Below are positions 1 to 64,000 of a stretch of DNA of 64,000 nucleotides, piece after piece; the stretch's first letter is position 1, and each line of letters opens with the position of its first letter. Both the position numbers and the translations under genes were made by a program. The stretch covers positions 186,001 through 250,000 of the IMG/VR virus record IMGVR_UViG_3300020442_000005; one strand, given 5' to 3'. Below the pieces are notes generated by a model. It searched no databases. It was not told the DNA's origin and worked only from the letters and a program-made list of their open reading frames with translations.

Positions 1-2
1 GG

Positions 3-1448
3 GATGACCAAGAAGTGTACAAGGTCTATGAAGAAGGTCGTTGGGCTGGCATCTTCCAGTGTACTAACAACGGCGCGCAAAGATTGTTTCAACGAGCAAA
101 GCCAAAATCCATCCTTGATATTGCTGCTTTGACTTCAATCTATCGTCCTGGTCCGCTTGCTATGAGCATTGACAAGAAATACGTTAAGGCCAAAAACAAT
201 CCGGAAGATATCAAATATGATCATCCCATTCTTGAGGAAATACTTTCAGAAACCTATGGAATGCTAGTGTTTCAGGAACAGACAATGGCCATCGTAAATA
301 GGCTTGGCCAAATACCTTTGGATGAGTGTAACTCAATTCGTAAAATGATGAAACCACAGCAGTCCTCTGCAGAAGCAACGCGTAAAGCGAAAGCACTCAA
401 AAGCCGTATTGTTGATGGGTTTATGGCATCCGGACTAGATCCATATCAGGCTGACAAGCTATACGCAAACATTATGAAGTTTACGGCGTATTCTTTCAAC
501 AAGTCTCATGCTGTGGCATACGCTATGGACTCTTACTATTGTGCATGGCTGATGACATACTATGAAGAGGAGTGGCTCTGTGCATATCTAGAATCCATGG
601 AAAAGAATGCAGACAAGCGTAACAAAGCATTCAGTGAAGTAAAAGCCCTGGGGTATGAAATCGTTCCAATCGATATTAATTATGCAACCGATTCTTGGGC
701 TATCTTAGATGGAAAGAAGTTTATGCCTTCGTTCTCGTCTTGTAAAGGTATTGGAGATGCTGCCATTCATGAGATAATTGCTTTGCGTAATAAGCAGAAG
801 GGCAAGCGTTTTTCTACCATCGAGTCTATCATGTACGACAAAGATATGGTTTGGCAGCTTTCCAAGTTTAATAAGAAGGCAATGGAGGCTCTGGTGAATA
901 TTAAGGCCTTCGATTCTATGAATATAGTTGGCTTATCAAGTCGATTTGAGAATTACAATCATATGCGTGAGGCACTCATCCCGGGATGGCAAAAGTGGAA
1001 AAAGCGCCTGAAGAGTGATCCAAAGAGAGGCTATAACGATATGTTAGCGTCAATTGAGTCGACCGCAGGAACACCGGCGTTTACCAGGAAAGAAATCATC
1101 CAGAATGAAATGAATCATTTAGGATCTGTATCTATCGAAACATTGATACCGCCAAGATATATTGCACGATTCAACGAGGAACAATGGTCTCCAGTTGACG
1201 AGTTTGATAACCCTAACAAGCCCTATTGGTTCGTTGTTGTTCAGGCTGTAAAGAAAAAGACAAAGACTGGAAGAAATTATCTTCGATTGAAAATCATGGG
1301 ATCAAACGGAAAACAGTACTGGTGTAATTGCTGGGGCTGGAACGGTGTCGACACTGTGGATCCATACACGGTTTGTGTAGGTTACATTAGTGAAAACTCT
1401 TTTGGTAAGTCTACAAAATGGTCAAAAATGGAAATATTCCTTGGTTGA
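3..1448 (+). CDS. dnaE: DNA polymerase III alpha subunit (DnaE-type), C-terminal part; 5' end lies outside the window
   Basis: Motifs GIFQC, SIYRPGP, ETYGMLVFQEQ, FTAYSFNKSHAVAY, KGIG (HhH) and a C-terminal OB-like region; frame is open from base 3. Confidence 0.93.
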   Translation, partial: DDQEVYKVYEEGRWAGIFQCTNNGAQRLFQRAKPKSILDIAALTSIYRPGPLAMSIDKKYVKAKNNPEDIKYDHPILEEILSETYGMLVFQEQTMAIVNRLGQIPLDECNSIRKMMKPQQSSAEATRKAKALKSRIVDGFMASGLDPYQADKLYANIMKFTAYSFNKSHAVAYAMDSYYCAWLMTYYEEEWLCAYLESMEKNADKRNKAFSEVKALGYEIVPIDINYATDSWAILDGKKFMPSFSSCKGIGDAAIHEIIALRNKQKGKRFSTIESIMYDKDMVWQLSKFNKKAMEALVNIKAFDSMNIVGLSSRFENYNHMREALIPGWQKWKKRLKSDPKRGYNDMLASIESTAGTPAFTRKEIIQNEMNHLGSVSIETLIPPRYIARFNEEQWSPVDEFDNPNKPYWFVVVQAVKKKTKTGRNYLRLKIMGSNGKQYWCNCWGWNGVDTVDPYTVCVGYISENSFGKSTKWSKMEIFLG

Positions 1449-1504
1449 AAAATTATAAACTTATGATTTTTTGATTATAATGTAGCAAAGATCTGAAGGG
1501 AGAA

Positions 1505-2194
1505 TTGATGAAAACAGTATCTGATGTACGCAATATGTTTGCGCAAAAATACCTCAACAATGAATTTGTTGTCGACAAGTCTGGTTGCAAAATGCTTGAA
1601 GTGCTTGGTGTATCTTTCATTGCTGATGATGAAACCATATTTGGAAAAGTAAACTATGCGTACATTAAGAAAGAACTAGACTGGTATTTAAGTCAATCTC
1701 TCAATGTTTATAACATACCTGATACCCCTACAATCTGGAAGCAAGTTGCGACAGCTGAAGGCCAGATTAATTCCAACTACGGATATCTTATATTTTCTGA
1801 CGTCAATGGCCATCAATACGATTATGCCTTGAAGGCTTTGCTAGCTGATGAAAACACACGTCGTGCTTGCATGATTTACACTCGGCCTTCTATTCAAACT
1901 GAATACAACACGGCTGACATGTCAGATTTTATTTGCACCAATGCGGTAACTTACTTCATAAGAGATAATCGATTGAGCTGTGTTGTGCAGATGCGTTCGA
2001 ATGATATATGGGCTGGATACCGAAACGACTATGCGTGGCAGAAATGGGTATTAGAAAAGCTACATTCAGATCTTTTGAATAAATACGATAATTTAGAAAT
2101 CGGCGATATAATCTGGAACGCTTCTTCTCTACACATGTATGAAAGAAACTTTGGGTTAATAAGAAAATTTAATAAAATCGGTCTTTACAAATAG
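1505..2194 (+). CDS. dCMP hydroxymethylase (T4 gp42-like, thymidylate synthase fold)
   Basis: Collinear with T4 gp42 as recalled: FVVDKSG, KELDWY, INSNYG, MIYTRPS, MSDFICTN (catalytic Cys), MRSNDxxxGYRNDYAWQK (Asp where ThyA has Asn), WNASSLHMY. Confidence 0.85.
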   Translation: MMKTVSDVRNMFAQKYLNNEFVVDKSGCKMLEVLGVSFIADDETIFGKVNYAYIKKELDWYLSQSLNVYNIPDTPTIWKQVATAEGQINSNYGYLIFSDVNGHQYDYALKALLADENTRRACMIYTRPSIQTEYNTADMSDFICTNAVTYFIRDNRLSCVVQMRSNDIWAGYRNDYAWQKWVLEKLHSDLLNKYDNLEIGDIIWNASSLHMYERNFGLIRKFNKIGLYK

Positions 2195-2203
2195 GAGAAA
2201 ACT

Positions 2204-2614
2204 ATGTCAAACATATTAAAGGAAGCAGATCAAATCATCAACGAAAGATCTGAAGAAAAAGAACGTCAATACGGCCCTTTCAGCGAAGGTATGAAAAGAG
2301 CGGCTATGATTGCATCAGGTATGACCGGCAGAACTTGGTCAGCCCACGATATGTATATTGCTATGATTGCACTTAAGTTTTCTCGACAATCTTATAACTT
2401 TAAAGAAGATAATCTTCTTGATGCCGTGGCATACATCGGCGCGTGGCAAAATTTTATCGATGAAGAGAGACCAGCTCACGAAGGTCCGGATTCACACGAT
2501 GATATATCAATTTCAAACAACAAAACTCTTCTTACTGAAGATAACAACGAAGCGAGCCCAGATGATCCTAGGGCTCTGCTAAAAGCAATGATTGCAATGG
2601 AAGGAAAAAAATGA
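2204..2614 (+). CDS. DUF6378-like all-alpha protein, possible nucleotide pyrophosphohydrolase
   Basis: ILKEADQII..R...YGPF, ALKFSR and DNLLDAVAY pattern; lies in a nucleotide-metabolism block. Confidence 0.5.
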   Translation: MSNILKEADQIINERSEEKERQYGPFSEGMKRAAMIASGMTGRTWSAHDMYIAMIALKFSRQSYNFKEDNLLDAVAYIGAWQNFIDEERPAHEGPDSHDDISISNNKTLLTEDNNEASPDDPRALLKAMIAMEGKK

Positions 2615-3054
2615 GAATAGCAAAAACAAGAAAAGTAAAAACTCCAACCCGCGGTACCAAAGGCTCGGCTGGTATTGATTTCTATGTTCCAGATAATTAT
2701 CCTGCAGATATAGGACCGATCGACCCAGGGCATGCAGTGTTTGTTCCTTCCGGAATTAGTGCAAAAGTCCCAGATGGCTATGCGCTGATTGCATTTAATA
2801 AATCTGGTGTAGCTCTAAAAAAAGGCCTTACTGTTGGAGCTTGTGTTGTTGATTCCGATTATCAAGGAGAAATCCATCTTCATCTCGTTAATACGTCTAC
2901 CAAACCCGTACACATTGAACCCGGCGAAAAGCTAGTACAGTTCTTGCTTGTACCGGTCGACCATTGTGATATTGAGGTAGTTGACAGAGATACACTTTTC
3001 CAATCTGAGTCTCAGAGAGGCGCCGGCGGATTTGGAAGTACGGGAGTCAAGTAA
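2611..3054 (+). CDS. dut: trimeric dUTPase
   Basis: SAGIDF, NKSG, VVDSDYQGEI, RGAGGFGSTG. Confidence 0.93.
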   Translation: MRIAKTRKVKTPTRGTKGSAGIDFYVPDNYPADIGPIDPGHAVFVPSGISAKVPDGYALIAFNKSGVALKKGLTVGACVVDSDYQGEIHLHLVNTSTKPVHIEPGEKLVQFLLVPVDHCDIEVVDRDTLFQSESQRGAGGFGSTGVK

Positions 3055-4044
3055 ATGGATAAGGTGATAGTAACCGGTGGTGCCGGATTTATCGGACACC
3101 ACTTAGTAAAAAAACTAGTATCATTGGGCAAATTCGTATATGTAGTAGATGATCAAAGTTCAGCAGTAGTCAATCCATTAACGACGCCGCCTGATACACA
3201 TGTACGTGAAGTGCTACCTCAGATGCTAGAATTTTATAATGTCGATACAGACCCAGCTAATCCTGGAGTCGTGTATTTAAATTGCGATTATTCTAGTTTA
3301 GCAATCCTAAAATTAATTTATACTGGTCAAATTAAGACTGTGTTTCATTTAGCTGCAAAACCTCGAGTTGAATGGTCAGTCCAACATCCGGTTGTGTCGA
3401 CTACGGAAAACTTTGCAAAAGTTTTGCCTCTATTAAAAGCATGTGCAGCCAAAAACACGAGATTTGTATTTAGTTCAACCGCTGCTGTTTATGGAGATGT
3501 AAAAACACTACCGACTCTGGAAGGCGACAACACGAATCCTAAAAGTCCATATGGGCTGGCAAAACTATGTGTTGAGCAATACATGGATTTATTCAATGAA
3601 TTATACGATCTAGATTATGCTGCTCTACGTTACTTCAATGTTTACGGGCCAGGGCAGCCCGGCGACAGTCCTTATTCGACAGTTGTGTCAGCTTGGTGTG
3701 CTAAGGCTCTTGCCGGAGAAGCATTAAGATCTGATGGCGATGGAGAACAGACCAGAGACATGGTTTATGTAGACGATGTGGTGTCAGCCAATATCTTGGT
3801 AAGTGAAATCACAGATCTACCACATAGAGTGTTTAACGTTGGTAGTGGGCAAAGCGTATCAAACAATTACATCAGGCAAAAATTTGTCGACAAAGGTCAC
3901 AGTAAGGTGAAACATGCAGATGCTCGGCCTGGTGATGTACGAGATACTTTGGCCGGTATTGAAAAATTAGAAAGTCTTGGTTGGAAAGCTGAAACTGCTT
4001 TCGATGCTGGACTACAGAAAGTTTTCGATTATTGGAATATTTAA
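3055..4044 (+). CDS. NAD-dependent NDP-sugar epimerase/dehydratase (extended SDR)
   Basis: TGGAGFIG, FSSTAAVYG, YGLAK (YxxxK), LRYFNVYGP. Confidence 0.9.
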   Translation: MDKVIVTGGAGFIGHHLVKKLVSLGKFVYVVDDQSSAVVNPLTTPPDTHVREVLPQMLEFYNVDTDPANPGVVYLNCDYSSLAILKLIYTGQIKTVFHLAAKPRVEWSVQHPVVSTTENFAKVLPLLKACAAKNTRFVFSSTAAVYGDVKTLPTLEGDNTNPKSPYGLAKLCVEQYMDLFNELYDLDYAALRYFNVYGPGQPGDSPYSTVVSAWCAKALAGEALRSDGDGEQTRDMVYVDDVVSANILVSEITDLPHRVFNVGSGQSVSNNYIRQKFVDKGHSKVKHADARPGDVRDTLAGIEKLESLGWKAETAFDAGLQKVFDYWNI

Positions 4045-4122
4045 TGAGCTTGGTGTTTTTGTTTAAACACATGCGGTTGAATACTTATACACGTTTCGAA
4101 ACGATACAACGGAGAATACACG

Positions 4123-5004
4123 ATGTTAGAACCATCTTCTATTAATACTGTTATTTATCACGCCAACTGCAACGACGGATTTGGCGCTTGTTATTCTGCT
4201 TGGAAGCTATTGGGTAATCGATGCGAATATATTGCATGCGCGCACGGAGATCCAGCACCTGACGTCACCGGTCGAAGAGTAGCAATTCTTGATTTTTCAT
4301 TTAATAATGCAACGACAAAGGCGATGATAGAGCAGGCGGAATCGTTGATCGTGATCGATCATCACAAGTCGGCTGTTGTTGAGTTGCACGATATATCAAA
4401 TACTATTTTTGATATGAATAAATCCGGGGCAATGCTTGCTTGGGAGTTCTTTCATCCTGGAAAAGAGCCTCCTAAGTTTGTACAATATATCGAAGATCGG
4501 GATTTATGGAAATGGGAACTTCCTTATTCAAAGGAATTCTCAGCAGCGTTTGATATGGTGCCATGGGACTTTCATGAGTATGAAAAGTTTGAAGATGATT
4601 CGGTTTTTGACGATGCTGTAAAGCGTGGATCATATATTTTGGCGTATTCAAAAACCGTCATTAAGAAGATTTGTGATAAAGCGGTTTCCAGAAAGTTTGA
4701 TGATTACGATGTCATGGTTGTAAACTCTTCCCACTGGATGTCTGAGATCGGATCGTCTTTGGCAAAAGACTGTGACTTCGCCATGATATGGTATTATGAC
4801 CATGATGAAAAGAACTACAAGTGTTCATTGCGCGCATTTCACGATACCATCGATGTGAGCGAAATCGCTAAAAAGTTTGGTGGCGGCGGTCATAGAAAGG
4901 CGGCTGGTTTTGTTCTTGCAAAGTCTAAACACCCAGATTCCATATTCATTCAACATGTAGAAGAAGAATCTATTTTGCCCGACGGAGAGTTCGGTGCAGA
5001 CTAG
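4123..5004 (+). CDS. DHH/DHHA1 family phosphoesterase
   Basis: YHxxCxDG, ILDFS, IDHH, DRDLW, GGGGHRKAAGF. Confidence 0.88.
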   Translation: MLEPSSINTVIYHANCNDGFGACYSAWKLLGNRCEYIACAHGDPAPDVTGRRVAILDFSFNNATTKAMIEQAESLIVIDHHKSAVVELHDISNTIFDMNKSGAMLAWEFFHPGKEPPKFVQYIEDRDLWKWELPYSKEFSAAFDMVPWDFHEYEKFEDDSVFDDAVKRGSYILAYSKTVIKKICDKAVSRKFDDYDVMVVNSSHWMSEIGSSLAKDCDFAMIWYYDHDEKNYKCSLRAFHDTIDVSEIAKKFGGGGHRKAAGFVLAKSKHPDSIFIQHVEEESILPDGEFGAD

Positions 5005-5407
5005 ACCTAGCTGGAATAGAATTTGGATGGACTTTGCTGAAACTATATCTCAGCGTAGTTATGATCCTAATTTTAAGGTTGGTTGTTGTATTGTCACAGA
5101 TGATAACTGTCAGGTGCTAGCAATTGGCTACAACGGCAATCATAAGGGCGGACCTAATAAAAGAGAATCAGACACACCAGGGCATTCAGGGTTTATACAC
5201 GCTGAAATTAATGCGTTAATTAAGTTGGACTATAATAATCCAAAATCAAAGAAAATGTATTTGACACTGAGTCCATGTTCGGCTTGTGCAAAGGCCATCA
5301 TCAATGGCGGTATTAATAAAGTTTTTTATAAAGAACAATATCGCTGTACTGCTGGAATCGAGTTACTTCGAGAATGCGGAATTGTTGTCGAGCAGATTAC
5401 AGATTAA
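4994..5407 (+). CDS. dCMP deaminase
   Basis: KVGCCI, GYNG, HAEINAL, PCSACAK zinc motifs. Confidence 0.88.
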   Translation: MQTRPSWNRIWMDFAETISQRSYDPNFKVGCCIVTDDNCQVLAIGYNGNHKGGPNKRESDTPGHSGFIHAEINALIKLDYNNPKSKKMYLTLSPCSACAKAIINGGINKVFYKEQYRCTAGIELLRECGIVVEQITD

Positions 5408-5502
5408 ATTAGTTAAAACACAACGTAGACTATAATTATAAACAGACATTGAAGCGCTTGTAGTATATTTATACAAAAATGCATTAAGTTTGGAGTAAAT
5501 AC

Positions 5503-7971
5503 ATGTTAATGATTGAAAGCTTGTCACGCGGCGCCATTGCTGACGCTATCTACACACTTGAACAGATCGATAAGATTGGCTCTAGGGCTTTGGCTTTAAA
5601 TGAAGCAATAGACAGTGGCCTTTTAACAGAGTCTCGCCAAAGACTGCTTATGGAAGATTTAGACAAGGCAATGAAAGATCTGCAGACTCAATCACAATCA
5701 AGTTTAGGTAAACTCGATAAGGCAATCGCTTTTATTGAAAACTTTTTAACTATCGGAACACAAGGTAAAGGAGTCGCTATATGGGATCTGATCGCTGAAT
5801 CTTTTGGGGTTGCCAAGGAAAAGGTTAGTGAACTAACAACTATTGATCTGGGTGCAATCGGCAACATGAAGGCCTTCTTTAACGAGGGTGGAAAGTTAGC
5901 CGCAATCATGGATGCTCTTTCGGCTGAAATGAATCTTATGGCAGTCTATATTAAGATTCTATCTGGAGCATTTTCCCAAACTATTCGACAAATGAAAGCG
6001 CTTCCTGCAAATCTTAAAGAAAAAGGCGACAAAAAACTAACTTTGAGAGCTTATCTAGATAGCGACCAAAACCGGTTCTCAGAAGAGGAAAAGGGAAAAA
6101 CAATATCTAGCGGTGATTTTGAGGGCGGCTTACTTGATGTTATGCAGGATATTCAAGCGAAAAACGGTGGTTATACCTGGAGTATCAAGGGAATAAAGAA
6201 CTGGTTTGGTGATAACAAAAAGGGTATGGGTATCGCCGCTCTTGCTGGTGGGATTGGTGCCATAGCCGGTTTGGCAACGGGTGGTTTGGCATTGGGTCCA
6301 TTAGCCGCGCTTGCTGCTAAAGGTGCCGCTGTTGGAGGCGGTCTATTCGGCTTGGGCGGACTCGCAAAGGGTAGAGGCGCTGGTAGTCGAACTCCTAAAA
6401 ACGCTCCAGAAGCATATGAGACTTCAAACGAAGCAATTGCAAAAGCTCTTTTAGATTCAGAGGTTAATAAACTTGAGGCTTTGATACCAGCCTTCGTAAA
6501 AGCTGTTAAGGGAGTTGACCCGGACGAGTTTGCAAAAGCATCAGAAGAGGCAAAAGAAGCATTGCAGTATATTCAGGATGGTATAAGACCTGGAGATCTT
6601 ATTGACGACCACCTTAAGGCAAATCCAAGCGGATCCGAAAAGTTAAAACAACTTCGTGACCTGGACCCGGAAACGACGGAAGCAATTCTAGTTCAAACAT
6701 TAGGAAACGACAACTCAGGCATAGAACAATATAAAAATACAACGATTTATAAAAATCTTGAAATGATCAGGAATGAGTTGGTGAAAGAAGCTGTCGAAGA
6801 GACTGAGGACATTCTTCTCGAAGACGGTGACATGGCTCATGACTTTACTATGATGGATTTATTGTTTGAGGAAAAGAAAGACGGCAAGAAGAAAAAGGGC
6901 AAGGGTAAGAAAAAAGGCAAAGGAAAGGGCAAAGATAAATCCGGGAAATCAGACGATAAGCCTGGGGTTACAAAGCCCGAATACAAAAAAATGAAGGGCA
7001 AAATGCAGGCCAAAGGCGAAAGAAGTTTAGAGAAAGCAGAACGCAAGCCTGACAAAGCCGGCAAGTACTCAAAACAAGTCGACAAATACGAAGACAAGAT
7101 AAACAGGAAAATGGTCAACAAGGACAGGCAACGCAACATCACAGCAATTGCTGATGAGTTTGAAAAGAAGATCATGGCACTTGAGGACGAAAAGGACACT
7201 GGCCGCGAAGATGCCGACACGGAAACTGAAGAGCAAGATGAGGAAAAAGACTCTGGCGTTAAAGCAATGCTTGGCCTGGATGAAAATCCAATAGTGAGAG
7301 ACACGCGCAAAAAAGCAGAGAAGATTGTAGCTAATGTAAAGAAAAAAATCGCCGCCATTGCTGAGAGGCGACAAAGACGAAAACTCCTTGAAATGATCGA
7401 TACTGTGAGTGATGGGACCAATTATTTCACTCTTCCTCCGGAGGACCTCGATGCCATCATCAATGACCTAAAAGATGGTGAAAAGATCAACATTCCAATA
7501 CCGGATGGAACATCACCAGATGTTGTCGAAGACGTTGAAGAAGTCGAGCTCAAGCTCAACGACGCGGTCGATGAACTACAACAGCTGGACAGAGACTCTG
7601 AGATTGACGCAGAAAACGAAAGATTAAGGCAAGAGGAGGATGCTGCTCGGCAGGCTGCTATAGACAAAGCCAATGCCGAACTGGCCCAGGCACTCAAAGA
7701 TTTAGCCGAGAAACAGGCGCAAAGAGCAGAGCAGCAAGAAGAAACCGAAGGTGGCGAAAGCAAAAGATTCGATGGAGATCTTTTCATCAAGGGCAAACCA
7801 TTGTCTAAATATGGAAATTTCTCTAAAGATAATCCACCAACAGGTCAAGGCGCAGCGTATCTACTGTTGCTTTACGGCGACGAAAACTATAGTAAGCTTC
7901 TTGGTGAGTCTAGACAGCTCACAAATGAGTCATATGACCGTAGACTTTTGAGACTTGCAGGTATTAAATAG
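5503..7971 (+). CDS. large hypothetical protein, probable virion/head-internal protein
   Basis: 822-aa ORF with RBS; Gly/Ala hydrophobic segment, Lys-rich and Glu-rich tracts, C-terminal RLLRLAGIK. Confidence 0.7.
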   Translation: MLMIESLSRGAIADAIYTLEQIDKIGSRALALNEAIDSGLLTESRQRLLMEDLDKAMKDLQTQSQSSLGKLDKAIAFIENFLTIGTQGKGVAIWDLIAESFGVAKEKVSELTTIDLGAIGNMKAFFNEGGKLAAIMDALSAEMNLMAVYIKILSGAFSQTIRQMKALPANLKEKGDKKLTLRAYLDSDQNRFSEEEKGKTISSGDFEGGLLDVMQDIQAKNGGYTWSIKGIKNWFGDNKKGMGIAALAGGIGAIAGLATGGLALGPLAALAAKGAAVGGGLFGLGGLAKGRGAGSRTPKNAPEAYETSNEAIAKALLDSEVNKLEALIPAFVKAVKGVDPDEFAKASEEAKEALQYIQDGIRPGDLIDDHLKANPSGSEKLKQLRDLDPETTEAILVQTLGNDNSGIEQYKNTTIYKNLEMIRNELVKEAVEETEDILLEDGDMAHDFTMMDLLFEEKKDGKKKKGKGKKKGKGKGKDKSGKSDDKPGVTKPEYKKMKGKMQAKGERSLEKAERKPDKAGKYSKQVDKYEDKINRKMVNKDRQRNITAIADEFEKKIMALEDEKDTGREDADTETEEQDEEKDSGVKAMLGLDENPIVRDTRKKAEKIVANVKKKIAAIAERRQRRKLLEMIDTVSDGTNYFTLPPEDLDAIINDLKDGEKINIPIPDGTSPDVVEDVEEVELKLNDAVDELQQLDRDSEIDAENERLRQEEDAARQAAIDKANAELAQALKDLAEKQAQRAEQQEETEGGESKRFDGDLFIKGKPLSKYGNFSKDNPPTGQGAAYLLLLYGDENYSKLLGESRQLTNESYDRRLLRLAGIK

Positions 7972-7977
7972 GGGATC

Positions 7978-8427
7978 ATGATGAACGAAAGAAAAGTTAT
8001 TGCAAGAATCCGAAACGCCTACAAAAAACGCCTGACCGAAGCCGTTATTGCTGGCGCGCTTGAAGAAGTTGACATGTTCGACAAACGTGGTAATATGATA
8101 TTGACACCGGATCTCAAGGTTAGACACAAGGCATCCGGATACGAATATACGATCGATCATATAGAAGGCGAAGGAGAGGACGCTGTGGTGTATCTCAGAC
8201 ATCCAGAGGAGCCAAGATTCTCAACTGCTGATGCGGAAACACCTTTAGTTGAAAAAACCAAGCTTCAAATGAAAGGTCTTAACGTTGCAAATATCTCTGG
8301 CGGAGGTATGTCTGACATGCCGGAAGAATTGTCTTTGGAAAAGCCTTCTGATGTAGAGAAAAAGGCACCGGCTTCGTTGTTGTCAATAACAAAGAAAGAG
8401 TTTGAAAACGAATACGAGGTAGAATAA
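7978..8427 (+). CDS. hypothetical protein
   Basis: In-operon ORF; its stop overlaps the next start. Confidence 0.7.
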   Translation: MMNERKVIARIRNAYKKRLTEAVIAGALEEVDMFDKRGNMILTPDLKVRHKASGYEYTIDHIEGEGEDAVVYLRHPEEPRFSTADAETPLVEKTKLQMKGLNVANISGGGMSDMPEELSLEKPSDVEKKAPASLLSITKKEFENEYEVE

Positions 8428-9110
8428 TGGATAAAACTTTGAAAGAAATGATTGCAGAAGATTTAGGACTTAAAAAAGACAAGTCTTTGAACGAATCATA
8501 TGTAACTGCTGCCAAAAAATATGATGTTACTACTGAGCTGCTTTCAAAGAAAAATATTGAGGCGCATAATCAGTTATTGGCTCAATATGTCGACGATCTA
8601 AACACAGTGTCTGCCAAACTTGATACAGTATCACGTGAGGATGCTAACCTAAACCATTCAGAGTTTAGGGGTTTGAAGATCGATGAGACCTATAATTTGA
8701 ATGCTGCCTACTTGCATGCCATGTTTTTCGAAAACATAGGAGACCCAAATTCAACAATCACTATGGATTCAATGACTTTTTTACGGCTAGAAAGAGACTT
8801 TGGTTCTTTCGATGCTTGGCAAAAAGATTTTATCGCATGTGGTCTATCGGCAAGAAACGGCTGGGCTGTAACTGTATACAACGACTTTCTTGGTAGATAC
8901 ATGAACGTTGTGGTTGATCTACATAGTTTAAACGTGCCTTTCTCTTCTAAACCTGTTATCGTATTAGATTGCTGGGAACATAGCTACTATCGTGACTATC
9001 TAAAAGATAGAAAGACATACATATACGCGATGATGAAGGAACTCAATTGGAGCCAGATTGAAAAGCGTGTTAAGATAGCTGAGAAGATAGCAAAAATTAC
9101 CAAAAAATAA
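8427..9110 (+). CDS. Fe/Mn superoxide dismutase-like protein (ChrC-like)
   Basis: LHAMFF, FGSFDAWQKDF, GWAV, LDCWEHSYY. Confidence 0.8.
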   Translation: MDKTLKEMIAEDLGLKKDKSLNESYVTAAKKYDVTTELLSKKNIEAHNQLLAQYVDDLNTVSAKLDTVSREDANLNHSEFRGLKIDETYNLNAAYLHAMFFENIGDPNSTITMDSMTFLRLERDFGSFDAWQKDFIACGLSARNGWAVTVYNDFLGRYMNVVVDLHSLNVPFSSKPVIVLDCWEHSYYRDYLKDRKTYIYAMMKELNWSQIEKRVKIAEKIAKITKK

Positions 9111-9127
9111 ATCTCGGAGTAGCACCA

Positions 9128-9898
9128 ATGAAAAACAGAAGATTAGCCGAACTTGCAGGATTGATTCATCGATCAACCACTGAAGAGCTTAAGCCTTTAA
9201 ATGAATCCGCTCGACTCCTTCTAGAAGAAGAGGAAGAAGGCGGTGGTGATGACGAAGGCGGAGGAGAGGGCCTAGATCTATTTGGTGGCGAAGGCGGCGA
9301 CGATGCTGGAGATGATGCTGGCGGAGATGAAGCCGGCGATGAGGGCGATGAAGAAAAAGGCGATGAAGATGCCGAAGAGGAAGCCGAACCAGAAGTTGAG
9401 CCGGCTGAAACTCTTAAAACAAAAGACATCGCAAAGTATGGTCCCGGTGAAATAGACAAAGAAATCGATTCCGTAATAACTAATATATTCTCGGATTCAA
9501 CAATGCGTGCAAAAGTTCAATCGAAAACTTCGTTAGGTTATCCTGGCGCCGCAGAGCTTGATCTGGAAGAATCCTTTAGCAAATCCATGAAAAATAAATC
9601 ACTTGCCTTTCTGATGGAGGATTCAAAAGAACCTGCATATGAGCAGATTGATATTGGTCATTTTACATCTGAGGTTGCACGCTATATAAATAATTACCAG
9701 AACCTATTGGATATTGAAGGTATGTTATTTAATAAAGCAAGACAATTTTTGTTGAACCAAATCGGAAAAGAAGCCGAAGGTGAGTTTGTTGAATTGCTGG
9801 CTACAAAGTTTGGTTTGGATTTTAAAGAAGACTTTACCGAAACTAGTCCCGCATTCAACCCTACGGCAGTTGGTGCCAGCGCAGCCGCGGGAGCATAA
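9128..9898 (+). CDS. acidic hypothetical protein with N-terminal RRLAELAGL motif
   Basis: ORF with GGAG RBS; E/G/D low-complexity tract. Confidence 0.7.
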   Translation: MKNRRLAELAGLIHRSTTEELKPLNESARLLLEEEEEGGGDDEGGGEGLDLFGGEGGDDAGDDAGGDEAGDEGDEEKGDEDAEEEAEPEVEPAETLKTKDIAKYGPGEIDKEIDSVITNIFSDSTMRAKVQSKTSLGYPGAAELDLEESFSKSMKNKSLAFLMEDSKEPAYEQIDIGHFTSEVARYINNYQNLLDIEGMLFNKARQFLLNQIGKEAEGEFVELLATKFGLDFKEDFTETSPAFNPTAVGASAAAGA

Positions 9899-10188
9899 TG
9901 TCAGCTCCGAAAAAATATGATTTCACCGGTCGGAAAAGCGTACATATTCATATCATGAAATCTCAGCATGCTGAATTTCGTTCTCGGGTAATGTTGGCTG
10001 GATTAACCATGCAAGACGTTTTAGAGGAATGCGCAATCCGGATTGCTGAAGGTGATTCATATATGGAGAAGTTAATAAATGATGTCATTGATAAAAAAGC
10101 TAAAGGCGAGCTTCAAGTTGCTAAAGCAGAAATTGAGTCTATCTACGAAGCAATTAAGTCAGCAAGAGACGACGAAGATACAGAATAG
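9898..10188 (+). CDS. hypothetical protein (possibly ribbon-helix-helix-like)
   Basis: TAATG coupling; KSVHIHI followed by helices. Confidence 0.55.
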   Translation: MSAPKKYDFTGRKSVHIHIMKSQHAEFRSRVMLAGLTMQDVLEECAIRIAEGDSYMEKLINDVIDKKAKGELQVAKAEIESIYEAIKSARDDEDTE

Positions 10189-10414
10189 ATTAGACGCATT
10201 AGAGAGCGAAAATAAGGAACTAGCACGTGCTCTTGAGGTTGTTACTAAATCGTTAATCTTGACGGCAAACAGCTTAGAAGAAATTGCGTTTGTTCAAAAG
10301 AAACACTTGATAGAAACTGAAGCGCTCATGATCGTAATAGAAGATCTAAATTCCTTGCTTAATCCAAAAAATAACCTTCTCAAATACGACTTACTCAACG
10401 AGCCACATAATTAA
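10079..10414 (+). CDS. coiled-coil hypothetical protein (start uncertain)
   Basis: ORF fills the gap before a promoter; heptad-like sequence. Confidence 0.5.
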   Translation: MMSLIKKLKASFKLLKQKLSLSTKQLSQQETTKIQNRLDALESENKELARALEVVTKSLILTANSLEEIAFVQKKHLIETEALMIVIEDLNSLLNPKNNLLKYDLLNEPHN

Positions 10415-10449
10415 TACTGTGGTCAAACCACGTTAATTGTAAACATCGT

Positions 10450-10734
10450 TTGAGGTATTGTATAATGTCAATAGAAGAAATTAAAGCAGCTGTGCAGAAC
10501 ATGCCGGCTGAAAAAGTAGATAAGTTAAAGAAAGATTTATATCTTGAAAGCAAATCAAAAGGTGTTTTAGATGCCGTACAGGAAAAGGTTATTTCTAGAA
10601 AGCTCCTTGTTTTTGCAGCTGCCACCACATTATTTATCTGGTCAGGCTTAGATGCAGATATTTGGGGTATGATTGCAATGTGCTACATCGGTGGACAGTC
10701 AGCAATCGATTTTGCAAAAATTTGGAAAGCATAA
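10450..10734 (+). CDS. small two-TM membrane protein, holin-like (start uncertain)
   Basis: SRKLLVFAAATTLFIW and IWGMIAMCYIGGQ hydrophobic segments. Confidence 0.5.
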   Translation: MRYCIMSIEEIKAAVQNMPAEKVDKLKKDLYLESKSKGVLDAVQEKVISRKLLVFAAATTLFIWSGLDADIWGMIAMCYIGGQSAIDFAKIWKA

Positions 10735-10747
10735 ACCAGGAGAAATT

Positions 10748-11155
10748 GTGTTTGCTGTTTTATTATTTATTGGATTAGCTTTTGCTGATGATATTGTAAC
10801 CATTCGTAAAGGCGAAAAAGCTCCATTTGATGGTACTTTACTTTCTCCAAATGCCGCGGCAAAGATTATCACCGAAACAGATTACACACTTGAAAAGTGT
10901 TTGATCGATGCCAGACGTGAAAAATCATTGCTTGAAGCTAAACTTACACTAGAAAGAAAAAATGTTGAATCTGAGCTAGCTGCCTGCACATTAAAGTACA
11001 CTGAAATGCAAAAACTCTACGAACAGCAGATCGATTACTTGGAAAAACGATCATCGCTTCCTCAATGGCAAACTCCAGCATATTTCACCGGCGGTGTTGT
11101 TGTGGGCGCCGCTTTGGTTTATGGATCTAGCTTAATTTTAAAAAACATTCAATAG
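10748..11155 (+). CDS. exported coiled-coil protein with C-terminal TM segment
   Basis: AGGAG then GTG start; signal peptide ending AFA; C-terminal FTGGVVVGAALVYG. Confidence 0.55.
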   Translation: MFAVLLFIGLAFADDIVTIRKGEKAPFDGTLLSPNAAAKIITETDYTLEKCLIDARREKSLLEAKLTLERKNVESELAACTLKYTEMQKLYEQQIDYLEKRSSLPQWQTPAYFTGGVVVGAALVYGSSLILKNIQ

Positions 11156-11165
11156 GTAAAAGATT

Positions 11166-12263
11166 ATGAGCACTACAGACGACAAATTGGTTGGATATTT
11201 TGATACAGATGAGCCCGACTTGCCAATCGATGCGGCAGAACATACAAGCAGCCAGATATCTGTAGTTGCGCCTCCGATTGAAGATGAAAAGTACGTGCCG
11301 GCAACACCGAAAGAGTTAGGGGTTGCTGTTCAAGCCATAGCCGAGAAAGTACCTGCTGGCCAAGTGGAAAGATTTTATAAAGAAGCGCTTGACTTATTAG
11401 AGGATTGCGTCAATAAATCGAAAGATGTACCTGAAAATCTTTATCTAGCGGACGAGGAACCAATAAAAAGACCAATTATTGTGCAAAAAGAATCAAAAAA
11501 ACGTGTGAACAGACGTCTAGTTGATTATATTATATATGAACGTAGCAAAAAAGGAGTTCATATGTTAAATGAAACTAGTAAAAAAAGAAACCCAGTCGAA
11601 GACGAATATGATTTCGACGATGATGTCGAGTTCCACCCGGATGCAGATGACTTGATTGCATTTATGGAGGAAACCGGTGAGGAAGATGCTGCCAATGTGT
11701 ACGGCGCCACAGCGGCTGCAGCCGAAGAGGCAAATGCAGAGTTCTCACTAACAGACGTCCTCAAATCAAGGGTTTTCCCAAAGGCCGGCCGTGAAAGTGC
11801 AATTCATAACAAGATTGAAAGAGACATGTTTCAAACGTTGAGAATTGTTGATTCAGCTCCACAAGTATCACACAGGCTTACAAGTCTCATTCAGTCTCAA
11901 TATGGATACGACGCGTTTCTTGATTCAATGTATCATGCGGATTTGTTATCAGATGAATCTCTCGCAGAGCTTGAAGCCAACCCAGAGTCTATTGGACAAT
12001 CGTCTTTGTACAAGTATTTTACTAGCATTGCATTTGTTCGCCCAACCATCAAAGAGCTAGAAAAAATGGCTGAGCTTGGTCCGGATGTTTTTGATTTTAA
12101 GCGAAGAAAATCTCAGATATCACCATCCGATGCGAATCGTATAATCAAGGCCGTAAAAGATGCATGGTCTCGGAAATCTGCTAGCCAGAGATCAAACATC
12201 GCTCGTAAGGCAGCAACAAACATGACCGAATTTGAAAATCGTGACAAATCAGTTATGGGATAA
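11166..12263 (+). CDS. hypothetical protein
   Basis: 365-aa ORF in operon. Confidence 0.7.
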   Translation: MSTTDDKLVGYFDTDEPDLPIDAAEHTSSQISVVAPPIEDEKYVPATPKELGVAVQAIAEKVPAGQVERFYKEALDLLEDCVNKSKDVPENLYLADEEPIKRPIIVQKESKKRVNRRLVDYIIYERSKKGVHMLNETSKKRNPVEDEYDFDDDVEFHPDADDLIAFMEETGEEDAANVYGATAAAAEEANAEFSLTDVLKSRVFPKAGRESAIHNKIERDMFQTLRIVDSAPQVSHRLTSLIQSQYGYDAFLDSMYHADLLSDESLAELEANPESIGQSSLYKYFTSIAFVRPTIKELEKMAELGPDVFDFKRRKSQISPSDANRIIKAVKDAWSRKSASQRSNIARKAATNMTEFENRDKSVMG

Positions 12264-12624
12264 AAACAAAATGAAGATGGCAGATTTAATGAGTGGTTAT
12301 TTAGATAAAAAAGAGGCCGGAATGCTTACGGAAGCAAAGGTTAGTACATCAAGGCTTCCGGTCACTACTAAAAAATCAATTGATTGGCAAGTTAGAGACG
12401 ATCCGCCTCGATATGTCAAAAAATTTAAGTTTAAATCGCATGAAAATTTTCTAAATTTCATGATTGCAGTTTTTCAGTATGAAAATAGTGTAAAGCACAA
12501 TGCCAAAATAACTGTCGGGTACCCAGAAGTAATTTTCGAGGTTTGGACCCACACTCTCGATGAAATTACGGATATGGATAAAGAGTATTGCAGAGAGGTT
12601 GATCACATATACAGAGAGCTGTAA
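12232..12624 (+). CDS. pterin-4a-carbinolamine dehydratase-like protein (start uncertain)
   Basis: W...KKFKF...F...V......HN.KI....V...VWTH....ITDMD pattern of the PCD/DCoH family. Confidence 0.6.
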   Translation: MKIVTNQLWDKNKMKMADLMSGYLDKKEAGMLTEAKVSTSRLPVTTKKSIDWQVRDDPPRYVKKFKFKSHENFLNFMIAVFQYENSVKHNAKITVGYPEVIFEVWTHTLDEITDMDKEYCREVDHIYREL

Positions 12625-12625
12625 T

Positions 12626-12970
12626 GTGAGCAACATATACGACAGTTATCTCAGCCAAGATACGCCGGTCATCAGTTATGATGACAGGTGCATTGTTGTA
12701 TTCGATGAAAATAAATCGTTGATTGGTAAATTTAACAAAATACTTAAAAATGAAAATAATAACACTGATTTTGTTATGTTCTTTTCAATCGGAACCGGTG
12801 CTGTTTATTATTTTGGAATTAAACCCACAAAAATCATAATTAATAATGATAGCAAACAAATGATCGTAACGGCGGAAGACTTTACAGTATCATCAGTAAC
12901 GGTTGACAGAAAACACAACCAGTATGCAATGACAGTTGAGGCGAAAAATGAAAAATATACTAGGAATTAA
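12626..12970 (+). CDS. hypothetical protein
   Basis: GTG start just after the upstream stop, within ORF 12560..12970. Confidence 0.5.
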   Translation: MSNIYDSYLSQDTPVISYDDRCIVVFDENKSLIGKFNKILKNENNNTDFVMFFSIGTGAVYYFGIKPTKIIINNDSKQMIVTAEDFTVSSVTVDRKHNQYAMTVEAKNEKYTRN

Positions 12971-13580
12971 TCTTCAGGATCTTTTAAAAGAGGCTGTAAA
13001 AGAATCTGTTGGCGACATCGTTTCCTCTAAGGGAAGTGATAATGAAAAACTTAAGCAAAAACAAGCTGCGCATGCGATGAAAAGTTTCAAGGCAGCCAAA
13101 AAGTCAAAACAAGGCATCGATAAAGACGAAGACAAAACTGGAACTGCAGTTGATGAAGATGAAGATACAGCAGGTCTTATAAATAAAAAAAGCTCATCAG
13201 AAGAAACACCCGATGTTGATTTACCAGCTATTATTGATTTAATAGGTAGCATCCGTTCAGGTAGATCATTAAAAGATAAGGATGTACTAAAAGACTTTAA
13301 GATTTATTTTAAAAGACTGAATGGAAATGAACGCCTGGCTCTGTACGCCTTCTTGACCGGTATATCAAAAATCATGTTGGCGCCAGAATCTGAAGATCTT
13401 GAAAAGGTCAAGAAACCGTCATCAGACCCTTATTCTGTGCAAATGGACAGAGAAATTGAGAAGAAAAAATCAGATTCAGACAGTAAATCATCTAGCAAAA
13501 AATCTGATGATACACCTATCATGATCGGTGAGGCTCAAGACAAGACCGATATACTACGCAAACTCAGAGTTTACCGGTAA
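12948..13580 (+). CDS. hypothetical protein, probable virion protein
   Basis: N-terminal LQDLLKEAVKES helix; K/D/S-rich. Confidence 0.65.
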   Translation: MKNILGINLQDLLKEAVKESVGDIVSSKGSDNEKLKQKQAAHAMKSFKAAKKSKQGIDKDEDKTGTAVDEDEDTAGLINKKSSSEETPDVDLPAIIDLIGSIRSGRSLKDKDVLKDFKIYFKRLNGNERLALYAFLTGISKIMLAPESEDLEKVKKPSSDPYSVQMDREIEKKKSDSDSKSSSKKSDDTPIMIGEAQDKTDILRKLRVYR

Positions 13581-13584
13581 CGAT

Positions 13585-14166
13585 ATGTCCAAGTTAAGAA
13601 GAGTAATCCGAAAAATATTATTAGAAAGCATGACCAACAAAGCGTGGTCGTTCTTTAACCAGCAAGATGGTTTTGAACAAATGACTCGAAGAGAAGTGCC
13701 ATCAAAAGAATTGCTGAGTAGCAATAGAAATGTTTACTATGGCCGCTATATTTTAGACAACTGCCAAACTTTGTTTCAGATTGAAGAAACCGAGATATAC
13801 GACTTTGTTAATAATGAAGGTGTGCAGGTTGTATATATACATGGCTTGAGATCGACGCCACCGATGGAATGCCAGGGTAAAGGTATGGGAACACACGTGA
13901 TGAACAAGATTATGGAGTTCGCTGATTCTTTGGGCATGGGTGTCGCGGGAGAAGTTGTACCCTACGGATCCTCTAAAATGTCACGCGATGACATGAGAGC
14001 ATTTGACGCCAGGTTTGGTCTGTTTCCACTTGAACATTATTTACAGTTCCTCGATCCACTCGATGCAGCAGATGAGGACGTGATGTATGAAATTAACGAG
14101 TTTATTAATTCAAACACTGACATGGTGTGGAGACCAGCAAAAGGATCAATGCCGGAGCCACTATGA
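13585..14166 (+). CDS. GNAT-like acetyltransferase with leader MSKLRRVIRKILLES
   Basis: QGKGMG acetyl-CoA motif preceded by a beta strand (VYIHGL). Confidence 0.55.
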   Translation: MSKLRRVIRKILLESMTNKAWSFFNQQDGFEQMTRREVPSKELLSSNRNVYYGRYILDNCQTLFQIEETEIYDFVNNEGVQVVYIHGLRSTPPMECQGKGMGTHVMNKIMEFADSLGMGVAGEVVPYGSSKMSRDDMRAFDARFGLFPLEHYLQFLDPLDAADEDVMYEINEFINSNTDMVWRPAKGSMPEPL

Positions 14167-14417
14167 AAACACTACGAGAAACAATACGAAGAATCATACT
14201 CGAGACGAAGTCACACCGATGTTTGAGCGGCAAATTGGTTGATAAAGACAGTATGGAATGTTATAACGATGTTTGCATGCGTATCGAAGATATGACCTAC
14301 GAGCGTGATTTAAACAACAGAGGTACAGCAAATCGAGCTTATTACAATGGCGTTCTTTCAGATTTGCGCAAAAGAAGACGCCGCCTAGAAAAATTACATG
14401 GGATAAACAAAAGATAA
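14163..14417 (+). CDS. hypothetical protein with leader MKTLRETIRRIILET
   Basis: ATGA overlap with the upstream stop. Confidence 0.65.
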   Translation: MKTLRETIRRIILETKSHRCLSGKLVDKDSMECYNDVCMRIEDMTYERDLNNRGTANRAYYNGVLSDLRKRRRRLEKLHGINKR

Positions 14418-14479
14418 CATATAATTATAATGTAGATCCGCTAGGACATTATTAACTAAAACTAAATAGGAAACAAAAA

Positions 14480-15742
14480 ATGAGAGATTTAAATTATCTG
14501 CGAAAACTCGTGATGGAGACTATTGAAGAAGATGTCAGAAAGTCTTCTAGAAATAGAAAGAGACTTTCAGAATCATCGAAGGAAAAGTTACATAAAAGAA
14601 AATTGGCCGAGGGTCTAAGAAAAGCAAAATTGCTTTTAGAAGAGGAGCAAGATGTTCCTACTGAAGTAGCTGCATCTGAAGGCGAAGGTGAAGGCGGCGG
14701 GACATCGGTTGAAAGTCTGACGACAGCTACCGACATTAATAAAGTAGATGCAAAATCACTTGCGGCCGCAATCTTCGGTGGGTCCGGTGCTGAAACGGTT
14801 TTGCAAGCAATGAAAGATGTTACAAAAGGCAAAGAGAAAGATTGGGCGACTGGCGCACTTAAAGGTAATGGCGTTACTGATGTTGACTCTATGAAGACCG
14901 CTGCTGAACAGATTTTCGGTTCGCAAGATGAGCTTGAAACGCGGATCAAAGATCTTAGCGGAATGGTAAATAATGCTACGGGATTTGCAAAGCCGGAAAT
15001 GCCAGCGTTCGAAAAAAATGATTTCGACGCAATTGCCGATGCGTTAGATGCAACCGATGGTGGCGACATGGCAGTCGACTTTGAAGCTGACTACAAAGAC
15101 GGTATAGAAGGTTTTGCAGACTACAAAAAGAGACTGGAAACAGGTGAAGGGCCATCCGGCAATCAAATGAGAAGAAAGTCCAGCACTCTTACTGATGCAG
15201 ATGAAAAAGAAGTAAAAAATGAAAGTGTATCTAGATGGGCAAAGCTTGCCGGCTTGCCGCTTCTCACTGAAATTAATAATGATCCGCGGTTTCCGTTTTC
15301 GGGAGCTGGTGAAGTTATGCCCGGCGCAAAAAATCGTAAAGATTCCAAATCAGCAAATTACGATCACTCAACAGCTTCTGGCTCTGCGAAGCAGTTTTTG
15401 GAAAAAGGCGAAGGTACTGGAGACCAGACGAAGGTAGAAAGAGCTCAAAACGCAAAAAATGCTAATCTTAAACCTACGCAAACAAACGTTAAAGCTGCAA
15501 AATCATTGCTTTTCGCTTTTTGCAATTCTGGATTAGACTTTGATGGCGCATACGCAGATCAAGAAGGCCACATACTTGATGGTCACCATCGCTGGTCCGG
15601 ACAGTATTTAAGAACGAAAGGTGAGGCAGAGCATACAAACTTGCACATCATTCACCGACCCGAAGGACAGGATGTACCAACTTTCCTAACGATGTTAACG
15701 GCTATTGGTCAAGCACTCGGACGTCCAACAAAACTCAAGTAA
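14480..15742 (+). CDS. protein with C-terminal ParB/Srx-like domain
   Basis: LKPTQ...ILDGHHRW; N-terminal LRKLVMETIEE; internal RWAKLAGL. Confidence 0.6.
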   Translation: MRDLNYLRKLVMETIEEDVRKSSRNRKRLSESSKEKLHKRKLAEGLRKAKLLLEEEQDVPTEVAASEGEGEGGGTSVESLTTATDINKVDAKSLAAAIFGGSGAETVLQAMKDVTKGKEKDWATGALKGNGVTDVDSMKTAAEQIFGSQDELETRIKDLSGMVNNATGFAKPEMPAFEKNDFDAIADALDATDGGDMAVDFEADYKDGIEGFADYKKRLETGEGPSGNQMRRKSSTLTDADEKEVKNESVSRWAKLAGLPLLTEINNDPRFPFSGAGEVMPGAKNRKDSKSANYDHSTASGSAKQFLEKGEGTGDQTKVERAQNAKNANLKPTQTNVKAAKSLLFAFCNSGLDFDGAYADQEGHILDGHHRWSGQYLRTKGEAEHTNLHIIHRPEGQDVPTFLTMLTAIGQALGRPTKLK

Positions 15743-15764
15743 TTAGCTTTACCGCGGTAAGAAT

Positions 15765-15790
15765 AAAAGAGGAGCATGCTCCTCTTTTTT
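15765..15790. terminator. intrinsic terminator (possibly bidirectional)
   Basis: aaaagaggag-catg-ctcctctttt followed by T run. Confidence 0.8.
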
Positions 15791-15854
15791 AATTTACTGT
15801 ATATATTCGTGTTTACGGGTATAATTATACTCAGAGACTTGGAGATTTTATTTT

Positions 15855-17060
15855 ATGGTAAAAATTATTAATGAGGCTATATTCAGCGCTATAGCAAACG
15901 CCTTAGGCGCTGGAAACCTGTGGACTGTTCTTAAAGGGAGATTTTTGCAGATGATCCGTGGCTGGACTGCAATTGCGGATATCTGGAAAGCTGAAACGCA
16001 GGAAGAGCTAGATAAAGCATGGGCATCATACAACGATGACATTGAACAAATTAAGGGCCGATACAGACAGGCTGAAACAGAATTTGCCAAAAACAATTCT
16101 GTTATTAATAGTTCCTTTGGTGACCATTTAATTTTTATGCATCCTGCACTGGCAATGACAACTGCCTTGTTTGAGCCATTGATGGATCAGACCTATAGAC
16201 AGGATACCCGGGCATTGCTTGCATACACTGGAATTGATCGATGGGGACTAACGCCAGACTTTATATCCACTTGGATTGATGAACAGCCAGATGAAGAGAG
16301 AAGACTTACTCGAACAACCACGACTGATTCCAAGGGTGTAACAACAACATCAGATACTTTTGTGGTTGTGCCAAAAAACAAAAAAGACAAGGTAAGCCAA
16401 ATCATGTCTTTATTTCTAGCGGAAGACAATAAGGCTGGTAAACCGTTATTGAATGAAAACTTTTCGAAGAAAGACGCAAAAAAGTTAGCAGTGACTATTT
16501 CTAAAGCTTACGAGTCTGAAGGCGTTTTTGCGGAAATGCAAGCCATCGCAGAAAAGATTCTCGAGAGTAAACAAACACTTATTGCAGAAGTGGTGACACC
16601 ATCAGCTCAAACTCTAAAACTCTTATCTGATCTGTTATCAGCACCAAGCCCAGAAGAGTTTATACAGATCATGACTAACATTGCAAAAATTAATCCAAAA
16701 TTATCTGATATGAAACCTGGGGACTTTGCTAGTCAAATCGATGGTTCGATTGAACAAATCAAAAACGATGAAAATATTTTGCAGGACATTAAAAACCAAC
16801 TAAAGGTAGAAGAAGTGGATGATAATATATTGAGATCCATGGTTTTTGAATCGGCAAGAAACAATTTTGCAGCTGCCACGTTAGATTCCTTGGAGTCTAT
16901 ATATGAGAATACCATAGAGCTGCTTATGGAGGGAGTAACAGAGAAAGGGCTAAAGGCAATGAAGAGTACTGAAGTTGGGAAGACTTACGCTAATCTTATT
17001 GAAAATAATATACAAATACTTGAAGACGCGATAAAATCACTTGAAACATTAGAACAGTAA
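15855..17060 (+). CDS. hypothetical protein
   Basis: 401-aa ORF with own promoter and GGAG RBS. Confidence 0.75.
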   Translation: MVKIINEAIFSAIANALGAGNLWTVLKGRFLQMIRGWTAIADIWKAETQEELDKAWASYNDDIEQIKGRYRQAETEFAKNNSVINSSFGDHLIFMHPALAMTTALFEPLMDQTYRQDTRALLAYTGIDRWGLTPDFISTWIDEQPDEERRLTRTTTTDSKGVTTTSDTFVVVPKNKKDKVSQIMSLFLAEDNKAGKPLLNENFSKKDAKKLAVTISKAYESEGVFAEMQAIAEKILESKQTLIAEVVTPSAQTLKLLSDLLSAPSPEEFIQIMTNIAKINPKLSDMKPGDFASQIDGSIEQIKNDENILQDIKNQLKVEEVDDNILRSMVFESARNNFAAATLDSLESIYENTIELLMEGVTEKGLKAMKSTEVGKTYANLIENNIQILEDAIKSLETLEQ

Positions 17061-17074
17061 ACAAGGAGTTCTTC

Positions 17075-17464
17075 ATGCCAACCAAATCAAAAAGAAAATG
17101 GGTACCTGAAATTTGTTACGAGGAATACGACGAAGACGGATTGACAGGTGGACTGCCATTTATTCAAGTTCCTTCAACCCACGAAACACCTGATATTTTA
17201 TTCATGTTTGCCAGCAAGGAATCTGGTGAAATGACAATCGGTGATGACGGTGAGCCCGAGCCAATAGTCGAAATGGAACTTAATCAATACGCGTGTATGA
17301 AATATTTACAAGAGGGTCTAAGTGAAGAGGACTATGACAAAGTCCGCATATGCTTAGGATTGTTACCTCTTAACGAAGCGAGAGAAAAGGGTAAGCAAAA
17401 CAACGTTGGCAAGTTTGTTGAAACAATCAAAACTCAAATACAAGAAACAAAAGAAAGTTTATAA
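17075..17464 (+). CDS. hypothetical acidic protein
   Basis: AAGGAG RBS. Confidence 0.7.
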   Translation: MPTKSKRKWVPEICYEEYDEDGLTGGLPFIQVPSTHETPDILFMFASKESGEMTIGDDGEPEPIVEMELNQYACMKYLQEGLSEEDYDKVRICLGLLPLNEAREKGKQNNVGKFVETIKTQIQETKESL

Positions 17465-17470
17465 AAAAAG

Positions 17471-17502
17471 TGTAAAACTGCCTCTGCAAGATTATAATAT
17501 AG
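17471..17502 (+). promoter_or_regulatory. promoter TGTAAAA-N15-TATAATATA
   Basis: Instance of the recurrent TGT-N19-TAWAWTATA motif upstream of 17527. Confidence 0.65.
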
Positions 17503-17526
17503 ACGTCCAATAACTCAGGAGAGAAT

Positions 17527-18309
17527 ATGGAATGCTATATCACAAAAGCACAGGCAGAACAAACTTGCAAAAAATTGCGTGACTTCTATTTGGGGCTCAA
17601 AAAATATTATGCTGACAATGGCCTAGACATCGAGTCAAACCGTGGTCGCCGAAACATTTTAATGTCAGAACCAATGGAAGTTTTCTTGGCTGATGAATTA
17701 TTAAAAGTTTTTCATCAAGTAGAAGCCGACGGTCGGACAGGTAAGGCTGACATTTGCATCACAAATAAAGATGGATCTCAGAGAGAGCTTGAATGCAAAT
17801 TAACCTCGCCACATGCTAGTTCCGGATCAATAGCGTTCCAGACAGATTATGAAACCCTAGAGAAAAAAGGAAAGCTGGACTATGTATACATCATAGCTGA
17901 CGCATCATTTGACAAGTTTTGTTTTATCTATTTTAAAGACTTAGAATTGTCAGACTTTAGAGGATTGTCTCCTGGTGCTCGCGGAAAGGTACAGATGTTC
18001 AAACACAAGGGTATGAAGAAAGCAACCGTATTGCATGGAAGCTATACCGATTTGAAAGAAGTGGCAATCAACAATCTAGAGAAAGAGTTGCAAGACATGA
18101 TTTCTGAAGGTCGAGAAAAATTGCAATCTATAGAAACCAGGATTGAGTGTTTACAACCAACGCAAAACTATGAAAGAAAAAAATTGATGGCAAGTTATAA
18201 GCACAACAAAGAAACCTTTTCTAAAAGAATAAACAAACTCAACGAAAGAATTATAATAAAGAGGACTACAAATAGTTCATACTCATTTCATTGTGGAGAT
18301 CTAAAATGA
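17527..18309 (+). CDS. putative PD-(D/E)xK endonuclease
   Basis: E-bearing helix (EPMEVF), then GKADI....RELECKLT. Confidence 0.45.
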   Translation: MECYITKAQAEQTCKKLRDFYLGLKKYYADNGLDIESNRGRRNILMSEPMEVFLADELLKVFHQVEADGRTGKADICITNKDGSQRELECKLTSPHASSGSIAFQTDYETLEKKGKLDYVYIIADASFDKFCFIYFKDLELSDFRGLSPGARGKVQMFKHKGMKKATVLHGSYTDLKEVAINNLEKELQDMISEGREKLQSIETRIECLQPTQNYERKKLMASYKHNKETFSKRINKLNERIIIKRTTNSSYSFHCGDLK

Positions 18310-18494
18310 AATTACATCAAACATTAGTCGATAAATTAATTGTTCTATTCGAAGTTAACTCCGGTTGGCCCGAACAACGAAAGTTAAAAGAGGCTTTGGC
18401 TCGCTTGGACGTCACCGTGTACAAGCAGAAGAACGGCACAGAGGTACTCGTATCAACAAAGCAGCTGCAAGAAAACTTAAATAAGAAGGAGTGA
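18306..18494 (+). CDS. hypothetical protein
   Basis: Overlapping start; in operon. Confidence 0.55.
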   Translation: MKLHQTLVDKLIVLFEVNSGWPEQRKLKEALARLDVTVYKQKNGTEVLVSTKQLQENLNKKE

Positions 18495-18499
18495 ACTAA

Positions 18500-18922
18500 A
18501 TGTATAATGTTGGTGATATACTTTGGATAATCTCACAAGACAAACCTGGAGTTTTGCCTTATCGCATTATTGAAGAAGTTACTAAAAAAACTCTTGATGG
18601 CAGCTCAACTCAATACGTTATCGAAACTCCAGGCAAAAATCGACCGAGATTGCTAAGAGATGATGATGACGTATACCGGTCTATTGAATCTGTTAAATCA
18701 CAGTTGTTAAGCCGAGCCGAGAACGCCATTGATAAAATGTTAGATATAGGTACAAAACAGATATCGATATGGTCAGCAGACTTAGAAACGATCGAAAATA
18801 CAGCTAAAGAAGATACAGAAGAAAACAATGCAGAGTTGAAAGACAACACAATCGGCGAAGAGATGGTTACTTTGCCTGATGGACAAAAAGTTAAAATTAA
18901 TTTTAAAGGAGACATACCATGA
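18500..18922 (+). CDS. hypothetical protein
   Basis: AAGGAG RBS; YNVGD SH3-like start. Confidence 0.65.
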   Translation: MYNVGDILWIISQDKPGVLPYRIIEEVTKKTLDGSSTQYVIETPGKNRPRLLRDDDDVYRSIESVKSQLLSRAENAIDKMLDIGTKQISIWSADLETIENTAKEDTEENNAELKDNTIGEEMVTLPDGQKVKINFKGDIP

Positions 18923-19116
18923 GTAACAACGTATTAAACGATAACCAGCTCGCAGAATTGCGCGGCAAAGGTGTCATCACTGACCAGGAAATAGCAATTT
19001 TGGAAGGCGATATTTTAGTAGCTAAAAATGTCGTAACTGAGGAAAGACGGATTATTGGAAACTCTTCTGATTTAATTTCCGAAGGAAACGATAACAAAAG
19101 AATCCTCAAAGGGTAA
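18919..19116 (+). CDS. hypothetical protein
   Basis: AGGAG RBS; ATGA overlap. Confidence 0.6.
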   Translation: MSNNVLNDNQLAELRGKGVITDQEIAILEGDILVAKNVVTEERRIIGNSSDLISEGNDNKRILKG

Positions 19117-19119
19117 ACA

Positions 19120-20709
19120 ATGCCTGAAGCAGCGAAGAAAAAGTTAATATTTCATGACGAAGCCCGATCTATACTTTTAGACGGAGTGAACAAGTTGGCT
19201 GATGCTGTCAGTGTTACAATGGGTCCGGGTGGTCTTAATGTAGTAATACAAAGAGAGAACTCGGTACCTATTCTAACAAAGGACGGTGTGACTGTTGCAC
19301 GTGCAATTAATTTACCAGATGAAATGGAAAATTTGGGAGTGCAGCTAGTGAAAGAGGCAGCTCAAGGGGCAGCTGATATAGCCGGAGATGGTACAACTAC
19401 ATCGACCGTGTTGGCTCGTGAAATTTTCTCGCTGGGCTTGAGAGCCATGGCCGCTGGAAACAGTTCCGTCGATATTAGGGAAGGCCTGCGCCAAGCCGGC
19501 GAGGAAGCTATCAAGCTGATAAACCAAAACTCGATACCAATTCAGACTGACGAACAAATAAAGCAGGTTGGTACCATATCAGCAAACGGTGAGGAAGAAA
19601 TCGGTCAGTATTTAGCAAACGCAATGTCCGCAGTCGGAAGAGAAGGCATCATTGCAGTTGAAGAAGCGAAGGGCTTTAAAACCAGTCTTGAAAAAGTGTC
19701 AGGTACCAGAATCGACCGAGGATTCGTAAGCCCATATTTTATTAACAATGCAGCGAAAAGTCATTGCGTTCTTAATAAACCAAAGGTACTACTTGCCAAC
19801 AGAAAAATTAGCTCGATGCGTGAACTGTTGCCGTTGTTAGAAGCTGCGCATGAACGTCAGAAACCAATATTGATTATTGCGGATGAAGTGGAAGGCGAGG
19901 CTTTAAACGGACTTGTAGTAAACGCCTCCAATGGAACTATCAAGGTTTGCGTAATCAGACCGCCAGAGTTCGGTCAAAATAGACTAGGTGCAATGGAGGA
20001 TTTGGCAGTCCTTTTGGGAACAAAAGTATATCGATCATCTGATGATCTTGCAACCGTAAATTTTGACACTCTCGGTACCGCAAAAAAGATTACTGTCAAA
20101 AAAACAGAGACAGTTATTCTTGAGCCAGGAGGAGACGAGGTTGAAATAGTCAAACAGAAGGATTCTATCCGTGAAGAACTTGCCACACCTGGACTGGAAA
20201 AATCTCTGAACGACGCCCTGCAACGAAGGTTGTCACGATTGGCAGACGGAATTGCAATTATAAGAGTTGGTGGCGCAACGGAAGCAGAGCTAAGAGAAAG
20301 AAAGGATCGAGTCGAAGACGCTTTACACGCAACGAGAGCCGCTGCAAATAAAGGGATTCTACCGGGTGGAGGAACGGCATTGCTGAGAGTTTCAGAAAAA
20401 ATAAAAGTTCCAGACGATGAACGTCTGCATGCAGGTTTTAGAATAATACAATTGGCCTGTAGAAAACCACTTACTCAAATCGTAAATAATGCTGGAATGG
20501 TACCCGAAGTAATTATTGAAAAGGTGTTGGCATCAGATAACTTTGATTATGGGTATAACGCTAGAACAAACACTTTTGGAGATTTGAAGGAAATGGGAGT
20601 CATTGATCCAACTTTAGTCCTGGTGTCAGCTTTAAGACACAGTGTTTCAGCGGCAGATAATTTGCTCAGCGTAGCCTGTGCAATGCATGATATAGATTCT
20701 AAATTCTAG
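19120..20709 (+). CDS. groEL: group I chaperonin GroEL
   Basis: LADAVSVTMGPGG, TKDGVTVA, AGDGTTT, QVGTISANG, RVEDALHATRAA, PGGG, GVIDP; no GGM tail. Confidence 0.95.
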   Translation: MPEAAKKKLIFHDEARSILLDGVNKLADAVSVTMGPGGLNVVIQRENSVPILTKDGVTVARAINLPDEMENLGVQLVKEAAQGAADIAGDGTTTSTVLAREIFSLGLRAMAAGNSSVDIREGLRQAGEEAIKLINQNSIPIQTDEQIKQVGTISANGEEEIGQYLANAMSAVGREGIIAVEEAKGFKTSLEKVSGTRIDRGFVSPYFINNAAKSHCVLNKPKVLLANRKISSMRELLPLLEAAHERQKPILIIADEVEGEALNGLVVNASNGTIKVCVIRPPEFGQNRLGAMEDLAVLLGTKVYRSSDDLATVNFDTLGTAKKITVKKTETVILEPGGDEVEIVKQKDSIREELATPGLEKSLNDALQRRLSRLADGIAIIRVGGATEAELRERKDRVEDALHATRAAANKGILPGGGTALLRVSEKIKVPDDERLHAGFRIIQLACRKPLTQIVNNAGMVPEVIIEKVLASDNFDYGYNARTNTFGDLKEMGVIDPTLVLVSALRHSVSAADNLLSVACAMHDIDSKF

Positions 20710-20746
20710 AATTTGGAATTTAATATTTTTTTTATTAAAAAACCTG

Positions 20747-20777
20747 TGTACTTTTGTGCACAGGTGATTAAATTATA
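20747..20777 (+). promoter_or_regulatory. promoter TGTACTT-N15-TAAATTATA upstream of the sigma gene
   Basis: Same fixed spacing as the other instances. Confidence 0.6.
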
Positions 20778-20826
20778 GATGATTGCACAAAATGCAATTA
20801 ATACTTAACTTTATTTTGGGGGTCGA

Positions 20827-21528
20827 ATGAGACAAATATCGCACAAACTATTGACAGCTGACGAAGAGAAAGAGTTAGCAAAATTAATCGAAAAGGGAGA
20901 TCGTCGTGCGCGAGACAAAATGATCTGCTGCAATCTCAGATTAGCGCTTTCAATTGCTAACCAGTATAGAAAATCTGGTCTGCCAATGGAGGATATATCA
21001 CAAGAAGCAAATGTTGGTTTGATCAAGGCTGTCGACAGATTCGACTGGAGAAAGGGATTCAAGTTCAGCACATATGCAGTGTGGTGGATTAAACAATCGA
21101 TTAGAAGATATATCTCCTCTCAAGGAACTCACATTAAATTTCCAGCTGGATCTCGTCATACGATATATAAGATCGAAAAGCTGAGAAAAGAATACTTCGA
21201 CGATTTTGGCGTTTATCCAGACGACAAAGAAATTGCAGAAATCATGGGTATGTCGAAAGACGTCGTGTCATCGATTAGGGCTGGAATGCAATGGCCTGTA
21301 AACATCGACCAGCCCATGAAAGGATTTGAGGGTAGAACTTATGCTGAAGTGATCCCTGATGAAGATTCGACTATGCACGAAGAGATGATCGATCGCGATA
21401 CAATTATTAATCTAATCAAAACAGGGTTTAGCTCACTAACTAAACAAGAGGAAATGGTTCTAAGACTACGTTTCGGCATTAAGGAATCCGATACAGATAC
21501 TGAAAAATTTCCTTCAACCAATCAATAA
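20827..21528 (+). CDS. sigma-70 family factor, regions 1.2-4.1 only
   Basis: NLRLALSIA, QEANVGLIKAVDRFD, GFKFSTYAVWWIKQSI; ends soon after VLRLRFGI without the region 4.2 HTH. Confidence 0.9.
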   Translation: MRQISHKLLTADEEKELAKLIEKGDRRARDKMICCNLRLALSIANQYRKSGLPMEDISQEANVGLIKAVDRFDWRKGFKFSTYAVWWIKQSIRRYISSQGTHIKFPAGSRHTIYKIEKLRKEYFDDFGVYPDDKEIAEIMGMSKDVVSSIRAGMQWPVNIDQPMKGFEGRTYAEVIPDEDSTMHEEMIDRDTIINLIKTGFSSLTKQEEMVLRLRFGIKESDTDTEKFPSTNQ

Positions 21529-21547
21529 TTAAACAGGAGAAATATAT

Positions 21548-21820
21548 ATGTCTATGCCAAAAGGATTTAAATCGGAAAATGGTTACGCCACCGTCACAGG
21601 AACAGATGGGTTGGGCTACAGAGAAATTGCAGAAAAAATGACAAGTGATGGTATAAAAATGAATCACGCAACAGCAAGAAATTATTTTATTCGCGCAATG
21701 AAAAAGATCGCGAAACCCCTAGCTGGCCACAGTGAAAGAAGCCCTGATAAGTTAGCAGCAGATCCAGGGTTTCAAGGAGCTGTAGCTACACTCATGAAGG
21801 AAAAGAAACTTGTATTATAA
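21548..21820 (+). CDS. small HTH protein resembling sigma region 4.2
   Basis: YREIAEKM....MNHATARNYFIRAMKKI; own AGGAG RBS. Confidence 0.55.
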   Translation: MSMPKGFKSENGYATVTGTDGLGYREIAEKMTSDGIKMNHATARNYFIRAMKKIAKPLAGHSERSPDKLAADPGFQGAVATLMKEKKLVL

Positions 21821-22097
21821 AATGCTTAAGCTGGAGTTCGCAAACATGGCTGCTCATACAGCCTTGGTTGAAGCCTGTGATTGGGATGAGTCGCAGGCTG
21901 CTTCTGTTATCGAAGTCGTGTCAGAATTTTTAGATCAGTTGAAGCCTGATCGGGATATGAAATGGGAAGATTTTAGGGAACTCATAAGATCTTACATGGC
22001 AAACATATACGGCGAAATAATTTCTGATATAATTATAAACATACTCGAAGCAAAAGCTGATGAAGTAAAATTTTATTCGGAGATTGATAATGATTGA
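21810..22097 (+). CDS. hypothetical protein
   Basis: Overlapping ORF in operon. Confidence 0.6.
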   Translation: MYYKMLKLEFANMAAHTALVEACDWDESQAASVIEVVSEFLDQLKPDRDMKWEDFRELIRSYMANIYGEIISDIIINILEAKADEVKFYSEIDND

Positions 22098-22347
22098 TTG
22101 GGAATTTTATTCAAAAAGAAGAAATATTGACTTAGCCAAATTTATTGTTTTAAACGACGTAGAAACATATGATGCTCTTGTTAGCCTCTTGGCTGCCAAA
22201 GGAGTTAATCCTCCAGAAAAAGGTTTGTTTCAGTCAGCATATGCAGTCGCCTTTCCTCCAATAGCGCCTAAGCCGCGGCGTAAAACAACTAAACGCACGA
22301 CTGGTAAATCAACTAAGAAAACCTCAAAACCTAGAACAAAGAAGTAA
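22084..22347 (+). CDS. hypothetical protein with basic C-terminal tail
   Basis: K/T/R-rich tail. Confidence 0.6.
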   Translation: MIMIDWEFYSKRRNIDLAKFIVLNDVETYDALVSLLAAKGVNPPEKGLFQSAYAVAFPPIAPKPRRKTTKRTTGKSTKKTSKPRTKK

Positions 22348-22348
22348 C

Positions 22349-22912
22349 ATGCTAAAGAAAATACTTAAATGGCCCAACAAAACATTGCAAACCCCATCGG
22401 TTGCTGTTACGGCGTTTGATGACGAACTTGAAAAAACCATTGTTGATCTTGTCGACACATGTCGGGTAAACTACGGTGCTGGGCTAGCTGCTCCTCAAAT
22501 AGGGGTAAACAAGAAAATTGTGATAATCAAGACGTCAGGGTTAACTGAAGAAAACTTAAGTCCGGCGTCGTACAATCCAGATTATATGGTTTTAATTAAT
22601 CCGATTCTGGAACTAGATGGCGATGAGATTGAGTGGAGAGAGGCATGCCTTAGCGTTCCCGATGTTAGTGGAAAAGTAAAGCGAAAAAAGAGATGCTCGG
22701 TTGTATTTATGGACGAGAAGGGTGACACAAAAAAGATAAATGCTGACTGGCCCTTTTCTGGAGTCTTGCAGCACGAAATAGATCATTTAGAAGGGATAGT
22801 TTATCTTAACAAAATGGACAAACGAAAGAGGACTGCTTTAGTGTGGGAGCTGAGTCGCAACAAACGAAAAAAATACATCGAAGCAAAAAGGAAGAGAAGA
22901 AATGCAAGATGA
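22349..22912 (+). CDS. def: peptide deformylase
   Basis: GAGLAAPQIG, EACLSVP, QHEIDHLEG. Confidence 0.93.
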   Translation: MLKKILKWPNKTLQTPSVAVTAFDDELEKTIVDLVDTCRVNYGAGLAAPQIGVNKKIVIIKTSGLTEENLSPASYNPDYMVLINPILELDGDEIEWREACLSVPDVSGKVKRKKRCSVVFMDEKGDTKKINADWPFSGVLQHEIDHLEGIVYLNKMDKRKRTALVWELSRNKRKKYIEAKRKRRNAR

Positions 22913-23189
22913 TTTAAAGATATACGCTGGGCGAAAACACTTAGGTCCGCTTGATAAAGCCGTCATAAGTATTACAAAGGCAAGACTCGAGTTTGCAAAA
23001 ACAATGTTACTAGATTCTTTTATTAAAGAGATCCAGAATCTAGAACAGCTTTTAGAACGTGATGACTTATTAGATTATGAGAAAAAGGTTTATGAAATGG
23101 CATTGCAGATTAAAGAAGAAGAACTACAAAATTTTTTAGGTATTCCAGATGATAGAAAAAATACGAATGATAAATTATCTGAAACGTAG
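22902..23189 (+). CDS. hypothetical protein
   Basis: Overlapping ORF in operon. Confidence 0.6.
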   Translation: MQDDLKIYAGRKHLGPLDKAVISITKARLEFAKTMLLDSFIKEIQNLEQLLERDDLLDYEKKVYEMALQIKEEELQNFLGIPDDRKNTNDKLSET

Positions 23190-23376
23190 ATACGACGAGT
23201 ACTCGCCAAAGAGATTAGGATCTGCAATGGAGTCAATCATAAATAGACTTCTAGAAAGCGGCCACTATGAAAAAGAATTTTTATTGGACGTGATTGAAGA
23301 TTTAAGTCAGCGAAAATGGACGAAAGCTAAGATAGTAGCCTATCTAGACATTCTTGATGTTGAGGAGAGAACATGA
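23149..23376 (+). CDS. hypothetical protein (start uncertain)
   Basis: Overlapping ORF in operon. Confidence 0.55.
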   Translation: MIEKIRMINYLKRRYDEYSPKRLGSAMESIINRLLESGHYEKEFLLDVIEDLSQRKWTKAKIVAYLDILDVEERT

Positions 23377-23675
23377 AAAAAAACGGCAAGCATGAGGCTC
23401 AAGTAATTGATATAACTGAACATATCAAGAAAAGAAAGCTTCAAAACGCAATAAAGCAAGAGCAGCTCAATGATACGGAAAGCGATTTGAGCGAACTCAT
23501 TGAATTAATGGAACTGGGTACCGACGATATAGCCGGAACACTAGTCGCGCGACACATATACAATGTTGACTTGTTGCCTGGAATATCAACTCAAGACTTA
23601 ATGAAAGAACTTAAAATTAGAGTAGTACATCACACAACTCTTTTAGAAGATCTTGAGGATAAACTTAATGATTGA
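23373..23675 (+). CDS. hypothetical protein
   Basis: GGAG RBS; ATGA overlap. Confidence 0.6.
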   Translation: MKKNGKHEAQVIDITEHIKKRKLQNAIKQEQLNDTESDLSELIELMELGTDDIAGTLVARHIYNVDLLPGISTQDLMKELKIRVVHHTTLLEDLEDKLND

Positions 23676-23970
23676 CCACATTGCAATCCAAGTTGAGTCT
23701 ATCGAAGATTCTGTAAAATGGTATTGTGATAGATTCGGCGGTGAAATATTATACTCGGACGAAACTTGGGCAATGATAGATATGGGAAACGTAAAATTGG
23801 CATTAACGATTCCATCGCAACACCCGCCACACATTGCAATAAAAATTAAATCGATCGATGATTTTCCCAAAAACAAAAAAATAAAGACCCACCGTGACGG
23901 GTCTTTGTTTGTTTATCAATCTGACGATTGTGGTAATGTTATTGAATATATCTACTATCCAGAATCTTAA
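23668..23970 (+). CDS. VOC/glyoxalase family protein
   Basis: IDHIAIQV..IEDSVKWY..RFG; PHIAI; IEYI. Confidence 0.75.
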   Translation: MIDHIAIQVESIEDSVKWYCDRFGGEILYSDETWAMIDMGNVKLALTIPSQHPPHIAIKIKSIDDFPKNKKIKTHRDGSLFVYQSDDCGNVIEYIYYPES

Positions 23971-24572
23971 CCTTCGACTTCTGCAGCTGAGTCAACAACG
24001 CTTTCAGGTACTTGTTCACCCTCTTTGTCTCCACCCGGAAGATACTTGAGAATCATATCGATGCCTGGTACAACACTTAAAACTTCGCTCCAGGATAGAT
24101 TGCAAAGAGAATCAGCAACTTTTTCAGCCATTTCCTCCGCCGGCTCCCCAAAAATAGTTTGCAGCTTTTGCGAAAACTCTCCATCTTTATCTAATCCCAA
24201 CGTTTTTGGAATGTCCTGCACGATCAAACCTATTAGAGTTGAAGAAAACTTCTGTAGGGTTTCTTTGCAGCCACCTTTACCCATTACGATATTGGCAATA
24301 TCTTTGATACCCGATTTCTCAAAGAACTTTGTGATTGCAGTGGCACCGATTCCTTTAGGTTCAATTTTAAGCATGTCAACGACTGCTTTACCAACTGCCT
24401 TTTTAACTCCACCAAAAGCTCCATCAGCCAAATCTGTAAAGAAATCAAATATTCCTTCGTTGAGTGACCGGATTCTTTGAGTTTCTCTGTATTCCAGCAA
24501 GATTGAATGTCTTACGTATGATCTTATTTGAGATTCAATAATAAGATCTCGTCTACTTTGCGTGTAGTACAT
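23967..24572 (-). CDS. hypothetical protein (IRSYVRHSILLE motif)
   Basis: Minus-strand ORF with GAGGAG RBS. Confidence 0.65.
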   Translation of the reverse strand: MYYTQSRRDLIIESQIRSYVRHSILLEYRETQRIRSLNEGIFDFFTDLADGAFGGVKKAVGKAVVDMLKIEPKGIGATAITKFFEKSGIKDIANIVMGKGGCKETLQKFSSTLIGLIVQDIPKTLGLDKDGEFSQKLQTIFGEPAEEMAEKVADSLCNLSWSEVLSVVPGIDMILKYLPGGDKEGEQVPESVVDSAAEVEG

Positions 24573-24628
24573 TGTTTATACTCCTCATTTATACTTGTAT
24601 AATTATATGGCTAATGAGCAAAATGTAA

Positions 24629-25360
24629 TTATTTTTTCTTTGATGACTTCTTCTTCTTGCCACCTTTCTTTTTCTTAACTACAGCCCATGATTTTGATGG
24701 AGTAGCAGAATTAACTCTTGCATGTGCCCATTGGTGTTGTGACATCCCTTTTCGCGAACCGCTGCTCGCCCAAGCTGCAAGTCCTTTTTCGAACTCTCTA
24801 TATACGGAGCTACGGGTTAAACCACGTTTGTCTGCTTTTTTATCGAGTGATTTTTTTGTTTTGGCTGAAAGTTTTTCCAACAAAATTTTGCGAACTAATG
24901 CACGTGCATAAGCCTCGTTCTTTCGTTCCTTCTTTTCCATTTTTTCTCTCCTGTTGTATGCTCTCTGTTCCAGTTCTTTGGCCTTTCCGGTTTTGCCTTG
25001 TTTCCGAAGTTTTTTGGCTTTTTTTAAATCTTCTTGGGTTTTATCTAGTTGTTTGTCCCTTTTTGATCCTTCGGGGGCACCATATTGTTTTAAGTGTCCT
25101 GACGAATCCTTTGCAGCCTCTGTAAGTTCGTCGATTTCTTCAAGCAATTCGTCTAGTGTTTCGTCAACTTCTCGTGGCCCGCCTTCAATAGCAGCGCGCT
25201 GTCCGGATGCGCCTTTTTTTGACGTGTGGCAACCGGCTTTTACATAGCCTTGACTGTCTTTCTTTTTCTTTGTCGGACTTTTAGGTTTATACTTGAGGAC
25301 GTATTTTCCTTTTTTACCATCCGATCTAGTACAATTCTGTTTAACTGTTTTATATGGCAT
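24629..25360 (-). CDS. highly basic modular protein, probable virion protein
   Basis: K-rich; LVRKILLE motif; GLAAWASSG...HQWAHARVNS module. Confidence 0.65.
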   Translation of the reverse strand: MPYKTVKQNCTRSDGKKGKYVLKYKPKSPTKKKKDSQGYVKAGCHTSKKGASGQRAAIEGGPREVDETLDELLEEIDELTEAAKDSSGHLKQYGAPEGSKRDKQLDKTQEDLKKAKKLRKQGKTGKAKELEQRAYNRREKMEKKERKNEAYARALVRKILLEKLSAKTKKSLDKKADKRGLTRSSVYREFEKGLAAWASSGSRKGMSQHQWAHARVNSATPSKSWAVVKKKKGGKKKKSSKKK

Positions 25361-25377
25361 TATTAACTCCTGAGATC

Positions 25378-25776
25378 CTATCGCACGCCGTGCATTGATC
25401 TTAAGGCTTCTATGTTTGGAATCTTTTGTGCTGCATTTGGTCTCACGATAGACAAAAGAACGGCCTCTAATTGAACGCGTTCTTTTTCTTCCGGGTTGAA
25501 CATTCTGAAAGTCGGAGACATAAGTGGAGCGGAAGCTAGGTATTGTGGATCTATGCTTCGTATGAAATCTTGGAGATTTAATCCTTCAAATTCACCATTG
25601 TATCCACTAAAGGCAACCCTTGCCTTTTCGTAGAAATCTGGATATTTACTTTGGATATCAGCCCATTCTTGAAATTTGCCAAACCCGCCCATTGGTCGGT
25701 TGCCTCTTCGGCCGTAGCTAGAATTAAACGTCTCTAAAATAATTCTTCTAATTTGGGTTCTTGTTAATTTCATCAT
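25378..25776 (-). CDS. hypothetical protein with leader MKLTRTQIRRIILET
   Basis: ATGA overlap with the upstream gene. Confidence 0.65.
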   Translation of the reverse strand: MMKLTRTQIRRIILETFNSSYGRRGNRPMGGFGKFQEWADIQSKYPDFYEKARVAFSGYNGEFEGLNLQDFIRSIDPQYLASAPLMSPTFRMFNPEEKERVQLEAVLLSIVRPNAAQKIPNIEALRSMHGVR

Positions 25777-26660
25777 GAACTCCACGTCTCTGGCCGAGGA
25801 CCACCTCTGTAAAATCCTATTCTCATCTGATCAACAACATTGAAGGCTTTAGTGAATCCTTTCACCGCATCTCTCTCGTCTTGAGAATTTTTAATTAGAT
25901 GATCCATCATAGAATACTTTTCAATATCTCTCATTACGCCTTCTCTACTGGGATTTTGTCCAGCAAAACCCATGCCAGGAACTCGATTGGTCTCGGCAAC
26001 TCTTCGGAAGAACGTATAGTATCCAACTTTGTAGGCTTGGCTTCTGTTGTATCGATCCATCGTTTTAAATCTAGGAGATCCAAACATGTCATCGTAATCA
26101 AGAATATCCTGCCATGCAATGTCGAGAGCAATTGAAAGCTCTGTTGGTCGACCATTATTGTGATATGCCGACATCAGATCTGGCTGGTAGTGTTTTTGTC
26201 GAGCCTCACCTATTATGCCTTCTTCGATTATTCGCTCACCCCGAGGCATATCCTCATCGAATCCTTGTGGACCAGGGTCTGTTTTACGGTATTCGTCAAC
26301 AAGATATTCGTATGCGCCTTCTTCGAATTCTCTTTCATAGGGCGCAAAAGCATATTCATCTACGGGATGGTCATCACCATAAAACTTCATGAAGTTGTAC
26401 CCCATTATGTACGCAAACTCATAACCATCCGAATCTGCATTTAAATGTCCACCCTTGTTAAGCCAATCCATTATCTGGCCTATTAAACCTGCATGATCGA
26501 TTTTATAAGCATCTGCCAGACTAATGGCTTGCAGATGATCACTTTTTCTGCCGGTGTAGTATTGATACAATTTCTTAAGTTGATGATCTGGTATGACGTA
26601 CAGCTGTTGCTCAATTGATTCTCTAATGATCTGCCTAAGTTGTCTTTTTGTGATTTTCAT
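25773..26660 (-). CDS. hypothetical protein with leader MKITKRQLRQIIRES
   Basis: Start reassigned to the ATG 2 nt after the upstream stop. Confidence 0.7.
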   Translation of the reverse strand: MKITKRQLRQIIRESIEQQLYVIPDHQLKKLYQYYTGRKSDHLQAISLADAYKIDHAGLIGQIMDWLNKGGHLNADSDGYEFAYIMGYNFMKFYGDDHPVDEYAFAPYEREFEEGAYEYLVDEYRKTDPGPQGFDEDMPRGERIIEEGIIGEARQKHYQPDLMSAYHNNGRPTELSIALDIAWQDILDYDDMFGSPRFKTMDRYNRSQAYKVGYYTFFRRVAETNRVPGMGFAGQNPSREGVMRDIEKYSMMDHLIKNSQDERDAVKGFTKAFNVVDQMRIGFYRGGPRPETWSS

Positions 26661-26661
26661 A

Positions 26662-27099
26662 TTACCATAAATCCTTGCAAGCCCAGTGTCTAGCTGAAAG
26701 TTTATTATTCTTAGTTGATTGTAAATCACACTTGTGTCTGGCTCTGAAGCTTTTTCGTCTTTTGGGATCTTTGTGCTGACTAAAATGCTGCATACCTCGA
26801 TGTCCGTAATGGATGATTTTTTCTTTCCCATCTTGACATGCTTTTACGGTTTTCTTTTTCTTACTTCCGGCAGCAGCCCTACGCGGTTTATTACATTTCA
26901 TTTTGTCTTTATCAAGTTTCTTCTTTTTTGCTTCGTCGACATCAGCTTCCCGAAGATCTGTCTCGTTTTTTGGAACGCAGTTTGGCACAAGTCGGTTTCC
27001 TTTTTTCTTCATTCCAACTTGCTTGTGGCTCTTCCAACAGGCTTCAAGAATTACTGTTCTGATTGCTCTTCGCAGCTTCATTTCATTTCTATAATTCAT
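26662..27099 (-). CDS. basic Cys/His-containing modular protein
   Basis: LRRAIRTVILE, CWKSHKQVGMKKKGNRLVPNCVP, RKSFRARHKC..WACKDLW. Confidence 0.7.
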   Translation of the reverse strand: MNYRNEMKLRRAIRTVILEACWKSHKQVGMKKKGNRLVPNCVPKNETDLREADVDEAKKKKLDKDKMKCNKPRRAAAGSKKKKTVKACQDGKEKIIHYGHRGMQHFSQHKDPKRRKSFRARHKCDLQSTKNNKLSARHWACKDLW

Positions 27100-27100
27100 G

Positions 27101-27128
27101 TGTAAAATTCCAAAAAATCATCTATAAT
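27101..27128 (+). promoter_or_regulatory. promoter TGTAAAA-N15-TATAAT
   Basis: Upstream of uvsE in a divergent intergenic region. Confidence 0.55.
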
Positions 27129-27202
27129 AATGTGTGTGTATTATATAGTCTAATTATATTCTATATACGGAATCTTCATAATTATTTACAAAGGAGTCAA
27201 CT

Positions 27203-28141
27203 ATGTCCGGTTCAATTAATCTTGGTTACGCATGTATCAACATGTATTTGTCAGAAACAGAAAAAAATACACCAGCTCGAACGTGTCGCAAAGCAACGTT
27301 TCTGGAAAAAGGTTTGCCTCATGTCGGTATGTTGTTCGAACAAAACATTTGCAATCTCATTGCGATTCTCAAGTGGAATTACCGCAATGGTTTCACTTTG
27401 TACCGTATGTCATCAGATATGGCTCCATGGTGTTCAGAATACAACCTAGAAGACCTTCCAAACTGGGAAACATGTAAAGACTTACTCGCCAAAGCCGGCG
27501 CGTACGCTCGCGAAACTGGACAACGTTTGTCATTCCATCCCGGGGCATTTACCGTTCTAGCAGGTAAAAATCCAGCAACACTAAAGAAATCACTCCATGA
27601 GCTTGAAATCCATGGCAAAATTATGGATACGATGGGATTACCACGTTCCCGATATGCAAAAATCAACATTCATCTTGGTGGTGCATATGGCGACAAAGAC
27701 GCAGCAATTGCTCGGTTTATTGAGAACTACAAAAAGCTATCACCAGCGGTTACTACACGTCTGACGCTAGAAAACGATGATCGACCCAATCTGTATACAA
27801 CGCGTGATCTTGTTGAAAAAGTTTTTCCACACACAGGCATCCCAGTCGTGTTTGACTATCATCATCACTTATGCCATCCTGGTGACGACACAGCCGAGCA
27901 GGCTCTTGATCTTGCAGTTTCTACGTGGGGCGACGTGAAACCAGTTACCCATTATTCTGAGACTGCGCAAAAGGACAAGCCCAAAGCTGTCTTCCGTGCG
28001 CACAGCATCATGGTCGAAGGCTATATCAATACGTACGGCCATGACATCGATTGTGTAATCGAAGCTAAAGGTAAAGAGCGCGCTGTGCAAGGTTATCTAG
28101 CTCTATACGGCAAGGAAAACACGTGTCCTGAGGTTGCGTAA
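27203..28141 (+). CDS. uvsE: UV damage endonuclease (UvdE/UvsE)
   Basis: LGYACIN, YRMSSD, RLSFHPG, INIHLGG, LENDD, VFDYHHH, HYSE, IEAKGKE. Confidence 0.92.
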   Translation: MSGSINLGYACINMYLSETEKNTPARTCRKATFLEKGLPHVGMLFEQNICNLIAILKWNYRNGFTLYRMSSDMAPWCSEYNLEDLPNWETCKDLLAKAGAYARETGQRLSFHPGAFTVLAGKNPATLKKSLHELEIHGKIMDTMGLPRSRYAKINIHLGGAYGDKDAAIARFIENYKKLSPAVTTRLTLENDDRPNLYTTRDLVEKVFPHTGIPVVFDYHHHLCHPGDDTAEQALDLAVSTWGDVKPVTHYSETAQKDKPKAVFRAHSIMVEGYINTYGHDIDCVIEAKGKERAVQGYLALYGKENTCPEVA

Positions 28142-28512
28142 TGCCGGCCAAAAAAGTTAAAAAACCGATAAAAAACAACAATCTAGATTTTATTGCAACC
28201 TATTTGTTTGAGTATCCCGGTTCGTCTGCAACCGATGTTCGCCGAGCGCTTTGGATATATCGTAATAGAAAATGGTCAGACATCGATCAGAAAGGTTTTT
28301 CGGAAAGAACAACATACGTATCGTATTTCCACATTTCGAAAGGACAATCCCACCGCGGTTATGCTGGAAAATTTTGGGTGAAGCGGAATAGAAACAGTTG
28401 GATACTCACTGCTGATGGATTGTATCGCGTAAGGCAGAAATTAATTAAACGTGTACATTCAATTAATAGAAAAATTGTTAAGCAAAAAATGTGTAGGCGT
28501 GGCGCAAACTAG
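28141..28512 (+). CDS. basic hypothetical protein
   Basis: TAATG coupling. Confidence 0.55.
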   Translation: MPAKKVKKPIKNNNLDFIATYLFEYPGSSATDVRRALWIYRNRKWSDIDQKGFSERTTYVSYFHISKGQSHRGYAGKFWVKRNRNSWILTADGLYRVRQKLIKRVHSINRKIVKQKMCRRGAN

Positions 28513-28565
28513 ATAAATTATATATGTAAGGAGAAACCTTGCAGGTACATTATGGAGTAAATATG
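28492..28565 (+). promoter_or_regulatory. promoter plus duplicated 5' leader (second copy at 60195..60265)
   Basis: TGT-N19-TAAATTATATAT then gtaaggagaaaccttgca...ggagtaaatATG. Confidence 0.7.
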
Positions 28566-28859
28566 CCGAAGAAAGTCCCAGCCCGCGCGAAAACAATCGC
28601 TTTCGCAAACCCAGAAGTCGATGCAAAAATCACTAAATTAATAAATGAAAAACGATGGCCTCTCAGTCGTTTTGACATCAGAGATCTTGCCAAACAAATC
28701 CAACGTGTTCTTGAGCCTGTGTATGTCGGACCAACAAAAGGAGTCTACTTGAAAGGAGACGCTATCAGCCGACTCACTGCAAAGGAAGACGCAGCTGCGT
28801 TAGCCGCTTTGGTTGGACGCACACACAAAAGACTTCAACCTCATCTCTACAACAAGTAA
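28563..28859 (+). CDS. hypothetical protein, paralog 1 (ends PHLYNK)
   Basis: GGAG RBS; similar to the next ORF. Confidence 0.75.
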   Translation: MPKKVPARAKTIAFANPEVDAKITKLINEKRWPLSRFDIRDLAKQIQRVLEPVYVGPTKGVYLKGDAISRLTAKEDAAALAALVGRTHKRLQPHLYNK

Positions 28860-28872
28860 CAAGGGAGACATC

Positions 28873-29160
28873 ATGCCTAATATGAATCGCGCAAAGACAG
28901 CAGCTTGCACCATTCCTGAGCTCAAAGCTGAGCTTGAGAGACACATGAATTTTCATAGACCTATCTATCAAGGTGATGTCATAGCCTTAGCAAAAGAGAT
29001 TCGAGATAGTATCGTAGATATCTATGTTGGCCCGGGTCCTCACACCGTCTTGGAATGGAAACACCGGAACAGACTCGCTGCTAAAGAAGATGCAAGGGCT
29101 CTTGCAAATGCAATCGCAGCACACCATCGCAAAGTCAAACCACATCTCTACAACAAGTAA
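28873..29160 (+). CDS. hypothetical protein, paralog 2 (ends PHLYNK)
   Basis: GGGAG RBS; shares RAKT, LAKxI, YVGP and RLxAKEDAxALA with paralog 1. Confidence 0.75.
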   Translation: MPNMNRAKTAACTIPELKAELERHMNFHRPIYQGDVIALAKEIRDSIVDIYVGPGPHTVLEWKHRNRLAAKEDARALANAIAAHHRKVKPHLYNK

Positions 29161-29179
29161 GCCAAAACCTGGAGGCAAT

Positions 29180-29401
29180 ATGACAGAACAACCTAGATTC
29201 AATCCTGGCGATCGCGTCGCTGTCGAAATCACCCAAAATCCAGACGTTAAGCATGGCGACGGTGGCATTGTGGTCAACGTCCGGCAAAGCACCTACGGCG
29301 GTGGCTGGTATTATGACGTTATTCTTGATACCGGCATCAAGCTCGGTAACTATCATGAGGGAATCTTTATCAAAGAAGACAATAATCAAAACCGGAGATA
29401 A
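29180..29401 (+). CDS. small SH3/KOW-like hypothetical protein
   Basis: GGAGG RBS; RFNPGDRV...G.VV...YYDV. Confidence 0.6.
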   Translation: MTEQPRFNPGDRVAVEITQNPDVKHGDGGIVVNVRQSTYGGGWYYDVILDTGIKLGNYHEGIFIKEDNNQNRR

Positions 29402-29402
29402 T

Positions 29403-30167
29403 ATGGCTAAAAGAAAATCAGCTCAGAAAAGATTCGACGAAATGAAGTCTCTGATAGAATCATATTCTACGGTTGAAAGAGAATTCTTTTCCTGGGATAT
29501 AAAATTTATGAACGCAATGATGGAAAGAATATGGCTTGGTCAAGCGTTGTCTAAAAAGATGCGTGCCAAAATTGATGAACTAGTCGATATCGGAAAAAAA
29601 GAACTACCATTGAAGACGCCTAGAATCGTCGAGCTGGAAAATGCAGTTCCATTTCACAACGAAAGAGAACAACAGATATTGAGAAGTTTTATTACCACTC
29701 TATATAAAAGATGGAAGCTGAGTGAAAAACAATCAAAACTTGCAGATGATCTAGTTGAGCAGGCCGGCCGACCTCCTTGGATCCCATCGGCAGAAGAGGA
29801 AGCAGACATCGATATTATTTGCACCATTGCCGTAACTTATGACGCGATGTGGTATGGAAATAATCCATCAGCAAAACGTGTACTCGATAAGCTGCAAGAT
29901 TACAAGATTCAAGGTGCCAGAATTACATATCAGGACTACGAGTTCGCAAAGAAGAAATTCGCAGGTGGATTTAGAAAGATGAAAACACCTAGGTTTCAGA
30001 GTGGAGACAAGGCCTTCACTTCGGTTGATTGCGCCTGGAATGAACCAAAAAGATTTTGTCTTGTACTTGAAGGACCGTATGTAAAAGGCCGGCATATAGT
30101 TTATGATGTAATGCTTGACGGTACAATTACAACAATTACCAATGATCAATTATACAAAAGGAGATAA
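29403..30167 (+). CDS. hypothetical protein
   Basis: GGAG RBS; start reassigned. Confidence 0.7.
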   Translation: MAKRKSAQKRFDEMKSLIESYSTVEREFFSWDIKFMNAMMERIWLGQALSKKMRAKIDELVDIGKKELPLKTPRIVELENAVPFHNEREQQILRSFITTLYKRWKLSEKQSKLADDLVEQAGRPPWIPSAEEEADIDIICTIAVTYDAMWYGNNPSAKRVLDKLQDYKIQGARITYQDYEFAKKKFAGGFRKMKTPRFQSGDKAFTSVDCAWNEPKRFCLVLEGPYVKGRHIVYDVMLDGTITTITNDQLYKRR

Positions 30168-30170
30168 CAA

Positions 30171-30422
30171 ATGTCAGCAACACAACAAGAAATCAACGAT
30201 ACAGTAGAGCATTTCAAGATTTTGAGAGCTGGAATGCGCCAATCGGTAGAAGTACAATTCATGCATATGGCAAAAGGCGGAGACGGCTCAGCCGCATTAG
30301 AAGGTGCAATCCGGAAGGAGTATTACCCTACATGGACAACCGCAGACTTTCAAAAAGTGTGTGATATGATGGGCTGGGATTATAACAATGCAAGAATCCA
30401 ATCACCGGAGACATCACCATGA
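30171..30422 (+). CDS. hypothetical protein
   Basis: AGGAG RBS. Confidence 0.65.
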   Translation: MSATQQEINDTVEHFKILRAGMRQSVEVQFMHMAKGGDGSAALEGAIRKEYYPTWTTADFQKVCDMMGWDYNNARIQSPETSP

Positions 30423-31252
30423 AAGAAGAAACAGAACGCAAAAAATACAGGGAATTAAGTATTGCCGAGATAACAAAATTTATAAAGTTGATGAGCAAGA
30501 AAAAATTTAAGTATGAAGATTACGTAAAATCAGAAGAGGACTGGTGGGATTTGACAAATTTCGTAGCCCAGTTTGGCAACAACAACTCTCCTAGAACCAT
30601 GTGGCTCAAGTTGGCGGACAAGAACGAGGCCACCCGGGAATGGCTGGGCGAATATTCTTGTGGAGACTCTGGTTTAGAAAGCGCGATCGCTGATATCTTC
30701 TTTTCTAGCGAGGGTGGCCAATCCTCATATAGGAACTATTGGCCTCAAGGCCGTCGGCAGTCTTTTACTTATAAGTACAATAGAATTATTAGTGCGATTC
30801 AACATTTCCATCGTATGGAGCTTCGAAACCCTGATCGTGATCATGGGTACATGTATGGAAGCCGAACATGTTTTCGAAAGTCGTTTGACATTACGTCATT
30901 GTGGGTTTCTCAACATCGACACTACGGGAGTATAGATAACGGCTACTTAGGTGTAGCAGACGCAAAAGACATAGAAGAAGCGTTAATGCAGTTTAAAATG
31001 TTTGTATACCCATTAATTGGGCTCACTGAAGATAATCCGGATATTACACGCGTTGAAACCAGCTGGAAATGTTATGTTTCTCAAGAACAAAAGCTAGATG
31101 CATATATTGTTTTGAATGGAGAGTTAATTAAGAAACGTACGGAACACAACGATTCACACGATCAGGCACTTCATGATATACAAAAACGAATCGATTTCAA
31201 TAACCGCATAATTGAAACTGCCCGGGGAAACCTATTGGCGAACATGGCATAG
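30419..31252 (+). CDS. hypothetical protein
   Basis: ATGA overlap. Confidence 0.7.
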   Translation: MKEETERKKYRELSIAEITKFIKLMSKKKFKYEDYVKSEEDWWDLTNFVAQFGNNNSPRTMWLKLADKNEATREWLGEYSCGDSGLESAIADIFFSSEGGQSSYRNYWPQGRRQSFTYKYNRIISAIQHFHRMELRNPDRDHGYMYGSRTCFRKSFDITSLWVSQHRHYGSIDNGYLGVADAKDIEEALMQFKMFVYPLIGLTEDNPDITRVETSWKCYVSQEQKLDAYIVLNGELIKKRTEHNDSHDQALHDIQKRIDFNNRIIETARGNLLANMA

Positions 31253-31254
31253 GT

Positions 31255-31482
31255 TTGACAATGATTAAAGTTGGTGATAGAGTGTTTTACTATGAAGACA
31301 ATTGCAAATGTACGGGTTTTGGACTAGTAATCGATGAGGTGCAAGAGAGTGAAAAATACAAAATCACAAAGAGCCATATCAAAAAAAACAATTTAAATGT
31401 CCAGATTTTTTTGATACTTAAGGATAACGGGCAGCTCGAAGAATTTGTTGAAGTAGATTTAAAAAAGGTTGTGGACTTTTAG
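31255..31482 (+). CDS. small hypothetical protein
   Basis: IKVGDRV SH3-like start. Confidence 0.55.
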   Translation: MTMIKVGDRVFYYEDNCKCTGFGLVIDEVQESEKYKITKSHIKKNNLNVQIFLILKDNGQLEEFVEVDLKKVVDF

Positions 31483-31484
31483 AC

Positions 31485-31691
31485 ATGTCAAAAATGGTAA
31501 AGATATCTCAAGATTACGTAAAGCAACGGCAGCTGCCATCAGATATAGGGCTGGTTATCAGAGGTCCGTATGAACATGTTATGAAACTGACGCAGAATCT
31601 TGAAAGCTGCGAAGTGATGTATGATGTTTTAATTGACGGAAATATAGTTAATCTCATTCCAGTGGTTTACTGTCAAAAATTAAAGCGGTAA
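31485..31691 (+). CDS. small hypothetical protein
   Basis: In operon. Confidence 0.55.
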   Translation: MSKMVKISQDYVKQRQLPSDIGLVIRGPYEHVMKLTQNLESCEVMYDVLIDGNIVNLIPVVYCQKLKR

Positions 31692-31703
31692 AATAGTCTC
31701 TAA

Positions 31704-32015
31704 ATGGAGATTATTTTGAGCCAACATTTATATATCATTCAATCAGATAAAACGGGATCCTTAAAAATTGGAAGAAGCAAAGATCCAGAAAAAAGATTAA
31801 AACAGCTTCAGACGGGATCCCCATATTCTTTGCGTTTAATATTGATTATCGAGAATAGCGGCCACATGGAAAAACAGCTGCACAATCACCTGAAGCGATA
31901 TAAAGAAAGACGTCGTGGTGAATGGTTTGATTTTGAATGTGCAGGATCATTGCCCGACTGGATATGTGAAATGATAAACTGGGATGAAGCAAATGTCTGG
32001 TGGAACAAAAATTAA
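31704..32015 (+). CDS. T5orf172/MUG113 GIY-YIG-like protein
   Basis: LYII....LKIGRS.DPEKRLKQLQTGSP...EKQLH...RGEWF. Confidence 0.85.
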   Translation: MEIILSQHLYIIQSDKTGSLKIGRSKDPEKRLKQLQTGSPYSLRLILIIENSGHMEKQLHNHLKRYKERRRGEWFDFECAGSLPDWICEMINWDEANVWWNKN

Positions 32016-32379
32016 TTATTATATGATCTTTGGTGTTAAGCCTGATGCAGATCAATCTGAGATAAAGAGTCGCTATAAAAAACTGGCAATGCAGTTCCAC
32101 CCAGACATGGCCACTGGTGACGAAGAGTATTTTAAACTAGTAACCCAAGCCTACTCAATCCTCAGCGATCCGTATAAACGTGCGGTATACAACATAGATC
32201 TATTTTCTGGTTCACTTTCTCATATTGAAAACACCAAATCTTTATGCCCAGTGTGCAACGGGAATGGATCTTATGTTTCGAAAGTTAAATATGGAAGGTA
32301 CAAAGTGGATTCAAAAATAGTTTGTACAACATGCAGAGGGACTGGTATTATAGTAAGTGAAAATCCTATTGGAGAATAA
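31984..32379 (+). CDS. mini DnaJ-like protein (J domain plus two CxxCxGxG)
   Basis: YKKLAMQFHPD, AYSILSD, CPVCNGNG, CTTCRGTG. Confidence 0.85.
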   Translation: MKQMSGGTKINYYMIFGVKPDADQSEIKSRYKKLAMQFHPDMATGDEEYFKLVTQAYSILSDPYKRAVYNIDLFSGSLSHIENTKSLCPVCNGNGSYVSKVKYGRYKVDSKIVCTTCRGTGIIVSENPIGE

Positions 32380-32517
32380 ATGTATTATGTTAGGAGCGTC
32401 GTTAGATTTATAAGTCAACGGCTATGTAAACCAAAAACAATAAACAAAGAATTAGATCCGGAGTACTGTGATGCCTGTGAATGCACGCCCTGTGATTGCG
32501 GATTTGGGAGTTATTAA
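32380..32517 (+). CDS. 45-aa Cys-rich peptide (not in ORF track)
   Basis: GGAG RBS; ends YCDACECTPCDCGFGSY; TAATG-coupled to metK. Confidence 0.6.
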   Translation: MYYVRSVVRFISQRLCKPKTINKELDPEYCDACECTPCDCGFGSY

Positions 32518-33500
32518 TGTCATTTAAAAATTATAGAACAGCAGAATGCGTCACACCAAAACATCCGGACAAAATTTGTGATACGATTTCTGACGCAATC
32601 TTAGACCATTGTCTTAAGTCAGATCCATATTCTCGAGTTGCCATTGAGACTGCTGGCGGCCATGGCCATATTCACATCACTGGTGAGATTACAACAAATG
32701 CCTTTTTGCCGCTTGAAGAAATTGCAACAGAGGTTTATGGAAAGCCAATCAAAGTTACGACCAATGTTGTACAACAAAGCAATGAGATCGCGCAAGGTGT
32801 TGACACAGGTGGAGCCGGAGATCAAGGGATTATGGTAGGCTATGCATGCGATCACAATCCAGAAATGATTCCAAACGAGTTGTTTCTTTCAAGACAGATC
32901 TGCAAAGAAATATTTAAAGCCTTTCCGTTTGATGGTAAAACACAGGTCACTCTAGAAAACAACAAAATCAAGACAGTTGTTGCCAGTTTTCAAAACGCTC
33001 CGAAAACAGAACTGACAAGAATCATCAATGGTTGGCTAAGGTCTTGTAGTTTTCCAGTCGATGATAACGTTACCCTTCACTGTAACCCAGCTGGAGATTG
33101 GAAAGTCGGTGGCTTTGATGCGGATGCCGGACTTACCGGTAGAAAGATCGTGATTGATAACTATGGCCCAGCTATCCCAGTCGGTGGAGGAGCATTCTCT
33201 GGTAAAGATCCAACAAAAGTAGATCGGTCCGCCGCATATATGGCTAGAAAAATTGCTGTAGATCACTTGCAACTTCTTCCAAAAAGAAAAGATGGAAACG
33301 AAATCTACGTTTATCTTGCTTATGCTATTGGCTATGACCAACCTGTACAAGCAACGATGATCGTTAACGGAAAAGAGAAATTAGTAACTGGATACGATTT
33401 AAGTCCGAACGGAATTATTGAGCATCTGGATCTAAGAAAACCAAAGTACTTTGAAACTGCACGTTGGGGCCATATGGGCACTGACCAAACATGGGGATAA
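32517..33500 (+). CDS. metK: S-adenosylmethionine synthetase (compact form)
   Basis: ECVTPKHPDKICDTISD, GAGDQG, DGKTQVT, DAGLTGRK, GGGAFSGKDPTKVDRS. Confidence 0.95.
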   Translation: MSFKNYRTAECVTPKHPDKICDTISDAILDHCLKSDPYSRVAIETAGGHGHIHITGEITTNAFLPLEEIATEVYGKPIKVTTNVVQQSNEIAQGVDTGGAGDQGIMVGYACDHNPEMIPNELFLSRQICKEIFKAFPFDGKTQVTLENNKIKTVVASFQNAPKTELTRIINGWLRSCSFPVDDNVTLHCNPAGDWKVGGFDADAGLTGRKIVIDNYGPAIPVGGGAFSGKDPTKVDRSAAYMARKIAVDHLQLLPKRKDGNEIYVYLAYAIGYDQPVQATMIVNGKEKLVTGYDLSPNGIIEHLDLRKPKYFETARWGHMGTDQTWG

Positions 33501-33501
33501 A

Positions 33502-33945
33502 ATGAGTTCTGAATCAACACCAAAACCAAAAAGAAAAAGAAACTGGGCAAAGAACAGAGATATTCTGAAAGCTATACCAAACCCTTCCGGGGATGCGTAT
33601 GAGATTAAAATGAAAATACCTGAGCTTACATTTGAAGGTGTTCGATCTCAGCCGGATTTTGCTAATCTGTATATCACTTTTTACCCGGGCAAAAAAGTTA
33701 TTGAGCTTAAGTCATTGAAAGAATATTTCTTTGCTTTTAGATCACAAATATATTCATATGAAAGAATCATCAATGTTATCTACGATGATATGATGGCTGT
33801 GTATGAACCAACAAGATTGCGACTGGTCATGACTTGTAATCCTCGTGGTGGGATCTCGTCTAAATTAACTGTAGATTCAGACTGGGGAGTTCGTGGTGGC
33901 AATGACCAGTTTATGGATTGGGTAGGGCAAAAAGAAGAATGGTAA
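33502..33945 (+). CDS. QueF-like T-fold protein lacking the catalytic Cys
   Basis: IPNP, PELT, QPDFA, ELKSLK, YE, PRGGIS; TFEGV replaces TSLCP. Confidence 0.8.
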
Positions 33946-36900
33946 GTTTTGATAAAAATCAGATCTATATTATTGATGGTGCAATGGGCACCGAAATACA
34001 GAAAAGACAGGTTGAATCCAAATTCTTTAAATACGAAGGAATCGACTGCGATGGCTTTAATGATATTTTGGTGCTCACCAAACCCGGCCTGATAAAAGAT
34101 ATACACGGTGATTACATCAACTCCGGCGCAAATATCATTGAGACAAATACCTTTAACGCTAATTATATTTCAGCGTTAGATTACGGACTTAGTGATGGAG
34201 CGATCGATAAAATAAACTTTAGCGCTGCCAAAATTGCAAAACAGGCTGCAAAAAAATCTAAAGAAGAGGTGTATGTAGCCGGTGTTTTAGGCCCGACTTC
34301 AAAAACTTTAAGCATGTCACCAAACGTTACAGATCCTTCTTATAGAGATATCACGTACCATGAATTACTCAATGCTTATAAAGCCGCAACTGAAAATCTA
34401 ATTCGTGGTGGCGCAGATTTGATTTTAATCGAAACAGTCTTTGACACACTTAATGCCAAGGCTGCGATTGAGGCTGTGAGACTGGTAGGAGAAGATATTC
34501 CTATCATGATATCAGGTACAATCGTTGACATGTCTGGTCGGACTTTATCTGGCCAGACTGTCGAGGCTTTTTGGAATTCCATTAAACACGCAAGGCCTAT
34601 TAGTGTTGGTTTGAATTGTGCGCTAGGTGCAAAGCAAATGGATCCATTTCTGCGGCGTCTAGCAGACGTCAGTGGTTGCGCAATCAGCGCACATCCGAAC
34701 GCGGGGTTACCAAACGAATTAGGTGAATACGACCAATCCCCGTCTGATATGGCAAACTATATTAAGAACTGGGCAAAAGCCGGGATTGTAAATATAATAG
34801 GTGGATGTTGTGGGTCGACTCCGGATCACATCAAAAAGATAGCCAACACCGTAAAAAAGTTTAAACCCAAAAGGCACATAACCAGAAGTTTTAATTTGGA
34901 CCGGTCAATGATTCTTTCTGGTTTAGAGGTCTTTGATAGCAAAGGAAAGAACTTTATTAATATTGGCGAGCGAACAAACGTCACTGGGTCTTCAAGGTTT
35001 AAAAAATGTATCGTAGAAAAAAGATATGATGATGCGTTGAATATTGCTCGTTCGCAGATTCTAAATGGCGCCCAGATTATCGATATCAATATGGACGATG
35101 GACTCTTAGATTCTAAGAGTGAAATGATTAATTTTTTAAAAATGTTGGCATGCGAGCCTGATATTGCAAAAGTACCAATCATGCTTGATTCTTCGAAGTG
35201 GGATATCCTATCGGAAGCCATGAGATGGATACAAGGGAAAGGTATTGTAAATTCAATTTCTCTTAAAGATGGAGAATCAGACTTTCTTGCCCGGGCAAAA
35301 GAAATTGTTTCGTGCGGACACGCTTTTGTGGTAATGGCTTTTGATGAAAAAGGGCAGGCTGATACTTTTGATAGAAAAATAGAGATATGTGAACGCGCTT
35401 ATTGGATTTTAGTTAACGCAGGAATAAAGCCACAAGACATTATTTTTGATCCAAATATCTTTGCAATCGCCACCGGGATAGAAGAACACGACAACTATGC
35501 AGTCGACTTTATAACTGCTACTGCATGGATTAAAAAGAACCTGCCTGGATGCTACGTCTCCGGAGGATTATCAAACCTATCATTCTCTTTCAGGGGAAAT
35601 CCTCGCGTGAGAGAGATGATGCATTCCGTCTTTTTGTTTCATGCTATCAAAGCCGGGTTGGACATGGCGATTGTAAACGCAGGTCAACTAATGGTGTACG
35701 ACCAGATCGATCAAGGCCATCGGGACATTGTTGAATCTGTTATTTTAAATAAGCATGAAGAAGCATCGGCACAGCTTTTAGAATTAGCAAAATCTCTATC
35801 TGGTAAAACCCGAGTAGAATCTAACGGGTTCCAAGAATGGCGTAACGAAGAGGTTGAAGAAAGAATATCTTTTGCCCTTATAAACGGTATCGATAAATTT
35901 ATCGTCGAAGATGTCAAGGAATGTTACAACAAAATAGGCTCGGCATTAAACGTTGTTGAAGGACCGTTGATGGATGGTATGAACGTAGTTGGAGACCTTT
36001 TTGGCTCCGGTAAAATGTTTTTACCTCAAGTAGTCAAGTCAGCGCGTGTAATGAAAAAAGCAGTCTCGTGGCTCGAGCCTTTTATGGTTGGCACAGATGA
36101 AGCAATACAGAGGGAAAAAATACTGCTTGCCACAGTTAAAGGCGACGTTCATGACATTGGAAAAAACATTGTTAGTATAGTTCTTCAATGTAATGGATAC
36201 GAGATAGTTGATCTAGGAGTCATGGTTCCATTAGAAAAGATACTAGAGGAAGCTGATAAACACCAGGTTGCAGCAATCGGTCTTAGCGGATTGATTACAC
36301 CAAGTTTAGATGAGATGGTTAAAGTTGCTCGAGCAATGAATGAAAGACAAATGGATATACCTTTACTAATTGGTGGAGCAACAACATCAAAAGTTCACAC
36401 GGCAATCAAAATATCTCCGGAGTACTCAAAAACAGTATATATACAAAATGCATCGATTGCAGTCGGAATTGTTAATGACGTGTTAAGTAAGAGTGATGCA
36501 TTCGATAAGATTAATAGGGATTATGAAGAAACTAGGGAGAGAAGAAACTCGAGAAAGCAAACGTTTGTAAGTGTTTCTGATGCAAGAAGAAATGCATATC
36601 AGCTAAAAGGAAAGCCACAGATTCCAGATAACTTTGGAATGACTATCAAAAGCAAAGCTTCAGTTTCAGAGATCATACCATATATTGATTGGGCACCGTT
36701 TGCAATGACTTGGGGAATGAAACCAAAAGATCTTACAAGCCAAGTCGGTAAAGATCTAATGAAGGATGCCCGAGAAATGCTTCGAAAACTTGATGATAAG
36801 ATTGTAGTTAACTATTCATTTGCTATCGATAAATGTACAAAAACAAATAATGACGATGTACTGGTGAAAAGACCGGATAAATCAACGACTTTTAATTTCA

Positions 36901-37454
36901 TGAGGCAAGCAACAAAAAAATCTCGGCCGAATCTTTGTTTGACAGATTTCTTACATCAGGAAGATTGGATAGGGTCTTTTGCGGTCTGGGTGTGCGGAAT
37001 CGATAAGAGAGCAGACATGCTCAGATTAGCCAACGATGATTACGGATCGATCATGATGCAAGCGCTTGGGGATAGACTCGCCGAAGCAACGGCTGAATGG
37101 CTACACGAGAGGGTTCGTAAGTCATGGTGGGGTTACTCAAAAGACGAAAACTTGACAAATACCGACCTTATAAAAGAGCGTTACTTAGGAATCAGGCCAG
37201 CACCCGGATATCCAGCCTGTCCGGATCATACCCAGAAGATAAAAATATTAAACTGGTTAGAAATTAGTGATACAATAGAGCTGACCGAGGGTTTAACAAT
37301 GTCGCCAAAGTCCGCAATATGTGGTTGGTACTTTGCAAGTGCAGAATCAAAATACTTCGGTGTTGGAAAAATACCAGACGAATACGTAGAAGATTTAAAA
37401 GAAAGAAATCCATATCTAAAAAAATACAAAAATCATATAACGGGAGTTAGTTAA
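33939..37454 (+). CDS. metH: cobalamin-dependent methionine synthase, full four-module form
   Basis: [51 protein letters not shown]. Confidence 0.96.
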
Positions 37455-37455
37455 C

Positions 37456-38784
37456 ATGGATAAATTTACAGATTACAAAGTCGCAGATACAAATCTATGG
37501 CGTTGGGGAAAAGACGAGGTAGAATTAGCAGAACATGAAATGCCAGGCCTCATGGCACTGCGTGAAAAGTATGCAGCAGACAAACCACTTCAAGGAGCTA
37601 GAATTGCCGGGTGTTTGCATATGACAATCCAGACCGCTGTTTTAATCGACACTCTTGTCGAGCTTGGCGCAGATGTACGTTGGATGACGTGTAATATCTA
37701 TTCGACACAAGATCACGCCGCGGCATACATTGCAGAGCAGCAAATCCCAGTGTTTGCTTGGAAGGGAATGACCGAGGATGACTATGAGGAATGTTTAGAA
37801 AAAGTCTTATGGTTCGATGAAGGCGTAGGTCCAAACATGATTCTAGATGACGGTGGTGACCTCACAGGATATATCCTGAAGAACCATCCGGATCTTTATA
37901 AGGATATTAAGGGTATCTCCGAAGAGACAACTACTGGTGTTTTAAGATTGGTAGAGTATCAAAACGATGGGGTCCTGCCGGTACCTTGCTTTAACGTTAA
38001 CGATTCTGTTACTAAATCAAAGTTTGACAACAAGTACGGATGTCGTGAGTCGTGTGTTGATGCGATTCGAAGAGCGACAGACATCATGATGGCGGGAAAA
38101 GTTGCGACTGTGGCTGGCTATGGCGACGTAGGTAAAGGTTCTGCTGCTAGTCTGTCCGCGGCTGGCTGTCGTGTTATTGTCACTGAGATCGATCCAATCT
38201 GTGCATTGCAAGCCGTAATGGACGGATTCCAGGTTTTACCTATGGACGAAGCGGTTAAGCAATCCGACATTGTAGTTACAGCAACCGGTAATTGCGACGT
38301 GGTTAGATCAGAACATTTTTCCAATATGAAAGACAACGTTATCGTTTGTAACATTGGACATTTTGATAACGAGATCGATGTAGCATGGTTAAACGAGAAC
38401 TTCGAATCCAAAAACGTAAAACCACAGGTCGACGTATATTATCTTCCGTCCGGACTGACTGATAATAAACCAAATCCTCCGTACAAGAAGATCGTTCTGT
38501 TAGCACAGGGAAGACTAGTGAATCTAGGTTGCGCCACCGGGCATCCAAGCTTTGTTATGTCCTGTTCTTTTGCAAATCAGGTACTTGCACAGATCGAGTT
38601 ATTTTTGAACTCTGATAATTATGAAAATAAAGTTTATGTGCTCCCAAAGATTCTTGACGAAGAGGTTGCCAGATTGCATCTCGATCACGTTGGCGCCAAA
38701 CTCGATAAACTTTCAAACGTTCAGTCGAAATACATTGGCGTGAAACAAACCGGTCCATTTAAGTCTGACGAATATCGTTACTAG
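37456..38784 (+). CDS. ahcY: S-adenosylhomocysteine hydrolase
   Basis: [62 protein letters not shown] end. Confidence 0.96.
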
Positions 38785-38806
38785 ATTTAAAACACTGCGC
38801 CAATGG

Positions 38807-38833
38807 AAAGGAGGGTTAATCCCTCCTTTCTTA
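38807..38833 (+). terminator. intrinsic terminator after ahcY
   Basis: aaaggaggg-ttaat-ccctccttt then T-rich. Confidence 0.75.
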
Positions 38834-38836
38834 ATT

Positions 38837-38867
38837 TGTAAAAATGCAGATTAGCTATTATATTATA
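38837..38867 (+). promoter_or_regulatory. promoter TGTAAAA-N15-TATATTATA
   Basis: Recurrent motif. Confidence 0.6.
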
Positions 38868-38893
38868 GTACACGTTACTTATAGGGAGACATT

Positions 38894-40030
38894 ATGAAAA
38901 CAATAGAGGAATATGATTTTACTGAGCTGGATAATAAGTTCGAATCAAAACTGAGACCAGACACCAAGAGAAAAATCATTCGAACAATTAACATGGGCAA
39001 GTCTGTTGATTATATACCAGACTTTAATAAGCCTCCTCAAGCTCGAGCATACTATCTAGATAATTTCCTAGTGTATGTTGATCACGAGGATAGAAAAAAA
39101 ATACTGAATGTATATTGGAATAAAAAGCTAATTGACACTAAGCTGCGAGATATCGAAAATTTTGAGCTCAAAAAACCTTTAAGAATTTCCGGAAGAGATA
39201 GTAGCCACATCTTTTCTAGAACCATTGCGCGAGTAATTTCCAAGAAAGAAATATTAAATTGCCTGGCTAACGGCGCACAAGTAAAGAACTTTAGTAAAAC
39301 TCAGAAACCAGACGGATCATTTTATGTTTTCTATGACAGATACTACTTTGCTGACGATGTGTGCGTCGTAGCTTCTGAGACTAAGAACTATATAAATGTA
39401 CGTACTGTTTATCGAACAACTCCAATCGCAGATCAACATTTTCTCGATTTGCTTCCCAAGCTCATTAATGAACTGAAAATAAATGAAAGTAGCAACGTAA
39501 GGGCTTCTATCGTAAACAACTCTGCCCGAATGAAATATCTGCAGACAAAGGAATACATGGACTTGCAATTATTCTTGAGAACTATCAGTGGCAACAATCC
39601 ATTTGTACAAGAAGAATCACTTGAGAAAGTAATCGATCAAAAATCTGTTTTGATGCCTAAGATTCTCCAATCCGCGGCAGCTGCCCGATTAAGATGCAAA
39701 GATATCGAATATTATGTTGCAACAACTGAAAACAGCGAAAGTCGATCAAATATAAATGATTTTGTTCTGGAGTCCAACAAATCCTACAGTCTCCAGCTGT
39801 CATTTGATAACGTGAATGATAAAACCATCGACAAGAATAGAGCGGTTACACTTAGAGAGTACGGTATTGACATTGATAAATATGAACACAGTTTAAATAT
39901 TGAAAACAACAAAGCGATTCTTACGATTGATTTTAGTCATTTTTCTGCTGCAGAAAATCCTTGGGCCATCAGAAAGAACAAGAAAAACCTTTCATTTGGA
40001 TCTTTTGATTTAGAGGAGAGCGAGGTATGA
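38894..40030 (+). CDS. hypothetical protein
   Basis: 378-aa ORF with GGGAG RBS. Confidence 0.7.
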   Translation: MKTIEEYDFTELDNKFESKLRPDTKRKIIRTINMGKSVDYIPDFNKPPQARAYYLDNFLVYVDHEDRKKILNVYWNKKLIDTKLRDIENFELKKPLRISGRDSSHIFSRTIARVISKKEILNCLANGAQVKNFSKTQKPDGSFYVFYDRYYFADDVCVVASETKNYINVRTVYRTTPIADQHFLDLLPKLINELKINESSNVRASIVNNSARMKYLQTKEYMDLQLFLRTISGNNPFVQEESLEKVIDQKSVLMPKILQSAAAARLRCKDIEYYVATTENSESRSNINDFVLESNKSYSLQLSFDNVNDKTIDKNRAVTLREYGIDIDKYEHSLNIENNKAILTIDFSHFSAAENPWAIRKNKKNLSFGSFDLEESEV

Positions 40031-40488
40031 AAAGATTGTGGAACCCACCGTTGCTCAATGAATGGGCTGAGCCTTTAATACAAGAGAGATATTTCCCGGA
40101 TAGATGGAAGATGCTGGTATGTTGTCTAATGTTAAATCTGACGTCACATAAACAGGTCAATCCAATCATCGATGGCTTTTTCGAAAGATGGCCCACCGCT
40201 TTGAAAGCTTCTCAGGCTGATGAGTTAGAGATGAAAGAGTATCTAAAATCCTTGGGAATGTATAACAAGCGTGCAAAAACAATTATAAAAATGTCAAAAC
40301 AGTTTCTAGAAGGCTTTTCTCAGCCAAAACAATTATATGGATGCGGTAAATACGCGTCAGACTCTGATCTTATATTCTATCAGGGAAGATGGAAAGAGGT
40401 TGAACCAACCGATGGCGCGCTCAAGAGATATATACGATTTATGAAAAACTATGAAAAAAACCGTGTACAATCGATCAAAACGGCTTAA
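40027..40488 (+). CDS. MBD4-like HhH mismatch DNA glycosylase
   Basis: W.PP, LIQE...D.WKMLVCCLMLNLT, LGMYNKRAKTI, LYGCGKYASDS, W..VEPTD (catalytic Asp). Confidence 0.82.
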   Translation: MKRLWNPPLLNEWAEPLIQERYFPDRWKMLVCCLMLNLTSHKQVNPIIDGFFERWPTALKASQADELEMKEYLKSLGMYNKRAKTIIKMSKQFLEGFSQPKQLYGCGKYASDSDLIFYQGRWKEVEPTDGALKRYIRFMKNYEKNRVQSIKTA

Positions 40489-40496
40489 ATTATAAT
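40464..40496 (+). promoter_or_regulatory. promoter TGTACAA-N15-TAAATTATAAT
   Basis: Recurrent motif. Confidence 0.6.
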
Positions 40497-40512
40497 ATAC
40501 CAAGGGGGTAAT

Positions 40513-41097
40513 ATGAACGAAATACAACAAGCTTTCGACAATACTGATTCTTCCTACATGGAGGCATCACTCAAACAAAGAAATCCGGGTCCTGGATCTG
40601 CGGGAAGTACGTTTTTTGAGACGACCACGTTTGAAGATCTAAAGTTCGCAGACTGGCAACCAGCAAACGATGATGCCATTACTGCTCCAGCTGAAGGATT
40701 TACAACAAACCAGTTCGGTGGATTACTTGGGATTACAAGGTTAGAAAACCTTCCGCAAGACATGACCGTTGTTTTGCAACCAGCTCACGGTGGCAAAGCA
40801 AAGATTAGAGGTGGTGAATATGACGGTCAAAATCCTGCCGAATGTGCAGCGATTCTCACAGACAGTCAAAGAATGGCGGTTGATTTTACTACACTAATCA
40901 TTGGACCTGACAAAGTAGATCCTACCAAGAAAGTTGTTTGGACTTTTTTCCCGGGACCGGCGACATTCAAGTTTAAGGACATTCCTTTTTCAATGTTGCA
41001 GCAGAGATTTGGAACAGAAGATAACCAAATTAGAATTACAGTTGCGGAAGCAATTGCGGTTGGTTACAACTTCTGCAAACACGTACCAACTCTATAA
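40513..41097 (+). CDS. hypothetical protein
   Basis: Own promoter; 194-aa ORF. Confidence 0.7.
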   Translation: MNEIQQAFDNTDSSYMEASLKQRNPGPGSAGSTFFETTTFEDLKFADWQPANDDAITAPAEGFTTNQFGGLLGITRLENLPQDMTVVLQPAHGGKAKIRGGEYDGQNPAECAAILTDSQRMAVDFTTLIIGPDKVDPTKKVVWTFFPGPATFKFKDIPFSMLQQRFGTEDNQIRITVAEAIAVGYNFCKHVPTL

Positions 41098-41147
41098 GGT
41101 ACCGGTGTCAAAACACCAAACAGTTCTTTTAAATCGCAGTAAACTTT

Positions 41148-41231
41148 GCTCGGGTGGCGGAATCGGTAGACGCACCAGACTTAAAATCTGTTGTCCGTAT
41201 GGGCGTGAGGGTTCAAGTCCCTCTTCGAGCA
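41148..41231 (+). tRNA. tRNA-Leu (UAA)
   Basis: Cloverleaf; anticodon loop cttaaaa; long variable arm; T arm gaggg-ttcaagt-ccctc; CCA not encoded. Confidence 0.93.
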
Positions 41232-41391
41232 TTACAATAGGGAATACCTGAGGGGAAGGTATTTTAAATGAGATTGACCTGAAGCTAGATATTACGCTGG
41301 GATCCACAACGAACTTTTATATGATCGACCGCTATAATCTAGAACATCCGCCCTTTCATTTCTTTAAACAATAATTAATTAGGTTATACAA

Positions 41392-41781
41392 ATGGAATTA
41401 ACAAATGGCCAGATTGAGATAGGTATAGTGTTTTTCTATGGCTTTGTAGCAGGATTAGTTGTCAGTATTCTGTATGCTCATGAGCGTTGGAAAAACTTCA
41501 ACTACGACGAGGAACGACGGTTACAATATCAAAAAGAAACGGATGAAAGAAGAAGGATACGCCTTGAGAAATATAAAGAGATGAGAAATCCTGAATCTCA
41601 GTTACGAGTGATACATAAGCAGGAAGAATATATAAGAGAATTACTCTTAGAGCAAGCTAGACTGCACAAACAACTCAATGCATTCGCTGGATGGCCTGAA
41701 TATGAACACTTCCACGAAGATCTTATGAAAAAAATCGACAAACGATTTGAATCTTTACGAATTGAACATGATAACATTTGA
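41392..41781 (+). CDS. N-terminally anchored membrane protein
   Basis: TM segment IGIVFFYGFVAGLVVSILYA followed by coiled coil. Confidence 0.6.
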   Translation: MELTNGQIEIGIVFFYGFVAGLVVSILYAHERWKNFNYDEERRLQYQKETDERRRIRLEKYKEMRNPESQLRVIHKQEEYIRELLLEQARLHKQLNAFAGWPEYEHFHEDLMKKIDKRFESLRIEHDNI

Positions 41782-41828
41782 ACAACTACAGGACTATCTG
41801 TATAATAACTAGGTAAACAAAACTTCAT

Positions 41829-41902
41829 GCATCCATAGCTCAGCTGGATAGAGCATCCGCCTTCTAAGCGGACGGTCGCAGGTTCGAATCCTGCTGGATG
41901 TA
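41829..41902 (+). tRNA. tRNA-Arg (UCU)
   Basis: Cloverleaf; tccgc-cttctaa-gcgga. Confidence 0.95.
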
Positions 41903-41906
41903 CTTT

Positions 41907-41978
41907 TGGTCTGTAGTGTAATAGGTAACACACCAGTTTTTGGCACTGGCGTTCTAGGTTCAAGTCCTGGCAGACCAG
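41907..41978 (+). tRNA. tRNA-Gln (UUG)
   Basis: tggtctg/cagacca acceptor; ccagt-ttttggc-actgg. Confidence 0.92.
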
Positions 41979-42017
41979 CTTTTATACAACTTTAAACAAT
42001 AGGGTATTATTATTTAT

Positions 42018-42120
42018 GGGTCTAGTTAACCTCGAGGGTTCGAACCCCTCTATGACCAAGCAGGCAGGGAGCAATGACTAGATGTCGCCAACAGAAAGAT
42101 ATTCACCAGTATCTCCTTTT
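42018..42120 (+). ncRNA. candidate structured RNA containing an isolated T arm
   Basis: gaggg-ttcgaac-ccctc inside an outer stem tctagtta/tgactaga; promoter-like sequence upstream and terminator-like hairpin plus T run downstream. Confidence 0.45.
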
Positions 42121-42189
42121 GGTTGATAAGCCTTGGGATAGGAAAGTGGTGAGTCCTATCCCAAAGTTCCATCCTTAACTTCATCACAC

Positions 42190-42262
<73 letters not shown>

Positions 42263-42265
42263 TAG

Positions 42266-42338
42266 GCGGGAATAGCTCAGTTGGTAGAGCACCACGTTGC
42301 CAACGTGGAAGTCGCGAGTTCAAGTCTCGTTTCCCGCT
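42266..42338 (+). tRNA. tRNA-Gly (GCC)
   Basis: Cloverleaf; ccacg-ttgccaa-cgtgg. Confidence 0.95.
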
Positions 42339-42343
42339 CTTTT

Positions 42344-42416
42344 GGACACTTAGCTCAGCGGTCAGAGCATCCGACTCATAATCGGCAGGTCCAGGGTTCA
42401 ATCCCCTGAGTGTCCA
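42344..42416 (+). tRNA. tRNA with CAU anticodon (Met or lysidine-modified Ile2)
   Basis: Cloverleaf; loop ctcataa; G1-C72 paired, so not an initiator. Confidence 0.9.
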
Positions 42417-42421
42417 CTTTC

Positions 42422-42505
42422 GTTCGGCTGTACGGTTGCAGATAACTAACGTGGGCAGGCAATATTTAACGTTAGAATTGCGGGGTTCAAATCCCCGCCC
42501 GAACA
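42422..42505 (+). ncRNA. atypical tRNA-like RNA with a 16-nt loop in place of the anticodon loop
   Basis: gttcgg/ccgaac acceptor, T arm cgggg-ttcaaat-ccccg, D-like arm with cggt loop, ctaacgt/acgttag stem. Confidence 0.55.
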
Positions 42506-42562
42506 TTTTTTTGACATATATATAATATACTATATATTACATGTTAGCGTCATGGAGAAATA

Positions 42563-43420
42563 ATGATCGGACATACACCATTCATCTGTATTGACAATGA
42601 TGAAAGAATATGGGCAAAACTAGAAACACACAATAAAACCGGATCTGTAAAAGATCGAATGATTGATTACATATGCGATAATGCTCTTGCAAATGGTGCA
42701 ATCATTCCTGGAAAGACCCGGCTCATTGAGGCAACCAGTGGAAATACTGGAATTGCTTTAGCCAGTTATGCAGCCTCAGTGGGATGCAAATGCCAAATCA
42801 TAATGCCATGTAACATGTCGGAAGAAAGAAAACAAATGATGCATGCGTTCGGCGCCGAAATTATAGAAACCGGCCCAAACGAATTTGGACGTGCAATTGC
42901 GATGAGAGACTTGAAACTGCGGAAGTCTAACCCCGGAGAATATTTCTCGCCTCTTCAATTTAGTAATCCTTTAAATGTGGAATGTCACAGAACAACCACA
43001 GCGCCAGAGATTCACCAGAACATAACAGACATTAAGTGTCTCGCTTGGGATGCATTCGTGCATGGCTCTGGAACTGGAGGGACTATGATGGGATTGAAGA
43101 GTTACATTGATGAGAATAGGTTAGGAGTGAAATGCGTCTTAACTCAGCCGGAAGAAGATAACGCATCCCATGGAATACAGGGCATTAACGATGGTGCTGA
43201 TTTTCTATTAGATAAGTCATTGATGGATGAGTTTATATACGTGAAGACGTCCTCAGCAATTGAACGAATGAAGAGATTCTGGAAAGAAAATGGTATCCTG
43301 ATCGGCATCAGTTCCGGGGCAAACATTCTGGCTGCAGAAGAATACGTGAGAAAGCATGATCCAGCTGGAATCGTCGTCACTATTTTATGTGATCGTGGAG
43401 AAAGATATTTAAAATGTTGA
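42563..43420 (+). CDS. cysK: cysteine synthase (PLP-dependent, CysK/CysM family)
   Basis: KLE..NKTGSVKDR, EATSGNTG, GSGTGGT, HGIQGI, GISSGAN, DRGERYL. Confidence 0.88.
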   Translation: MIGHTPFICIDNDERIWAKLETHNKTGSVKDRMIDYICDNALANGAIIPGKTRLIEATSGNTGIALASYAASVGCKCQIIMPCNMSEERKQMMHAFGAEIIETGPNEFGRAIAMRDLKLRKSNPGEYFSPLQFSNPLNVECHRTTTAPEIHQNITDIKCLAWDAFVHGSGTGGTMMGLKSYIDENRLGVKCVLTQPEEDNASHGIQGINDGADFLLDKSLMDEFIYVKTSSAIERMKRFWKENGILIGISSGANILAAEEYVRKHDPAGIVVTILCDRGERYLKC

Positions 43421-43427
43421 GGATAAT

Positions 43428-43736
43428 ATGAAAGGATATAAAACAAGAGAAGAAATAGAAACCATGGTACCGAATCTTCTAGTTCCCTGGTTTATGATGG
43501 GAAGCTATGCTTACTATTCTTTGGGCATGCCATTAATGGAAGACCCAACCTTTGATTATCTTGTACAAAGGCTCAAAGAATGTTATGATGAAGTAGAACA
43601 TATTCATAAAAAACACATCACAAAGGAACATCTAGATGCTGGAACTGGATACGATATAGATTATCCGGAGATGGCTAAGGGTGCTACTATACATTATTTA
43701 AAGGAGAGCGGATTATGGAACTTATATTTGGAATGA
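43428..43736 (+). CDS. stand-alone domain resembling the N-terminal (Ia) subdomain of NAD-dependent ligase
   Basis: SYAYY....PLMEDPTFDYLVQRL. Confidence 0.45.
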   Translation: MKGYKTREEIETMVPNLLVPWFMMGSYAYYSLGMPLMEDPTFDYLVQRLKECYDEVEHIHKKHITKEHLDAGTGYDIDYPEMAKGATIHYLKESGLWNLYLE

Positions 43737-43801
43737 TGGTTTCAGTGGGGTTATTTGTTTTTGCCTGGTATTGGTTTTGCGATAAGATGGGATGGTTGTA
43801 A
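43733..43801 (+). CDS. 22-aa hydrophobic peptide (not in ORF track)
   Basis: ATGA overlap upstream and TAATG coupling downstream; MMVSVGLFVFAWYWFCDKMGWL. Confidence 0.4.
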   Translation: MMVSVGLFVFAWYWFCDKMGWL

Positions 43802-43959
43802 TGCAGTGGTTAGCTAGTAAAAATATGTCACTGTTCTGTTTCGTTTTGAATTGCATCTTTGCGTTTTCAGCTTTAGTTGCAGGAGACGTACTATGGTTTT
43901 TTATAAGTGCTGGATTTGCAGCGCTTTGTTTCTACAATTATAACAACAGTACGGAGTAA
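43801..43959 (+). CDS. 52-aa two-TM peptide (not in ORF track)
   Basis: MQWLASKNMSLFCFVLNCIFAFSALVAGDVLWFFISAGFAALCFYNYNNSTE. Confidence 0.55.
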   Translation: MQWLASKNMSLFCFVLNCIFAFSALVAGDVLWFFISAGFAALCFYNYNNSTE

Positions 43960-43962
43960 AAA

Positions 43963-44217
43963 ATGGAATACTTAAAAAGGCTTTGGGAAGTAATCAAATC
44001 AAACGCATTGCTTATTGTTCTCGCAATTGCTTTTGCAATATATATTTGGGCCAACTATGCGGTTGAAAAGCAAAAGGCGCAAGTAAGCGAGAATGAATTC
44101 ATGTGTGAAACAACATGTTTTCCAGCTCAGCATGAGTACATATATGCTGGCAAAGTTGGTTCATGTTGGTGTTATGAAAACAAGGACAGTTTGAAACGCA
44201 TCAAAGACGAGGATTAA
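43963..44217 (+). CDS. membrane-anchored protein with Cys motifs
   Basis: N-terminal TM; CETTC...CWC. Confidence 0.6.
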   Translation: MEYLKRLWEVIKSNALLIVLAIAFAIYIWANYAVEKQKAQVSENEFMCETTCFPAQHEYIYAGKVGSCWCYENKDSLKRIKDED

Positions 44218-44218
44218 A

Positions 44219-44476
44219 TTGGCGAATAATATTCCATGGAAAAAACATGATCTTTATTTTGAGTTCGACGGTGATCAAGTGCATGCTGAAATTATTTGGT
44301 GGGCAAAAGACTATTACATTCTTATCAAGAAGCCGTACGAAATGCATTTGAAGGGCCTGCATATGATGTATATGATTCCTGCAAAGTTCGTTATTGAGAT
44401 CGATCCAAAAGACAAGCTGCATCAGGTTCCAATTCTTGACACATGCAAATCAATGATTATGGACGCGCTGTCATGA
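44219..44476 (+). CDS. hypothetical protein
   Basis: In operon. Confidence 0.55.
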   Translation: MANNIPWKKHDLYFEFDGDQVHAEIIWWAKDYYILIKKPYEMHLKGLHMMYMIPAKFVIEIDPKDKLHQVPILDTCKSMIMDALS

Positions 44477-44727
44477 AGGACTATTTTGTATACATTGTGG
44501 AATGCGCCGACGGCACTTACTATACCGGCATAACGACTGATGTTGACAGACGAATACTAGAGCATAACTACTCTTTTAAGTCTGCAAAGTATACTAGATC
44601 CAGACGTCCAGTTAAACTTGTGTACTCAAAGTTGGTTGGCAACAGATCAGAAGCTTCTAAGGAAGAATGCAGGATAAAAAAACTTAGCAGATCAGCTAAG
44701 AGCGCAATAATTAGAGATGATCAGTAA
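44473..44727 (+). CDS. GIY-YIG nuclease (UPF0213 type)
   Basis: FVYIVECADGTYYTGIT.DVDRR..EHN...KYTRSRRPV.LVY...A..EE..IKKL. Confidence 0.88.
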   Translation: MKDYFVYIVECADGTYYTGITTDVDRRILEHNYSFKSAKYTRSRRPVKLVYSKLVGNRSEASKEECRIKKLSRSAKSAIIRDDQ

Positions 44728-46501
44728 GGAGTTTTTTATGAGTAGCAGCAAGTACAGTCTTAGAATATTATTGGAAGATTTACAAGTTCCCAATTTTTTG
44801 CTCGAGGAAAAGTCAAGCGCCAAGTCTGGTGCTAGCAAGTTCAAAGGCGTATACACAGAATATGCTTGTGCAGATAAGCTGGCAACACATCTCGATCTAG
44901 ATGTGACGGATGCAACAGGAAAAAAGATTAATGCAAATTCATTGGCCGATGATGAGTTGAAAAAATACGATGCAAACCGCGCAAAAGACCCAACTATTCC
45001 AGTGATGGAAAAATCTGACACGAACGGGAAAAACCCTGCCGATAACCAATTTGAAGTTTTTAAAAAAGCAATTGAGGATGTTAAGGCGAGGGAAGAAGAA
45101 GCTGGTGTAGGTTCTTTCGCTGATTGCTTGGAAAGAGGCGACGCGCGCATTGAGTGCGTTGGCCAAAGCCCCGGGAAAGAGATAGCCCAAGAAGATATTC
45201 GAATACGCTGGCCTTTGAAGGGTGACAACCCGAATTATTTATTATTCACTGCAAAAGCTGCCGGCAGCCAATTGACAAAAGCATCATCTACTCCAGGTCA
45301 GTTTTCGATGGCTTTAGCGGAAGGTGCAACATCAAACATGGTTCAGCAAGTTTTTGATTTTATAGAAACGCAATCAAAATCTGAACCTAACAAATCGACC
45401 CTTTTAGCAGTCAAAGAAGAATATGGATTATCAGCAACTGATCATCTGAAAAAAGCAAACGGCAGTTTGAATAGAGAATTGCCAAACAGTAAAATTTTAT
45501 TCCCAGCCATGTCATCACTGTTAGCTGACGCGATTATAAAACAGATCACTTCTTGGTCACCAGAAACAGCTGCCGCTCAGATGAAAGTCGCATTTACTAA
45601 ATATTATAAGAATTCAACCCCGGAAAAAATGGCAACAATGGCTAAAAATCCACCTCCATATTACTATGGCATCAAGCATGGGAGACGTCAATCAAAGCTT
45701 GTAAAAATGAGCGAAATGCATAACGCATTTCTTTCAGCGCTCGGTGACGTTTTAGTGAATGGAGGAGGAAGTCTAGGCTATGTAGTACCAAAGACCGGTG
45801 CAAAGTCAATAACGATTACTCATAACAACAACGCTGTGCTTACGTTTCGTGTAGACTGTAGCATCAAGTCAAAAAAGTTTACTCTGGCAATAACATTAGG
45901 CCTACCAACAAAAAAGCCAGTATCCGCTACGACTTTCACCGGAAAAGGGACCGTTTCAGTTGAGGATGACGCGTTCGAGCTTGACTCAAAGGAACTTAAA
46001 GACGTTGCTGGAGAAGCAGTGGGCGCATTGGCAGCGGCCGTTGAAAAAACTATGGGAGTTGCCGATGATGAGTTTTCGACCTACGAATTTGGCCGGAAGT
46101 TAAAAGCTTTTTTTGTTGAGAAATCTACGAACTCGATTAAGTTGCTCAACCAACAGCGGGATAATGAATGGCAGATGTATCTACAATACATTCTCATGGA
46201 TACATATGGGATATCCCCAGCAGCAAAAGAAGCGGGAATGATAGCAACAAAGCTGAAAGAGAAGGGATATGGGACATATGATGGTAGGCTTGGTACTTAT
46301 AGCTTATCAAACAAATCGGTTTCAAAAAGTAAGCGCAACCTTGAGGGTTTTACCCAGGCGCTCTATGACTCAGTGGACGAATTAATTAAAGACGGTAAAA
46401 TAAGTTACCAACTAACTGGACCTTTCGCCATGAGCGCAGATAAGGCACGAGAGTTGAGTCTGCTCGAGCGTTGGTCTAGACTAGCTGGATTGATTAAATA
46501 A
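44717..46501 (+). CDS. large hypothetical protein ending ERWSRLAGLIK
   Basis: 594-aa ORF; LRILLE near the N-terminus; weak PD-(D/E)xK-like pattern (TEY...EDI...TAK). Confidence 0.7.
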   Translation: MISKEFFMSSSKYSLRILLEDLQVPNFLLEEKSSAKSGASKFKGVYTEYACADKLATHLDLDVTDATGKKINANSLADDELKKYDANRAKDPTIPVMEKSDTNGKNPADNQFEVFKKAIEDVKAREEEAGVGSFADCLERGDARIECVGQSPGKEIAQEDIRIRWPLKGDNPNYLLFTAKAAGSQLTKASSTPGQFSMALAEGATSNMVQQVFDFIETQSKSEPNKSTLLAVKEEYGLSATDHLKKANGSLNRELPNSKILFPAMSSLLADAIIKQITSWSPETAAAQMKVAFTKYYKNSTPEKMATMAKNPPPYYYGIKHGRRQSKLVKMSEMHNAFLSALGDVLVNGGGSLGYVVPKTGAKSITITHNNNAVLTFRVDCSIKSKKFTLAITLGLPTKKPVSATTFTGKGTVSVEDDAFELDSKELKDVAGEAVGALAAAVEKTMGVADDEFSTYEFGRKLKAFFVEKSTNSIKLLNQQRDNEWQMYLQYILMDTYGISPAAKEAGMIATKLKEKGYGTYDGRLGTYSLSNKSVSKSKRNLEGFTQALYDSVDELIKDGKISYQLTGPFAMSADKARELSLLERWSRLAGLIK

Positions 46502-46504
46502 TCC

Positions 46505-46535
46505 TGTACATTTTGATCCCATAGGTTAATATAAT
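46505..46535 (+). promoter_or_regulatory. promoter TGTACAT-N15-TAATATAAT
   Basis: Recurrent motif. Confidence 0.55.
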
Positions 46536-46559
46536 GTATCCAAACAACAAGGAGACATT

Positions 46560-46805
46560 ATGTCAGATCAAAAAACAAATGTGGCTTTAAAGAACTTTAT
46601 TGAAAAATATAAAACCATTGAAGCCGAAATTAAACTTTTGCAAGAAGATAAAAAAGCTCTAATTGATGACCTCAAAGAAAATCAAGGTATTGAACCAAAG
46701 GTTATCCGGAAAGCTATCCAGGTTGCAAAGATTCGAACCGGGATGGGCGACAACATCATCCAGTTGGACCAGATTGTTGATCAACTCGAAGGCACGATTG
46801 TGTGA
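46560..46805 (+). CDS. GapR/DUF2312 or T4 DsbA-like dsDNA-binding protein
   Basis: LKNFIEKY..IEAEIKLLQEDKK.....K..G.EPKVIRK. Confidence 0.7.
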   Translation: MSDQKTNVALKNFIEKYKTIEAEIKLLQEDKKALIDDLKENQGIEPKVIRKAIQVAKIRTGMGDNIIQLDQIVDQLEGTIV

Positions 46806-46813
46806 GGTGAACT

Positions 46814-47146
46814 GTGAAAAAGCGTACTACAATTTGGCTTATTGATATTGATGGAACTGTTTGTGAGGATATTCCAAACGAACAAGCATATCTATTCGGT
46901 GCGGCAAAACCATTGCCTGGCGCACTTGAGAAAGTAAAAGAGTTTTATGAACGTGGAGACCGAGTGACATTTTTTACATCACGCACTTCTGAACATGCGG
47001 AGATTACAGAAGCATGGCTCAAAAATCATGGTTTCCCTTTTGAATCAGTTTGTTATAATAAACCTAGAATAAATGAAGGCGAAGAATACTGTTGGGTTGA
47101 CAACAAGCCTGTCATGGCAATATACCTACCAGAAGGTCTTAGATAA
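46814..47146 (+). CDS. small HAD-family phosphatase
   Basis: IDIDGTV, FTSR, NKP, VDNK. Confidence 0.8.
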   Translation: MKKRTTIWLIDIDGTVCEDIPNEQAYLFGAAKPLPGALEKVKEFYERGDRVTFFTSRTSEHAEITEAWLKNHGFPFESVCYNKPRINEGEEYCWVDNKPVMAIYLPEGLR

Positions 47147-47156
47147 AGGATTTAAC

Positions 47157-48080
47157 ATGTTGACAACACTATTTACATCTCTTCTGCTTGGGTGTGGTAG
47201 CGACATTGCTATCATAACCAGAGACAAAGCAATTACTGATACAAATTCAGTATCAGATGTAGTCGAGGAAACCAGCACACCGGACGATACAGTAACAAAC
47301 GAACCTGGCGACGATGAACCTTCTCAGCCATCGGCCGAACCATCTGATGAAATGACTGAGCTGACAATCGGATTTGCAGAATTATCGTTAACGCAAATTG
47401 CATGTCCGGCCTGTATGGGCGTTCCGTCTGAGTTTGATATATCAGCTAGTTTAAAACTGCATCAACCAACAACTGGCGGATACAGCGACATGCTGCAAGT
47501 TGGAACTTGCGTTACCCAGGAACTGGGTTCATATGTTAGCTCGACTCCTCTGAATGTATCTGGTGTTGCTTCATTTAACTCAATCCAGCTTTACCCATCT
47601 GGTCCTGGGGAATGGACTGCGGCAAATCTTCAAGAGTTTCAAATCCCACGACGTGAACCGATCACTGTTGTAACCGATGCTGGTGTCATACCAAATGCAT
47701 TTGAAACTCTTGAAGGCTTTGATGATGTACAGCCATGGGAGCTAAGATATGTCGATCCATCATATGCTTTCGCGGCGGTGGTTTCAAAGCAAGGAACGAC
47801 TTTCACATGGTATCCAGTGATTACGGGAGCTTTGTTTGAAGTCATGGTAGTAGTGTACACACCTGATGGTTCGCAGATACTCGGTTTAGTATCTTGTCTA
47901 GAGCCTGACATGGGTTACATGACTATCCCCGGCTCATATTTCCAGTCGTACCCAACATGGGCTTTGACAGCAATTTATCTAACCCGCCACAGGATTGATA
48001 GACAGCCTGCATATGAGTTCAATGGTTACTTAGAATCACATCAAACATGGACTGTACTTGGTACAGGTCACATTGAATAA
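47157..48080 (+). CDS. lipoprotein
   Basis: AAGGA RBS; lipobox LLLGC; acidic Pro-rich linker; Cys-containing beta-rich domain. Confidence 0.65.
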   Translation: MLTTLFTSLLLGCGSDIAIITRDKAITDTNSVSDVVEETSTPDDTVTNEPGDDEPSQPSAEPSDEMTELTIGFAELSLTQIACPACMGVPSEFDISASLKLHQPTTGGYSDMLQVGTCVTQELGSYVSSTPLNVSGVASFNSIQLYPSGPGEWTAANLQEFQIPRREPITVVTDAGVIPNAFETLEGFDDVQPWELRYVDPSYAFAAVVSKQGTTFTWYPVITGALFEVMVVVYTPDGSQILGLVSCLEPDMGYMTIPGSYFQSYPTWALTAIYLTRHRIDRQPAYEFNGYLESHQTWTVLGTGHIE

Positions 48081-48147
48081 AAATACATAAAATAATATAC
48101 AACAATAGAAACGTACATAATATATAGAGAAATAAATGGAGGTGCTA

Positions 48148-48408
48148 ATGCGCATTTTAATCTTGGCTGCGACTCTTGCAGCATGTACAACAAAGAACGA
48201 CACTGTTGAGACAACGGAAACAACCGAAACAACGGAAACAACGACAGAAGTTCTAAAAACCGATCAATCAGATGCGACGGTTTCGGGGAAAAAAACAAAT
48301 ACAACAACCGAAAATAAAACCGAGACTACGACAAACGACGAAACTACCGTCACAACTGAAAAAACAGATAAAACTGAAAACAACACTAATGAGGTAACAA
48401 ATGATTAG
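48148..48408 (+). CDS. small lipoprotein with TTE repeats
   Basis: GGAGG RBS; lipobox LAAC. Confidence 0.7.
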   Translation: MRILILAATLAACTTKNDTVETTETTETTETTTEVLKTDQSDATVSGKKTNTTTENKTETTTNDETTVTTEKTDKTENNTNEVTND

Positions 48409-48577
48409 TTTACTATTAACAATGTTCTTGGCCTGCGGCGATAAAGAAAATGAAGATACGGCTGCCGAGGATGTAGCAGAAGACACCGCAGCAGAACTTG
48501 AAGATACAGGCGAAGAGCAATCCGAAGAATCCGAAGAATCAGAGGAATCCGAAGAGAGCGAAGAGCCGGCCGAGTAA
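48401..48577 (+). CDS. 58-aa acidic lipoprotein (not in ORF track)
   Basis: GAGG RBS; MISLLLTMFLAC-GDKENEDTAAED...SEESEESEE. Confidence 0.7.
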   Translation: MISLLLTMFLACGDKENEDTAAEDVAEDTAAELEDTGEEQSEESEESEESEESEEPAE

Positions 48578-48622
48578 TCGGTTTAAAAAAATACACAAAC
48601 TCTCCCCCCAAAATGTGTTTTT

Positions 48623-48650
48623 AAGCCTAGGTTAATCCTAGGCTTTTTTT
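48623..48650 (+). terminator. intrinsic terminator
   Basis: aagcctagg-ttaat-cctaggctt plus T run. Confidence 0.85.
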
Positions 48651-48680
48651 GTAAAACGTGTTTTTGGTAGGTATATTATT
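48650..48680 (+). promoter_or_regulatory. promoter TGTAAAA-N15-TATATTATT
   Basis: Recurrent motif. Confidence 0.6.
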
Positions 48681-48701
48681 AATACGAACAAGGAGTAATA
48701 A

Positions 48702-49121
48702 ATGTTAGATGACAAAACAAAAATGTTTTTAATCAAAGCAATGACTGAAGGAATTGAGTGCAATTTCCAGAACGAGGAAGCCAAAGATTATTTCATACAT
48801 ACGTTGCAAAAGACTGTCGACAAAAACGAAAAGATTGGTTCGAAGTTGATAGGTGACTCGTATGGCTTATTGATGGAAGATTCAACCGGGGATCCGTACG
48901 GTATAGTCAAATTGTCAGACAATCTAGTTTTGTTTGCGTTGCTAATACCTGAACCTGATCTAACCAGTGAGCAATCTGTTGATTTTGGTAGAATAGTATT
49001 AGCAGTTCTTTCGACTTTCGCTTTGATTGAAGCTGAGCAATCATTAGGAAAAACTGGCAGATCTGCCGCTAAGAGCGAATCTGTCAAGTTCAACATATCA
49101 GAAATCGGTGTAATTATTTAG
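48702..49121 (+). CDS. hypothetical protein
   Basis: AAGGAG RBS. Confidence 0.65.
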   Translation: MLDDKTKMFLIKAMTEGIECNFQNEEAKDYFIHTLQKTVDKNEKIGSKLIGDSYGLLMEDSTGDPYGIVKLSDNLVLFALLIPEPDLTSEQSVDFGRIVLAVLSTFALIEAEQSLGKTGRSAAKSESVKFNISEIGVII

Positions 49122-49130
49122 GAGATAAAA

Positions 49131-49286
49131 ATGCCAAGACCTTTAAAGAATAATGAAATCAATGAAAAAATAGAAGACCTGAAATCTGTTGTCGATAACA
49201 ATCAATACAAAGTCGGCCTTCAAGATAAAATCAATATTGGATTTGCCTTTTTGATTTTGGTCTTGCTTGGTGCAACTTTTTTCTAA
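49131..49286 (+). CDS. 51-aa tail-anchored peptide (not in ORF track)
   Basis: AGGAG RBS; C-terminal IGFAFLILVLLGATFF. Confidence 0.6.
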   Translation: MPRPLKNNEINEKIEDLKSVVDNNQYKVGLQDKINIGFAFLILVLLGATFF

Positions 49287-49296
49287 TGGAGAGGTA

Positions 49297-49494
49297 ATGA
49301 ATTATTCATCCGCAAAAATCAACTACAAAAAGATAATTGAATATATTGCTAAAAGTCGTAGAAAAGACAAGGGTTTATACGACCGAGCTAAATCATATCT
49401 GTCACAGATGAATCCGGACTGGGATAACGTGAAGCTTGAAACCAGCGTACTGTGGGACGTGAGGGATTATTTCAAAAGATCTTCTAAAAATTAG
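49297..49494 (+). CDS. hypothetical protein
   Basis: GAGG RBS. Confidence 0.55.
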   Translation: MNYSSAKINYKKIIEYIAKSRRKDKGLYDRAKSYLSQMNPDWDNVKLETSVLWDVRDYFKRSSKN

Positions 49495-49578
49495 AAACTG
49501 AAAAGTTTACCTTTTCACTGAACCATACTTATAAATAGGGGGAGGGCAGCACGCAATACCTATTTTGGGTATGGTTCT

Positions 49579-49995
49579 TTGCTGGCATCAATGGATTTTA
49601 GGGAAAATGATCTAGTTGTAATAAAGGGCATGAAATATTCCGCGGATAAGGAAGAGATAGTTGCAGAAATATACAGAATATTATTTGTGGGTCTACACGA
49701 TTTAATAGTAATCTCGAGAAAAAAGTATGGTAAAGTACCATTCAAGATCTCAAAATCTTCTTGCATATCTTTAAGAACAAAAATCAAAGAGACTAATCCA
49801 ACAGGTGAAAATGAAATTAAACTAGGGTCACTTGTGCTTGGGATCGACGTAAATTATGATGGATCGATCCAAAAGAAAGTAGTTGGACATGTCATACAAA
49901 TTATTGAAAACCACAACTCGATGAAATACTATGTCATCAATTCAGATAACAAGGACACAATGTTCGAAAAAGACAAGGTTTTATTGTTGCAGTAG
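49579..49995 (+). CDS. hypothetical protein (start uncertain)
   Basis: ORF after a TATAAATA element. Confidence 0.55.
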   Translation: MLASMDFRENDLVVIKGMKYSADKEEIVAEIYRILFVGLHDLIVISRKKYGKVPFKISKSSCISLRTKIKETNPTGENEIKLGSLVLGIDVNYDGSIQKKVVGHVIQIIENHNSMKYYVINSDNKDTMFEKDKVLLLQ

Positions 49996-50016
49996 GTGTC
50001 AACTATATATTTATAA

Positions 50017-51033
50017 ATGCACTATTTCAAAGGGTTATTTATGGAAAAATATGGTTGGAATCCTCTGTCAGGCCTAATAAAAGATATAAAGCTGTCAGGT
50101 GGATTTGTAAATGCGCACTCTCATTTGGACAGAGCACATACCGTTACACAAGAGATGATGGTAAAAACAAAAGACCATCTACACCAAAAATGGAAACTAG
50201 TTGACGACATTAAATTAAAAAGAACTACTGATGATTACCGATTTGATATCAAACGTGCTCTAGATCATCAGAGACATATCGGAATCAACACTATATGTTC
50301 GTTTATAGACATTGACGAAGTAGTAGGTTACAAAGCTATCGATGGCGCTGTACTAGCGAGAAAAGATATTCACGACCAAATCGGTGTAGACGGAATGAAT
50401 ATCCAGTTTGCATGCCAAACCTTGAAAGGAGTTTTAGATCAGAATAATTTTGAGCTGATAAAAAATAGAATCCATTGTTTTGATATCATAGGATCACTGC
50501 CTGGCGCTGATAAAAATCGAGAAGCAGAACATTTGGATGTTGTGATGAAACTTGCAAAAGACCAAAACAAAATGTTGCATGTACACGTCGATCAACTCAA
50601 CGACCCAAACGAGAAAGAGACGGAACTCTTGTGTAGGAAAACAATCGAACACGGGTTAGAAGGAAAGGTCGTTGCAATACATTCAATTTCTCTTGCTGCG
50701 CATTCTAAACGATACAGACATGAAGTTTATAAAATGGCAAAGGACGCTGGTCTAATGTTTGTTACATGTCCGACCGCATGGATCGATCACCCAAGAAATG
50801 AAACTCTTATGCCTTTCCATAATGCTGTAACTCCAGTTGATGAATTACTTACTTATGATTTAACCATTGGAATCGGATCGGATAATATACATGATATCTA
50901 TAAACCATATTCAGACGGAAACATGGAAACTGAATTAAGATTCTTGCTTGAATCTTGCAAGATATATGACGTTAACGTACTAAAAAACATTGCAACCATT
51001 GGTGGATTAAAAGTTTGCGGCATAATTAAGTAA
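50017..51033 (+). CDS. cytosine deaminase (CodA)-like amidohydrolase; start possibly 50041
   Basis: FVNAHSHLD, LHVHVDQ, AIHS, GSDN. Confidence 0.8.
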   Translation: MHYFKGLFMEKYGWNPLSGLIKDIKLSGGFVNAHSHLDRAHTVTQEMMVKTKDHLHQKWKLVDDIKLKRTTDDYRFDIKRALDHQRHIGINTICSFIDIDEVVGYKAIDGAVLARKDIHDQIGVDGMNIQFACQTLKGVLDQNNFELIKNRIHCFDIIGSLPGADKNREAEHLDVVMKLAKDQNKMLHVHVDQLNDPNEKETELLCRKTIEHGLEGKVVAIHSISLAAHSKRYRHEVYKMAKDAGLMFVTCPTAWIDHPRNETLMPFHNAVTPVDELLTYDLTIGIGSDNIHDIYKPYSDGNMETELRFLLESCKIYDVNVLKNIATIGGLKVCGIIK

Positions 51034-51056
51034 TGAAAAAAGAAATGGAGTAAGTC

Positions 51057-51419
51057 ATGAGTAAAAAATGGTCTAGATCAGACGTGGTTAACTGGATGAG
51101 AATGATAAACGAGTGTGGCTGTGAGGACGAAAGCCACAGCGTACATGGTGATACGATGTTCAGCGTTTCGTTTGAGCCACAGATGTTGCGTGACGTCGTA
51201 CAACAAAAGATGGGATCCATGAATGCAATGTGTCCTGAATCATATGAAATGGCAGCTGACTTTGTATGCCAAGATCCTCATGCAGTTCTGGAAATGATAA
51301 AGCCTTTAATGGCTCAGATTGGAATAGGATGTCCCCAGTCATTTGCAAAAGCGATGGCAGATGTATTTTACGCCGGGCAGGACATGGGAATTGTTAAACC
51401 TTTCAACACAGAGAAATAA
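51057..51419 (+). CDS. hypothetical Cys/Met-rich protein
   Basis: GGAG RBS. Confidence 0.65.
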   Translation: MSKKWSRSDVVNWMRMINECGCEDESHSVHGDTMFSVSFEPQMLRDVVQQKMGSMNAMCPESYEMAADFVCQDPHAVLEMIKPLMAQIGIGCPQSFAKAMADVFYAGQDMGIVKPFNTEK

Positions 51420-51420
51420 A

Positions 51421-51825
51421 ATGAAGATTACAAAGAGCCAATTAAAAAGAATCATTCGAGAAGAATACACACGACTTATGCACAGTGGTTTACTAGCTGA
51501 AACTAATTACATGGCTATGGGTGCTCCATACGACAGTCAATTATTTGCCGATTGGTGCGATGCAGTAGACAGCTTGTACGATGACGTTCCATCTTGGACT
51601 ACCAACGCGTTAGGGTACCTTTGGGAACAAGACATTGAAGAAATGTTAGATGAAGACGGGAATTATTATGTTAAGACCTTGTTTGCATCAACTGGCGCTT
51701 ACGATGGTTGTGCATCTCTTGTGAAGTTGGCTATGGATAACGGATCAAAACCTAGACACGTAGAGTACCTTATGAATAAATTCTTAAAATTCGCAAGAGA
51801 AGAGCAAGGATACACTGTCGTCTAA
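51421..51825 (+). CDS. leader-motif protein MKITKSQLKRIIREEY
   Basis: Start 2 nt after the upstream stop. Confidence 0.75.
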   Translation: MKITKSQLKRIIREEYTRLMHSGLLAETNYMAMGAPYDSQLFADWCDAVDSLYDDVPSWTTNALGYLWEQDIEEMLDEDGNYYVKTLFASTGAYDGCASLVKLAMDNGSKPRHVEYLMNKFLKFAREEQGYTVV

Positions 51826-51906
51826 AGACTGCATTTAATCTCATGAAAAAAGTGTATCCGGACTGTCTGAATTAATTTAAAAACCATTCAACAAAGAGCC
51901 AGTCAT

Positions 51907-52287
51907 ATGAAAATATCAAAACGACAACTCAGAAGAATAATCAAAGAAGAATACTCACGACTTGCCCGGCATGGACTTATCAAAGAGGCGAACGAATTTT
52001 ATGTAAGTGCAAGCGACCCGATCGTGATGGAAATTATCGATATTGCAAAAGATGCAGTGCAGCGTGGTAAGCCGGGTATCACATATCAAGATATTGAGTA
52101 TGCATTTTACGAGGCTGCTGAGCCTGATGAGTTCGTTCATCCGGTTAGCTATGAAGACATCGACTTTGTAACGTCAATGAACGAGATGGATATTGAGAGT
52201 TTTTTGAATCACTTGGCTGGCATGGGTGTCCTGAGGTTGGTTTCAAGCCCTAGTAGCCGAGTTGCTATGTACGCAGCTGCCGTATAG
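51907..52287 (+). CDS. leader-motif protein MKISKRQLRRIIKEEY
   Basis: Shared leader. Confidence 0.75.
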   Translation: MKISKRQLRRIIKEEYSRLARHGLIKEANEFYVSASDPIVMEIIDIAKDAVQRGKPGITYQDIEYAFYEAAEPDEFVHPVSYEDIDFVTSMNEMDIESFLNHLAGMGVLRLVSSPSSRVAMYAAAV

Positions 52288-52296
52288 AGAGACAAA

Positions 52297-53421
52297 ATGT
52301 CAGAAAAAATACTTAGAGAGTATATAAAAGGCCTTTTGCTGAGTAATTCTGACGTCCTTCTTGAGAGGGCTAAAAGAAAAAAAGCCAGACAGAACAATAT
52401 AGATAAAGAGATAATGGCTGCAGCCAAATCAGCTGAAGCTGAAGGGCAGAGTTTTACTAGTCAATATTTTGCTGGCTACATTATGGATTCATATCCAGAT
52501 TTTACTCATGTCCGCAGCCGAAAAGACAAAAATTATCTAAATGACCTAGCTGAAGAACCAATAAGCTTGCAGGCGCTTCTGGACAGCTTGGTTGATTTTG
52601 ATTTGCTAGAAGTGACCGGCCAGCAGAATAATTTTAAAATATATTCGATAACTGGCCGGCCCAAAACAAAACCGGATATTAAGAGGGGTGATTTTAACGG
52701 AGCCTCCGAGCAAGAGTTTTATAATTATCTCCAGGAAATCTTAGATTCGGATAGTTATTTGACTGATATGAAAGAGGCCATGGAGCATTTCGGCGGCGGT
52801 CTTTTGTTTGATCTTTTCGTTAAAAATCAAAATCCTGCATTTACGAGAAAAGTGACCCCACCCCAGGGTACTGATAACCGAACTGATAAATTAATAGACT
52901 ATTCGACTATGTTTGATTTAAACGGCGCATTAGCTCGAAACGAATGGAGTGCGGTACTTACTCCTCAATTCAAATTCAGAAATAATAGTAGGACAAAGAA
53001 AGTAAGGGGAGTTTTTGTCCGCTTCAATCACGTGCATTCTCTAATGGAACCATGGCAACTTCTTATTCGAATGGTTGATAAGGCAATTTTTGATTTCCTT
53101 AAGAGTCGACCAACATTTGCAAATAAGGAAGAGTTTAGATTACGACTTTTAGATTCGTTCTGGCAGTTTCCGCTCGAGGTTGATGCCGGCGGTTTACACT
53201 TAGAATTGACAAATTTGCCGATTCCTGGAAAACCATATTACTTTCATACCGCTGATGTGTTGACATCAGCAAATATAAATAAAGCAATCTCATGGCTTGA
53301 CTCGAATGGAACTGACCCTGAAGATCAAATATATCTGGTGCTTCGTAACGCAAACAACGAAACAGTGGTAAATCGAATATCTCAGGCCGCCAAACATAAA
53401 CAAAAAGAAGAAGCCAGATAA
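52297..53421 (+). CDS. hypothetical protein (ILREYIKGLLL leader variant)
   Basis: 374-aa ORF. Confidence 0.7.
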   Translation: MSEKILREYIKGLLLSNSDVLLERAKRKKARQNNIDKEIMAAAKSAEAEGQSFTSQYFAGYIMDSYPDFTHVRSRKDKNYLNDLAEEPISLQALLDSLVDFDLLEVTGQQNNFKIYSITGRPKTKPDIKRGDFNGASEQEFYNYLQEILDSDSYLTDMKEAMEHFGGGLLFDLFVKNQNPAFTRKVTPPQGTDNRTDKLIDYSTMFDLNGALARNEWSAVLTPQFKFRNNSRTKKVRGVFVRFNHVHSLMEPWQLLIRMVDKAIFDFLKSRPTFANKEEFRLRLLDSFWQFPLEVDAGGLHLELTNLPIPGKPYYFHTADVLTSANINKAISWLDSNGTDPEDQIYLVLRNANNETVVNRISQAAKHKQKEEAR

Positions 53422-53450
53422 AATATCATTAAATTAAAATTGGAGTTCAA

Positions 53451-53645
53451 GTGATTAAAGTAGGAAATCAAGTAAGTTTATTCAACAACATCGGAAAAGA
53501 AGGCATCGTCATTGGCCTTAAACCCGTAAAGATCAACACAAGTTTTACCAACGGTACAGCCACAAATTCATGGGCAATTATTATACAGTGGAAAGACGGA
53601 ACAACAGGTACATATCCTATTGGCGATGTAATGAGAATAGACTAA
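53451..53645 (+). CDS. small SH3-like hypothetical protein
   Basis: GGAG RBS, GTG start; IKVGNQV. Confidence 0.6.
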   Translation: MIKVGNQVSLFNNIGKEGIVIGLKPVKINTSFTNGTATNSWAIIIQWKDGTTGTYPIGDVMRID

Positions 53646-53731
53646 TTTTTTTTTGGATATATAAAATTTAATTTATAATTAATATAGAACATCAACCACC
53701 AATTATTTTCATGGAACATAAGGAAAATAAA

Positions 53732-54046
53732 ATGAAAGTATCAAAAAGACAATTGAAAAGAATCATTCGAGAAGAATATTCAAGGCTAAAACGATCTGGA
53801 CTTCTTAACGAAGCCATGGGACTAGGTAACGACATGTATGTCGAGCAAATCATGGAAGAGCTTCGTGATGGTGACGAACTGTCCTATATGGAATTATCAA
53901 GAGCATTGAGTCCAATCATACCAGGCTTTGATGAAGCTGAATTAGGAAATGCAATTGATCACGCTTTGCAAAGGGGAATGATTCAAGCTCGTATGGGAAG
54001 AGATGGATTAGGCGTGTTTATGGTGTCACCCCAGTACATGATGTAA
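53732..54046 (+). CDS. leader-motif protein MKVSKRQLKRIIREEY
   Basis: AAGGA RBS; shared leader. Confidence 0.75.
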   Translation: MKVSKRQLKRIIREEYSRLKRSGLLNEAMGLGNDMYVEQIMEELRDGDELSYMELSRALSPIIPGFDEAELGNAIDHALQRGMIQARMGRDGLGVFMVSPQYMM

Positions 54047-54070
54047 ATAACTTACATTTGCCTGATTTAA

Positions 54071-54095
54071 AATAGACGCTTCGGCGTCTATTTCT
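54071..54095. terminator. hairpin terminator with UUCG loop
   Basis: aatagacgc-ttcg-gcgtctatt. Confidence 0.75.
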
Positions 54096-54136
54096 AATTT
54101 GTTTGTATACTTATAATTATACGGGGGTAATTATGT

Positions 54137-54361
54137 ATGCAATTTTTGGGAGACAACATATATGGATTTAGGCCGGGCCAAATTATATACTATGCAAAAA
54201 GTCATTTGGCTTTACTGATTAAGCCTGAAGACGGTGAAGACGTATGGCAGCCGGGTTTGTTCGTAAGATATTTAAACGGATCAAAAGAAAACTGTATAAT
54301 AACAGACATACACGGAACGAAACTCGAATGTCCTACATATATGATCCAGAAGGTGTACTAG
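54137..54361 (+). CDS. hypothetical protein
   Basis: Follows a TATAATTATA element. Confidence 0.55.
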   Translation: MQFLGDNIYGFRPGQIIYYAKSHLALLIKPEDGEDVWQPGLFVRYLNGSKENCIITDIHGTKLECPTYMIQKVY

Positions 54362-54594
54362 ACGCTCACAGCTTTATTTATCTGACTATAGGCAGCCTTG
54401 TGTACTATGGTCCAGTAACAAATGTCGGGAAAGAGCGGCATATCGGCATAATTATCGATGCGAACTATTCTAATATTGTCGCTGGTGAATGCATATTCCA
54501 CGTATACGCTGACGGTAATATAATAGAGACAGCCATTGTTTATCCAGTTGCAGAGGAAGTTTTACATGAAAAAATTGTACGAATCGAGTCTTGA
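54244..54594 (+). CDS. hypothetical protein (true start probably further downstream)
   Basis: IGSLV...HIGII SH3-like core. Confidence 0.45.
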   Translation: MAAGFVRKIFKRIKRKLYNNRHTRNETRMSYIYDPEGVLDAHSFIYLTIGSLVYYGPVTNVGKERHIGIIIDANYSNIVAGECIFHVYADGNIIETAIVYPVAEEVLHEKIVRIES

Positions 54595-57400
54595 TGAGGG
54601 TTTCATGGATCATCTCAAAAAGCTTACAAAGCTCGGAGAGATGGGATCAAAGGCCAAGGCAATATTTACAGCATTAACTAGTTTCAAGGATGGCGACGCC
54701 ACAGAAGCTACAATAGCAATAATAGATCTTATGCCTGACAGTGAAGATTCTAAAGGTTTTAAAAGTAAACTTTCTAAGTTCGTAGAAGACAATGGCGAAA
54801 TAATTTCACAGATCAGATCTGCAGCCGATGCCAAGAAAGCTATTCAAGATATTGGTCCGGAAAAGATTGCAAAGTTTTCAGAAAGTGATGAAGGTTCTTG
54901 GCTAAGGGATTTTAAAGCATTTGTCGTAAAAAATTCTGAAAAGTTTGAACAGATACTACAAACTATTTCCAGTGGAGAGCTTGAAGATTTTGAGGAGCTA
55001 GCTGACTTTGAAGTACCCAGTATGGTAAGATCAAAAGCCCAACAGCTTCTTAGCAATGTCGCGGAGAAGGCCGGTGAACAAGCCGACAAGATTTCTGGGT
55101 TCTTAGATATGGTCGCAGAACTACCGATCGCAGATGCTGAAGTGCAGACTGAGTCTCGCAATCTCTTTGTTGCAATGTCGGATTCTGCGTTGAATGAATC
55201 GATTAAGATTCTAGCTGAAAAGTGTTCGAACATTGGCAATGGATATATTGAGGTTGAAATACCGCTCAACAGTTATCCAGACGAGCACACATCAGAAGAC
55301 GGCAGGATGCTTGACTACGGCGGAACAAAGTCAGATTCTCATGAGGGTCGAATGACTAAAGCAAAACTGTTCAGGCTTGCTCAAATGGCGCAAAGCCTGC
55401 ACGATAGAATGGAGGATGGCGATGATCTGCCTGAATGGGTTCAGGATAAGATTACAACTTCTGAAGATAGGATAAGCTCCGCCCATGATTATATTGATTA
55501 TAAATTACGAAGAATTAATGAAGGTGCGACTCTGTCCGAGATAATATTTGAAAGCCTTAGAAGATCTGCTGGTTTGAATCTTATTGCGATTGAAAACAAA
55601 GAAGCCGTCGAGGGAAACAAGGATTATATCTATAAACCGTTAGCTTCAAACCGAGTCAAAGTTTATCCAGCTACTGCGCTTGAAGACGTTTTTCCAACAT
55701 ATGGTAATACATATAAGCAAGCAAGATTAGACAAAGCCAGACAATCGACTGATGCAAAACTTAAAGCGCTTCCTGCAAACTACGCAGACTTAAAATCATA
55801 TCAGAAGGTTGTTTTGGGTATGAGTTCCGATCGTGCTAGCTCACATTCCGGAGGAGTAAAAGAAGATTTTATTGATTTGTTAACTCCATTTGGAATCTTT
55901 GATATTACAGCAGACACTGTTGTTCCTGGAGCTGCAAGACTTACAAGACGGTTTGATTCGAGTTTAGCTGAGGAAGTTCCTTACAACCCAACCCAAGACT
56001 CTGCAGTAATGTTGAGAACCGACGAAAGTGATTTTTTGCTAACAATCGGCGATGAAACTTTTGTAAAAGGCAGGATTTATAATCTGCTTAATAAAACTTT
56101 AAAACGTCGGCTGAAAGGTATTGATTATACACAAAGATATTATGTCAAGCTAGACACATTGTTTACAGAATCCCCAACGGCAGCTGGTGGGTTAGCTTCT
56201 CAATCGGCAGTAACAAACGCATTACAGGTGTATAATGCTTTAACTACTAGTCAAAAAACAGGAATAGCCCAGCTTCTTCAAGTTGATGGACCTTTTGTGA
56301 ATTGGTCAGATGCATTTCGTACTTTGTACAGTAGCGGCCCAGCACCAATCTTTAAAATGCCTAATAGCGATGATATACCTATTTCATCAACATCAAATTG
56401 GGGAAATCTATTTAAAAAGAAAACCGACGATGCTGGAAAGGGTGAATATTTGGCGGCGGCTTTGTTTCCAAACTTGGTTGCAATCGGTGGCGCAGGTGCA
56501 GTTGCTGGTGTTGATCTTTATGATGCAAATTCTGGCGACAAATATGAAGTGAAAGAACCGAACTTTAGATCCGGAACAAAAGGTCGGACAAAACCATCTC
56601 AAGTTATCAAAAGTGTTGAGTCTGCATACGCAGATTTGATCGATGGAATAGCAACGATTAAGGCTACAATAGAAGACGAGTTTGATGTTGCAACAGTCAC
56701 ATCAGAACTTCCCCAGAATGCGCAAAGAGCACAAAAGGTTGAGTATATTAGAACAAAACTAAAATATACCGATGCAGTTCCCGATGACAAGAGAGCCGTA
56801 ATATTTGGTTACTTTGATGCAGCACACAGCGGCAAAGACATTGATGGTGAAGTAATTTCCATGCGGGAAAGGGAAAGTTATTTGAAAACGGCGGTAGAGC
56901 TTTTATACGGTCAAATACTTGACGTTCTTACTGCAGAAAGCGATTATGTCTTGCGTGGTGAACTTCCGGTTTCTAGAATAAACATACTAAGAACAACTTT
57001 TGAGGTGTTAGATATTGCAAAACACTTCAGCGCACTTAGCCGATCAAAACTTAAAAACAATCCGCTTTTCAAAGACGTAATCAAGCGGAATAGAATCGAT
57101 TTTGCAAAGTTTAACGCGAACGTCAGGGACGCATATCTGGCAGCTATCAACCCACAAGATGCTTTTGCCGGCGTGACTGGTATAATGATCGTAACTAAAG
57201 ATGGCTATCGTATATTTAGCCAAGTCATGCTTAAAGAAATGATTATCGATAATTTTGATTCAATCCTAACGAGGGATCAACAAAGAACGTCACTCGGAGC
57301 TAGCGCAAATATCACCCAGGGATTGGTCGGAATGACAGTTAAAAATTGGGAAGCAACAAGAGCGCGTTCTGCAAACAGAAGAAGAAGACCCCAACCATAA
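54566..57400 (+). CDS. large modular protein, probable virion protein, with a PD-(D/E)xK-like segment
   Basis: HEGRM..LPEWVQDKIT module; GKGEY...VDL....YEVK. Confidence 0.7.
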   Translation: MKKLYESSLDEGFMDHLKKLTKLGEMGSKAKAIFTALTSFKDGDATEATIAIIDLMPDSEDSKGFKSKLSKFVEDNGEIISQIRSAADAKKAIQDIGPEKIAKFSESDEGSWLRDFKAFVVKNSEKFEQILQTISSGELEDFEELADFEVPSMVRSKAQQLLSNVAEKAGEQADKISGFLDMVAELPIADAEVQTESRNLFVAMSDSALNESIKILAEKCSNIGNGYIEVEIPLNSYPDEHTSEDGRMLDYGGTKSDSHEGRMTKAKLFRLAQMAQSLHDRMEDGDDLPEWVQDKITTSEDRISSAHDYIDYKLRRINEGATLSEIIFESLRRSAGLNLIAIENKEAVEGNKDYIYKPLASNRVKVYPATALEDVFPTYGNTYKQARLDKARQSTDAKLKALPANYADLKSYQKVVLGMSSDRASSHSGGVKEDFIDLLTPFGIFDITADTVVPGAARLTRRFDSSLAEEVPYNPTQDSAVMLRTDESDFLLTIGDETFVKGRIYNLLNKTLKRRLKGIDYTQRYYVKLDTLFTESPTAAGGLASQSAVTNALQVYNALTTSQKTGIAQLLQVDGPFVNWSDAFRTLYSSGPAPIFKMPNSDDIPISSTSNWGNLFKKKTDDAGKGEYLAAALFPNLVAIGGAGAVAGVDLYDANSGDKYEVKEPNFRSGTKGRTKPSQVIKSVESAYADLIDGIATIKATIEDEFDVATVTSELPQNAQRAQKVEYIRTKLKYTDAVPDDKRAVIFGYFDAAHSGKDIDGEVISMRERESYLKTAVELLYGQILDVLTAESDYVLRGELPVSRINILRTTFEVLDIAKHFSALSRSKLKNNPLFKDVIKRNRIDFAKFNANVRDAYLAAINPQDAFAGVTGIMIVTKDGYRIFSQVMLKEMIIDNFDSILTRDQQRTSLGASANITQGLVGMTVKNWEATRARSANRRRRPQP

Positions 57401-57414
57401 ACTGGACCATAAAA

Positions 57415-58101
57415 ATGATTTTAACTAGAAGCGAATTAAGATATCTTATAAAAGAGGCCGTTGAACAGAAACAGGCAAATGAGTTGGAAAAAAGATATGA
57501 TCAATTTTTCGACAAGGCCGAAGTAGCTGGAGCAGATTTCCTTGAAGATCTTGCTAAAGAAATGAAAGCCGCGGCCGCAGAAGAAAGCCAGAGCTTAGAC
57601 GAAGTGGATCCAATTATTTTGGGTGCCAGTTTCGCCGCAGCAATGCCTATTCTAATGAAGGGAGTTGAGAAGCTTATTGCGTCTATAGCTTCAGGTCTGA
57701 AGGGTATCGATAATTTAGTGATAGGTCGTGGACGGCTTTACGATGCTGGCGAGCGAATGGATCAATGGGTTGATTGGTGGGCAACAAAATCTGAGGAACT
57801 TCATCATGCTTATATTGGTGGAATCGAAAAAATAATCGATGCAGCTTGTTTTATAACTCGCAAAAACCCACCGCAAGAAAGTCGTCACAAAGCAGCTAAA
57901 GCAATATGGACAATGATTGTCGCGTATTTAATGGTTCAGTCTGGAATCGGTGTTCTTAAAGCTGTCGGTCATCACGCTTATGGTATTGCCGGTATTGAAG
58001 GAGTTTTAGCAACGATTAAAGCCGGAGAGATTGGCGTATACCTTTACGACGTGTTTGAAACTCTACTGGCCGCCGGGACTGTGGCGGTTTTAGCAACATA
58101 A
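57415..58101 (+). CDS. leader-motif protein MILTRSELRYLIKEA with hydrophobic C-terminal half
   Basis: Leader motif; Ala/Gly-rich helices. Confidence 0.7.
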   Translation: MILTRSELRYLIKEAVEQKQANELEKRYDQFFDKAEVAGADFLEDLAKEMKAAAAEESQSLDEVDPIILGASFAAAMPILMKGVEKLIASIASGLKGIDNLVIGRGRLYDAGERMDQWVDWWATKSEELHHAYIGGIEKIIDAACFITRKNPPQESRHKAAKAIWTMIVAYLMVQSGIGVLKAVGHHAYGIAGIEGVLATIKAGEIGVYLYDVFETLLAAGTVAVLAT

Positions 58102-58153
58102 AAAAGAGCCGGCTCTCTCGAACCGACTCGTACAAATGAAAGAACTCTTAGGT

Positions 58154-59089
58154 TTAGCGACCTGCGAGTTCTTTCCAGTTTTCGTTGTTGCTCCATGGAC
58201 CTTCAACAAATGGCAATCCTGGGAAACGTCGTGTATAGTTTGGACTTTGTTTCTTACGAAGCTTCCATAACGCGTTTCGGCTATTCTCGGCTCCCACAAC
58301 AGGTGCTAGCATATTTGAAACAAGTGTCGTATCATAATATGCAGACAGCTTATCAAAGAAGTCCTTAGGAATCACTGTGCCAATCAAGTGTTTATAATCT
58401 TTCTGAGAGGCAAAAGTTCCATAAACCTCTTCGATCTCAAAACCCAAATCTTCCATCAAAGCGCCTAGTGCTTCATATGTCATTTCATTGGGATGGTTAT
58501 CAGCCGCACCAGTCTTCTCATCGTAGCAAGGAGTAGAAACCCAGAAAACAGATTCGTCGTGCATCAGGTCCTGGCCTCGTCGAAGAAACTCGTTCGCTTG
58601 CCATGGTTGTACGTGCTCAATAACTTCTAAGCAAACAATGGTATCAAATGTTTTGTTCTCACCAAACTCATGAGTCAAAAAATCTGCACGTGCATGAAGC
58701 TGTACGTTTTTAAGTGAGTTTGATTTACCAGACAGAACAGTGTTTTCCAATCGTTCTGTCCCTCTTGTCTTAAACTTATCAGCAGCTTCCAGACCAACGT
58801 ATTCCGAACATTTTACTCGGTTACAGTGCATTGAATTAAGAAGCTGAAGTTCTGGTCCACATCCAATGTCTAGAACGGATGGTCCATTACCTTCATTTAG
58901 TTTACGAGTCTTTGTAGAAAGAAGATGTTTTCCTACGACGTGTGAATAACGAGCGGCATGTGCGATATAGTCGCGGTGTAATTGAACGCGTTGCATTGCG
59001 GTCTCCACTGATAGATGTGTACGATTAAACTCTTCGCGATATCGCTTGAGTTCCTCTTTGTTGATTTGTTTAGTTTCAATAACTGACAT
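58154..59089 (-). CDS. class I SAM-dependent methyltransferase
   Basis: VLDIGCG, DTIVCLEVIEHV, STP; AAGGAG RBS and own promoter. Confidence 0.85.
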   Translation of the reverse strand: MSVIETKQINKEELKRYREEFNRTHLSVETAMQRVQLHRDYIAHAARYSHVVGKHLLSTKTRKLNEGNGPSVLDIGCGPELQLLNSMHCNRVKCSEYVGLEAADKFKTRGTERLENTVLSGKSNSLKNVQLHARADFLTHEFGENKTFDTIVCLEVIEHVQPWQANEFLRRGQDLMHDESVFWVSTPCYDEKTGAADNHPNEMTYEALGALMEDLGFEIEEVYGTFASQKDYKHLIGTVIPKDFFDKLSAYYDTTLVSNMLAPVVGAENSRNALWKLRKKQSPNYTRRFPGLPFVEGPWSNNENWKELAGR

Positions 59090-59180
59090 TTGTTCTCCTT
59101 GTGAGTATTAACAGTTATATTCTAATGATACACGGTTAAATGTACATGTAGAATATTTTTAAAAAATTTTTGTATTTTCG

Positions 59181-59214
59181 TGTGCTCGTCGCCCTAGTGG
59201 GGTAAATTATATAT
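59181..59214 (+). promoter_or_regulatory. promoter TGT-N19-TAAATTATATAT
   Basis: Recurrent motif. Confidence 0.6.
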
Positions 59215-59231
59215 GAACGCAAACCAGGAGA

Positions 59232-59423
59232 ATGATTATGACTGAATGGAAAATTTATTGGGTTAGAGTGAATGATGACAAGACCGTGGAAAGAGGCGTG
59301 AAGATGATTCTTGCCTCAGACGAACAGGATGCTCGCGAGCGTGGAGACGTTCTCAGCAAGTTGTTTTACACATCTAGATGGTCAATTGAAAAAATCGTTG
59401 AAGTAAAGAAGGAGAATGCATGA
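59232..59423 (+). CDS. hypothetical protein
   Basis: AGGAG RBS. Confidence 0.6.
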   Translation: MIMTEWKIYWVRVNDDKTVERGVKMILASDEQDARERGDVLSKLFYTSRWSIEKIVEVKKENA

Positions 59424-59644
59424 TCAAAAAAGGAAAGTTATATAGATACGCCGAAAACAGTGACACTAATGTTCCATTGGTTGAGGTAAACAAAACTTGG
59501 GATAAACCAGACATCGACCCATATTGTCCAGAGTCTGTGGCAATCGTTGGCATGGTTACCTTTACCTATCTTAGCGGTCCAAAAATCGGAAAAACAAGAT
59601 CAGTTCGAAGAAGAGTATTTTCAACAGTAGCACAGGAGCAATAA
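59420..59644 (+). CDS. hypothetical protein
   Basis: AAGGAG RBS; ATGA overlap. Confidence 0.6.
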   Translation: MIKKGKLYRYAENSDTNVPLVEVNKTWDKPDIDPYCPESVAIVGMVTFTYLSGPKIGKTRSVRRRVFSTVAQEQ

Positions 59645-59829
59645 TGAAAAATTTTGAATATGTCAATGACAATGACATCGTTAGCGTCGCAGTGGGATTT
59701 TTCTTCGCTGTATTTATTGGATTGATTTTTTCTTACGCCATGATTTGGTCAATCGAAAAAGAAATCCAACTTGGGATTCACGGCAAGTCATCCGAATCAT
59801 TAATCAACGGGAAAGGGAGTCGAAAATGA
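59644..59829 (+). CDS. single-TM hypothetical protein
   Basis: AGGAG RBS; TAATG coupling. Confidence 0.6.
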   Translation: MKNFEYVNDNDIVSVAVGFFFAVFIGLIFSYAMIWSIEKEIQLGIHGKSSESLINGKGSRK

Positions 59830-59957
59830 CAAGAGAAACAGAGGACACGATTATGGGCTGGTATATCATTATGGCTGCATTGCTCTTTGCGATTGCAATT
59901 TTTAATGCAACACCAGTTTTGAAAACCAAAACATGCGAATGTACTGAGGTAAACTAA
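59826..59957 (+). CDS. single-TM small protein
   Basis: GGGAG RBS; ATGA overlap. Confidence 0.55.
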   Translation: MTRETEDTIMGWYIIMAALLFAIAIFNATPVLKTKTCECTEVN

Positions 59958-60190
59958 TGGCGATAAGAAAGAAAGAAGATAGAAAAAATCATGTGATCGA
60001 CATTGATTTGACAGGTCCAGAGGGCAACGCGTTTGTGCTGATTGGATATGCGAAACGTTTTTGCAAGCAGCTTGGCTACACCCAGTATAAAACTGATCTG
60101 ATTGTACAAGAAATGATGCTTACGGACTACGAAGGTCTGTTGCATACTTTTGATCGTGAATTTGGAACATTTGTTAATTTGTGGCGATAA
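59957..60190 (+). CDS. phage hypothetical protein (LTGPEGNAF motif)
   Basis: GAGG RBS; TAATG coupling. Confidence 0.65.
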   Translation: MAIRKKEDRKNHVIDIDLTGPEGNAFVLIGYAKRFCKQLGYTQYKTDLIVQEMMLTDYEGLLHTFDREFGTFVNLWR

Positions 60191-60194
60191 TTTG

Positions 60195-60265
60195 TGTGGC
60201 CACCTGACCAACAAGATACATTATATATGTAAGGAGAAACCTTGCAAGTTCATGGAGTAAATATG
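60195..60265 (+). promoter_or_regulatory. promoter plus duplicated 5' leader (copy of 28492..28565)
   Basis: 26-nt identity ttatatatgtaaggagaaaccttgca and shared ggagtaaatATG. Confidence 0.7.
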
Positions 60266-60670
60266 AAAAAAGATATTATTTCGGCCATTCATGCTGCGCG
60301 CGGTAATCGCCCAGCCCTTCTCGCCCTCGCCTCGTTTGAGACGTTAGATCTTGTCGCTGCGGCTTACAATGTCAGCCCGCAATATGCCGCGCCCAAAGTA
60401 GCTCAGCGTCTGTTTGATGCAAAGTCGGTCACAATCAAAGGCTCAAGCCAAACATACGGCAGACGATTCAGTAAGCGATACGATCTCACCGACCAAAATC
60501 AAGCGTGTCAAGCTCTTAAAACCTGGGGTGTGCGATCTCTCTCAAACCGGGTATGGCATCAAGTCGGCAAAGACATCGATGCTTACTATGCGGCTTTTGA
60601 AGCTGACAAAACAGATCTTTTGTCAAGACACACCACTGTCGAGCTCGAGCTCATTCGTCACAGCAAATAA
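60263..60670 (+). CDS. hypothetical protein
   Basis: GGAG RBS; start reassigned. Confidence 0.7.
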   Translation: MKKDIISAIHAARGNRPALLALASFETLDLVAAAYNVSPQYAAPKVAQRLFDAKSVTIKGSSQTYGRRFSKRYDLTDQNQACQALKTWGVRSLSNRVWHQVGKDIDAYYAAFEADKTDLLSRHTTVELELIRHSK

Positions 60671-60684
60671 CCCGGGAGTTATCA

Positions 60685-61047
60685 ATGGCTAAATATAATC
60701 CAGCAAATAACCAGCATCAGGCTTGGCTCGCGCAAAACGTTTTAAGCACTCTCAAAAAGTGGGGTTTCGTCATCGATGAGGAATGTTCAAAAACCTCATG
60801 GGAGTTTGTTTGCTCTCGTGTCGATAGATTCGATGCATCCAAACGCATAATCGTTTACACGTCCATTGACAAAACGTCTGGTGCAATGCGAGACAACGGA
60901 ATGGACAGAATAAGAGTTGTCGTCAAGAAAGATTCTGATAAAACCGGTTTTGCAACTCGTGTTGGGCGTATCAATCGGGTTGGCGAGTTCAAAGCAATCA
61001 CAAGTCGTTTGTGTGAATGCATAATCAAAGCACAAAAAATCAAGTAA
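60685..61047 (+). CDS. hypothetical protein
   Basis: GGGAG RBS. Confidence 0.7.
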   Translation: MAKYNPANNQHQAWLAQNVLSTLKKWGFVIDEECSKTSWEFVCSRVDRFDASKRIIVYTSIDKTSGAMRDNGMDRIRVVVKKDSDKTGFATRVGRINRVGEFKAITSRLCECIIKAQKIK

Positions 61048-61056
61048 GGAGAAAAC

Positions 61057-61389
61057 ATGATTAAAGTTTGTAAACACTGTGGCGAAGATTTTGAAACAAC
61101 ATCCTATGCCAAGAAACAAGCCGGCGGCTATATCAACGAATGCGCTGATTGTGTTGTTGAACTTGGTACTGAGACTGCGGTTCGTTATCGTGGCGTAATC
61201 TCGGGCGATGGAAAAATGGCTGCAATCTCTATCGTGCGTTTTGATAGCGAAGATGATGCAGAGGCATATGTCAAGTCATTCAATGCTAGCGGTGCTTTTG
61301 GCGGCAGAAAAACAAACACATGCAATACAATCAATCACTATCATGTGGGCGCAAATATTGCAAACTCAAATCACAAGGGGAAAAAATAA
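61057..61389 (+). CDS. zinc-ribbon-containing hypothetical protein
   Basis: CKHC...CADC; AAGGAG RBS. Confidence 0.7.
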   Translation: MIKVCKHCGEDFETTSYAKKQAGGYINECADCVVELGTETAVRYRGVISGDGKMAAISIVRFDSEDDAEAYVKSFNASGAFGGRKTNTCNTINHYHVGANIANSNHKGKK

Positions 61390-61403
61390 TATGCGGAATT
61401 CCG

Positions 61404-61437
61404 TGTAATCATATGACCAGTGTGGTAAATTATATAT
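61404..61437 (+). promoter_or_regulatory. promoter TGTAATC-N15-TAAATTATATAT
   Basis: Recurrent motif. Confidence 0.65.
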
Positions 61438-61484
61438 GTAAGAAAAAAACTTACACCTACTAAACCTAGTTCAATGGAGAAACC

Positions 61485-62327
61485 ATGAATACAATTAAAA
61501 TGCTCAATCCCGAGACAAATGAAGTCTCAAACGTCCCAGCTGTACAAGTAACAGATTATCTCGTTTCCGGCTGGATCATCACTGAAGGCGCGCTTACTGA
61601 ATGGTGGGAAACCCAAGGCAAAGAAATCTATGATGACGAGCCTACGGAAACTTACTACGAAGAGGACGTCGACGCCAACGAAGCAATCGATCGCGATTTT
61701 GCGGCTGCTGTCTTTGAAGACGAGACGGACCAAGCTCCGGAGCATACCAAAGAAAATGTTATCCAGGCTCTTCTCGACAACAACATTCTCAATGCGGCTG
61801 TTGCTCACCTTGGCGACTTGCAAACTGCTGACGAGCTAGCTGCTGGCGTGACTAGTCACAATAACGGCGCCGGCTTCTCAGCCGCATATGCGCGCACCGG
61901 TCGTCGATTGTGGCAATGGGTTACTGGTAAAGACGCTAAGTCGATGGAAGAACGTTGGGACAAGAAGTGTCTCAGCCATACTCGAGCCAACGCAGCTTTT
62001 CAGCGCCAAGTTCGCAACTATGATTTTGATACGGCTGTAGAGCTGGCAAGATATGTTTGTTCGTTTCACTGGCGTCAACTGTCTCATATTCTTGAGCCTG
62101 ATTTCGCAGGAATGGATCTACCAAAAGTGGATGAGAAAAAGCGAAACAACTTCGTGCCATCAAAGTGGCTTGATATTACCGGTGCAAAAGTGCTAACAAT
62201 CAAAGGCAACGGTACACAAATCTTGTGGGACAGCCGAAAGATCTGGCTTCCTTCTAGCCAGTTTAAGAATGCAAACGGTAAGATGAGTATTCCTATGTGG
62301 TTGGCTCAGAAGAATGACATGATTTAA
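61485..62327 (+). CDS. hypothetical protein
   Basis: GGAG RBS; 280 aa. Confidence 0.75.
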   Translation: MNTIKMLNPETNEVSNVPAVQVTDYLVSGWIITEGALTEWWETQGKEIYDDEPTETYYEEDVDANEAIDRDFAAAVFEDETDQAPEHTKENVIQALLDNNILNAAVAHLGDLQTADELAAGVTSHNNGAGFSAAYARTGRRLWQWVTGKDAKSMEERWDKKCLSHTRANAAFQRQVRNYDFDTAVELARYVCSFHWRQLSHILEPDFAGMDLPKVDEKKRNNFVPSKWLDITGAKVLTIKGNGTQILWDSRKIWLPSSQFKNANGKMSIPMWLAQKNDMI

Positions 62328-62349
62328 GGATCGACTTGTTCTGTCGACG

Positions 62350-62373
62350 GGAGGTGCTTGCACCTCCTTTTTT
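62350..62373 (+). terminator. intrinsic terminator
   Basis: ggaggtg-cttg-cacctcc plus T run. Confidence 0.85.
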
Positions 62374-62445
62374 ATTATGGTTTTCATATACTTTTGTCCT
62401 CAAACTGTATAATTATACTTTGTTAATGATGGGCTGAGATGTTTC

Positions 62446-63252
62446 ATGAAAAATTATGTTTTAAGAAAAATCATATCAAATTTGATTGTTGAGAACTTTA
62501 AGGTCAGAGGTTATATAAAGCCGGCTGAGAGTTTTCACTCCCTTGGCGAATTACAGGCCATGGCAAATTATGTTTTAAATCTTCAGCGTGCTGGCTATGA
62601 CGCGAGGGATAAAAATTCTGGACTGTTATTGAATTTGCTCTACGAATATATGCCCCATATTGAAGACGATATAGAAAGATACGGTGCGAGATTTGACATA
62701 ACAAATGTATATAACTTTTTAGAAGATTTTGCAAACCATCGAGTCTGGTCCTTTGAAGACCAGTTTGGCCAATATTTCCCGGACATAGGTAGTTTAAGAT
62801 TCTCGTATTTTTATTCTAGGGGAGACATGGAACCATATGTGCTTCTGGATGAGAACTACACAAAGCAATTGTATGGATCCACAGATAATGTATACACTGT
62901 GAAACATTATACTACCGAAGCTGGATTGCAAAACATAGAAGCATCAATCCAAACTGGAAAACCTTTTGATATATCATGCTTCACTGCCATGAAAAAGGAA
63001 TACTTTGACAAGAAATCAAATATTTTATTGACGCTCAAAGGTAACGTGAGGGCTGGCTTTAGATCTGACGTAAAATCTTTTGCTGTCGACAACGGTAGGA
63101 GAGCATGCAACTTATTTAGACTCGGATATCCGGGGGAAGAAACAAATATCTGCGAAAACTTAGATGGATGCGAAGACAATGCTACGTCTATTTGGAATGA
63201 ATATATCGCGACACCATTAGAAATTATCAAAGTAGAGGTATTAAACAGATGA
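62446..63252 (+). CDS. leader-variant protein, possible ADP-ribosyltransferase fold
   Basis: LRKIISNLIVE leader; KHYTT..GL..I, DISCFT, WNEYI. Confidence 0.4.
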   Translation: MKNYVLRKIISNLIVENFKVRGYIKPAESFHSLGELQAMANYVLNLQRAGYDARDKNSGLLLNLLYEYMPHIEDDIERYGARFDITNVYNFLEDFANHRVWSFEDQFGQYFPDIGSLRFSYFYSRGDMEPYVLLDENYTKQLYGSTDNVYTVKHYTTEAGLQNIEASIQTGKPFDISCFTAMKKEYFDKKSNILLTLKGNVRAGFRSDVKSFAVDNGRRACNLFRLGYPGEETNICENLDGCEDNATSIWNEYIATPLEIIKVEVLNR

Positions 63253-63605
63253 GAACATGGAAACCATTATTTTTTGAAAACAGTTCGCTGCCATTGATTC
63301 TTTCCGTAGTGGCGCCAATTGATATCGGAGCTATCACACTTGGACCATTCGTATTTTCGCGTGGAGAAATGTCTGAGGTCACTAAAAATCATGAAGCAAT
63401 CCATTGGCAGCAATATATAGAAACCGGGATTATTGGTTTTGTGTTGCTATACTTGCTTTACTGGGTGATTGGTTTGATAAAATACAGAGATGGACAAAAG
63501 GCATACTACCAGATACCCTTTGAACAAGAGGCATATGAAAATCACGAGGATATGGAATATTGCCTAACCAGAAAAAGATATGAATGGTTCCGGAGAAGCA
63601 TCTAA
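63249..63605 (+). CDS. HExxH metallopeptidase-like membrane protein
   Basis: NHEAIHWQQ, TM segment, PFEQEAY. Confidence 0.6.
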   Translation: MRTWKPLFFENSSLPLILSVVAPIDIGAITLGPFVFSRGEMSEVTKNHEAIHWQQYIETGIIGFVLLYLLYWVIGLIKYRDGQKAYYQIPFEQEAYENHEDMEYCLTRKRYEWFRRSI

Positions 63606-64000
63606 TGTGGCAGCTAAGAAAATACATACGGAATTTATTGTTTGAAAATTTATCAGACGCAACTATTCCACCTCCACCAAAGGAATCAATCGAAGAGTTA
63701 AGTTCGGTTATTAACCAGTACTACGACCGTGTTAACGATGATTCTGTTCAGTACGATTTAGACGAAAGGATGGAATTGCTGTTTAACGAAGTGGTCGAAA
63801 AGAACAGTGGGGAAAACGTTGTTGAATATGTCAAGGAACTAAAGACGCATCCACTGGAAATAGTGTCAGCACTCAAGGAATACTTTGCAAGAAAAAGACC
63901 CGAAGATGTCGCCGCAGATTTTGGTATTGACTGGAAGAGTGATAGCGTTGATATGAAAACTATTAACAACAGTTATTCATATCCATCCGGTCACACTGCT
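63605..64000 (+). CDS. PAP2-family phosphatase, truncated by the window end (not in ORF track)
   Basis: TAATG coupling; leader LRKYIRNLLFE; LKEYFARKRP and YPSGH motifs. Confidence 0.75.
   Translation, partial: MWQLRKYIRNLLFENLSDATIPPPPKESIEELSSVINQYYDRVNDDSVQYDLDERMELLFNEVVEKNSGENVVEYVKELKTHPLEIVSALKEYFARKRPEDVAADFGIDWKSDSVDMKTINNSYSYPSGHTA

What the first reader, a model, noticed from the sequence alone, without database searches (positions are those of the whole stretch)
40027..40488. Stand-alone MBD4-like glycosylase next to the methyl-cycle operon
Seen: the 153-aa ORF follows the catalytic domain of eukaryotic MBD4 closely, including the W.PP start, the HhH motif and the catalytic Asp in VEPTD. 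Established: MBD4 excises T, U and 5hmU opposite G, the deamination products of 5mC, C and 5hmC. Inference: dedicated repair for a genome carrying modified cytosine, which independently supports the gp42-like call.
Basis: partly seen in the sequence, partly recalled or inferred. Interest (0 to 1): 0.62.

Follow-up and report, generated by a model that had tools for sequence, protein, structure and literature searches.

The report
Phage MBD4-type mismatch glycosylase gene
A marine giant phage that builds its DNA with modified cytosine carries a small stand-alone copy of the MBD4 repair enzyme, and relatives of this gene turn up almost only in phages that also modify cytosine, which fits a role in repairing deaminated modified cytosines.

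Summary
Window 40027-40488 (+) encodes a 153-aa protein whose best solved relatives are the human and mouse MBD4 glycosylase domains (E 4e-28, about 40% identity; model TM 0.85-0.94). The base-reading Gln and Tyr and the catalytic Asp are kept. MutY and Nth match only at E above 1e-3.

The genome is a 273-kb marine jumbo phage (IMG/VR). It also encodes a true T4 gp42 homologue (E 4e-70, Cys148 and Asp179 kept), a Nei-type glycosylase/lyase and UvdE.

- At least 537 IMG/VR contigs and 9 cultured phages carry this gene, including Xp12, the classic all-5mC phage.
- 11 of 12 near-complete viral records and all 9 cultured phages also carry a thymidylate-synthase homologue with the dCMP-specifying Asp.
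- C5 DNA methyltransferases are not associated (1 of 50 records).
- The reverse does not hold. No T-even-type phage has the gene, and two complete relatives with the modifying enzyme lack it. The gene is therefore accessory.

In many relatives the gene overlaps the start of a Nei-type gene. Adjacency to the MetK-QueF-MetH-AhcY genes is confined to the nearest relatives, and a terminator-like hairpin lies between them.

No activity was measured. I found no published description.

The parts
40027..40488 (+). Stand-alone MBD4-type HhH-GPD DNA glycosylase, 153 aa (P0001). Key residues: Gln19 (= human Gln449), Leu38 (= Arg468 wedge position), Leu76 (= Leu506), Tyr109 (= Tyr540), Asp129 (= catalytic Asp560).
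38894..40030 (+). Upstream ORF X, 378 aa, function unknown. Its TGA overlaps the glycosylase ATG (ATGA), so the two are probably translated as a pair. It is conserved with the glycosylase only in the nearest relatives.
   Evidence: weak sub-threshold DUF4258 hit; no fold match
40513..41097 (+). Downstream ORF, 194 aa, function unknown. It keeps the same position in the 84%-identity relative L123.
38805..38831 (+). Terminator-like hairpin (11-bp stem, 6 G-C pairs) right after the AhcY stop. It separates the methyl-cycle genes from the X-glycosylase unit.
   Evidence: pattern match only
38836..38864 (+). Promoter-like site (9 of 12 matches) ahead of ORF X.
   Evidence: pattern match only; such matches are not enriched over shuffles
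1505..2194 (+). gp42-type dCMP hydroxymethylase homologue, 229 aa. The catalytic Cys (FICTN) and the cytosine-specifying Asp (RNDYAW) are kept. This is the presumed source of the modified cytosine whose deamination product the glycosylase would remove.
2611..3054 (+). dUTPase / dCTP-deaminase-superfamily protein next to the gp42 homologue. Part of the nucleotide-modification module.
4994..5407 (+). dCMP deaminase-family protein in the same module.
27203..28141 (+). UvdE-type TIM-barrel endonuclease. A candidate to incise the abasic sites that a monofunctional glycosylase leaves (inference).
   Evidence: a UvdE gene also lies two genes upstream of the glycosylase in relative L125
32496..38784 (+). 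MetK (32496-33500), QueF-like (33451-33945), MetH (33918-37454) and AhcY (37456-38784). This is the neighbouring methyl-cycle block. It is adjacent to the glycosylase, but the adjacency is not conserved outside the nearest clade.

Best explanation
The ORF encodes a monofunctional, mismatch-specific pyrimidine DNA glycosylase of the MBD4 type. It would flip out a uracil-type base (T, U or a 5-substituted U such as 5-hydroxymethyluracil) paired with G and cut the glycosidic bond with Asp129, leaving an abasic site. This phage makes 5-hydroxymethyl-dCMP with a gp42 homologue, so its cytosines are presumably replaced by hmC or a derivative. Deamination of such a base gives hmU:G (T:G in 5mC phages such as Xp12), a lesion that uracil-DNA glycosylase does not handle. 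The phage enzyme would remove the deaminated base. The abasic site would then be cut by the phage's Nei-type glycosylase/lyase or by UvdE. The gap would be refilled from the infected cell's modified dCTP pool, restoring the modified C:G pair. Shown here: fold, family, conserved catalytic and base-reading residues, and gene co-occurrence and linkage. Inferred: substrate range, the actual DNA modification, and the downstream repair steps.
For: Family and active site:
- E 4e-28 to solved MBD4 domains against 2e-3 for MutY.
- Model TM 0.85-0.94 and rmsd 1.2-1.4 A to MBD4 bound to G:T and G:5hmU DNA.
- Gln19, Tyr109 and Asp129 align to Gln449 (essential, reads N3/O2), Tyr540 (reads O2) and catalytic Asp560. 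Asp129 and Tyr109 are invariant, and Gln19 nearly so, in 18 diverse homologues.
- Tyr sits where bifunctional HhH enzymes have the Lys nucleophile, and there is no Fe-S Cys cluster. This points to a monofunctional enzyme (sequence; for the principle).

Partner chemistry:
- The gp42 homologue scores E 3.9e-70 with Cys148 and Asp179 kept.

Co-occurrence:
- All 9 cultured phages with a strong relative carry an Asp-type TS homologue. In the 8 Xp12-like phages it lies about 0.8 kb away. Xp12 DNA is 5mC (abstract of PMC7653180).
- 11 of 12 IMG/VR records at least 70% complete carry an Asp-type TS homologue, spread over 10 sequence subtypes and at least 7 phage lineages.
- Background: any TS-family match occurs in about 6% of 50,697 phage records, and gp42-type in 1.8%.

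Repair context:
- In 16 of 24 loci holding both genes, the glycosylase stop overlaps or abuts the start of a Fpg/Nei-family gene, inside a RecA-FEN-DnaB-RNR-PolIII-alpha module.
- The window's own genome has that Nei gene at G000:C1:179018-179830, with the catalytic N-terminal Pro-Glu, and UvdE at 27203-28141.

Not a general bacterial gene:
- 400 sampled bacterial genomes gave only partial Nth/MutY-like matches.
Against: - No biochemical or DNA-chemistry data exist for this phage, which is an uncultured metagenome contig.
- The Arg468 'wedge' of MBD4 is Leu here (Leu, Gln or Met in relatives), and Lys562 and Gly471 are not kept. Substrate range could therefore differ.
- The gene is dispensable for modified-cytosine phages. 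None of 929 phage records with a gp42-type gene and only 13 of 74 records with an Xp12-type TS carry it. Two 96-100% complete relatives with an Asp-type TS lack it.
- One 70%-complete record with the gene showed no TS homologue (G035). One clade of fragmentary records has an Asp-type TS in only 1 of 16 members.
- Many co-occurrences are within lineages and so are not independent.
- If the hmC is glycosylated, the deaminated product may be too bulky for the pocket.
Confidence: 0.62

Rival explanations
1. It is a general-purpose G:U / G:T mismatch glycosylase with no special link to base modification. The co-occurrence with Asp-type TS homologues would only reflect shared ancestry of a few large phage lineages that happen to have both.
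For: MBD4 also excises U opposite G. In the PolIII-alpha jumbo-phage lineage the Asp-type TS is a core gene present in nearly every locus, so within that lineage co-occurrence carries no information. The gene is accessory.
Against: The association recurs in unrelated phage types (Xp12-like siphoviruses, cyanophage S-TIM54, several jumbo lineages) with 10 different TS subtypes. In Xp12-like phages the gene sits inside the nucleotide-modification module. No strong relative was found in the roughly 47,000 cultured-phage records without a TS-family gene.
Confidence: 0.12
2. Same chemistry, different source of damage. The enzyme would counter enzymatic deamination rather than spontaneous deamination. 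The deaminase could be a host anti-phage or toxin DNA deaminase, or the phage's own dCMP-deaminase-family enzyme acting off-target on modified cytosine in DNA.
For: dCMP-deaminase-family genes sit in the same modules (window 4994-5407; Xp12). A 2024 preprint reports that some phage deoxycytidine deaminases associated with cytosine modification prefer 5mC and are usable on DNA (abstract of 10.1101/2024.12.05.627091).
Against: No deaminase gene is specifically linked to the glycosylase in the neighbourhood clustering. There is no evidence on the host, and the idea is not needed to explain the data.
Confidence: 0.12
3. The enzyme has a shifted specificity. For example, it might remove unmodified or wrongly modified pyrimidines as quality control of the modification, or attack foreign (host or competitor) DNA.
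For: The wedge residue and two pocket-lining positions differ from MBD4 (Arg468 to Leu, Gly471 to His, Lys562 to Ala). Phages with modified C are known to target C-containing DNA (established for T4 endonucleases).
Against: The residues that read the uracil-type Watson-Crick face (Gln, Tyr, and the main chain after Leu17-Ile18) are kept. The opposite G is read by main-chain carbonyls in MBD4. The tight pairing with a Nei-type repair gene and the placement in a replication/repair module point to repair.
Confidence: 0.07
4. It is a non-catalytic DNA-binding remnant of a glycosylase.
For: None specific.
Against: The catalytic Asp and the base-reading residues are invariant or nearly so across homologues down to 33% identity.
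Confidence: 0.02

Closest known systems
Glycosylase domain of mammalian MBD4 (PDB 4e9e, 4dk9, 1ngn, 4ew0 and others)
   Same: About 40% identity over the whole 140-residue domain. Same fold (TM 0.85-0.94). Same WxPP start, HhH hairpin and catalytic Asp. The Gln and Tyr that read the uracil-type base are kept. Tyr replaces the Lys nucleophile, and there is no Fe-S cluster.
   Different: Stand-alone 153-aa protein with no methyl-CpG-binding domain and no linker. The Arg468 wedge is Leu; Gly471 is His; His561 and Lys562 are Gly and Ala. It is encoded by a phage, often overlapping a Nei-type gene. Its presumed context is a genome with every cytosine modified, not CpG methylation.
Plant MBD4-like (MBD4L) glycosylases
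   Same: MBD4-type catalytic domain without a methyl-CpG-binding domain (my own knowledge; a plant BER review, PMC6728418, uses the term).
   Different: The plant proteins are much longer and nuclear. No sequence comparison was run here.
Hypothetical protein QNN97216.1 of Xanthomonas phage Xp12 and its homologues in Xp12-like phages
   Same: Same family (35% identity, E about 1e-16, 85% coverage). Phage-borne and stand-alone. The genome has an Asp-type TS homologue.
   Different: In Xp12 the gene lies inside the nucleotide-modification module (HAD hydrolase, TS-like enzyme, dCMP deaminase, DHFR). It is annotated only as hypothetical, ENDO3c or endonuclease III. Here it lies 38.5 kb from the gp42 homologue.
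Mig/thermostable thymine-DNA glycosylase (PDB 1kea), MutY and endonuclease III
   Same: Same HhH-GPD superfamily. Mig also removes T from G:T.
   Different: Only E 0.15 (1kea), 2e-3 (MutY) and 0.07 (EndoIII), with TM about 0.55-0.65. Those enzymes carry a 4Fe-4S cluster, and EndoIII has a Lys nucleophile. Both are absent here.

Membership tests
MBD4-type HhH-GPD glycosylase domain | HhH-GPD fold above the Pfam threshold, with MBD4 as the closest solved relative by sequence and by structure | tested here: met
   PF00730 41.8 bits against a cut-off of 26.2; MBD4 E 4e-28 against MutY 2e-3; TM 0.85-0.94 to 16 MBD4 structures
MBD4-type HhH-GPD glycosylase domain | Catalytic Asp (human Asp560) | tested here: met
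   Asp129 aligns to it and is invariant in 18 homologues
MBD4-type HhH-GPD glycosylase domain | Base-reading Gln449 and Tyr540 | tested here: met
   Gln19 (nearly invariant) and Tyr109 (invariant); their roles are taken from PMC3479182
MBD4-type HhH-GPD glycosylase domain | Monofunctional: no Lys nucleophile in the HhH hairpin and no 4Fe-4S cluster | tested here: met
   GCGKY has Tyr109 at the position of the EndoIII Lys. There are only three Cys (32, 33, 106) and no cluster motif (principle in PMC8307549)
MBD4-type HhH-GPD glycosylase domain | Arg468 wedge that fills the gap left by the flipped base | tested here: not met
   Leu38 here; Leu, Gln or Met in homologues.
MBD4-type HhH-GPD glycosylase domain | Excision of T, U and 5hmU opposite G | not testable with these tools
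   Needs an enzyme assay
Full-length MBD4 (animal architecture) | N-terminal methyl-CpG-binding domain joined to the glycosylase domain | tested here: not met
   The protein is 153 aa and Pfam finds only HhH-GPD. All 87 word-search homologues are 84-166 aa
Endonuclease III / MutY | Fe-S cluster loop; Lys nucleophile (Nth) or C-terminal 8-oxoG-reading domain (MutY); family-level score | tested here: not met
   TIGR01083 nth 42 bits against a cut-off of 211.7; PDB E 0.07 and 2e-3; the protein ends at residue 153
T4 gp42-type dCMP hydroxymethylase (partner gene, window 1505-2194) | TS fold with the catalytic Cys148 and the cytosine-specifying Asp179 in place of the TS Asn | tested here: met
   E 3.9e-70 to PDB 1b49. 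FICTN and RNDYAW are aligned to FMCTN and RNDYAW. Cys144 and Asp175 are invariant in 13 Asp-type homologues, while canonical ThyA copies show PFNIAS
Phage base-excision pair: MBD4-like plus Nei-like | Glycosylase gene directly followed by a Fpg/Nei-family gene on the same strand | tested here: not met
   True in 16 of 24 relatives' loci. In this genome the Nei-type gene is 47 kb away at G000:C1:179018-179830

The most novel reading that the evidence does not exclude
Stand-alone MBD4-type glycosylases, often fused in an operon with a Nei-type lyase, form a widespread phage-borne repair module found almost only in genomes whose cytosines are replaced through TS-like dCMP-modifying enzymes. If so, the gene is a usable marker for cytosine-modified phage DNA in metagenomes. 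It would also mean the MBD4 catalytic domain of eukaryotes shares a close origin with this phage family, as has been proposed for TET/JBP.
Probability: 0.3. Interest if true: 0.7.

Novelty: new member of a known kind. Interest (0 to 1): 0.55.

Why it matters
Phages that replace cytosine with 5mC, hmC or larger derivatives create a repair blind spot. The deaminated bases (T or hmU opposite G) are not removed by uracil-DNA glycosylase. These data suggest that many such phages bring their own MBD4-type enzyme, and often a Nei-type partner, to close that gap.

This gives three things:
- A testable function for a gene annotated as 'hypothetical' in Xp12 and in hundreds of metagenomic phages.
- A candidate genomic marker for cytosine-modified phage DNA.
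- Small, robust G:T / G:hmU glycosylases that could be useful reagents for methylation analysis.

The enzyme shares 40% identity with human MBD4, and its full-length form was not found in 400 sampled bacterial genomes. This raises the question of how the eukaryotic enzyme and the phage family are related.

Tried and rejected
- PHROGs gave no family for the glycosylase. NCBIfam gave only a far sub-threshold nth match.
- A C5 DNA methyltransferase link was tested and rejected: PF00145 matched 1 of 50 records and did not match the window's genome.
- A functional link to the methyl-cycle genes was rejected. A terminator-like hairpin lies between them. Synteny is kept only in the 84%-identity relative, not in L108, L125 or L004.
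- ORF X (378 aa) and the 194-aa ORF gave no lead. This covers Pfam, PHROGs and NCBIfam, the Atlas, and an AlphaFold2 model of X (pLDDT 73) with no Foldseek PDB match.
The narrower one found a single hit, in a contig filed as a Methylococcaceae MAG. That scan used strict patterns, so it says little about distant bacterial relatives.
- The Pfam TS model missed two divergent Asp-type TS homologues that a home-made profile found.
- A lineage-matched 2x2 test anchored on PolIII-alpha was uninformative for dependence, because nearly every member has the Asp-type TS.
- Literature searches found no description of a phage MBD4-like glycosylase. The MetaGPA supplementary table is stored truncated and did not show HhH-GPD. 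One review was not held.
- Not run: read laying (only assembled contigs of DNA runs were available and no RNA holder); complex prediction (I make no binding claim); the large representative search (the word search and family scans had already settled the family, and that library has no names or context).
Full report
**1. The observation**

Window 40027-40488 (+) is an ATG-to-TAA ORF of 153 aa (P0001). Its ATG overlaps the TGA of the upstream 378-aa ORF (ATGA), and a GAGG motif lies just upstream.

- Pfam assigns HhH-GPD above threshold (E 1.5e-10).
- Against every PDB chain, the 15 best distinct sequences are all the MBD4 glycosylase domain (E 4e-28 to 2e-26, residues 5-144 aligned). MutY follows at 2e-3 and endonuclease III at 0.07.
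- An AlphaFold2 model (pLDDT 88.6) matches 16 MBD4 structures, including complexes with G:T and G:5hmU DNA. Values are TM 0.85/0.91-0.94, rmsd 1.2-1.4 A and about 40% identity. The next fold, MutY, is at TM about 0.6.

**2. Active-site reading**

The human structure paper (PMC3479182) says the following:
- Gln449 is essential and reads N3/O2 of the flipped base.
- Tyr540 reads O2.
- The Val448 amide reads O4.
- Asp560 is the catalytic residue.
- Arg468 fills the gap in the duplex.
- The main-chain carbonyls of Arg468 and Leu506 read the opposite guanine.
- The 5-hydroxymethyl group of 5hmU touches no protein atom.

By the alignment, the equivalents here are:
- Leu17-Ile18-Gln19
- Tyr109
- Asp129
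- Leu38 in place of Arg468
- Leu76

In 18 homologues down to 33% identity, Tyr109, Asp129, Leu76, Gly77 and Arg82 are invariant and Gln19 is nearly so. The wedge position is Leu, Gln or Met, never Arg. Tyr109 sits where bifunctional HhH enzymes carry their Lys nucleophile (principle in PMC8307549). The protein has only three cysteines and no cluster motif.

The prediction is a monofunctional glycosylase for uracil-type bases opposite G. It should tolerate 5-substituents and uses a different wedge from MBD4.

**3. The genome**

The window is bases 186001-250000 of a 273-kb IMG/VR virus record, estimated 82% complete. Nearly all genes are on one strand, there are six tRNA genes, and the sequence is found in marine metagenomes only.

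The TS-like ORF at 1505-2194 is a genuine homologue of T4 dCMP hydroxymethylase (E 3.9e-70). The catalytic Cys148 (FICTN) and the cytosine-specifying Asp179 (RNDYAW) are kept. Ordinary thymidylate synthases match only at 1e-8. Next to it lie a DUF6378 protein, a dUTPase-superfamily protein, an NAD-dependent sugar epimerase, a DHH phosphoesterase and a dCMP deaminase. The gp42-like call therefore stands on its own evidence.

**4. Distribution of the glycosylase**

- The word search found 87 homologues, all 84-166 aa, from marine metagenomes. [quoted passage not shown]
- In 400 bacterial genomes sampled from one phylum, only partial matches in Nth- or MutY-sized frames appeared (E 1e-9 to 1e-11). 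The single full-length match is a 305,838-base contig filed under a Methylococcaceae MAG. That contig carries phage-like genes shared with this genome, so it looks like a mis-binned relative.
- Among 50,697 cultured or deposited phage records, strong matches occur in 14 records of 9 phages: Xp12, YB23, MET13-T1, FMYAK-P1, Ep029, DoCa6, AXL_1, Donnerlittchen and cyanophage S-TIM54.
- Three weaker, partial matches (Aeropyrum virus, a faecal fragment) look like other HhH families.

**5. The co-occurrence test**

Xp12 is the classic phage whose cytosines are all 5mC (abstract of PMC7653180). There the gene (QNN97216.1, 'hypothetical protein') is followed by a HAD hydrolase, the TS-like enzyme, dCMP deaminase and DHFR. 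In the seven other Xp12-like carriers, the TS homologue (72-99% identical to Xp12's) lies about 0.8 kb from the glycosylase.

I used the specificity residue to type TS homologues: Asn177 in ThyA against Asp179 in gp42. This is established knowledge, and PDB mutant entries of exactly these residues appear.
- Canonical copies read PFNIAS.
- Every non-canonical copy has Asp at that column: window RNDYAW, Xp12 PYDV, S-TIM54 PLDMF, and seven further subtypes.

Of the 12 glycosylase-bearing IMG/VR records that are at least 70% complete, 11 have an Asp-type TS. Two of these were missed by the Pfam model and recovered with a home-made profile. The one without (G035) is 70% complete.

Background in the phage collection is as follows:
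- gp42-type: 929 records (1.8%)
- Xp12-type: 74 records
- any TS-family match by a ThyA query: 3,140 records (6.2%)

C5 DNA methyltransferases are not associated (1 of 50 records).

A quick tree of the glycosylases shows that every major clade has at least one well-assembled member with an Asp-type TS. TS subtypes switch between close relatives: the window has the gp42 type, while its 81%-identical relative has the CNDVF type. The link is therefore to cytosine C5 modification in general, not to one enzyme.

**6. The association is one-directional**

- None of the 929 gp42-type records and only 13 of the 74 Xp12-type records carry the glycosylase.
- In a sample of 80 loci anchored on the lineage's PolIII-alpha gene, the Asp-type TS sits just downstream in almost every locus with enough sequence. 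The glycosylase is within 10 kb in 27 of them.
- Of 20 records lacking it locally, 4 have it elsewhere.
- Two genomes that are 96% and 100% complete have the TS but no glycosylase.

The gene is an accessory that seems to be kept only where cytosine is modified.

**7. Repair context**

I clustered the ORFs of 80 viral loci. In the largest lineage the glycosylase sits in a replication and repair module with RecA, a 5'-3' exonuclease, DnaB, ribonucleotide reductase, ClpP, ThyX and PolIII-alpha. An Fpg/Nei-family gene follows directly. In 16 of the 24 loci holding both, stop and start overlap or lie within 31 nt, most often an 8-nt overlap.

The window's genome has the same module upstream of the window. 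This includes the Nei-type gene at G000:C1:179018-179830, which starts Met-Pro-Glu-Gly-Pro-Glu like Nei. But the glycosylase has moved 47 kb downstream. The window also holds UvdE (27203-28141), and in a 73%-identical relative UvdE lies two genes upstream of the glycosylase.

A monofunctional glycosylase needs an enzyme to cut the abasic site. Nei-type lyases and UvdE are the obvious candidates, though this step is inferred.

**8. The methyl-cycle neighbours**

MetK, a QueF-like gene, MetH and AhcY lie directly upstream. A strong terminator-like hairpin (38805-38831) and a promoter-like site follow the AhcY stop. ORF X and the glycosylase therefore probably form a separate unit.

The order MetK-QueF-MetH-AhcY-X-glycosylase-194aa is kept in the 84%-identical relative. 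It is not kept in relatives at 81%, 73% or 54% identity. I read the adjacency as incidental.

ORF X and the 194-aa ORF remain unexplained.

**9. Comparison with what is known, and novelty**

The protein is a member of the MBD4 catalytic-domain family by sequence, fold and active site. It is not a full-length MBD4, because it has no methyl-CpG-binding domain, and it lacks the Arg wedge.

Searches of the held literature found no description of phage MBD4-type glycosylases. This includes a broad jumbo-phage genomics review, which lists only endonuclease V and UvdE among sporadic repair genes. That is absence in a partial library, not proof.

I rate it a new member of a known kind. The enzyme type is known. 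What is new is that it is phage-borne and widespread, tracks cytosine-modifying phages, and is often paired with Nei.

**10. Verdict**

| Claim | Confidence |
|---|---|
| The gene is real and is an MBD4-type glycosylase | about 0.9 |
| It repairs deaminated modified cytosine in the phage's own DNA | about 0.6 |

The repair role is the best-supported explanation. It rests on comparative genomics and conserved residues, not on any assay.

Noticed in passing
window 32496-38784: A phage-encoded methyl cycle: MetK (SAM synthetase), MetH (B12-dependent methionine synthase) and AhcY (SAH hydrolase), with a QueF-like gene wedged between MetK and MetH. The same block is in an 84%-identity relative. QueF hints at 7-deazaguanine chemistry. 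I did not search the genome for DpdA/TGT or QueC/D/E.
   Followed up: partly
G000:C1:179960-180577 (about 5.4 kb upstream of the window start): An ORF starting MKIKTILADPPWKL lies right after the Nei-type gene. The DPPW motif suggests an MT-A70-type N6-adenine DNA methyltransferase, a possible consumer of the phage-made SAM.
   Followed up: no
G000:C1:177959-178957 (upstream of the window): Three tandem paralogous small ORFs (each starting MRISKR.../MKVTKR...) fill the slot just upstream of the Nei-type gene. Relatives carry the MBD4-like gene in that slot.
   Followed up: no
L108 / L110 (contig NHDW01000006.1, 305,838 bases): This contig is filed as 'MAG: Methylococcaceae bacterium TMED69'. 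It carries an 81%-identical glycosylase, an Asp-type TS and several other genes shared with this phage. It looks like a jumbo-phage genome binned into a bacterial MAG.
   Followed up: partly
window 1505-2194 versus L109: The TS-like dCMP-modifying enzyme has been swapped between close relatives. The window has the T4 gp42 type (RNDYAW), while the 81%-identity relative has the CNDVF type common in the lineage. Related phages may therefore carry different cytosine modifications.
   Followed up: partly
window 3055-4044: An NAD-dependent sugar epimerase/dehydratase lies two genes after the gp42 homologue. A homologue holds the same place after the TS-like gene in relative L007. This is a possible hint that the hmC is further glycosylated with an unusual sugar.
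   Followed up: no
window 41147-42417: A cluster of six tRNA genes (Leu-TAA, Arg-TCT, Gln-TTG, Thr-TGT, Gly-GCC, Met-CAT). The tRNA-Leu is 88-93% identical to tRNA-Leu genes of marine cyanomyoviruses.
   Followed up: no
window 42563-43420, 43428-43736, 44443-44727, 8427-9110: Other auxiliary genes: a cysteine-synthase-like PLP enzyme, an ORF consisting only of the N-terminal Ia domain of NAD-dependent DNA ligase, a 94-aa stand-alone GIY-YIG protein, and a Fe/Mn superoxide dismutase.
   Followed up: no
G455:C1:258667-259107 (record behind L160): The MBD4-like match in this 84%-complete relative has one in-frame TGA. It may be a broken copy, a sequencing error or recoding. I did not examine it.
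   Followed up: no
L118 (G046:C1:150830-151603) and L119 (G038:C1:129336-129539): Two divergent Asp-type TS homologues are invisible to Pfam PF00303 at its threshold. A profile of Asp-type members finds them. Surveys of cytosine-modifying phages that rely on the Pfam model will undercount.
   Followed up: yes

What the first reader, a model, noticed from the sequence alone, without database searches (positions are those of the whole stretch)
51421..54046. Shared N-terminal basic amphipathic leader on many unrelated proteins: candidate head-targeting/processing signal
Seen: near-identical leaders on otherwise unrelated ORFs at 51421 (MKITKSQLKRIIREEYTRL..SGLLAE), 51907 (MKISKRQLRRIIKEEYSRL..HGLIKE) and 53732 (MKVSKRQLKRIIREEYSRL..SGLLNE). 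Looser versions occur at 26660- (MKITKRQLRQIIRES), 25776- (MKLTRTQIRRIILE), 27099- (LRRAIRTVILE), 13585, 14163, 14480, 52297, 57415, 62446 and 63605, and internally in the 24629 and 23967 genes. Almost all end in (I/L)-x-E. Established: the T4 prohead protease gp21 cleaves after (I/L)-x-E, and a short N-terminal capsid targeting sequence directs T4 internal proteins into the head. Inference: a modular zip-code that loads cargo into the capsid.
Basis: partly seen in the sequence, partly recalled or inferred. Interest (0 to 1): 0.75.

Follow-up and report, generated by a model that had tools for sequence, protein, structure and literature searches.

The report
Shared N-terminal tag on phage proteins
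About fifty otherwise unrelated proteins of an uncultured 273-kb marine T4-like jumbo phage start with the same short basic peptide ending in Ile/Leu-x-Glu; this is most likely a cleavable tag that loads them into the phage head, a hugely expanded version of the T4 capsid targeting sequence, but no experiment has tested it.

Summary
The three leaders at 51421, 51907 and 53732 match a degenerate 42-nt pattern found 4 times in the window (0 in shuffles).

- **Extent.** The window lies in a 273,025-bp marine virus contig. At least 54 ORFs (about 16% of genes) begin with this basic leader, whose hydrophobic-x-Glu ends at residue 13-19.
- **Bodies.** They fall into 42 BLAST-unrelated groups. These include an Alt/Mod-type ADP-ribosyltransferase, a PAP2 phosphatase, GNAT-like paralogues and winged-helix-like proteins.
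- **Selection.** Conservation is at protein level.
- **Head link.** The genome has a T4-type head module with a gp21-family (Peptidase_S77) protease. Its scaffold-like proteins are enriched only for Leu/Ile-x-Glu. Two conserved small head-module proteins carry the same kind of N-terminus.
- **Distribution.** Relatives carry 3-38 copies each, with cassette turnover. A leader profile hits 5,059 protein clusters in metagenomes. Every sufficiently complete leader-bearing contig tested has the S77 protease.

The capsid-targeting and cleavage reading is therefore the best explanation (about 0.55), but it rests on circumstantial evidence. No proteomic, cleavage or binding data exist, and the co-folding job gave no answer. 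No paper held the motif strings.

The parts
51421..51825 (+). Leader protein 1 (134 aa). Core leader 51421-51462 (14 aa, ..RIIRE). Extended leader to 51501 (27 aa, ..GLLAE).
51907..52287 (+). Leader protein 2 (126 aa). Leader 51907-51987 (..RIIKE, ..GLIKE). Predicted N-terminal helix, a disordered linker holding the second site, and a winged-helix-like body.
53732..54046 (+). Leader protein 3 (104 aa). Leader 53732-53812 (..RIIRE, ..GLLNE).
52297..53421 (+). 374-aa protein with a degenerate B-type N-terminus (..ILREYIKGLLLS..VLLE).
57415..58101 (+). 228-aa protein with a loose leader MILTRSELRYLIKE.
62446..63252 (+). 268-aa protein with a loose leader MKNYVLRKIISNLIVE, preceded by a promoter-like motif at 62408.
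63605..64000 (+). Start of a 525-aa protein that runs off the window. It has a B-type leader MWQLRKYIRNLLFE and a PAP2 phosphatase domain. It precedes the run of B-type leader genes that extends to genome 263,662 (one intervening gene, 251,182-252,393, carries only an internal leader-like stretch).
13585..14166 (+). 193-aa protein with leader MSKLRRVIRKILLE.
14163..14417 (+). 84-aa protein with leader MKTLRETIRRIILE.
14480..15742 (+). 420-aa protein with a loose leader MRDLNYLRKLVME, preceded by a promoter-like motif at 14420.
25378..25773 (-). 131-aa protein with leader MKLTRTQIRRIILE.
25773..26660 (-). 295-aa protein with leader MKITKRQLRQIIRE. The true start is 26660.
26662..27099 (-). 145-aa Lys-rich basic protein with a leader-like ..MKLRRAIRTVILE and a DUF5754 match.
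8427..9110 (+). Fe/Mn superoxide dismutase with an extra N-terminal stretch MDKTLKEMIAE. This resembles the T4 CTS MKTYQEFIAE in form.
23967..24572 (-). 201-aa protein with N-terminal ..RRDLIIE and ..SILLE, preceded by a promoter-like motif at 24607.
24629..25360 (-). 243-aa Lys-rich protein with an internal leader-like ..ALVRKILLE and a DUF5824 match.
49524..50015 (+). Two copies (49524, 50006) of the intergenic motif (C/T)ATA(A/C/T)TTAT(A/T) at the head of the co-directional gene run that ends with the three focal genes.
54070..54121 (+). A terminator-like hairpin (54070-54093 plus a T-rich tail) closes that unit. It is followed directly by promoter-like motifs at 54106-54121 for the next unit (944-aa protein, then the 57415 gene).

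Best explanation
The leader is a cleavable head-targeting propeptide, working like the T4 capsid targeting sequence (CTS). Its basic core (M-K-I/L-T/S-K/R-x-Q-L-R/K-R/K-I-I) would dock the newly made protein onto the acidic scaffolding core on which the shell assembles. The invariant hydrophobic-x-Glu at residues 12-14, and a second L/I-x-Glu at about 21-27 in the extended subtypes, would be the site where the gp21-family prohead protease cuts. Cutting frees the body inside the head, so that it is delivered into the cell with the DNA. The tag is portable. It sits on about 42 unrelated bodies in this genome (ADP-ribosyltransferase, PAP2 phosphatase, GNAT-like paralogues, winged-helix-like small proteins), and the cassettes turn over between close relatives. 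Shown: the motif, its restriction to N-termini, protein-level selection, unrelated bodies, the T4-type head module and protease, the same kind of N-terminus on conserved head-module proteins, and co-occurrence with the protease. Inferred: docking, cleavage, packaging and injection.
For: (1) Scale and position. 28 strict HMM hits, 26 at ORF N-termini. 44 of 333 N-termini match a loose pattern against about 4 expected. The basic-hydrophobic core alone occurs 55 times in the first 15 residues against 37 times in all internal positions, and is followed by hydrophobic-x-E in 75% against 30%. (2) Protein-level selection. Upstream DNA is 30% identical, and codon positions 1+2 are 79% identical against 63% for position 3. 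Invariant I11 and I12 use 3 codons each, and L8 uses 5. (3) Bodies form 42 BLAST components among 53, with different folds and families: ADP-ribosyltransferase, PAP2, GNAT-like (a lead only), winged-helix-like (weak). (4) T4-type head module: TerL, gp20 portal, Peptidase_S77 protease (E 8e-27), gp23 capsid protein. (5) In the four scaffold/core-like proteins of that module, X-x-E is enriched only for X = L (29 against 10.8, z 6.1) and I (13 against 5.8, z 3.3), not A/S/G. Their L/I-x-E density is 3.3-5.4 per 100 aa against 1.17 genome-wide. (6) Two conserved small proteins just downstream of the protease carry leader-type N-termini across relatives: MAKVKRSVLKEIVKECLVEIL.. in 57 of 80 loci and ..KLTPALLRKIVLEEKAKLME.. 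in 43 of 80. Three leader genes directly follow the capsid gene. (7) The ADP-ribosyltransferase orthologues in relatives (~185 aa) start directly with the leader (MKLLRETIRRILLE|AF..). This parallels T4 Alt, a CTS-bearing, gp21-processed, packaged ADP-ribosyltransferase (PMC5694885, PMC9026906). (8) Of 15 leader-bearing IMG/VR contigs chosen by size, 11 encode Peptidase_S77, including all 9 with estimated completeness of 57% or more. T4-like phages S-PM2 and RM378 have no copy. (9) Homologous bodies carry either A-type or B-type leaders, and syntenic relatives hold different leader cassettes at the same place. This matches the hypervariable internal-protein loci of T-even phages (PMC3012670). 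(10) The promoter-like motif found upstream of portal, scaffold and tail genes also heads most leader-containing units.
Against: There is no direct evidence of cleavage, packaging or binding. The co-folding of the scaffold-like protein with the 51907 protein gave no answer (ipSAE 0.00). Leader-protein bodies are not depleted in L/I-x-E (85 observed against 76 expected, the same ratio as other proteins). That would be expected if folded state did not protect them from the protease. Most bodies are acidic (pI 4-6), unlike the basic T4 internal proteins. The leader is not alignable to the T4 CTS: it is longer and has net charge +4/+5 against -1. L/I-x-E enrichment in scaffold-like proteins could partly reflect coiled-coil heptads. 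Roughly fifty different cargo species is many, though SPN3US heads hold about 50 proteins (PMC5694885). The timing of the promoter-like motif is inferred, not measured, and it also precedes some non-structural genes. The base rate of S77 among large marine viral contigs was not measured.
Confidence: 0.55

Rival explanations
1. The leader is a docking helix for some other common partner that has nothing to do with the capsid, such as a host factor, a phage hub protein or an oligomerisation partner. The arrays would then be host-takeover genes that are not packaged.
For: Arrays of small, fast-evolving genes are typical of phage host-takeover regions. Several arrays lie next to replication or nucleotide-metabolism genes rather than structural genes, for example genome 170-175 kb and 9.4-11.5 kb, with no promoter-like motif nearby. 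Bodies are mostly acidic. The closest T4-like match of the ADP-ribosyltransferase is ModA, which is not packaged.
Against: This reading does not explain the invariant hydrophobic-x-Glu at a fixed position. It also does not explain the same kind of N-terminus on conserved proteins inside the head module, the leader genes directly after the capsid gene, or the co-occurrence with Peptidase_S77.
Confidence: 0.2
2. Leader proteins are themselves expendable parts of the prohead core (an inner scaffold or inner body). The protease degrades them and the fragments are expelled, so they are not delivered cargo.
For: Bodies contain L/I-x-E at the normal frequency. The leader type is shared with core-module proteins that are very rich in L/I-x-E. 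T4 gp22, gp67 and gp68 are cut into small fragments (PMC5694885).
Against: Bodies include enzymes with intact catalytic motifs: the ADP-ribosyltransferase R / S-x-S / E-x-E and the PAP2 motifs. Such enzymes would have no purpose as disposable scaffold. The gene content also turns over between relatives, unlike essential scaffold parts.
Confidence: 0.1
3. The leader is a membrane-binding amphipathic helix that holds these proteins at the inner membrane.
For: It is predicted helical and cationic. PAP2 enzymes usually act at membranes. T4 prohead assembly starts on the membrane (PMC5694885).
Against: Mean hydrophobicity is very low (-0.5 to -0.6) and the hydrophobic moment is unremarkable, reached by 10-36% of shuffles. 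The pLDDT of the helix is low. The conserved Glu residues would serve no purpose for membrane binding.
Confidence: 0.05
4. The conservation is at RNA level: either a translation-initiation region kept unstructured and A-rich, or the operator of a translational regulator such as T4 RegA.
For: Leader codons are more A-rich than the genome average: AAA 18 of 19 Lys at position 2, ACA 12 of 14 Thr, AGA 14 of 15 Arg at position 6, against body usage of 0.67, 0.38 and 0.42. Phage tRNAs read AGA, CAA, ACA and TTA. The in-frame upstream 'E-x-K-M' in fused metagenome ORFs is a translated Shine-Dalgarno spacer.
Against: Invariant residues are encoded by several synonymous codons (L8 by 5, I11 and I12 by 3 each). 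Third positions diverge more than first and second, and upstream DNA is not conserved. A-type and B-type leaders differ in nucleotide sequence but share the residue pattern.
Confidence: 0.05

Closest known systems
T4 capsid targeting sequence (CTS) of internal proteins IPI/IPII/IPIII and Alt, cut by prohead protease gp21
   Same: A short N-terminal propeptide ending in Ile/Leu-x-Glu. It sits on non-homologous, fast-turning-over proteins. The genome encodes a gp21-family protease and a T4-type portal, scaffold and capsid module. The cargo set includes an Alt/Mod-family ADP-ribosyltransferase.
   Different: The sequence is not alignable to MKTYQEFIAE. It is longer (14 aa, or up to 27 with a second site) and strongly basic (+4/+5 against -1). 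There are about 54 carriers per genome rather than a handful, and most bodies are acidic rather than basic. Function is untested.
Propeptides of phiKZ / 201phi2-1 / SPN3US inner-head and ejection proteins
   Same: Jumbo phages in which many head-internal proteins are processed after Glu by a gp21-related protease. Paralogues keep conserved N-termini (SPN3US gp53/gp54).
   Different: Those proteases cut at (S/A/G)-x-E and the propeptides are often more than 100 residues. Here the P3 residue is Ile/Leu, A/S/G-x-E is not enriched, and the head genes are T4-type.
Encapsulin cargo-loading peptides and P22 scaffold-based cargo targeting
   Same: A short portable peptide that directs unrelated cargo into an HK97-fold shell.
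   Different: Those tags are usually C-terminal, are not cleaved and bind the shell protein directly. No protease is involved.
N-terminal adaptor or marker domains of polymorphic effectors (e.g. T6SS MIX/FIX-type markers)
   Same: A conserved N-terminal marker on many unrelated effector bodies, arranged in arrays with rapid cassette exchange.
   Different: Those markers are folded domains used by a secretion machine of cells. Here it is a peptide of about 14 residues in a virus. This is an analogy only.

Membership tests
T4-type capsid targeting sequence (CTS) | N-terminal propeptide of about 10-19 residues | tested here: met
   The hydrophobic-x-E ends at residue 13-19, mostly 14, in 50 of 53 curated leaders. 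26 of 28 strict HMM hits are at ORF N-termini.
T4-type capsid targeting sequence (CTS) | Ends in the gp21 cleavage motif (Leu/Ile)-x-Glu | tested here: met
   I12 and E14 are (near-)invariant. 75% of N-terminal basic cores are followed by hydrophobic-x-E against 30% of internal ones.
T4-type capsid targeting sequence (CTS) | Is actually removed by the prohead protease | not testable with these tools
   No virion proteome exists: the phage is uncultured, and only marine DNA metagenomes hold it.
T4-type capsid targeting sequence (CTS) | Is sufficient to carry a protein into the prohead core | not testable with these tools
   Co-folding with the scaffold-like protein gave no answer.
T4-type capsid targeting sequence (CTS) | Genome encodes a gp21-family protease with T4-type portal and capsid proteins | tested here: met
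   Peptidase_S77 E 8e-27, Portal_T4 E 9e-78, Gp23 E 8e-76. PHROG matches to head maturation protease, portal and major head protein.
T4-type capsid targeting sequence (CTS) | Carried by non-homologous, variable cargo proteins | tested here: met
   42 BLAST components among 53 bodies. Different cassettes in a syntenic relative.
T4-type capsid targeting sequence (CTS) | Sequence similarity to the T4 CTS MKTYQEFIAE | tested here: not met
   Only the MK start and I-x-E end are shared. Length and charge differ. One window protein (8427, MDKTLKEMIAE) resembles it in form.
phiKZ/SPN3US-type head propeptides | Cleavage motif with a small residue, (S/A/G)-x-Glu | tested here: not met
   Leaders end in I/L/V/M-x-E. 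In scaffold-like proteins A, S and G at P3 are not enriched (A 5 against 10.2, S 1 against 8.7, G 6 against 5.4).
Sec or Tat signal peptide | Hydrophobic h-region after the charged n-region | tested here: not met
   Directly from the sequence: the core is followed by E-E and charged residues, and mean hydrophobicity is -0.5 to -0.6.
Membrane-targeting amphipathic helix | High hydrophobic moment with a broad non-polar face | tested here: inconclusive
   Hydrophobic moment 0.31-0.51, reached by 10-36% of shuffles. Helix predicted at low pLDDT.
Alt/ModA/ModB ADP-ribosyltransferases (for the cargo at genome 174903-175757) | R / S-x-S / E-x-E catalytic motifs and the ADP-ribosyltransferase fold | tested here: met
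   phrog_832 E 3e-8. tblastn to T4-like ModA-type genes. LFRG, TSLS and EAEW aligned to a ModA-annotated protein of Klebsiella phage F48. Foldseek E 2e-6, probability 1.00, to R-S-E ADP-ribosyltransferases.

The most novel reading that the evidence does not exclude
The leader is a universal, portable packaging tag of a cosmopolitan lineage of marine 'far-T4' phages (genomes about 100-300 kb). On this reading it marks a large polymorphic repertoire of proteins injected with the DNA. At least 5,059 protein clusters (at 50% identity) would be identifiable from sequence alone, and the short leader-coding microhomology (exact matches up to 29 nt) could help cassettes exchange.
Probability: 0.4. Interest if true: 0.8.

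Novelty: new variant of a known kind. Interest (0 to 1): 0.66.

Why it matters
If the tag works as proposed, every protein that a large and abundant group of uncultured marine phages loads into its head could be listed from sequence alone. That amounts to thousands of candidate injected enzymes and anti-defence proteins. It would show that the T4 CTS principle has been scaled up from a handful of proteins to about a sixth of a genome. It would also provide a second, sequence-unrelated packaging tag for engineering cargo delivery in T4-type capsids. If it does not work this way, a 14-residue peptide conserved on more than 5,000 protein families still needs an explanation.

Tried and rejected
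(1) Pfam and PHROGs on the three focal proteins and their neighbours gave no families.

(2) Megablast of the region and tblastn of the 51907 protein against 50,697 phage records gave no match. The leader alone is too short for BLAST statistics.

(3) Full-text searches for twelve leader strings found nothing relevant.

(4) Depletion of L/I-x-E in leader-protein bodies, expected if they must survive the protease, was not seen: 85 observed against 76 expected.

(5) Co-folding of the scaffold-like protein with the 51907 protein gave 'no answer' and is not evidence either way.

(6) Many of the best metagenome hits carry 2-3 leaders in one ORF, and I first read the conserved 'hydrophobic-x-E-G/S-K-M' before internal leaders as a second cleavage site. 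I rejected this. Position -1 is Met in 73% and Val in 11% (start codons), and the Glu at -4 is the in-frame translation of a GGAG Shine-Dalgarno, as in this genome's own upstream regions. These ORFs are best read as fused or adjacent cassettes.

(7) The idea that all bodies are diverged paralogues of one family is rejected, because they include an ADP-ribosyltransferase, a PAP2 phosphatase and GNAT-like and winged-helix-like predicted folds.

(8) Cellular origin is rejected. The strict DNA pattern occurs in only 11 stretches of 185,579 species genomes. All are in MAG contigs of inconsistent taxonomy, and one 306-kb contig holds 20 copies, which looks like mis-binned phage.

(9) No RNA run holds the region, so transcript ends could not be mapped.
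Full report
**Observation.** A degenerate back-translation of the first 14 codons matches four times in the window, the fourth at 26660 on the minus strand. None is expected in 100 dinucleotide-preserving shuffles. Beyond residue 30 the proteins share no BLASTP similarity. There are two small corrections. The leader-like stretch of the 23967 gene is N-terminal, not internal. The 26660 gene starts at 26660, directly after the stop of the 27099 gene.

**Genome context.** The window is bases 186,001-250,000 of a single 273,025-bp virus contig with 40% G+C. Only marine DNA metagenomes hold it. The genome encodes a T4-type head module at 120.9-132.4 kb:
- large terminase;
- gp20 portal (E 9e-78);
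- a gp21-family prohead protease (Peptidase_S77, E 8e-27);
- gp23 major capsid protein (E 8e-76).

The nearest cultured relatives by capsid protein are Flavobacterium phage immuto, Microcystis phage Mel-JY01 and Rhodothermus phage RM378, at 42-48% identity. Two uncultured 'huge phage' assemblies (LR756508 at 47% identity, LR756511 at 39%) also rank among the best hits. IMG/VR holds 520 contigs encoding relatives of the protease (tblastn E <= 1e-3); the 80 best listed are 72-91% identical, and several are 240-295 kb. This is therefore a widespread, uncultured 'far-T4' jumbo phage lineage.

**Extent of the leader.**
- A profile built from the strict copies finds 28 hits in the genome. 26 are at ORF N-termini, three of them with GTG starts.
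- A looser pattern matches 44 of 333 predicted N-termini. About 4 are expected from shuffled N-termini (maximum 10), and 1.2% of internal 30-residue windows match.
- After correcting start codons I count 54 carriers, about 16% of genes.
- There are two main types. Type A is MKITKRQLRRIIKE, with optional extensions EEYSRLKRQGLIxE or EEKAKLIxE. Type B is MKNLRQYIRKILLTE, carried by a run of mostly paralogous genes from window 63605 to genome 263,662.
- The basic-hydrophobic core by itself occurs 55 times within the first 15 residues against 37 times in all internal positions of the proteome. It is followed by hydrophobic-x-Glu in 75% of N-terminal cases against 30% of internal ones.
- Leaders have pI 10-12, while most bodies are acidic.

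**Level of selection.**
- Upstream DNA is not conserved (30% identity).
- First and second codon positions are more alike than third positions (79% against 63%).
- Invariant Ile11 and Ile12 use three codons each, and Leu8 uses five.
- Codon choice is more A-rich than elsewhere in the genome. Phage tRNAs read AGA, CAA, ACA and TTA.

An RNA-level layer for efficient initiation probably exists, but it cannot explain the residue pattern.

**Bodies.** The 53 bodies compared by BLAST form 42 components. One family of eight paralogues mixes A-type and B-type leaders, which suggests the two types are interchangeable.

| Body | Location | Evidence |
|---|---|---|
| ADP-ribosyltransferase of the T4 Alt/Mod family | genome 174903-175757 | phrog_832 E 3e-8; tblastn to ModA-type genes; R, S-x-S and E-x-E motifs; Foldseek E 2e-6 to R-S-E transferases |
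| PAP2 phosphatase | window 63605 | E 1e-11 |
| GNAT-like family of eight paralogues | B-type array, plus 133826 | lead only |
| Winged-helix-like body of the 51907 protein | window 51907 | weak, Foldseek E 0.04 |
| Fe/Mn superoxide dismutase with an extra N-terminus MDKTLKEMIAE | window 8427 |; resembles the T4 CTS MKTYQEFIAE in form |

In both predicted structures the leader is a separate N-terminal helix of low confidence. In the 51907 protein a disordered linker carries the second L/I-x-Glu site.

**Link to the head.**
- In 57 of 80 relatives' head loci, a conserved protein of about 145 residues just downstream of the protease begins MAKVKRSVLKEIVKECLVEIL.. .
- In 43 of 80, a protein of about 95 residues carries ..KLTPALLRKIVLEEKAKLME.., which matches the A-type leader with its EEKAKL extension. 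Both genes exist in this genome (126392, 126898).
- Three leader genes directly follow the capsid gene (132445, 133186, 133592), and two more there start with GTG.
- The scaffold-like protein (579 aa, pI 4.6) has long poly-Asp/Glu stretches interspersed with Leu. It is a plausible partner for a basic leader, but that is inference only.
- In the four scaffold/core-like proteins, X-x-Glu is enriched only for X = Leu (z 6.1) and Ile (z 3.3), not for Ala, Ser or Gly. Their density is 3.3-5.4 per 100 residues against 1.17 genome-wide. This fits T4 gp21 specificity rather than the phiKZ type, although coiled-coil heptads may contribute.
- The protease itself has LQE at residue 10, as T4 gp21 has LIE at 9 (PMC9026906).

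**Distribution.**
- Nine related or leader-bearing contigs searched carry 3-38 A-type matches each, usually in arrays.
- LR756508 has ten weak matches. Immuto and Mel-JY01 have three and one. RM378 and cyanophage S-PM2 have none.
- A leader profile hits 5,059 representatives of 50%-identity clusters among 1.84 billion proteins at E <= 0.001.
- The strict DNA pattern is in more than 118 IMG/VR stretches.
- Of 15 such contigs chosen by size alone, 11 encode Peptidase_S77. That includes all nine estimated at 57% complete or more; the four without it are 23-50% complete.
- Among 185,579 prokaryote species genomes the pattern occurs only in a few MAG contigs that look like mis-binned phage.
- The syntenic region of a close relative holds different leader cassettes between the same flanking genes.
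- The ADP-ribosyltransferase orthologues in relatives start directly with a B-type leader.

**Transcription units (inferred).** A near-palindromic motif, (C/T)ATA(A/C/T)TTAT(A/T), is concentrated in intergenic DNA: 49 of 73 sites fall in 9% of the genome. It lies 25-80 nt upstream of the portal, scaffold, core and tail genes. It also heads most leader-containing units. These include window 49524/50006, which lead to the three focal genes; a strong terminator-like hairpin at 54070-54093 closes that unit. The motif also precedes some non-structural genes, so a 'late' assignment is tentative.

**Negative and inconclusive results.**
- Bodies are not depleted in L/I-x-Glu.
- Co-folding gave no answer.
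- The hydrophobic moment of the leader is unremarkable and its mean hydrophobicity is low. This weakens both the word 'amphipathic' and the membrane-anchor rival.
- Multi-leader ORFs in metagenomes keep start-codon residues and a translated Shine-Dalgarno before each internal leader. They are fused or adjacent cassettes, not evidence of polyprotein processing.

**Comparison with what is known.** In T4, a 10-19-residue N-terminal CTS ending in Ile-x-Glu targets the internal proteins and Alt to the scaffolding core and is removed by gp21. Residues 4 and 7 matter for targeting, and 8 and 10 for processing. T-even phages carry diverse internal proteins that share only the CTS (PMC3012670; PMC9026906; PMC5694885). 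The present leader matches this logic in position, end motif, protease family, cargo diversity and the ADP-ribosyltransferase cargo. It differs in sequence, length, charge and above all in scale. It does not fit the phiKZ/SPN3US type, which has small-residue-x-Glu sites and long propeptides. No paper in the searchable library contains the motif strings.

**Verdict.** I class it as a new variant of a known kind of system. Interest is moderately high because of the scale and because it makes the content of uncultured phage heads predictable from sequence.

Noticed in passing
window 32517-38784: A complete methyl-cycle block in a phage: SAM synthetase (32517-33500), a five-domain B12-dependent methionine synthase of 1171 aa (33939-37454) and S-adenosylhomocysteine hydrolase (37456-38784).
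   Followed up: partly
window 19120-21528: A phage-encoded Cpn60/GroEL-type chaperonin (19120-20709) sits next to a sigma-70-family factor with regions 1.2 and 2 (20827-21528).
   Followed up: partly
window 41147-42417: Six tRNA genes: Leu-TAA, Arg-TCT, Gln-TTG, Thr-TGT, Gly-GCC and Met-CAT. Four of them read exactly the A-ending codons (TTA, AGA, CAA, ACA) that dominate the leader.
   Followed up: partly
window 28518, 59207, 60221, 61430; genome 21501, 22077, 182128, 264639: A second conserved upstream element, about 30 nt (..AAATTATATATGTAAGGAGAAACCTTGCA..), sits 25-55 nt before a different set of small genes. None of them carries the strict leader. It may be another promoter class with a structured 5' leader.
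   Followed up: no
window 8427-9110: An Fe/Mn superoxide dismutase with an extra N-terminal stretch of about 20-38 residues beginning MDKTLKEMIAE and a further LNE at residue 24. It lies in a run of genes (5503-15742) headed by the promoter-like motif.
   Followed up: partly
window 24629-25360(-) and 26662-27099(-): Two very Lys-rich basic proteins matching DUF5824 (E 5e-7) and DUF5754 (E 4e-8), in a minus-strand island among plus-strand genes. Their basic composition resembles T4 internal proteins more than the acidic leader bodies do.
   Followed up: no
proteins P0031-P0179 (metagenome clusters): Many metagenome ORFs hold two or three leader-body units in one reading frame, each internal unit keeping a start-codon residue and an in-frame Shine-Dalgarno. 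Whether these are true fusions, lost stops or recoded stops was not resolved.
   Followed up: partly
window 54566-57400: A 944-aa protein with no Pfam or PHROG family follows a promoter-like motif. In one relative it is split into genes of 319 and 806 aa.
   Followed up: no
L226/L231/L232 (NHDW01000006.1, 305,838 bp): A contig filed as a 'Methylococcaceae bacterium' MAG holds 20 strict leader copies and is probably a jumbo phage of this clade binned with a bacterium. A 101-kb contig of a 'Halobacteriovorax' MAG looks the same.
   Followed up: no
genome 128606-130345 (L007:8606-10345): The scaffold-like protein has extreme poly-Asp/Glu tracts with a repeated ADYNNE unit. In one relative its N-terminus is almost pure Asp/Leu.
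   Followed up: no
window 27203-28141 and 42563-43420: A UvdE UV-damage endonuclease (E 1e-58) and a PLP-dependent enzyme of the cysteine-synthase type (E 2e-54), both encoded by the phage.
   Followed up: no
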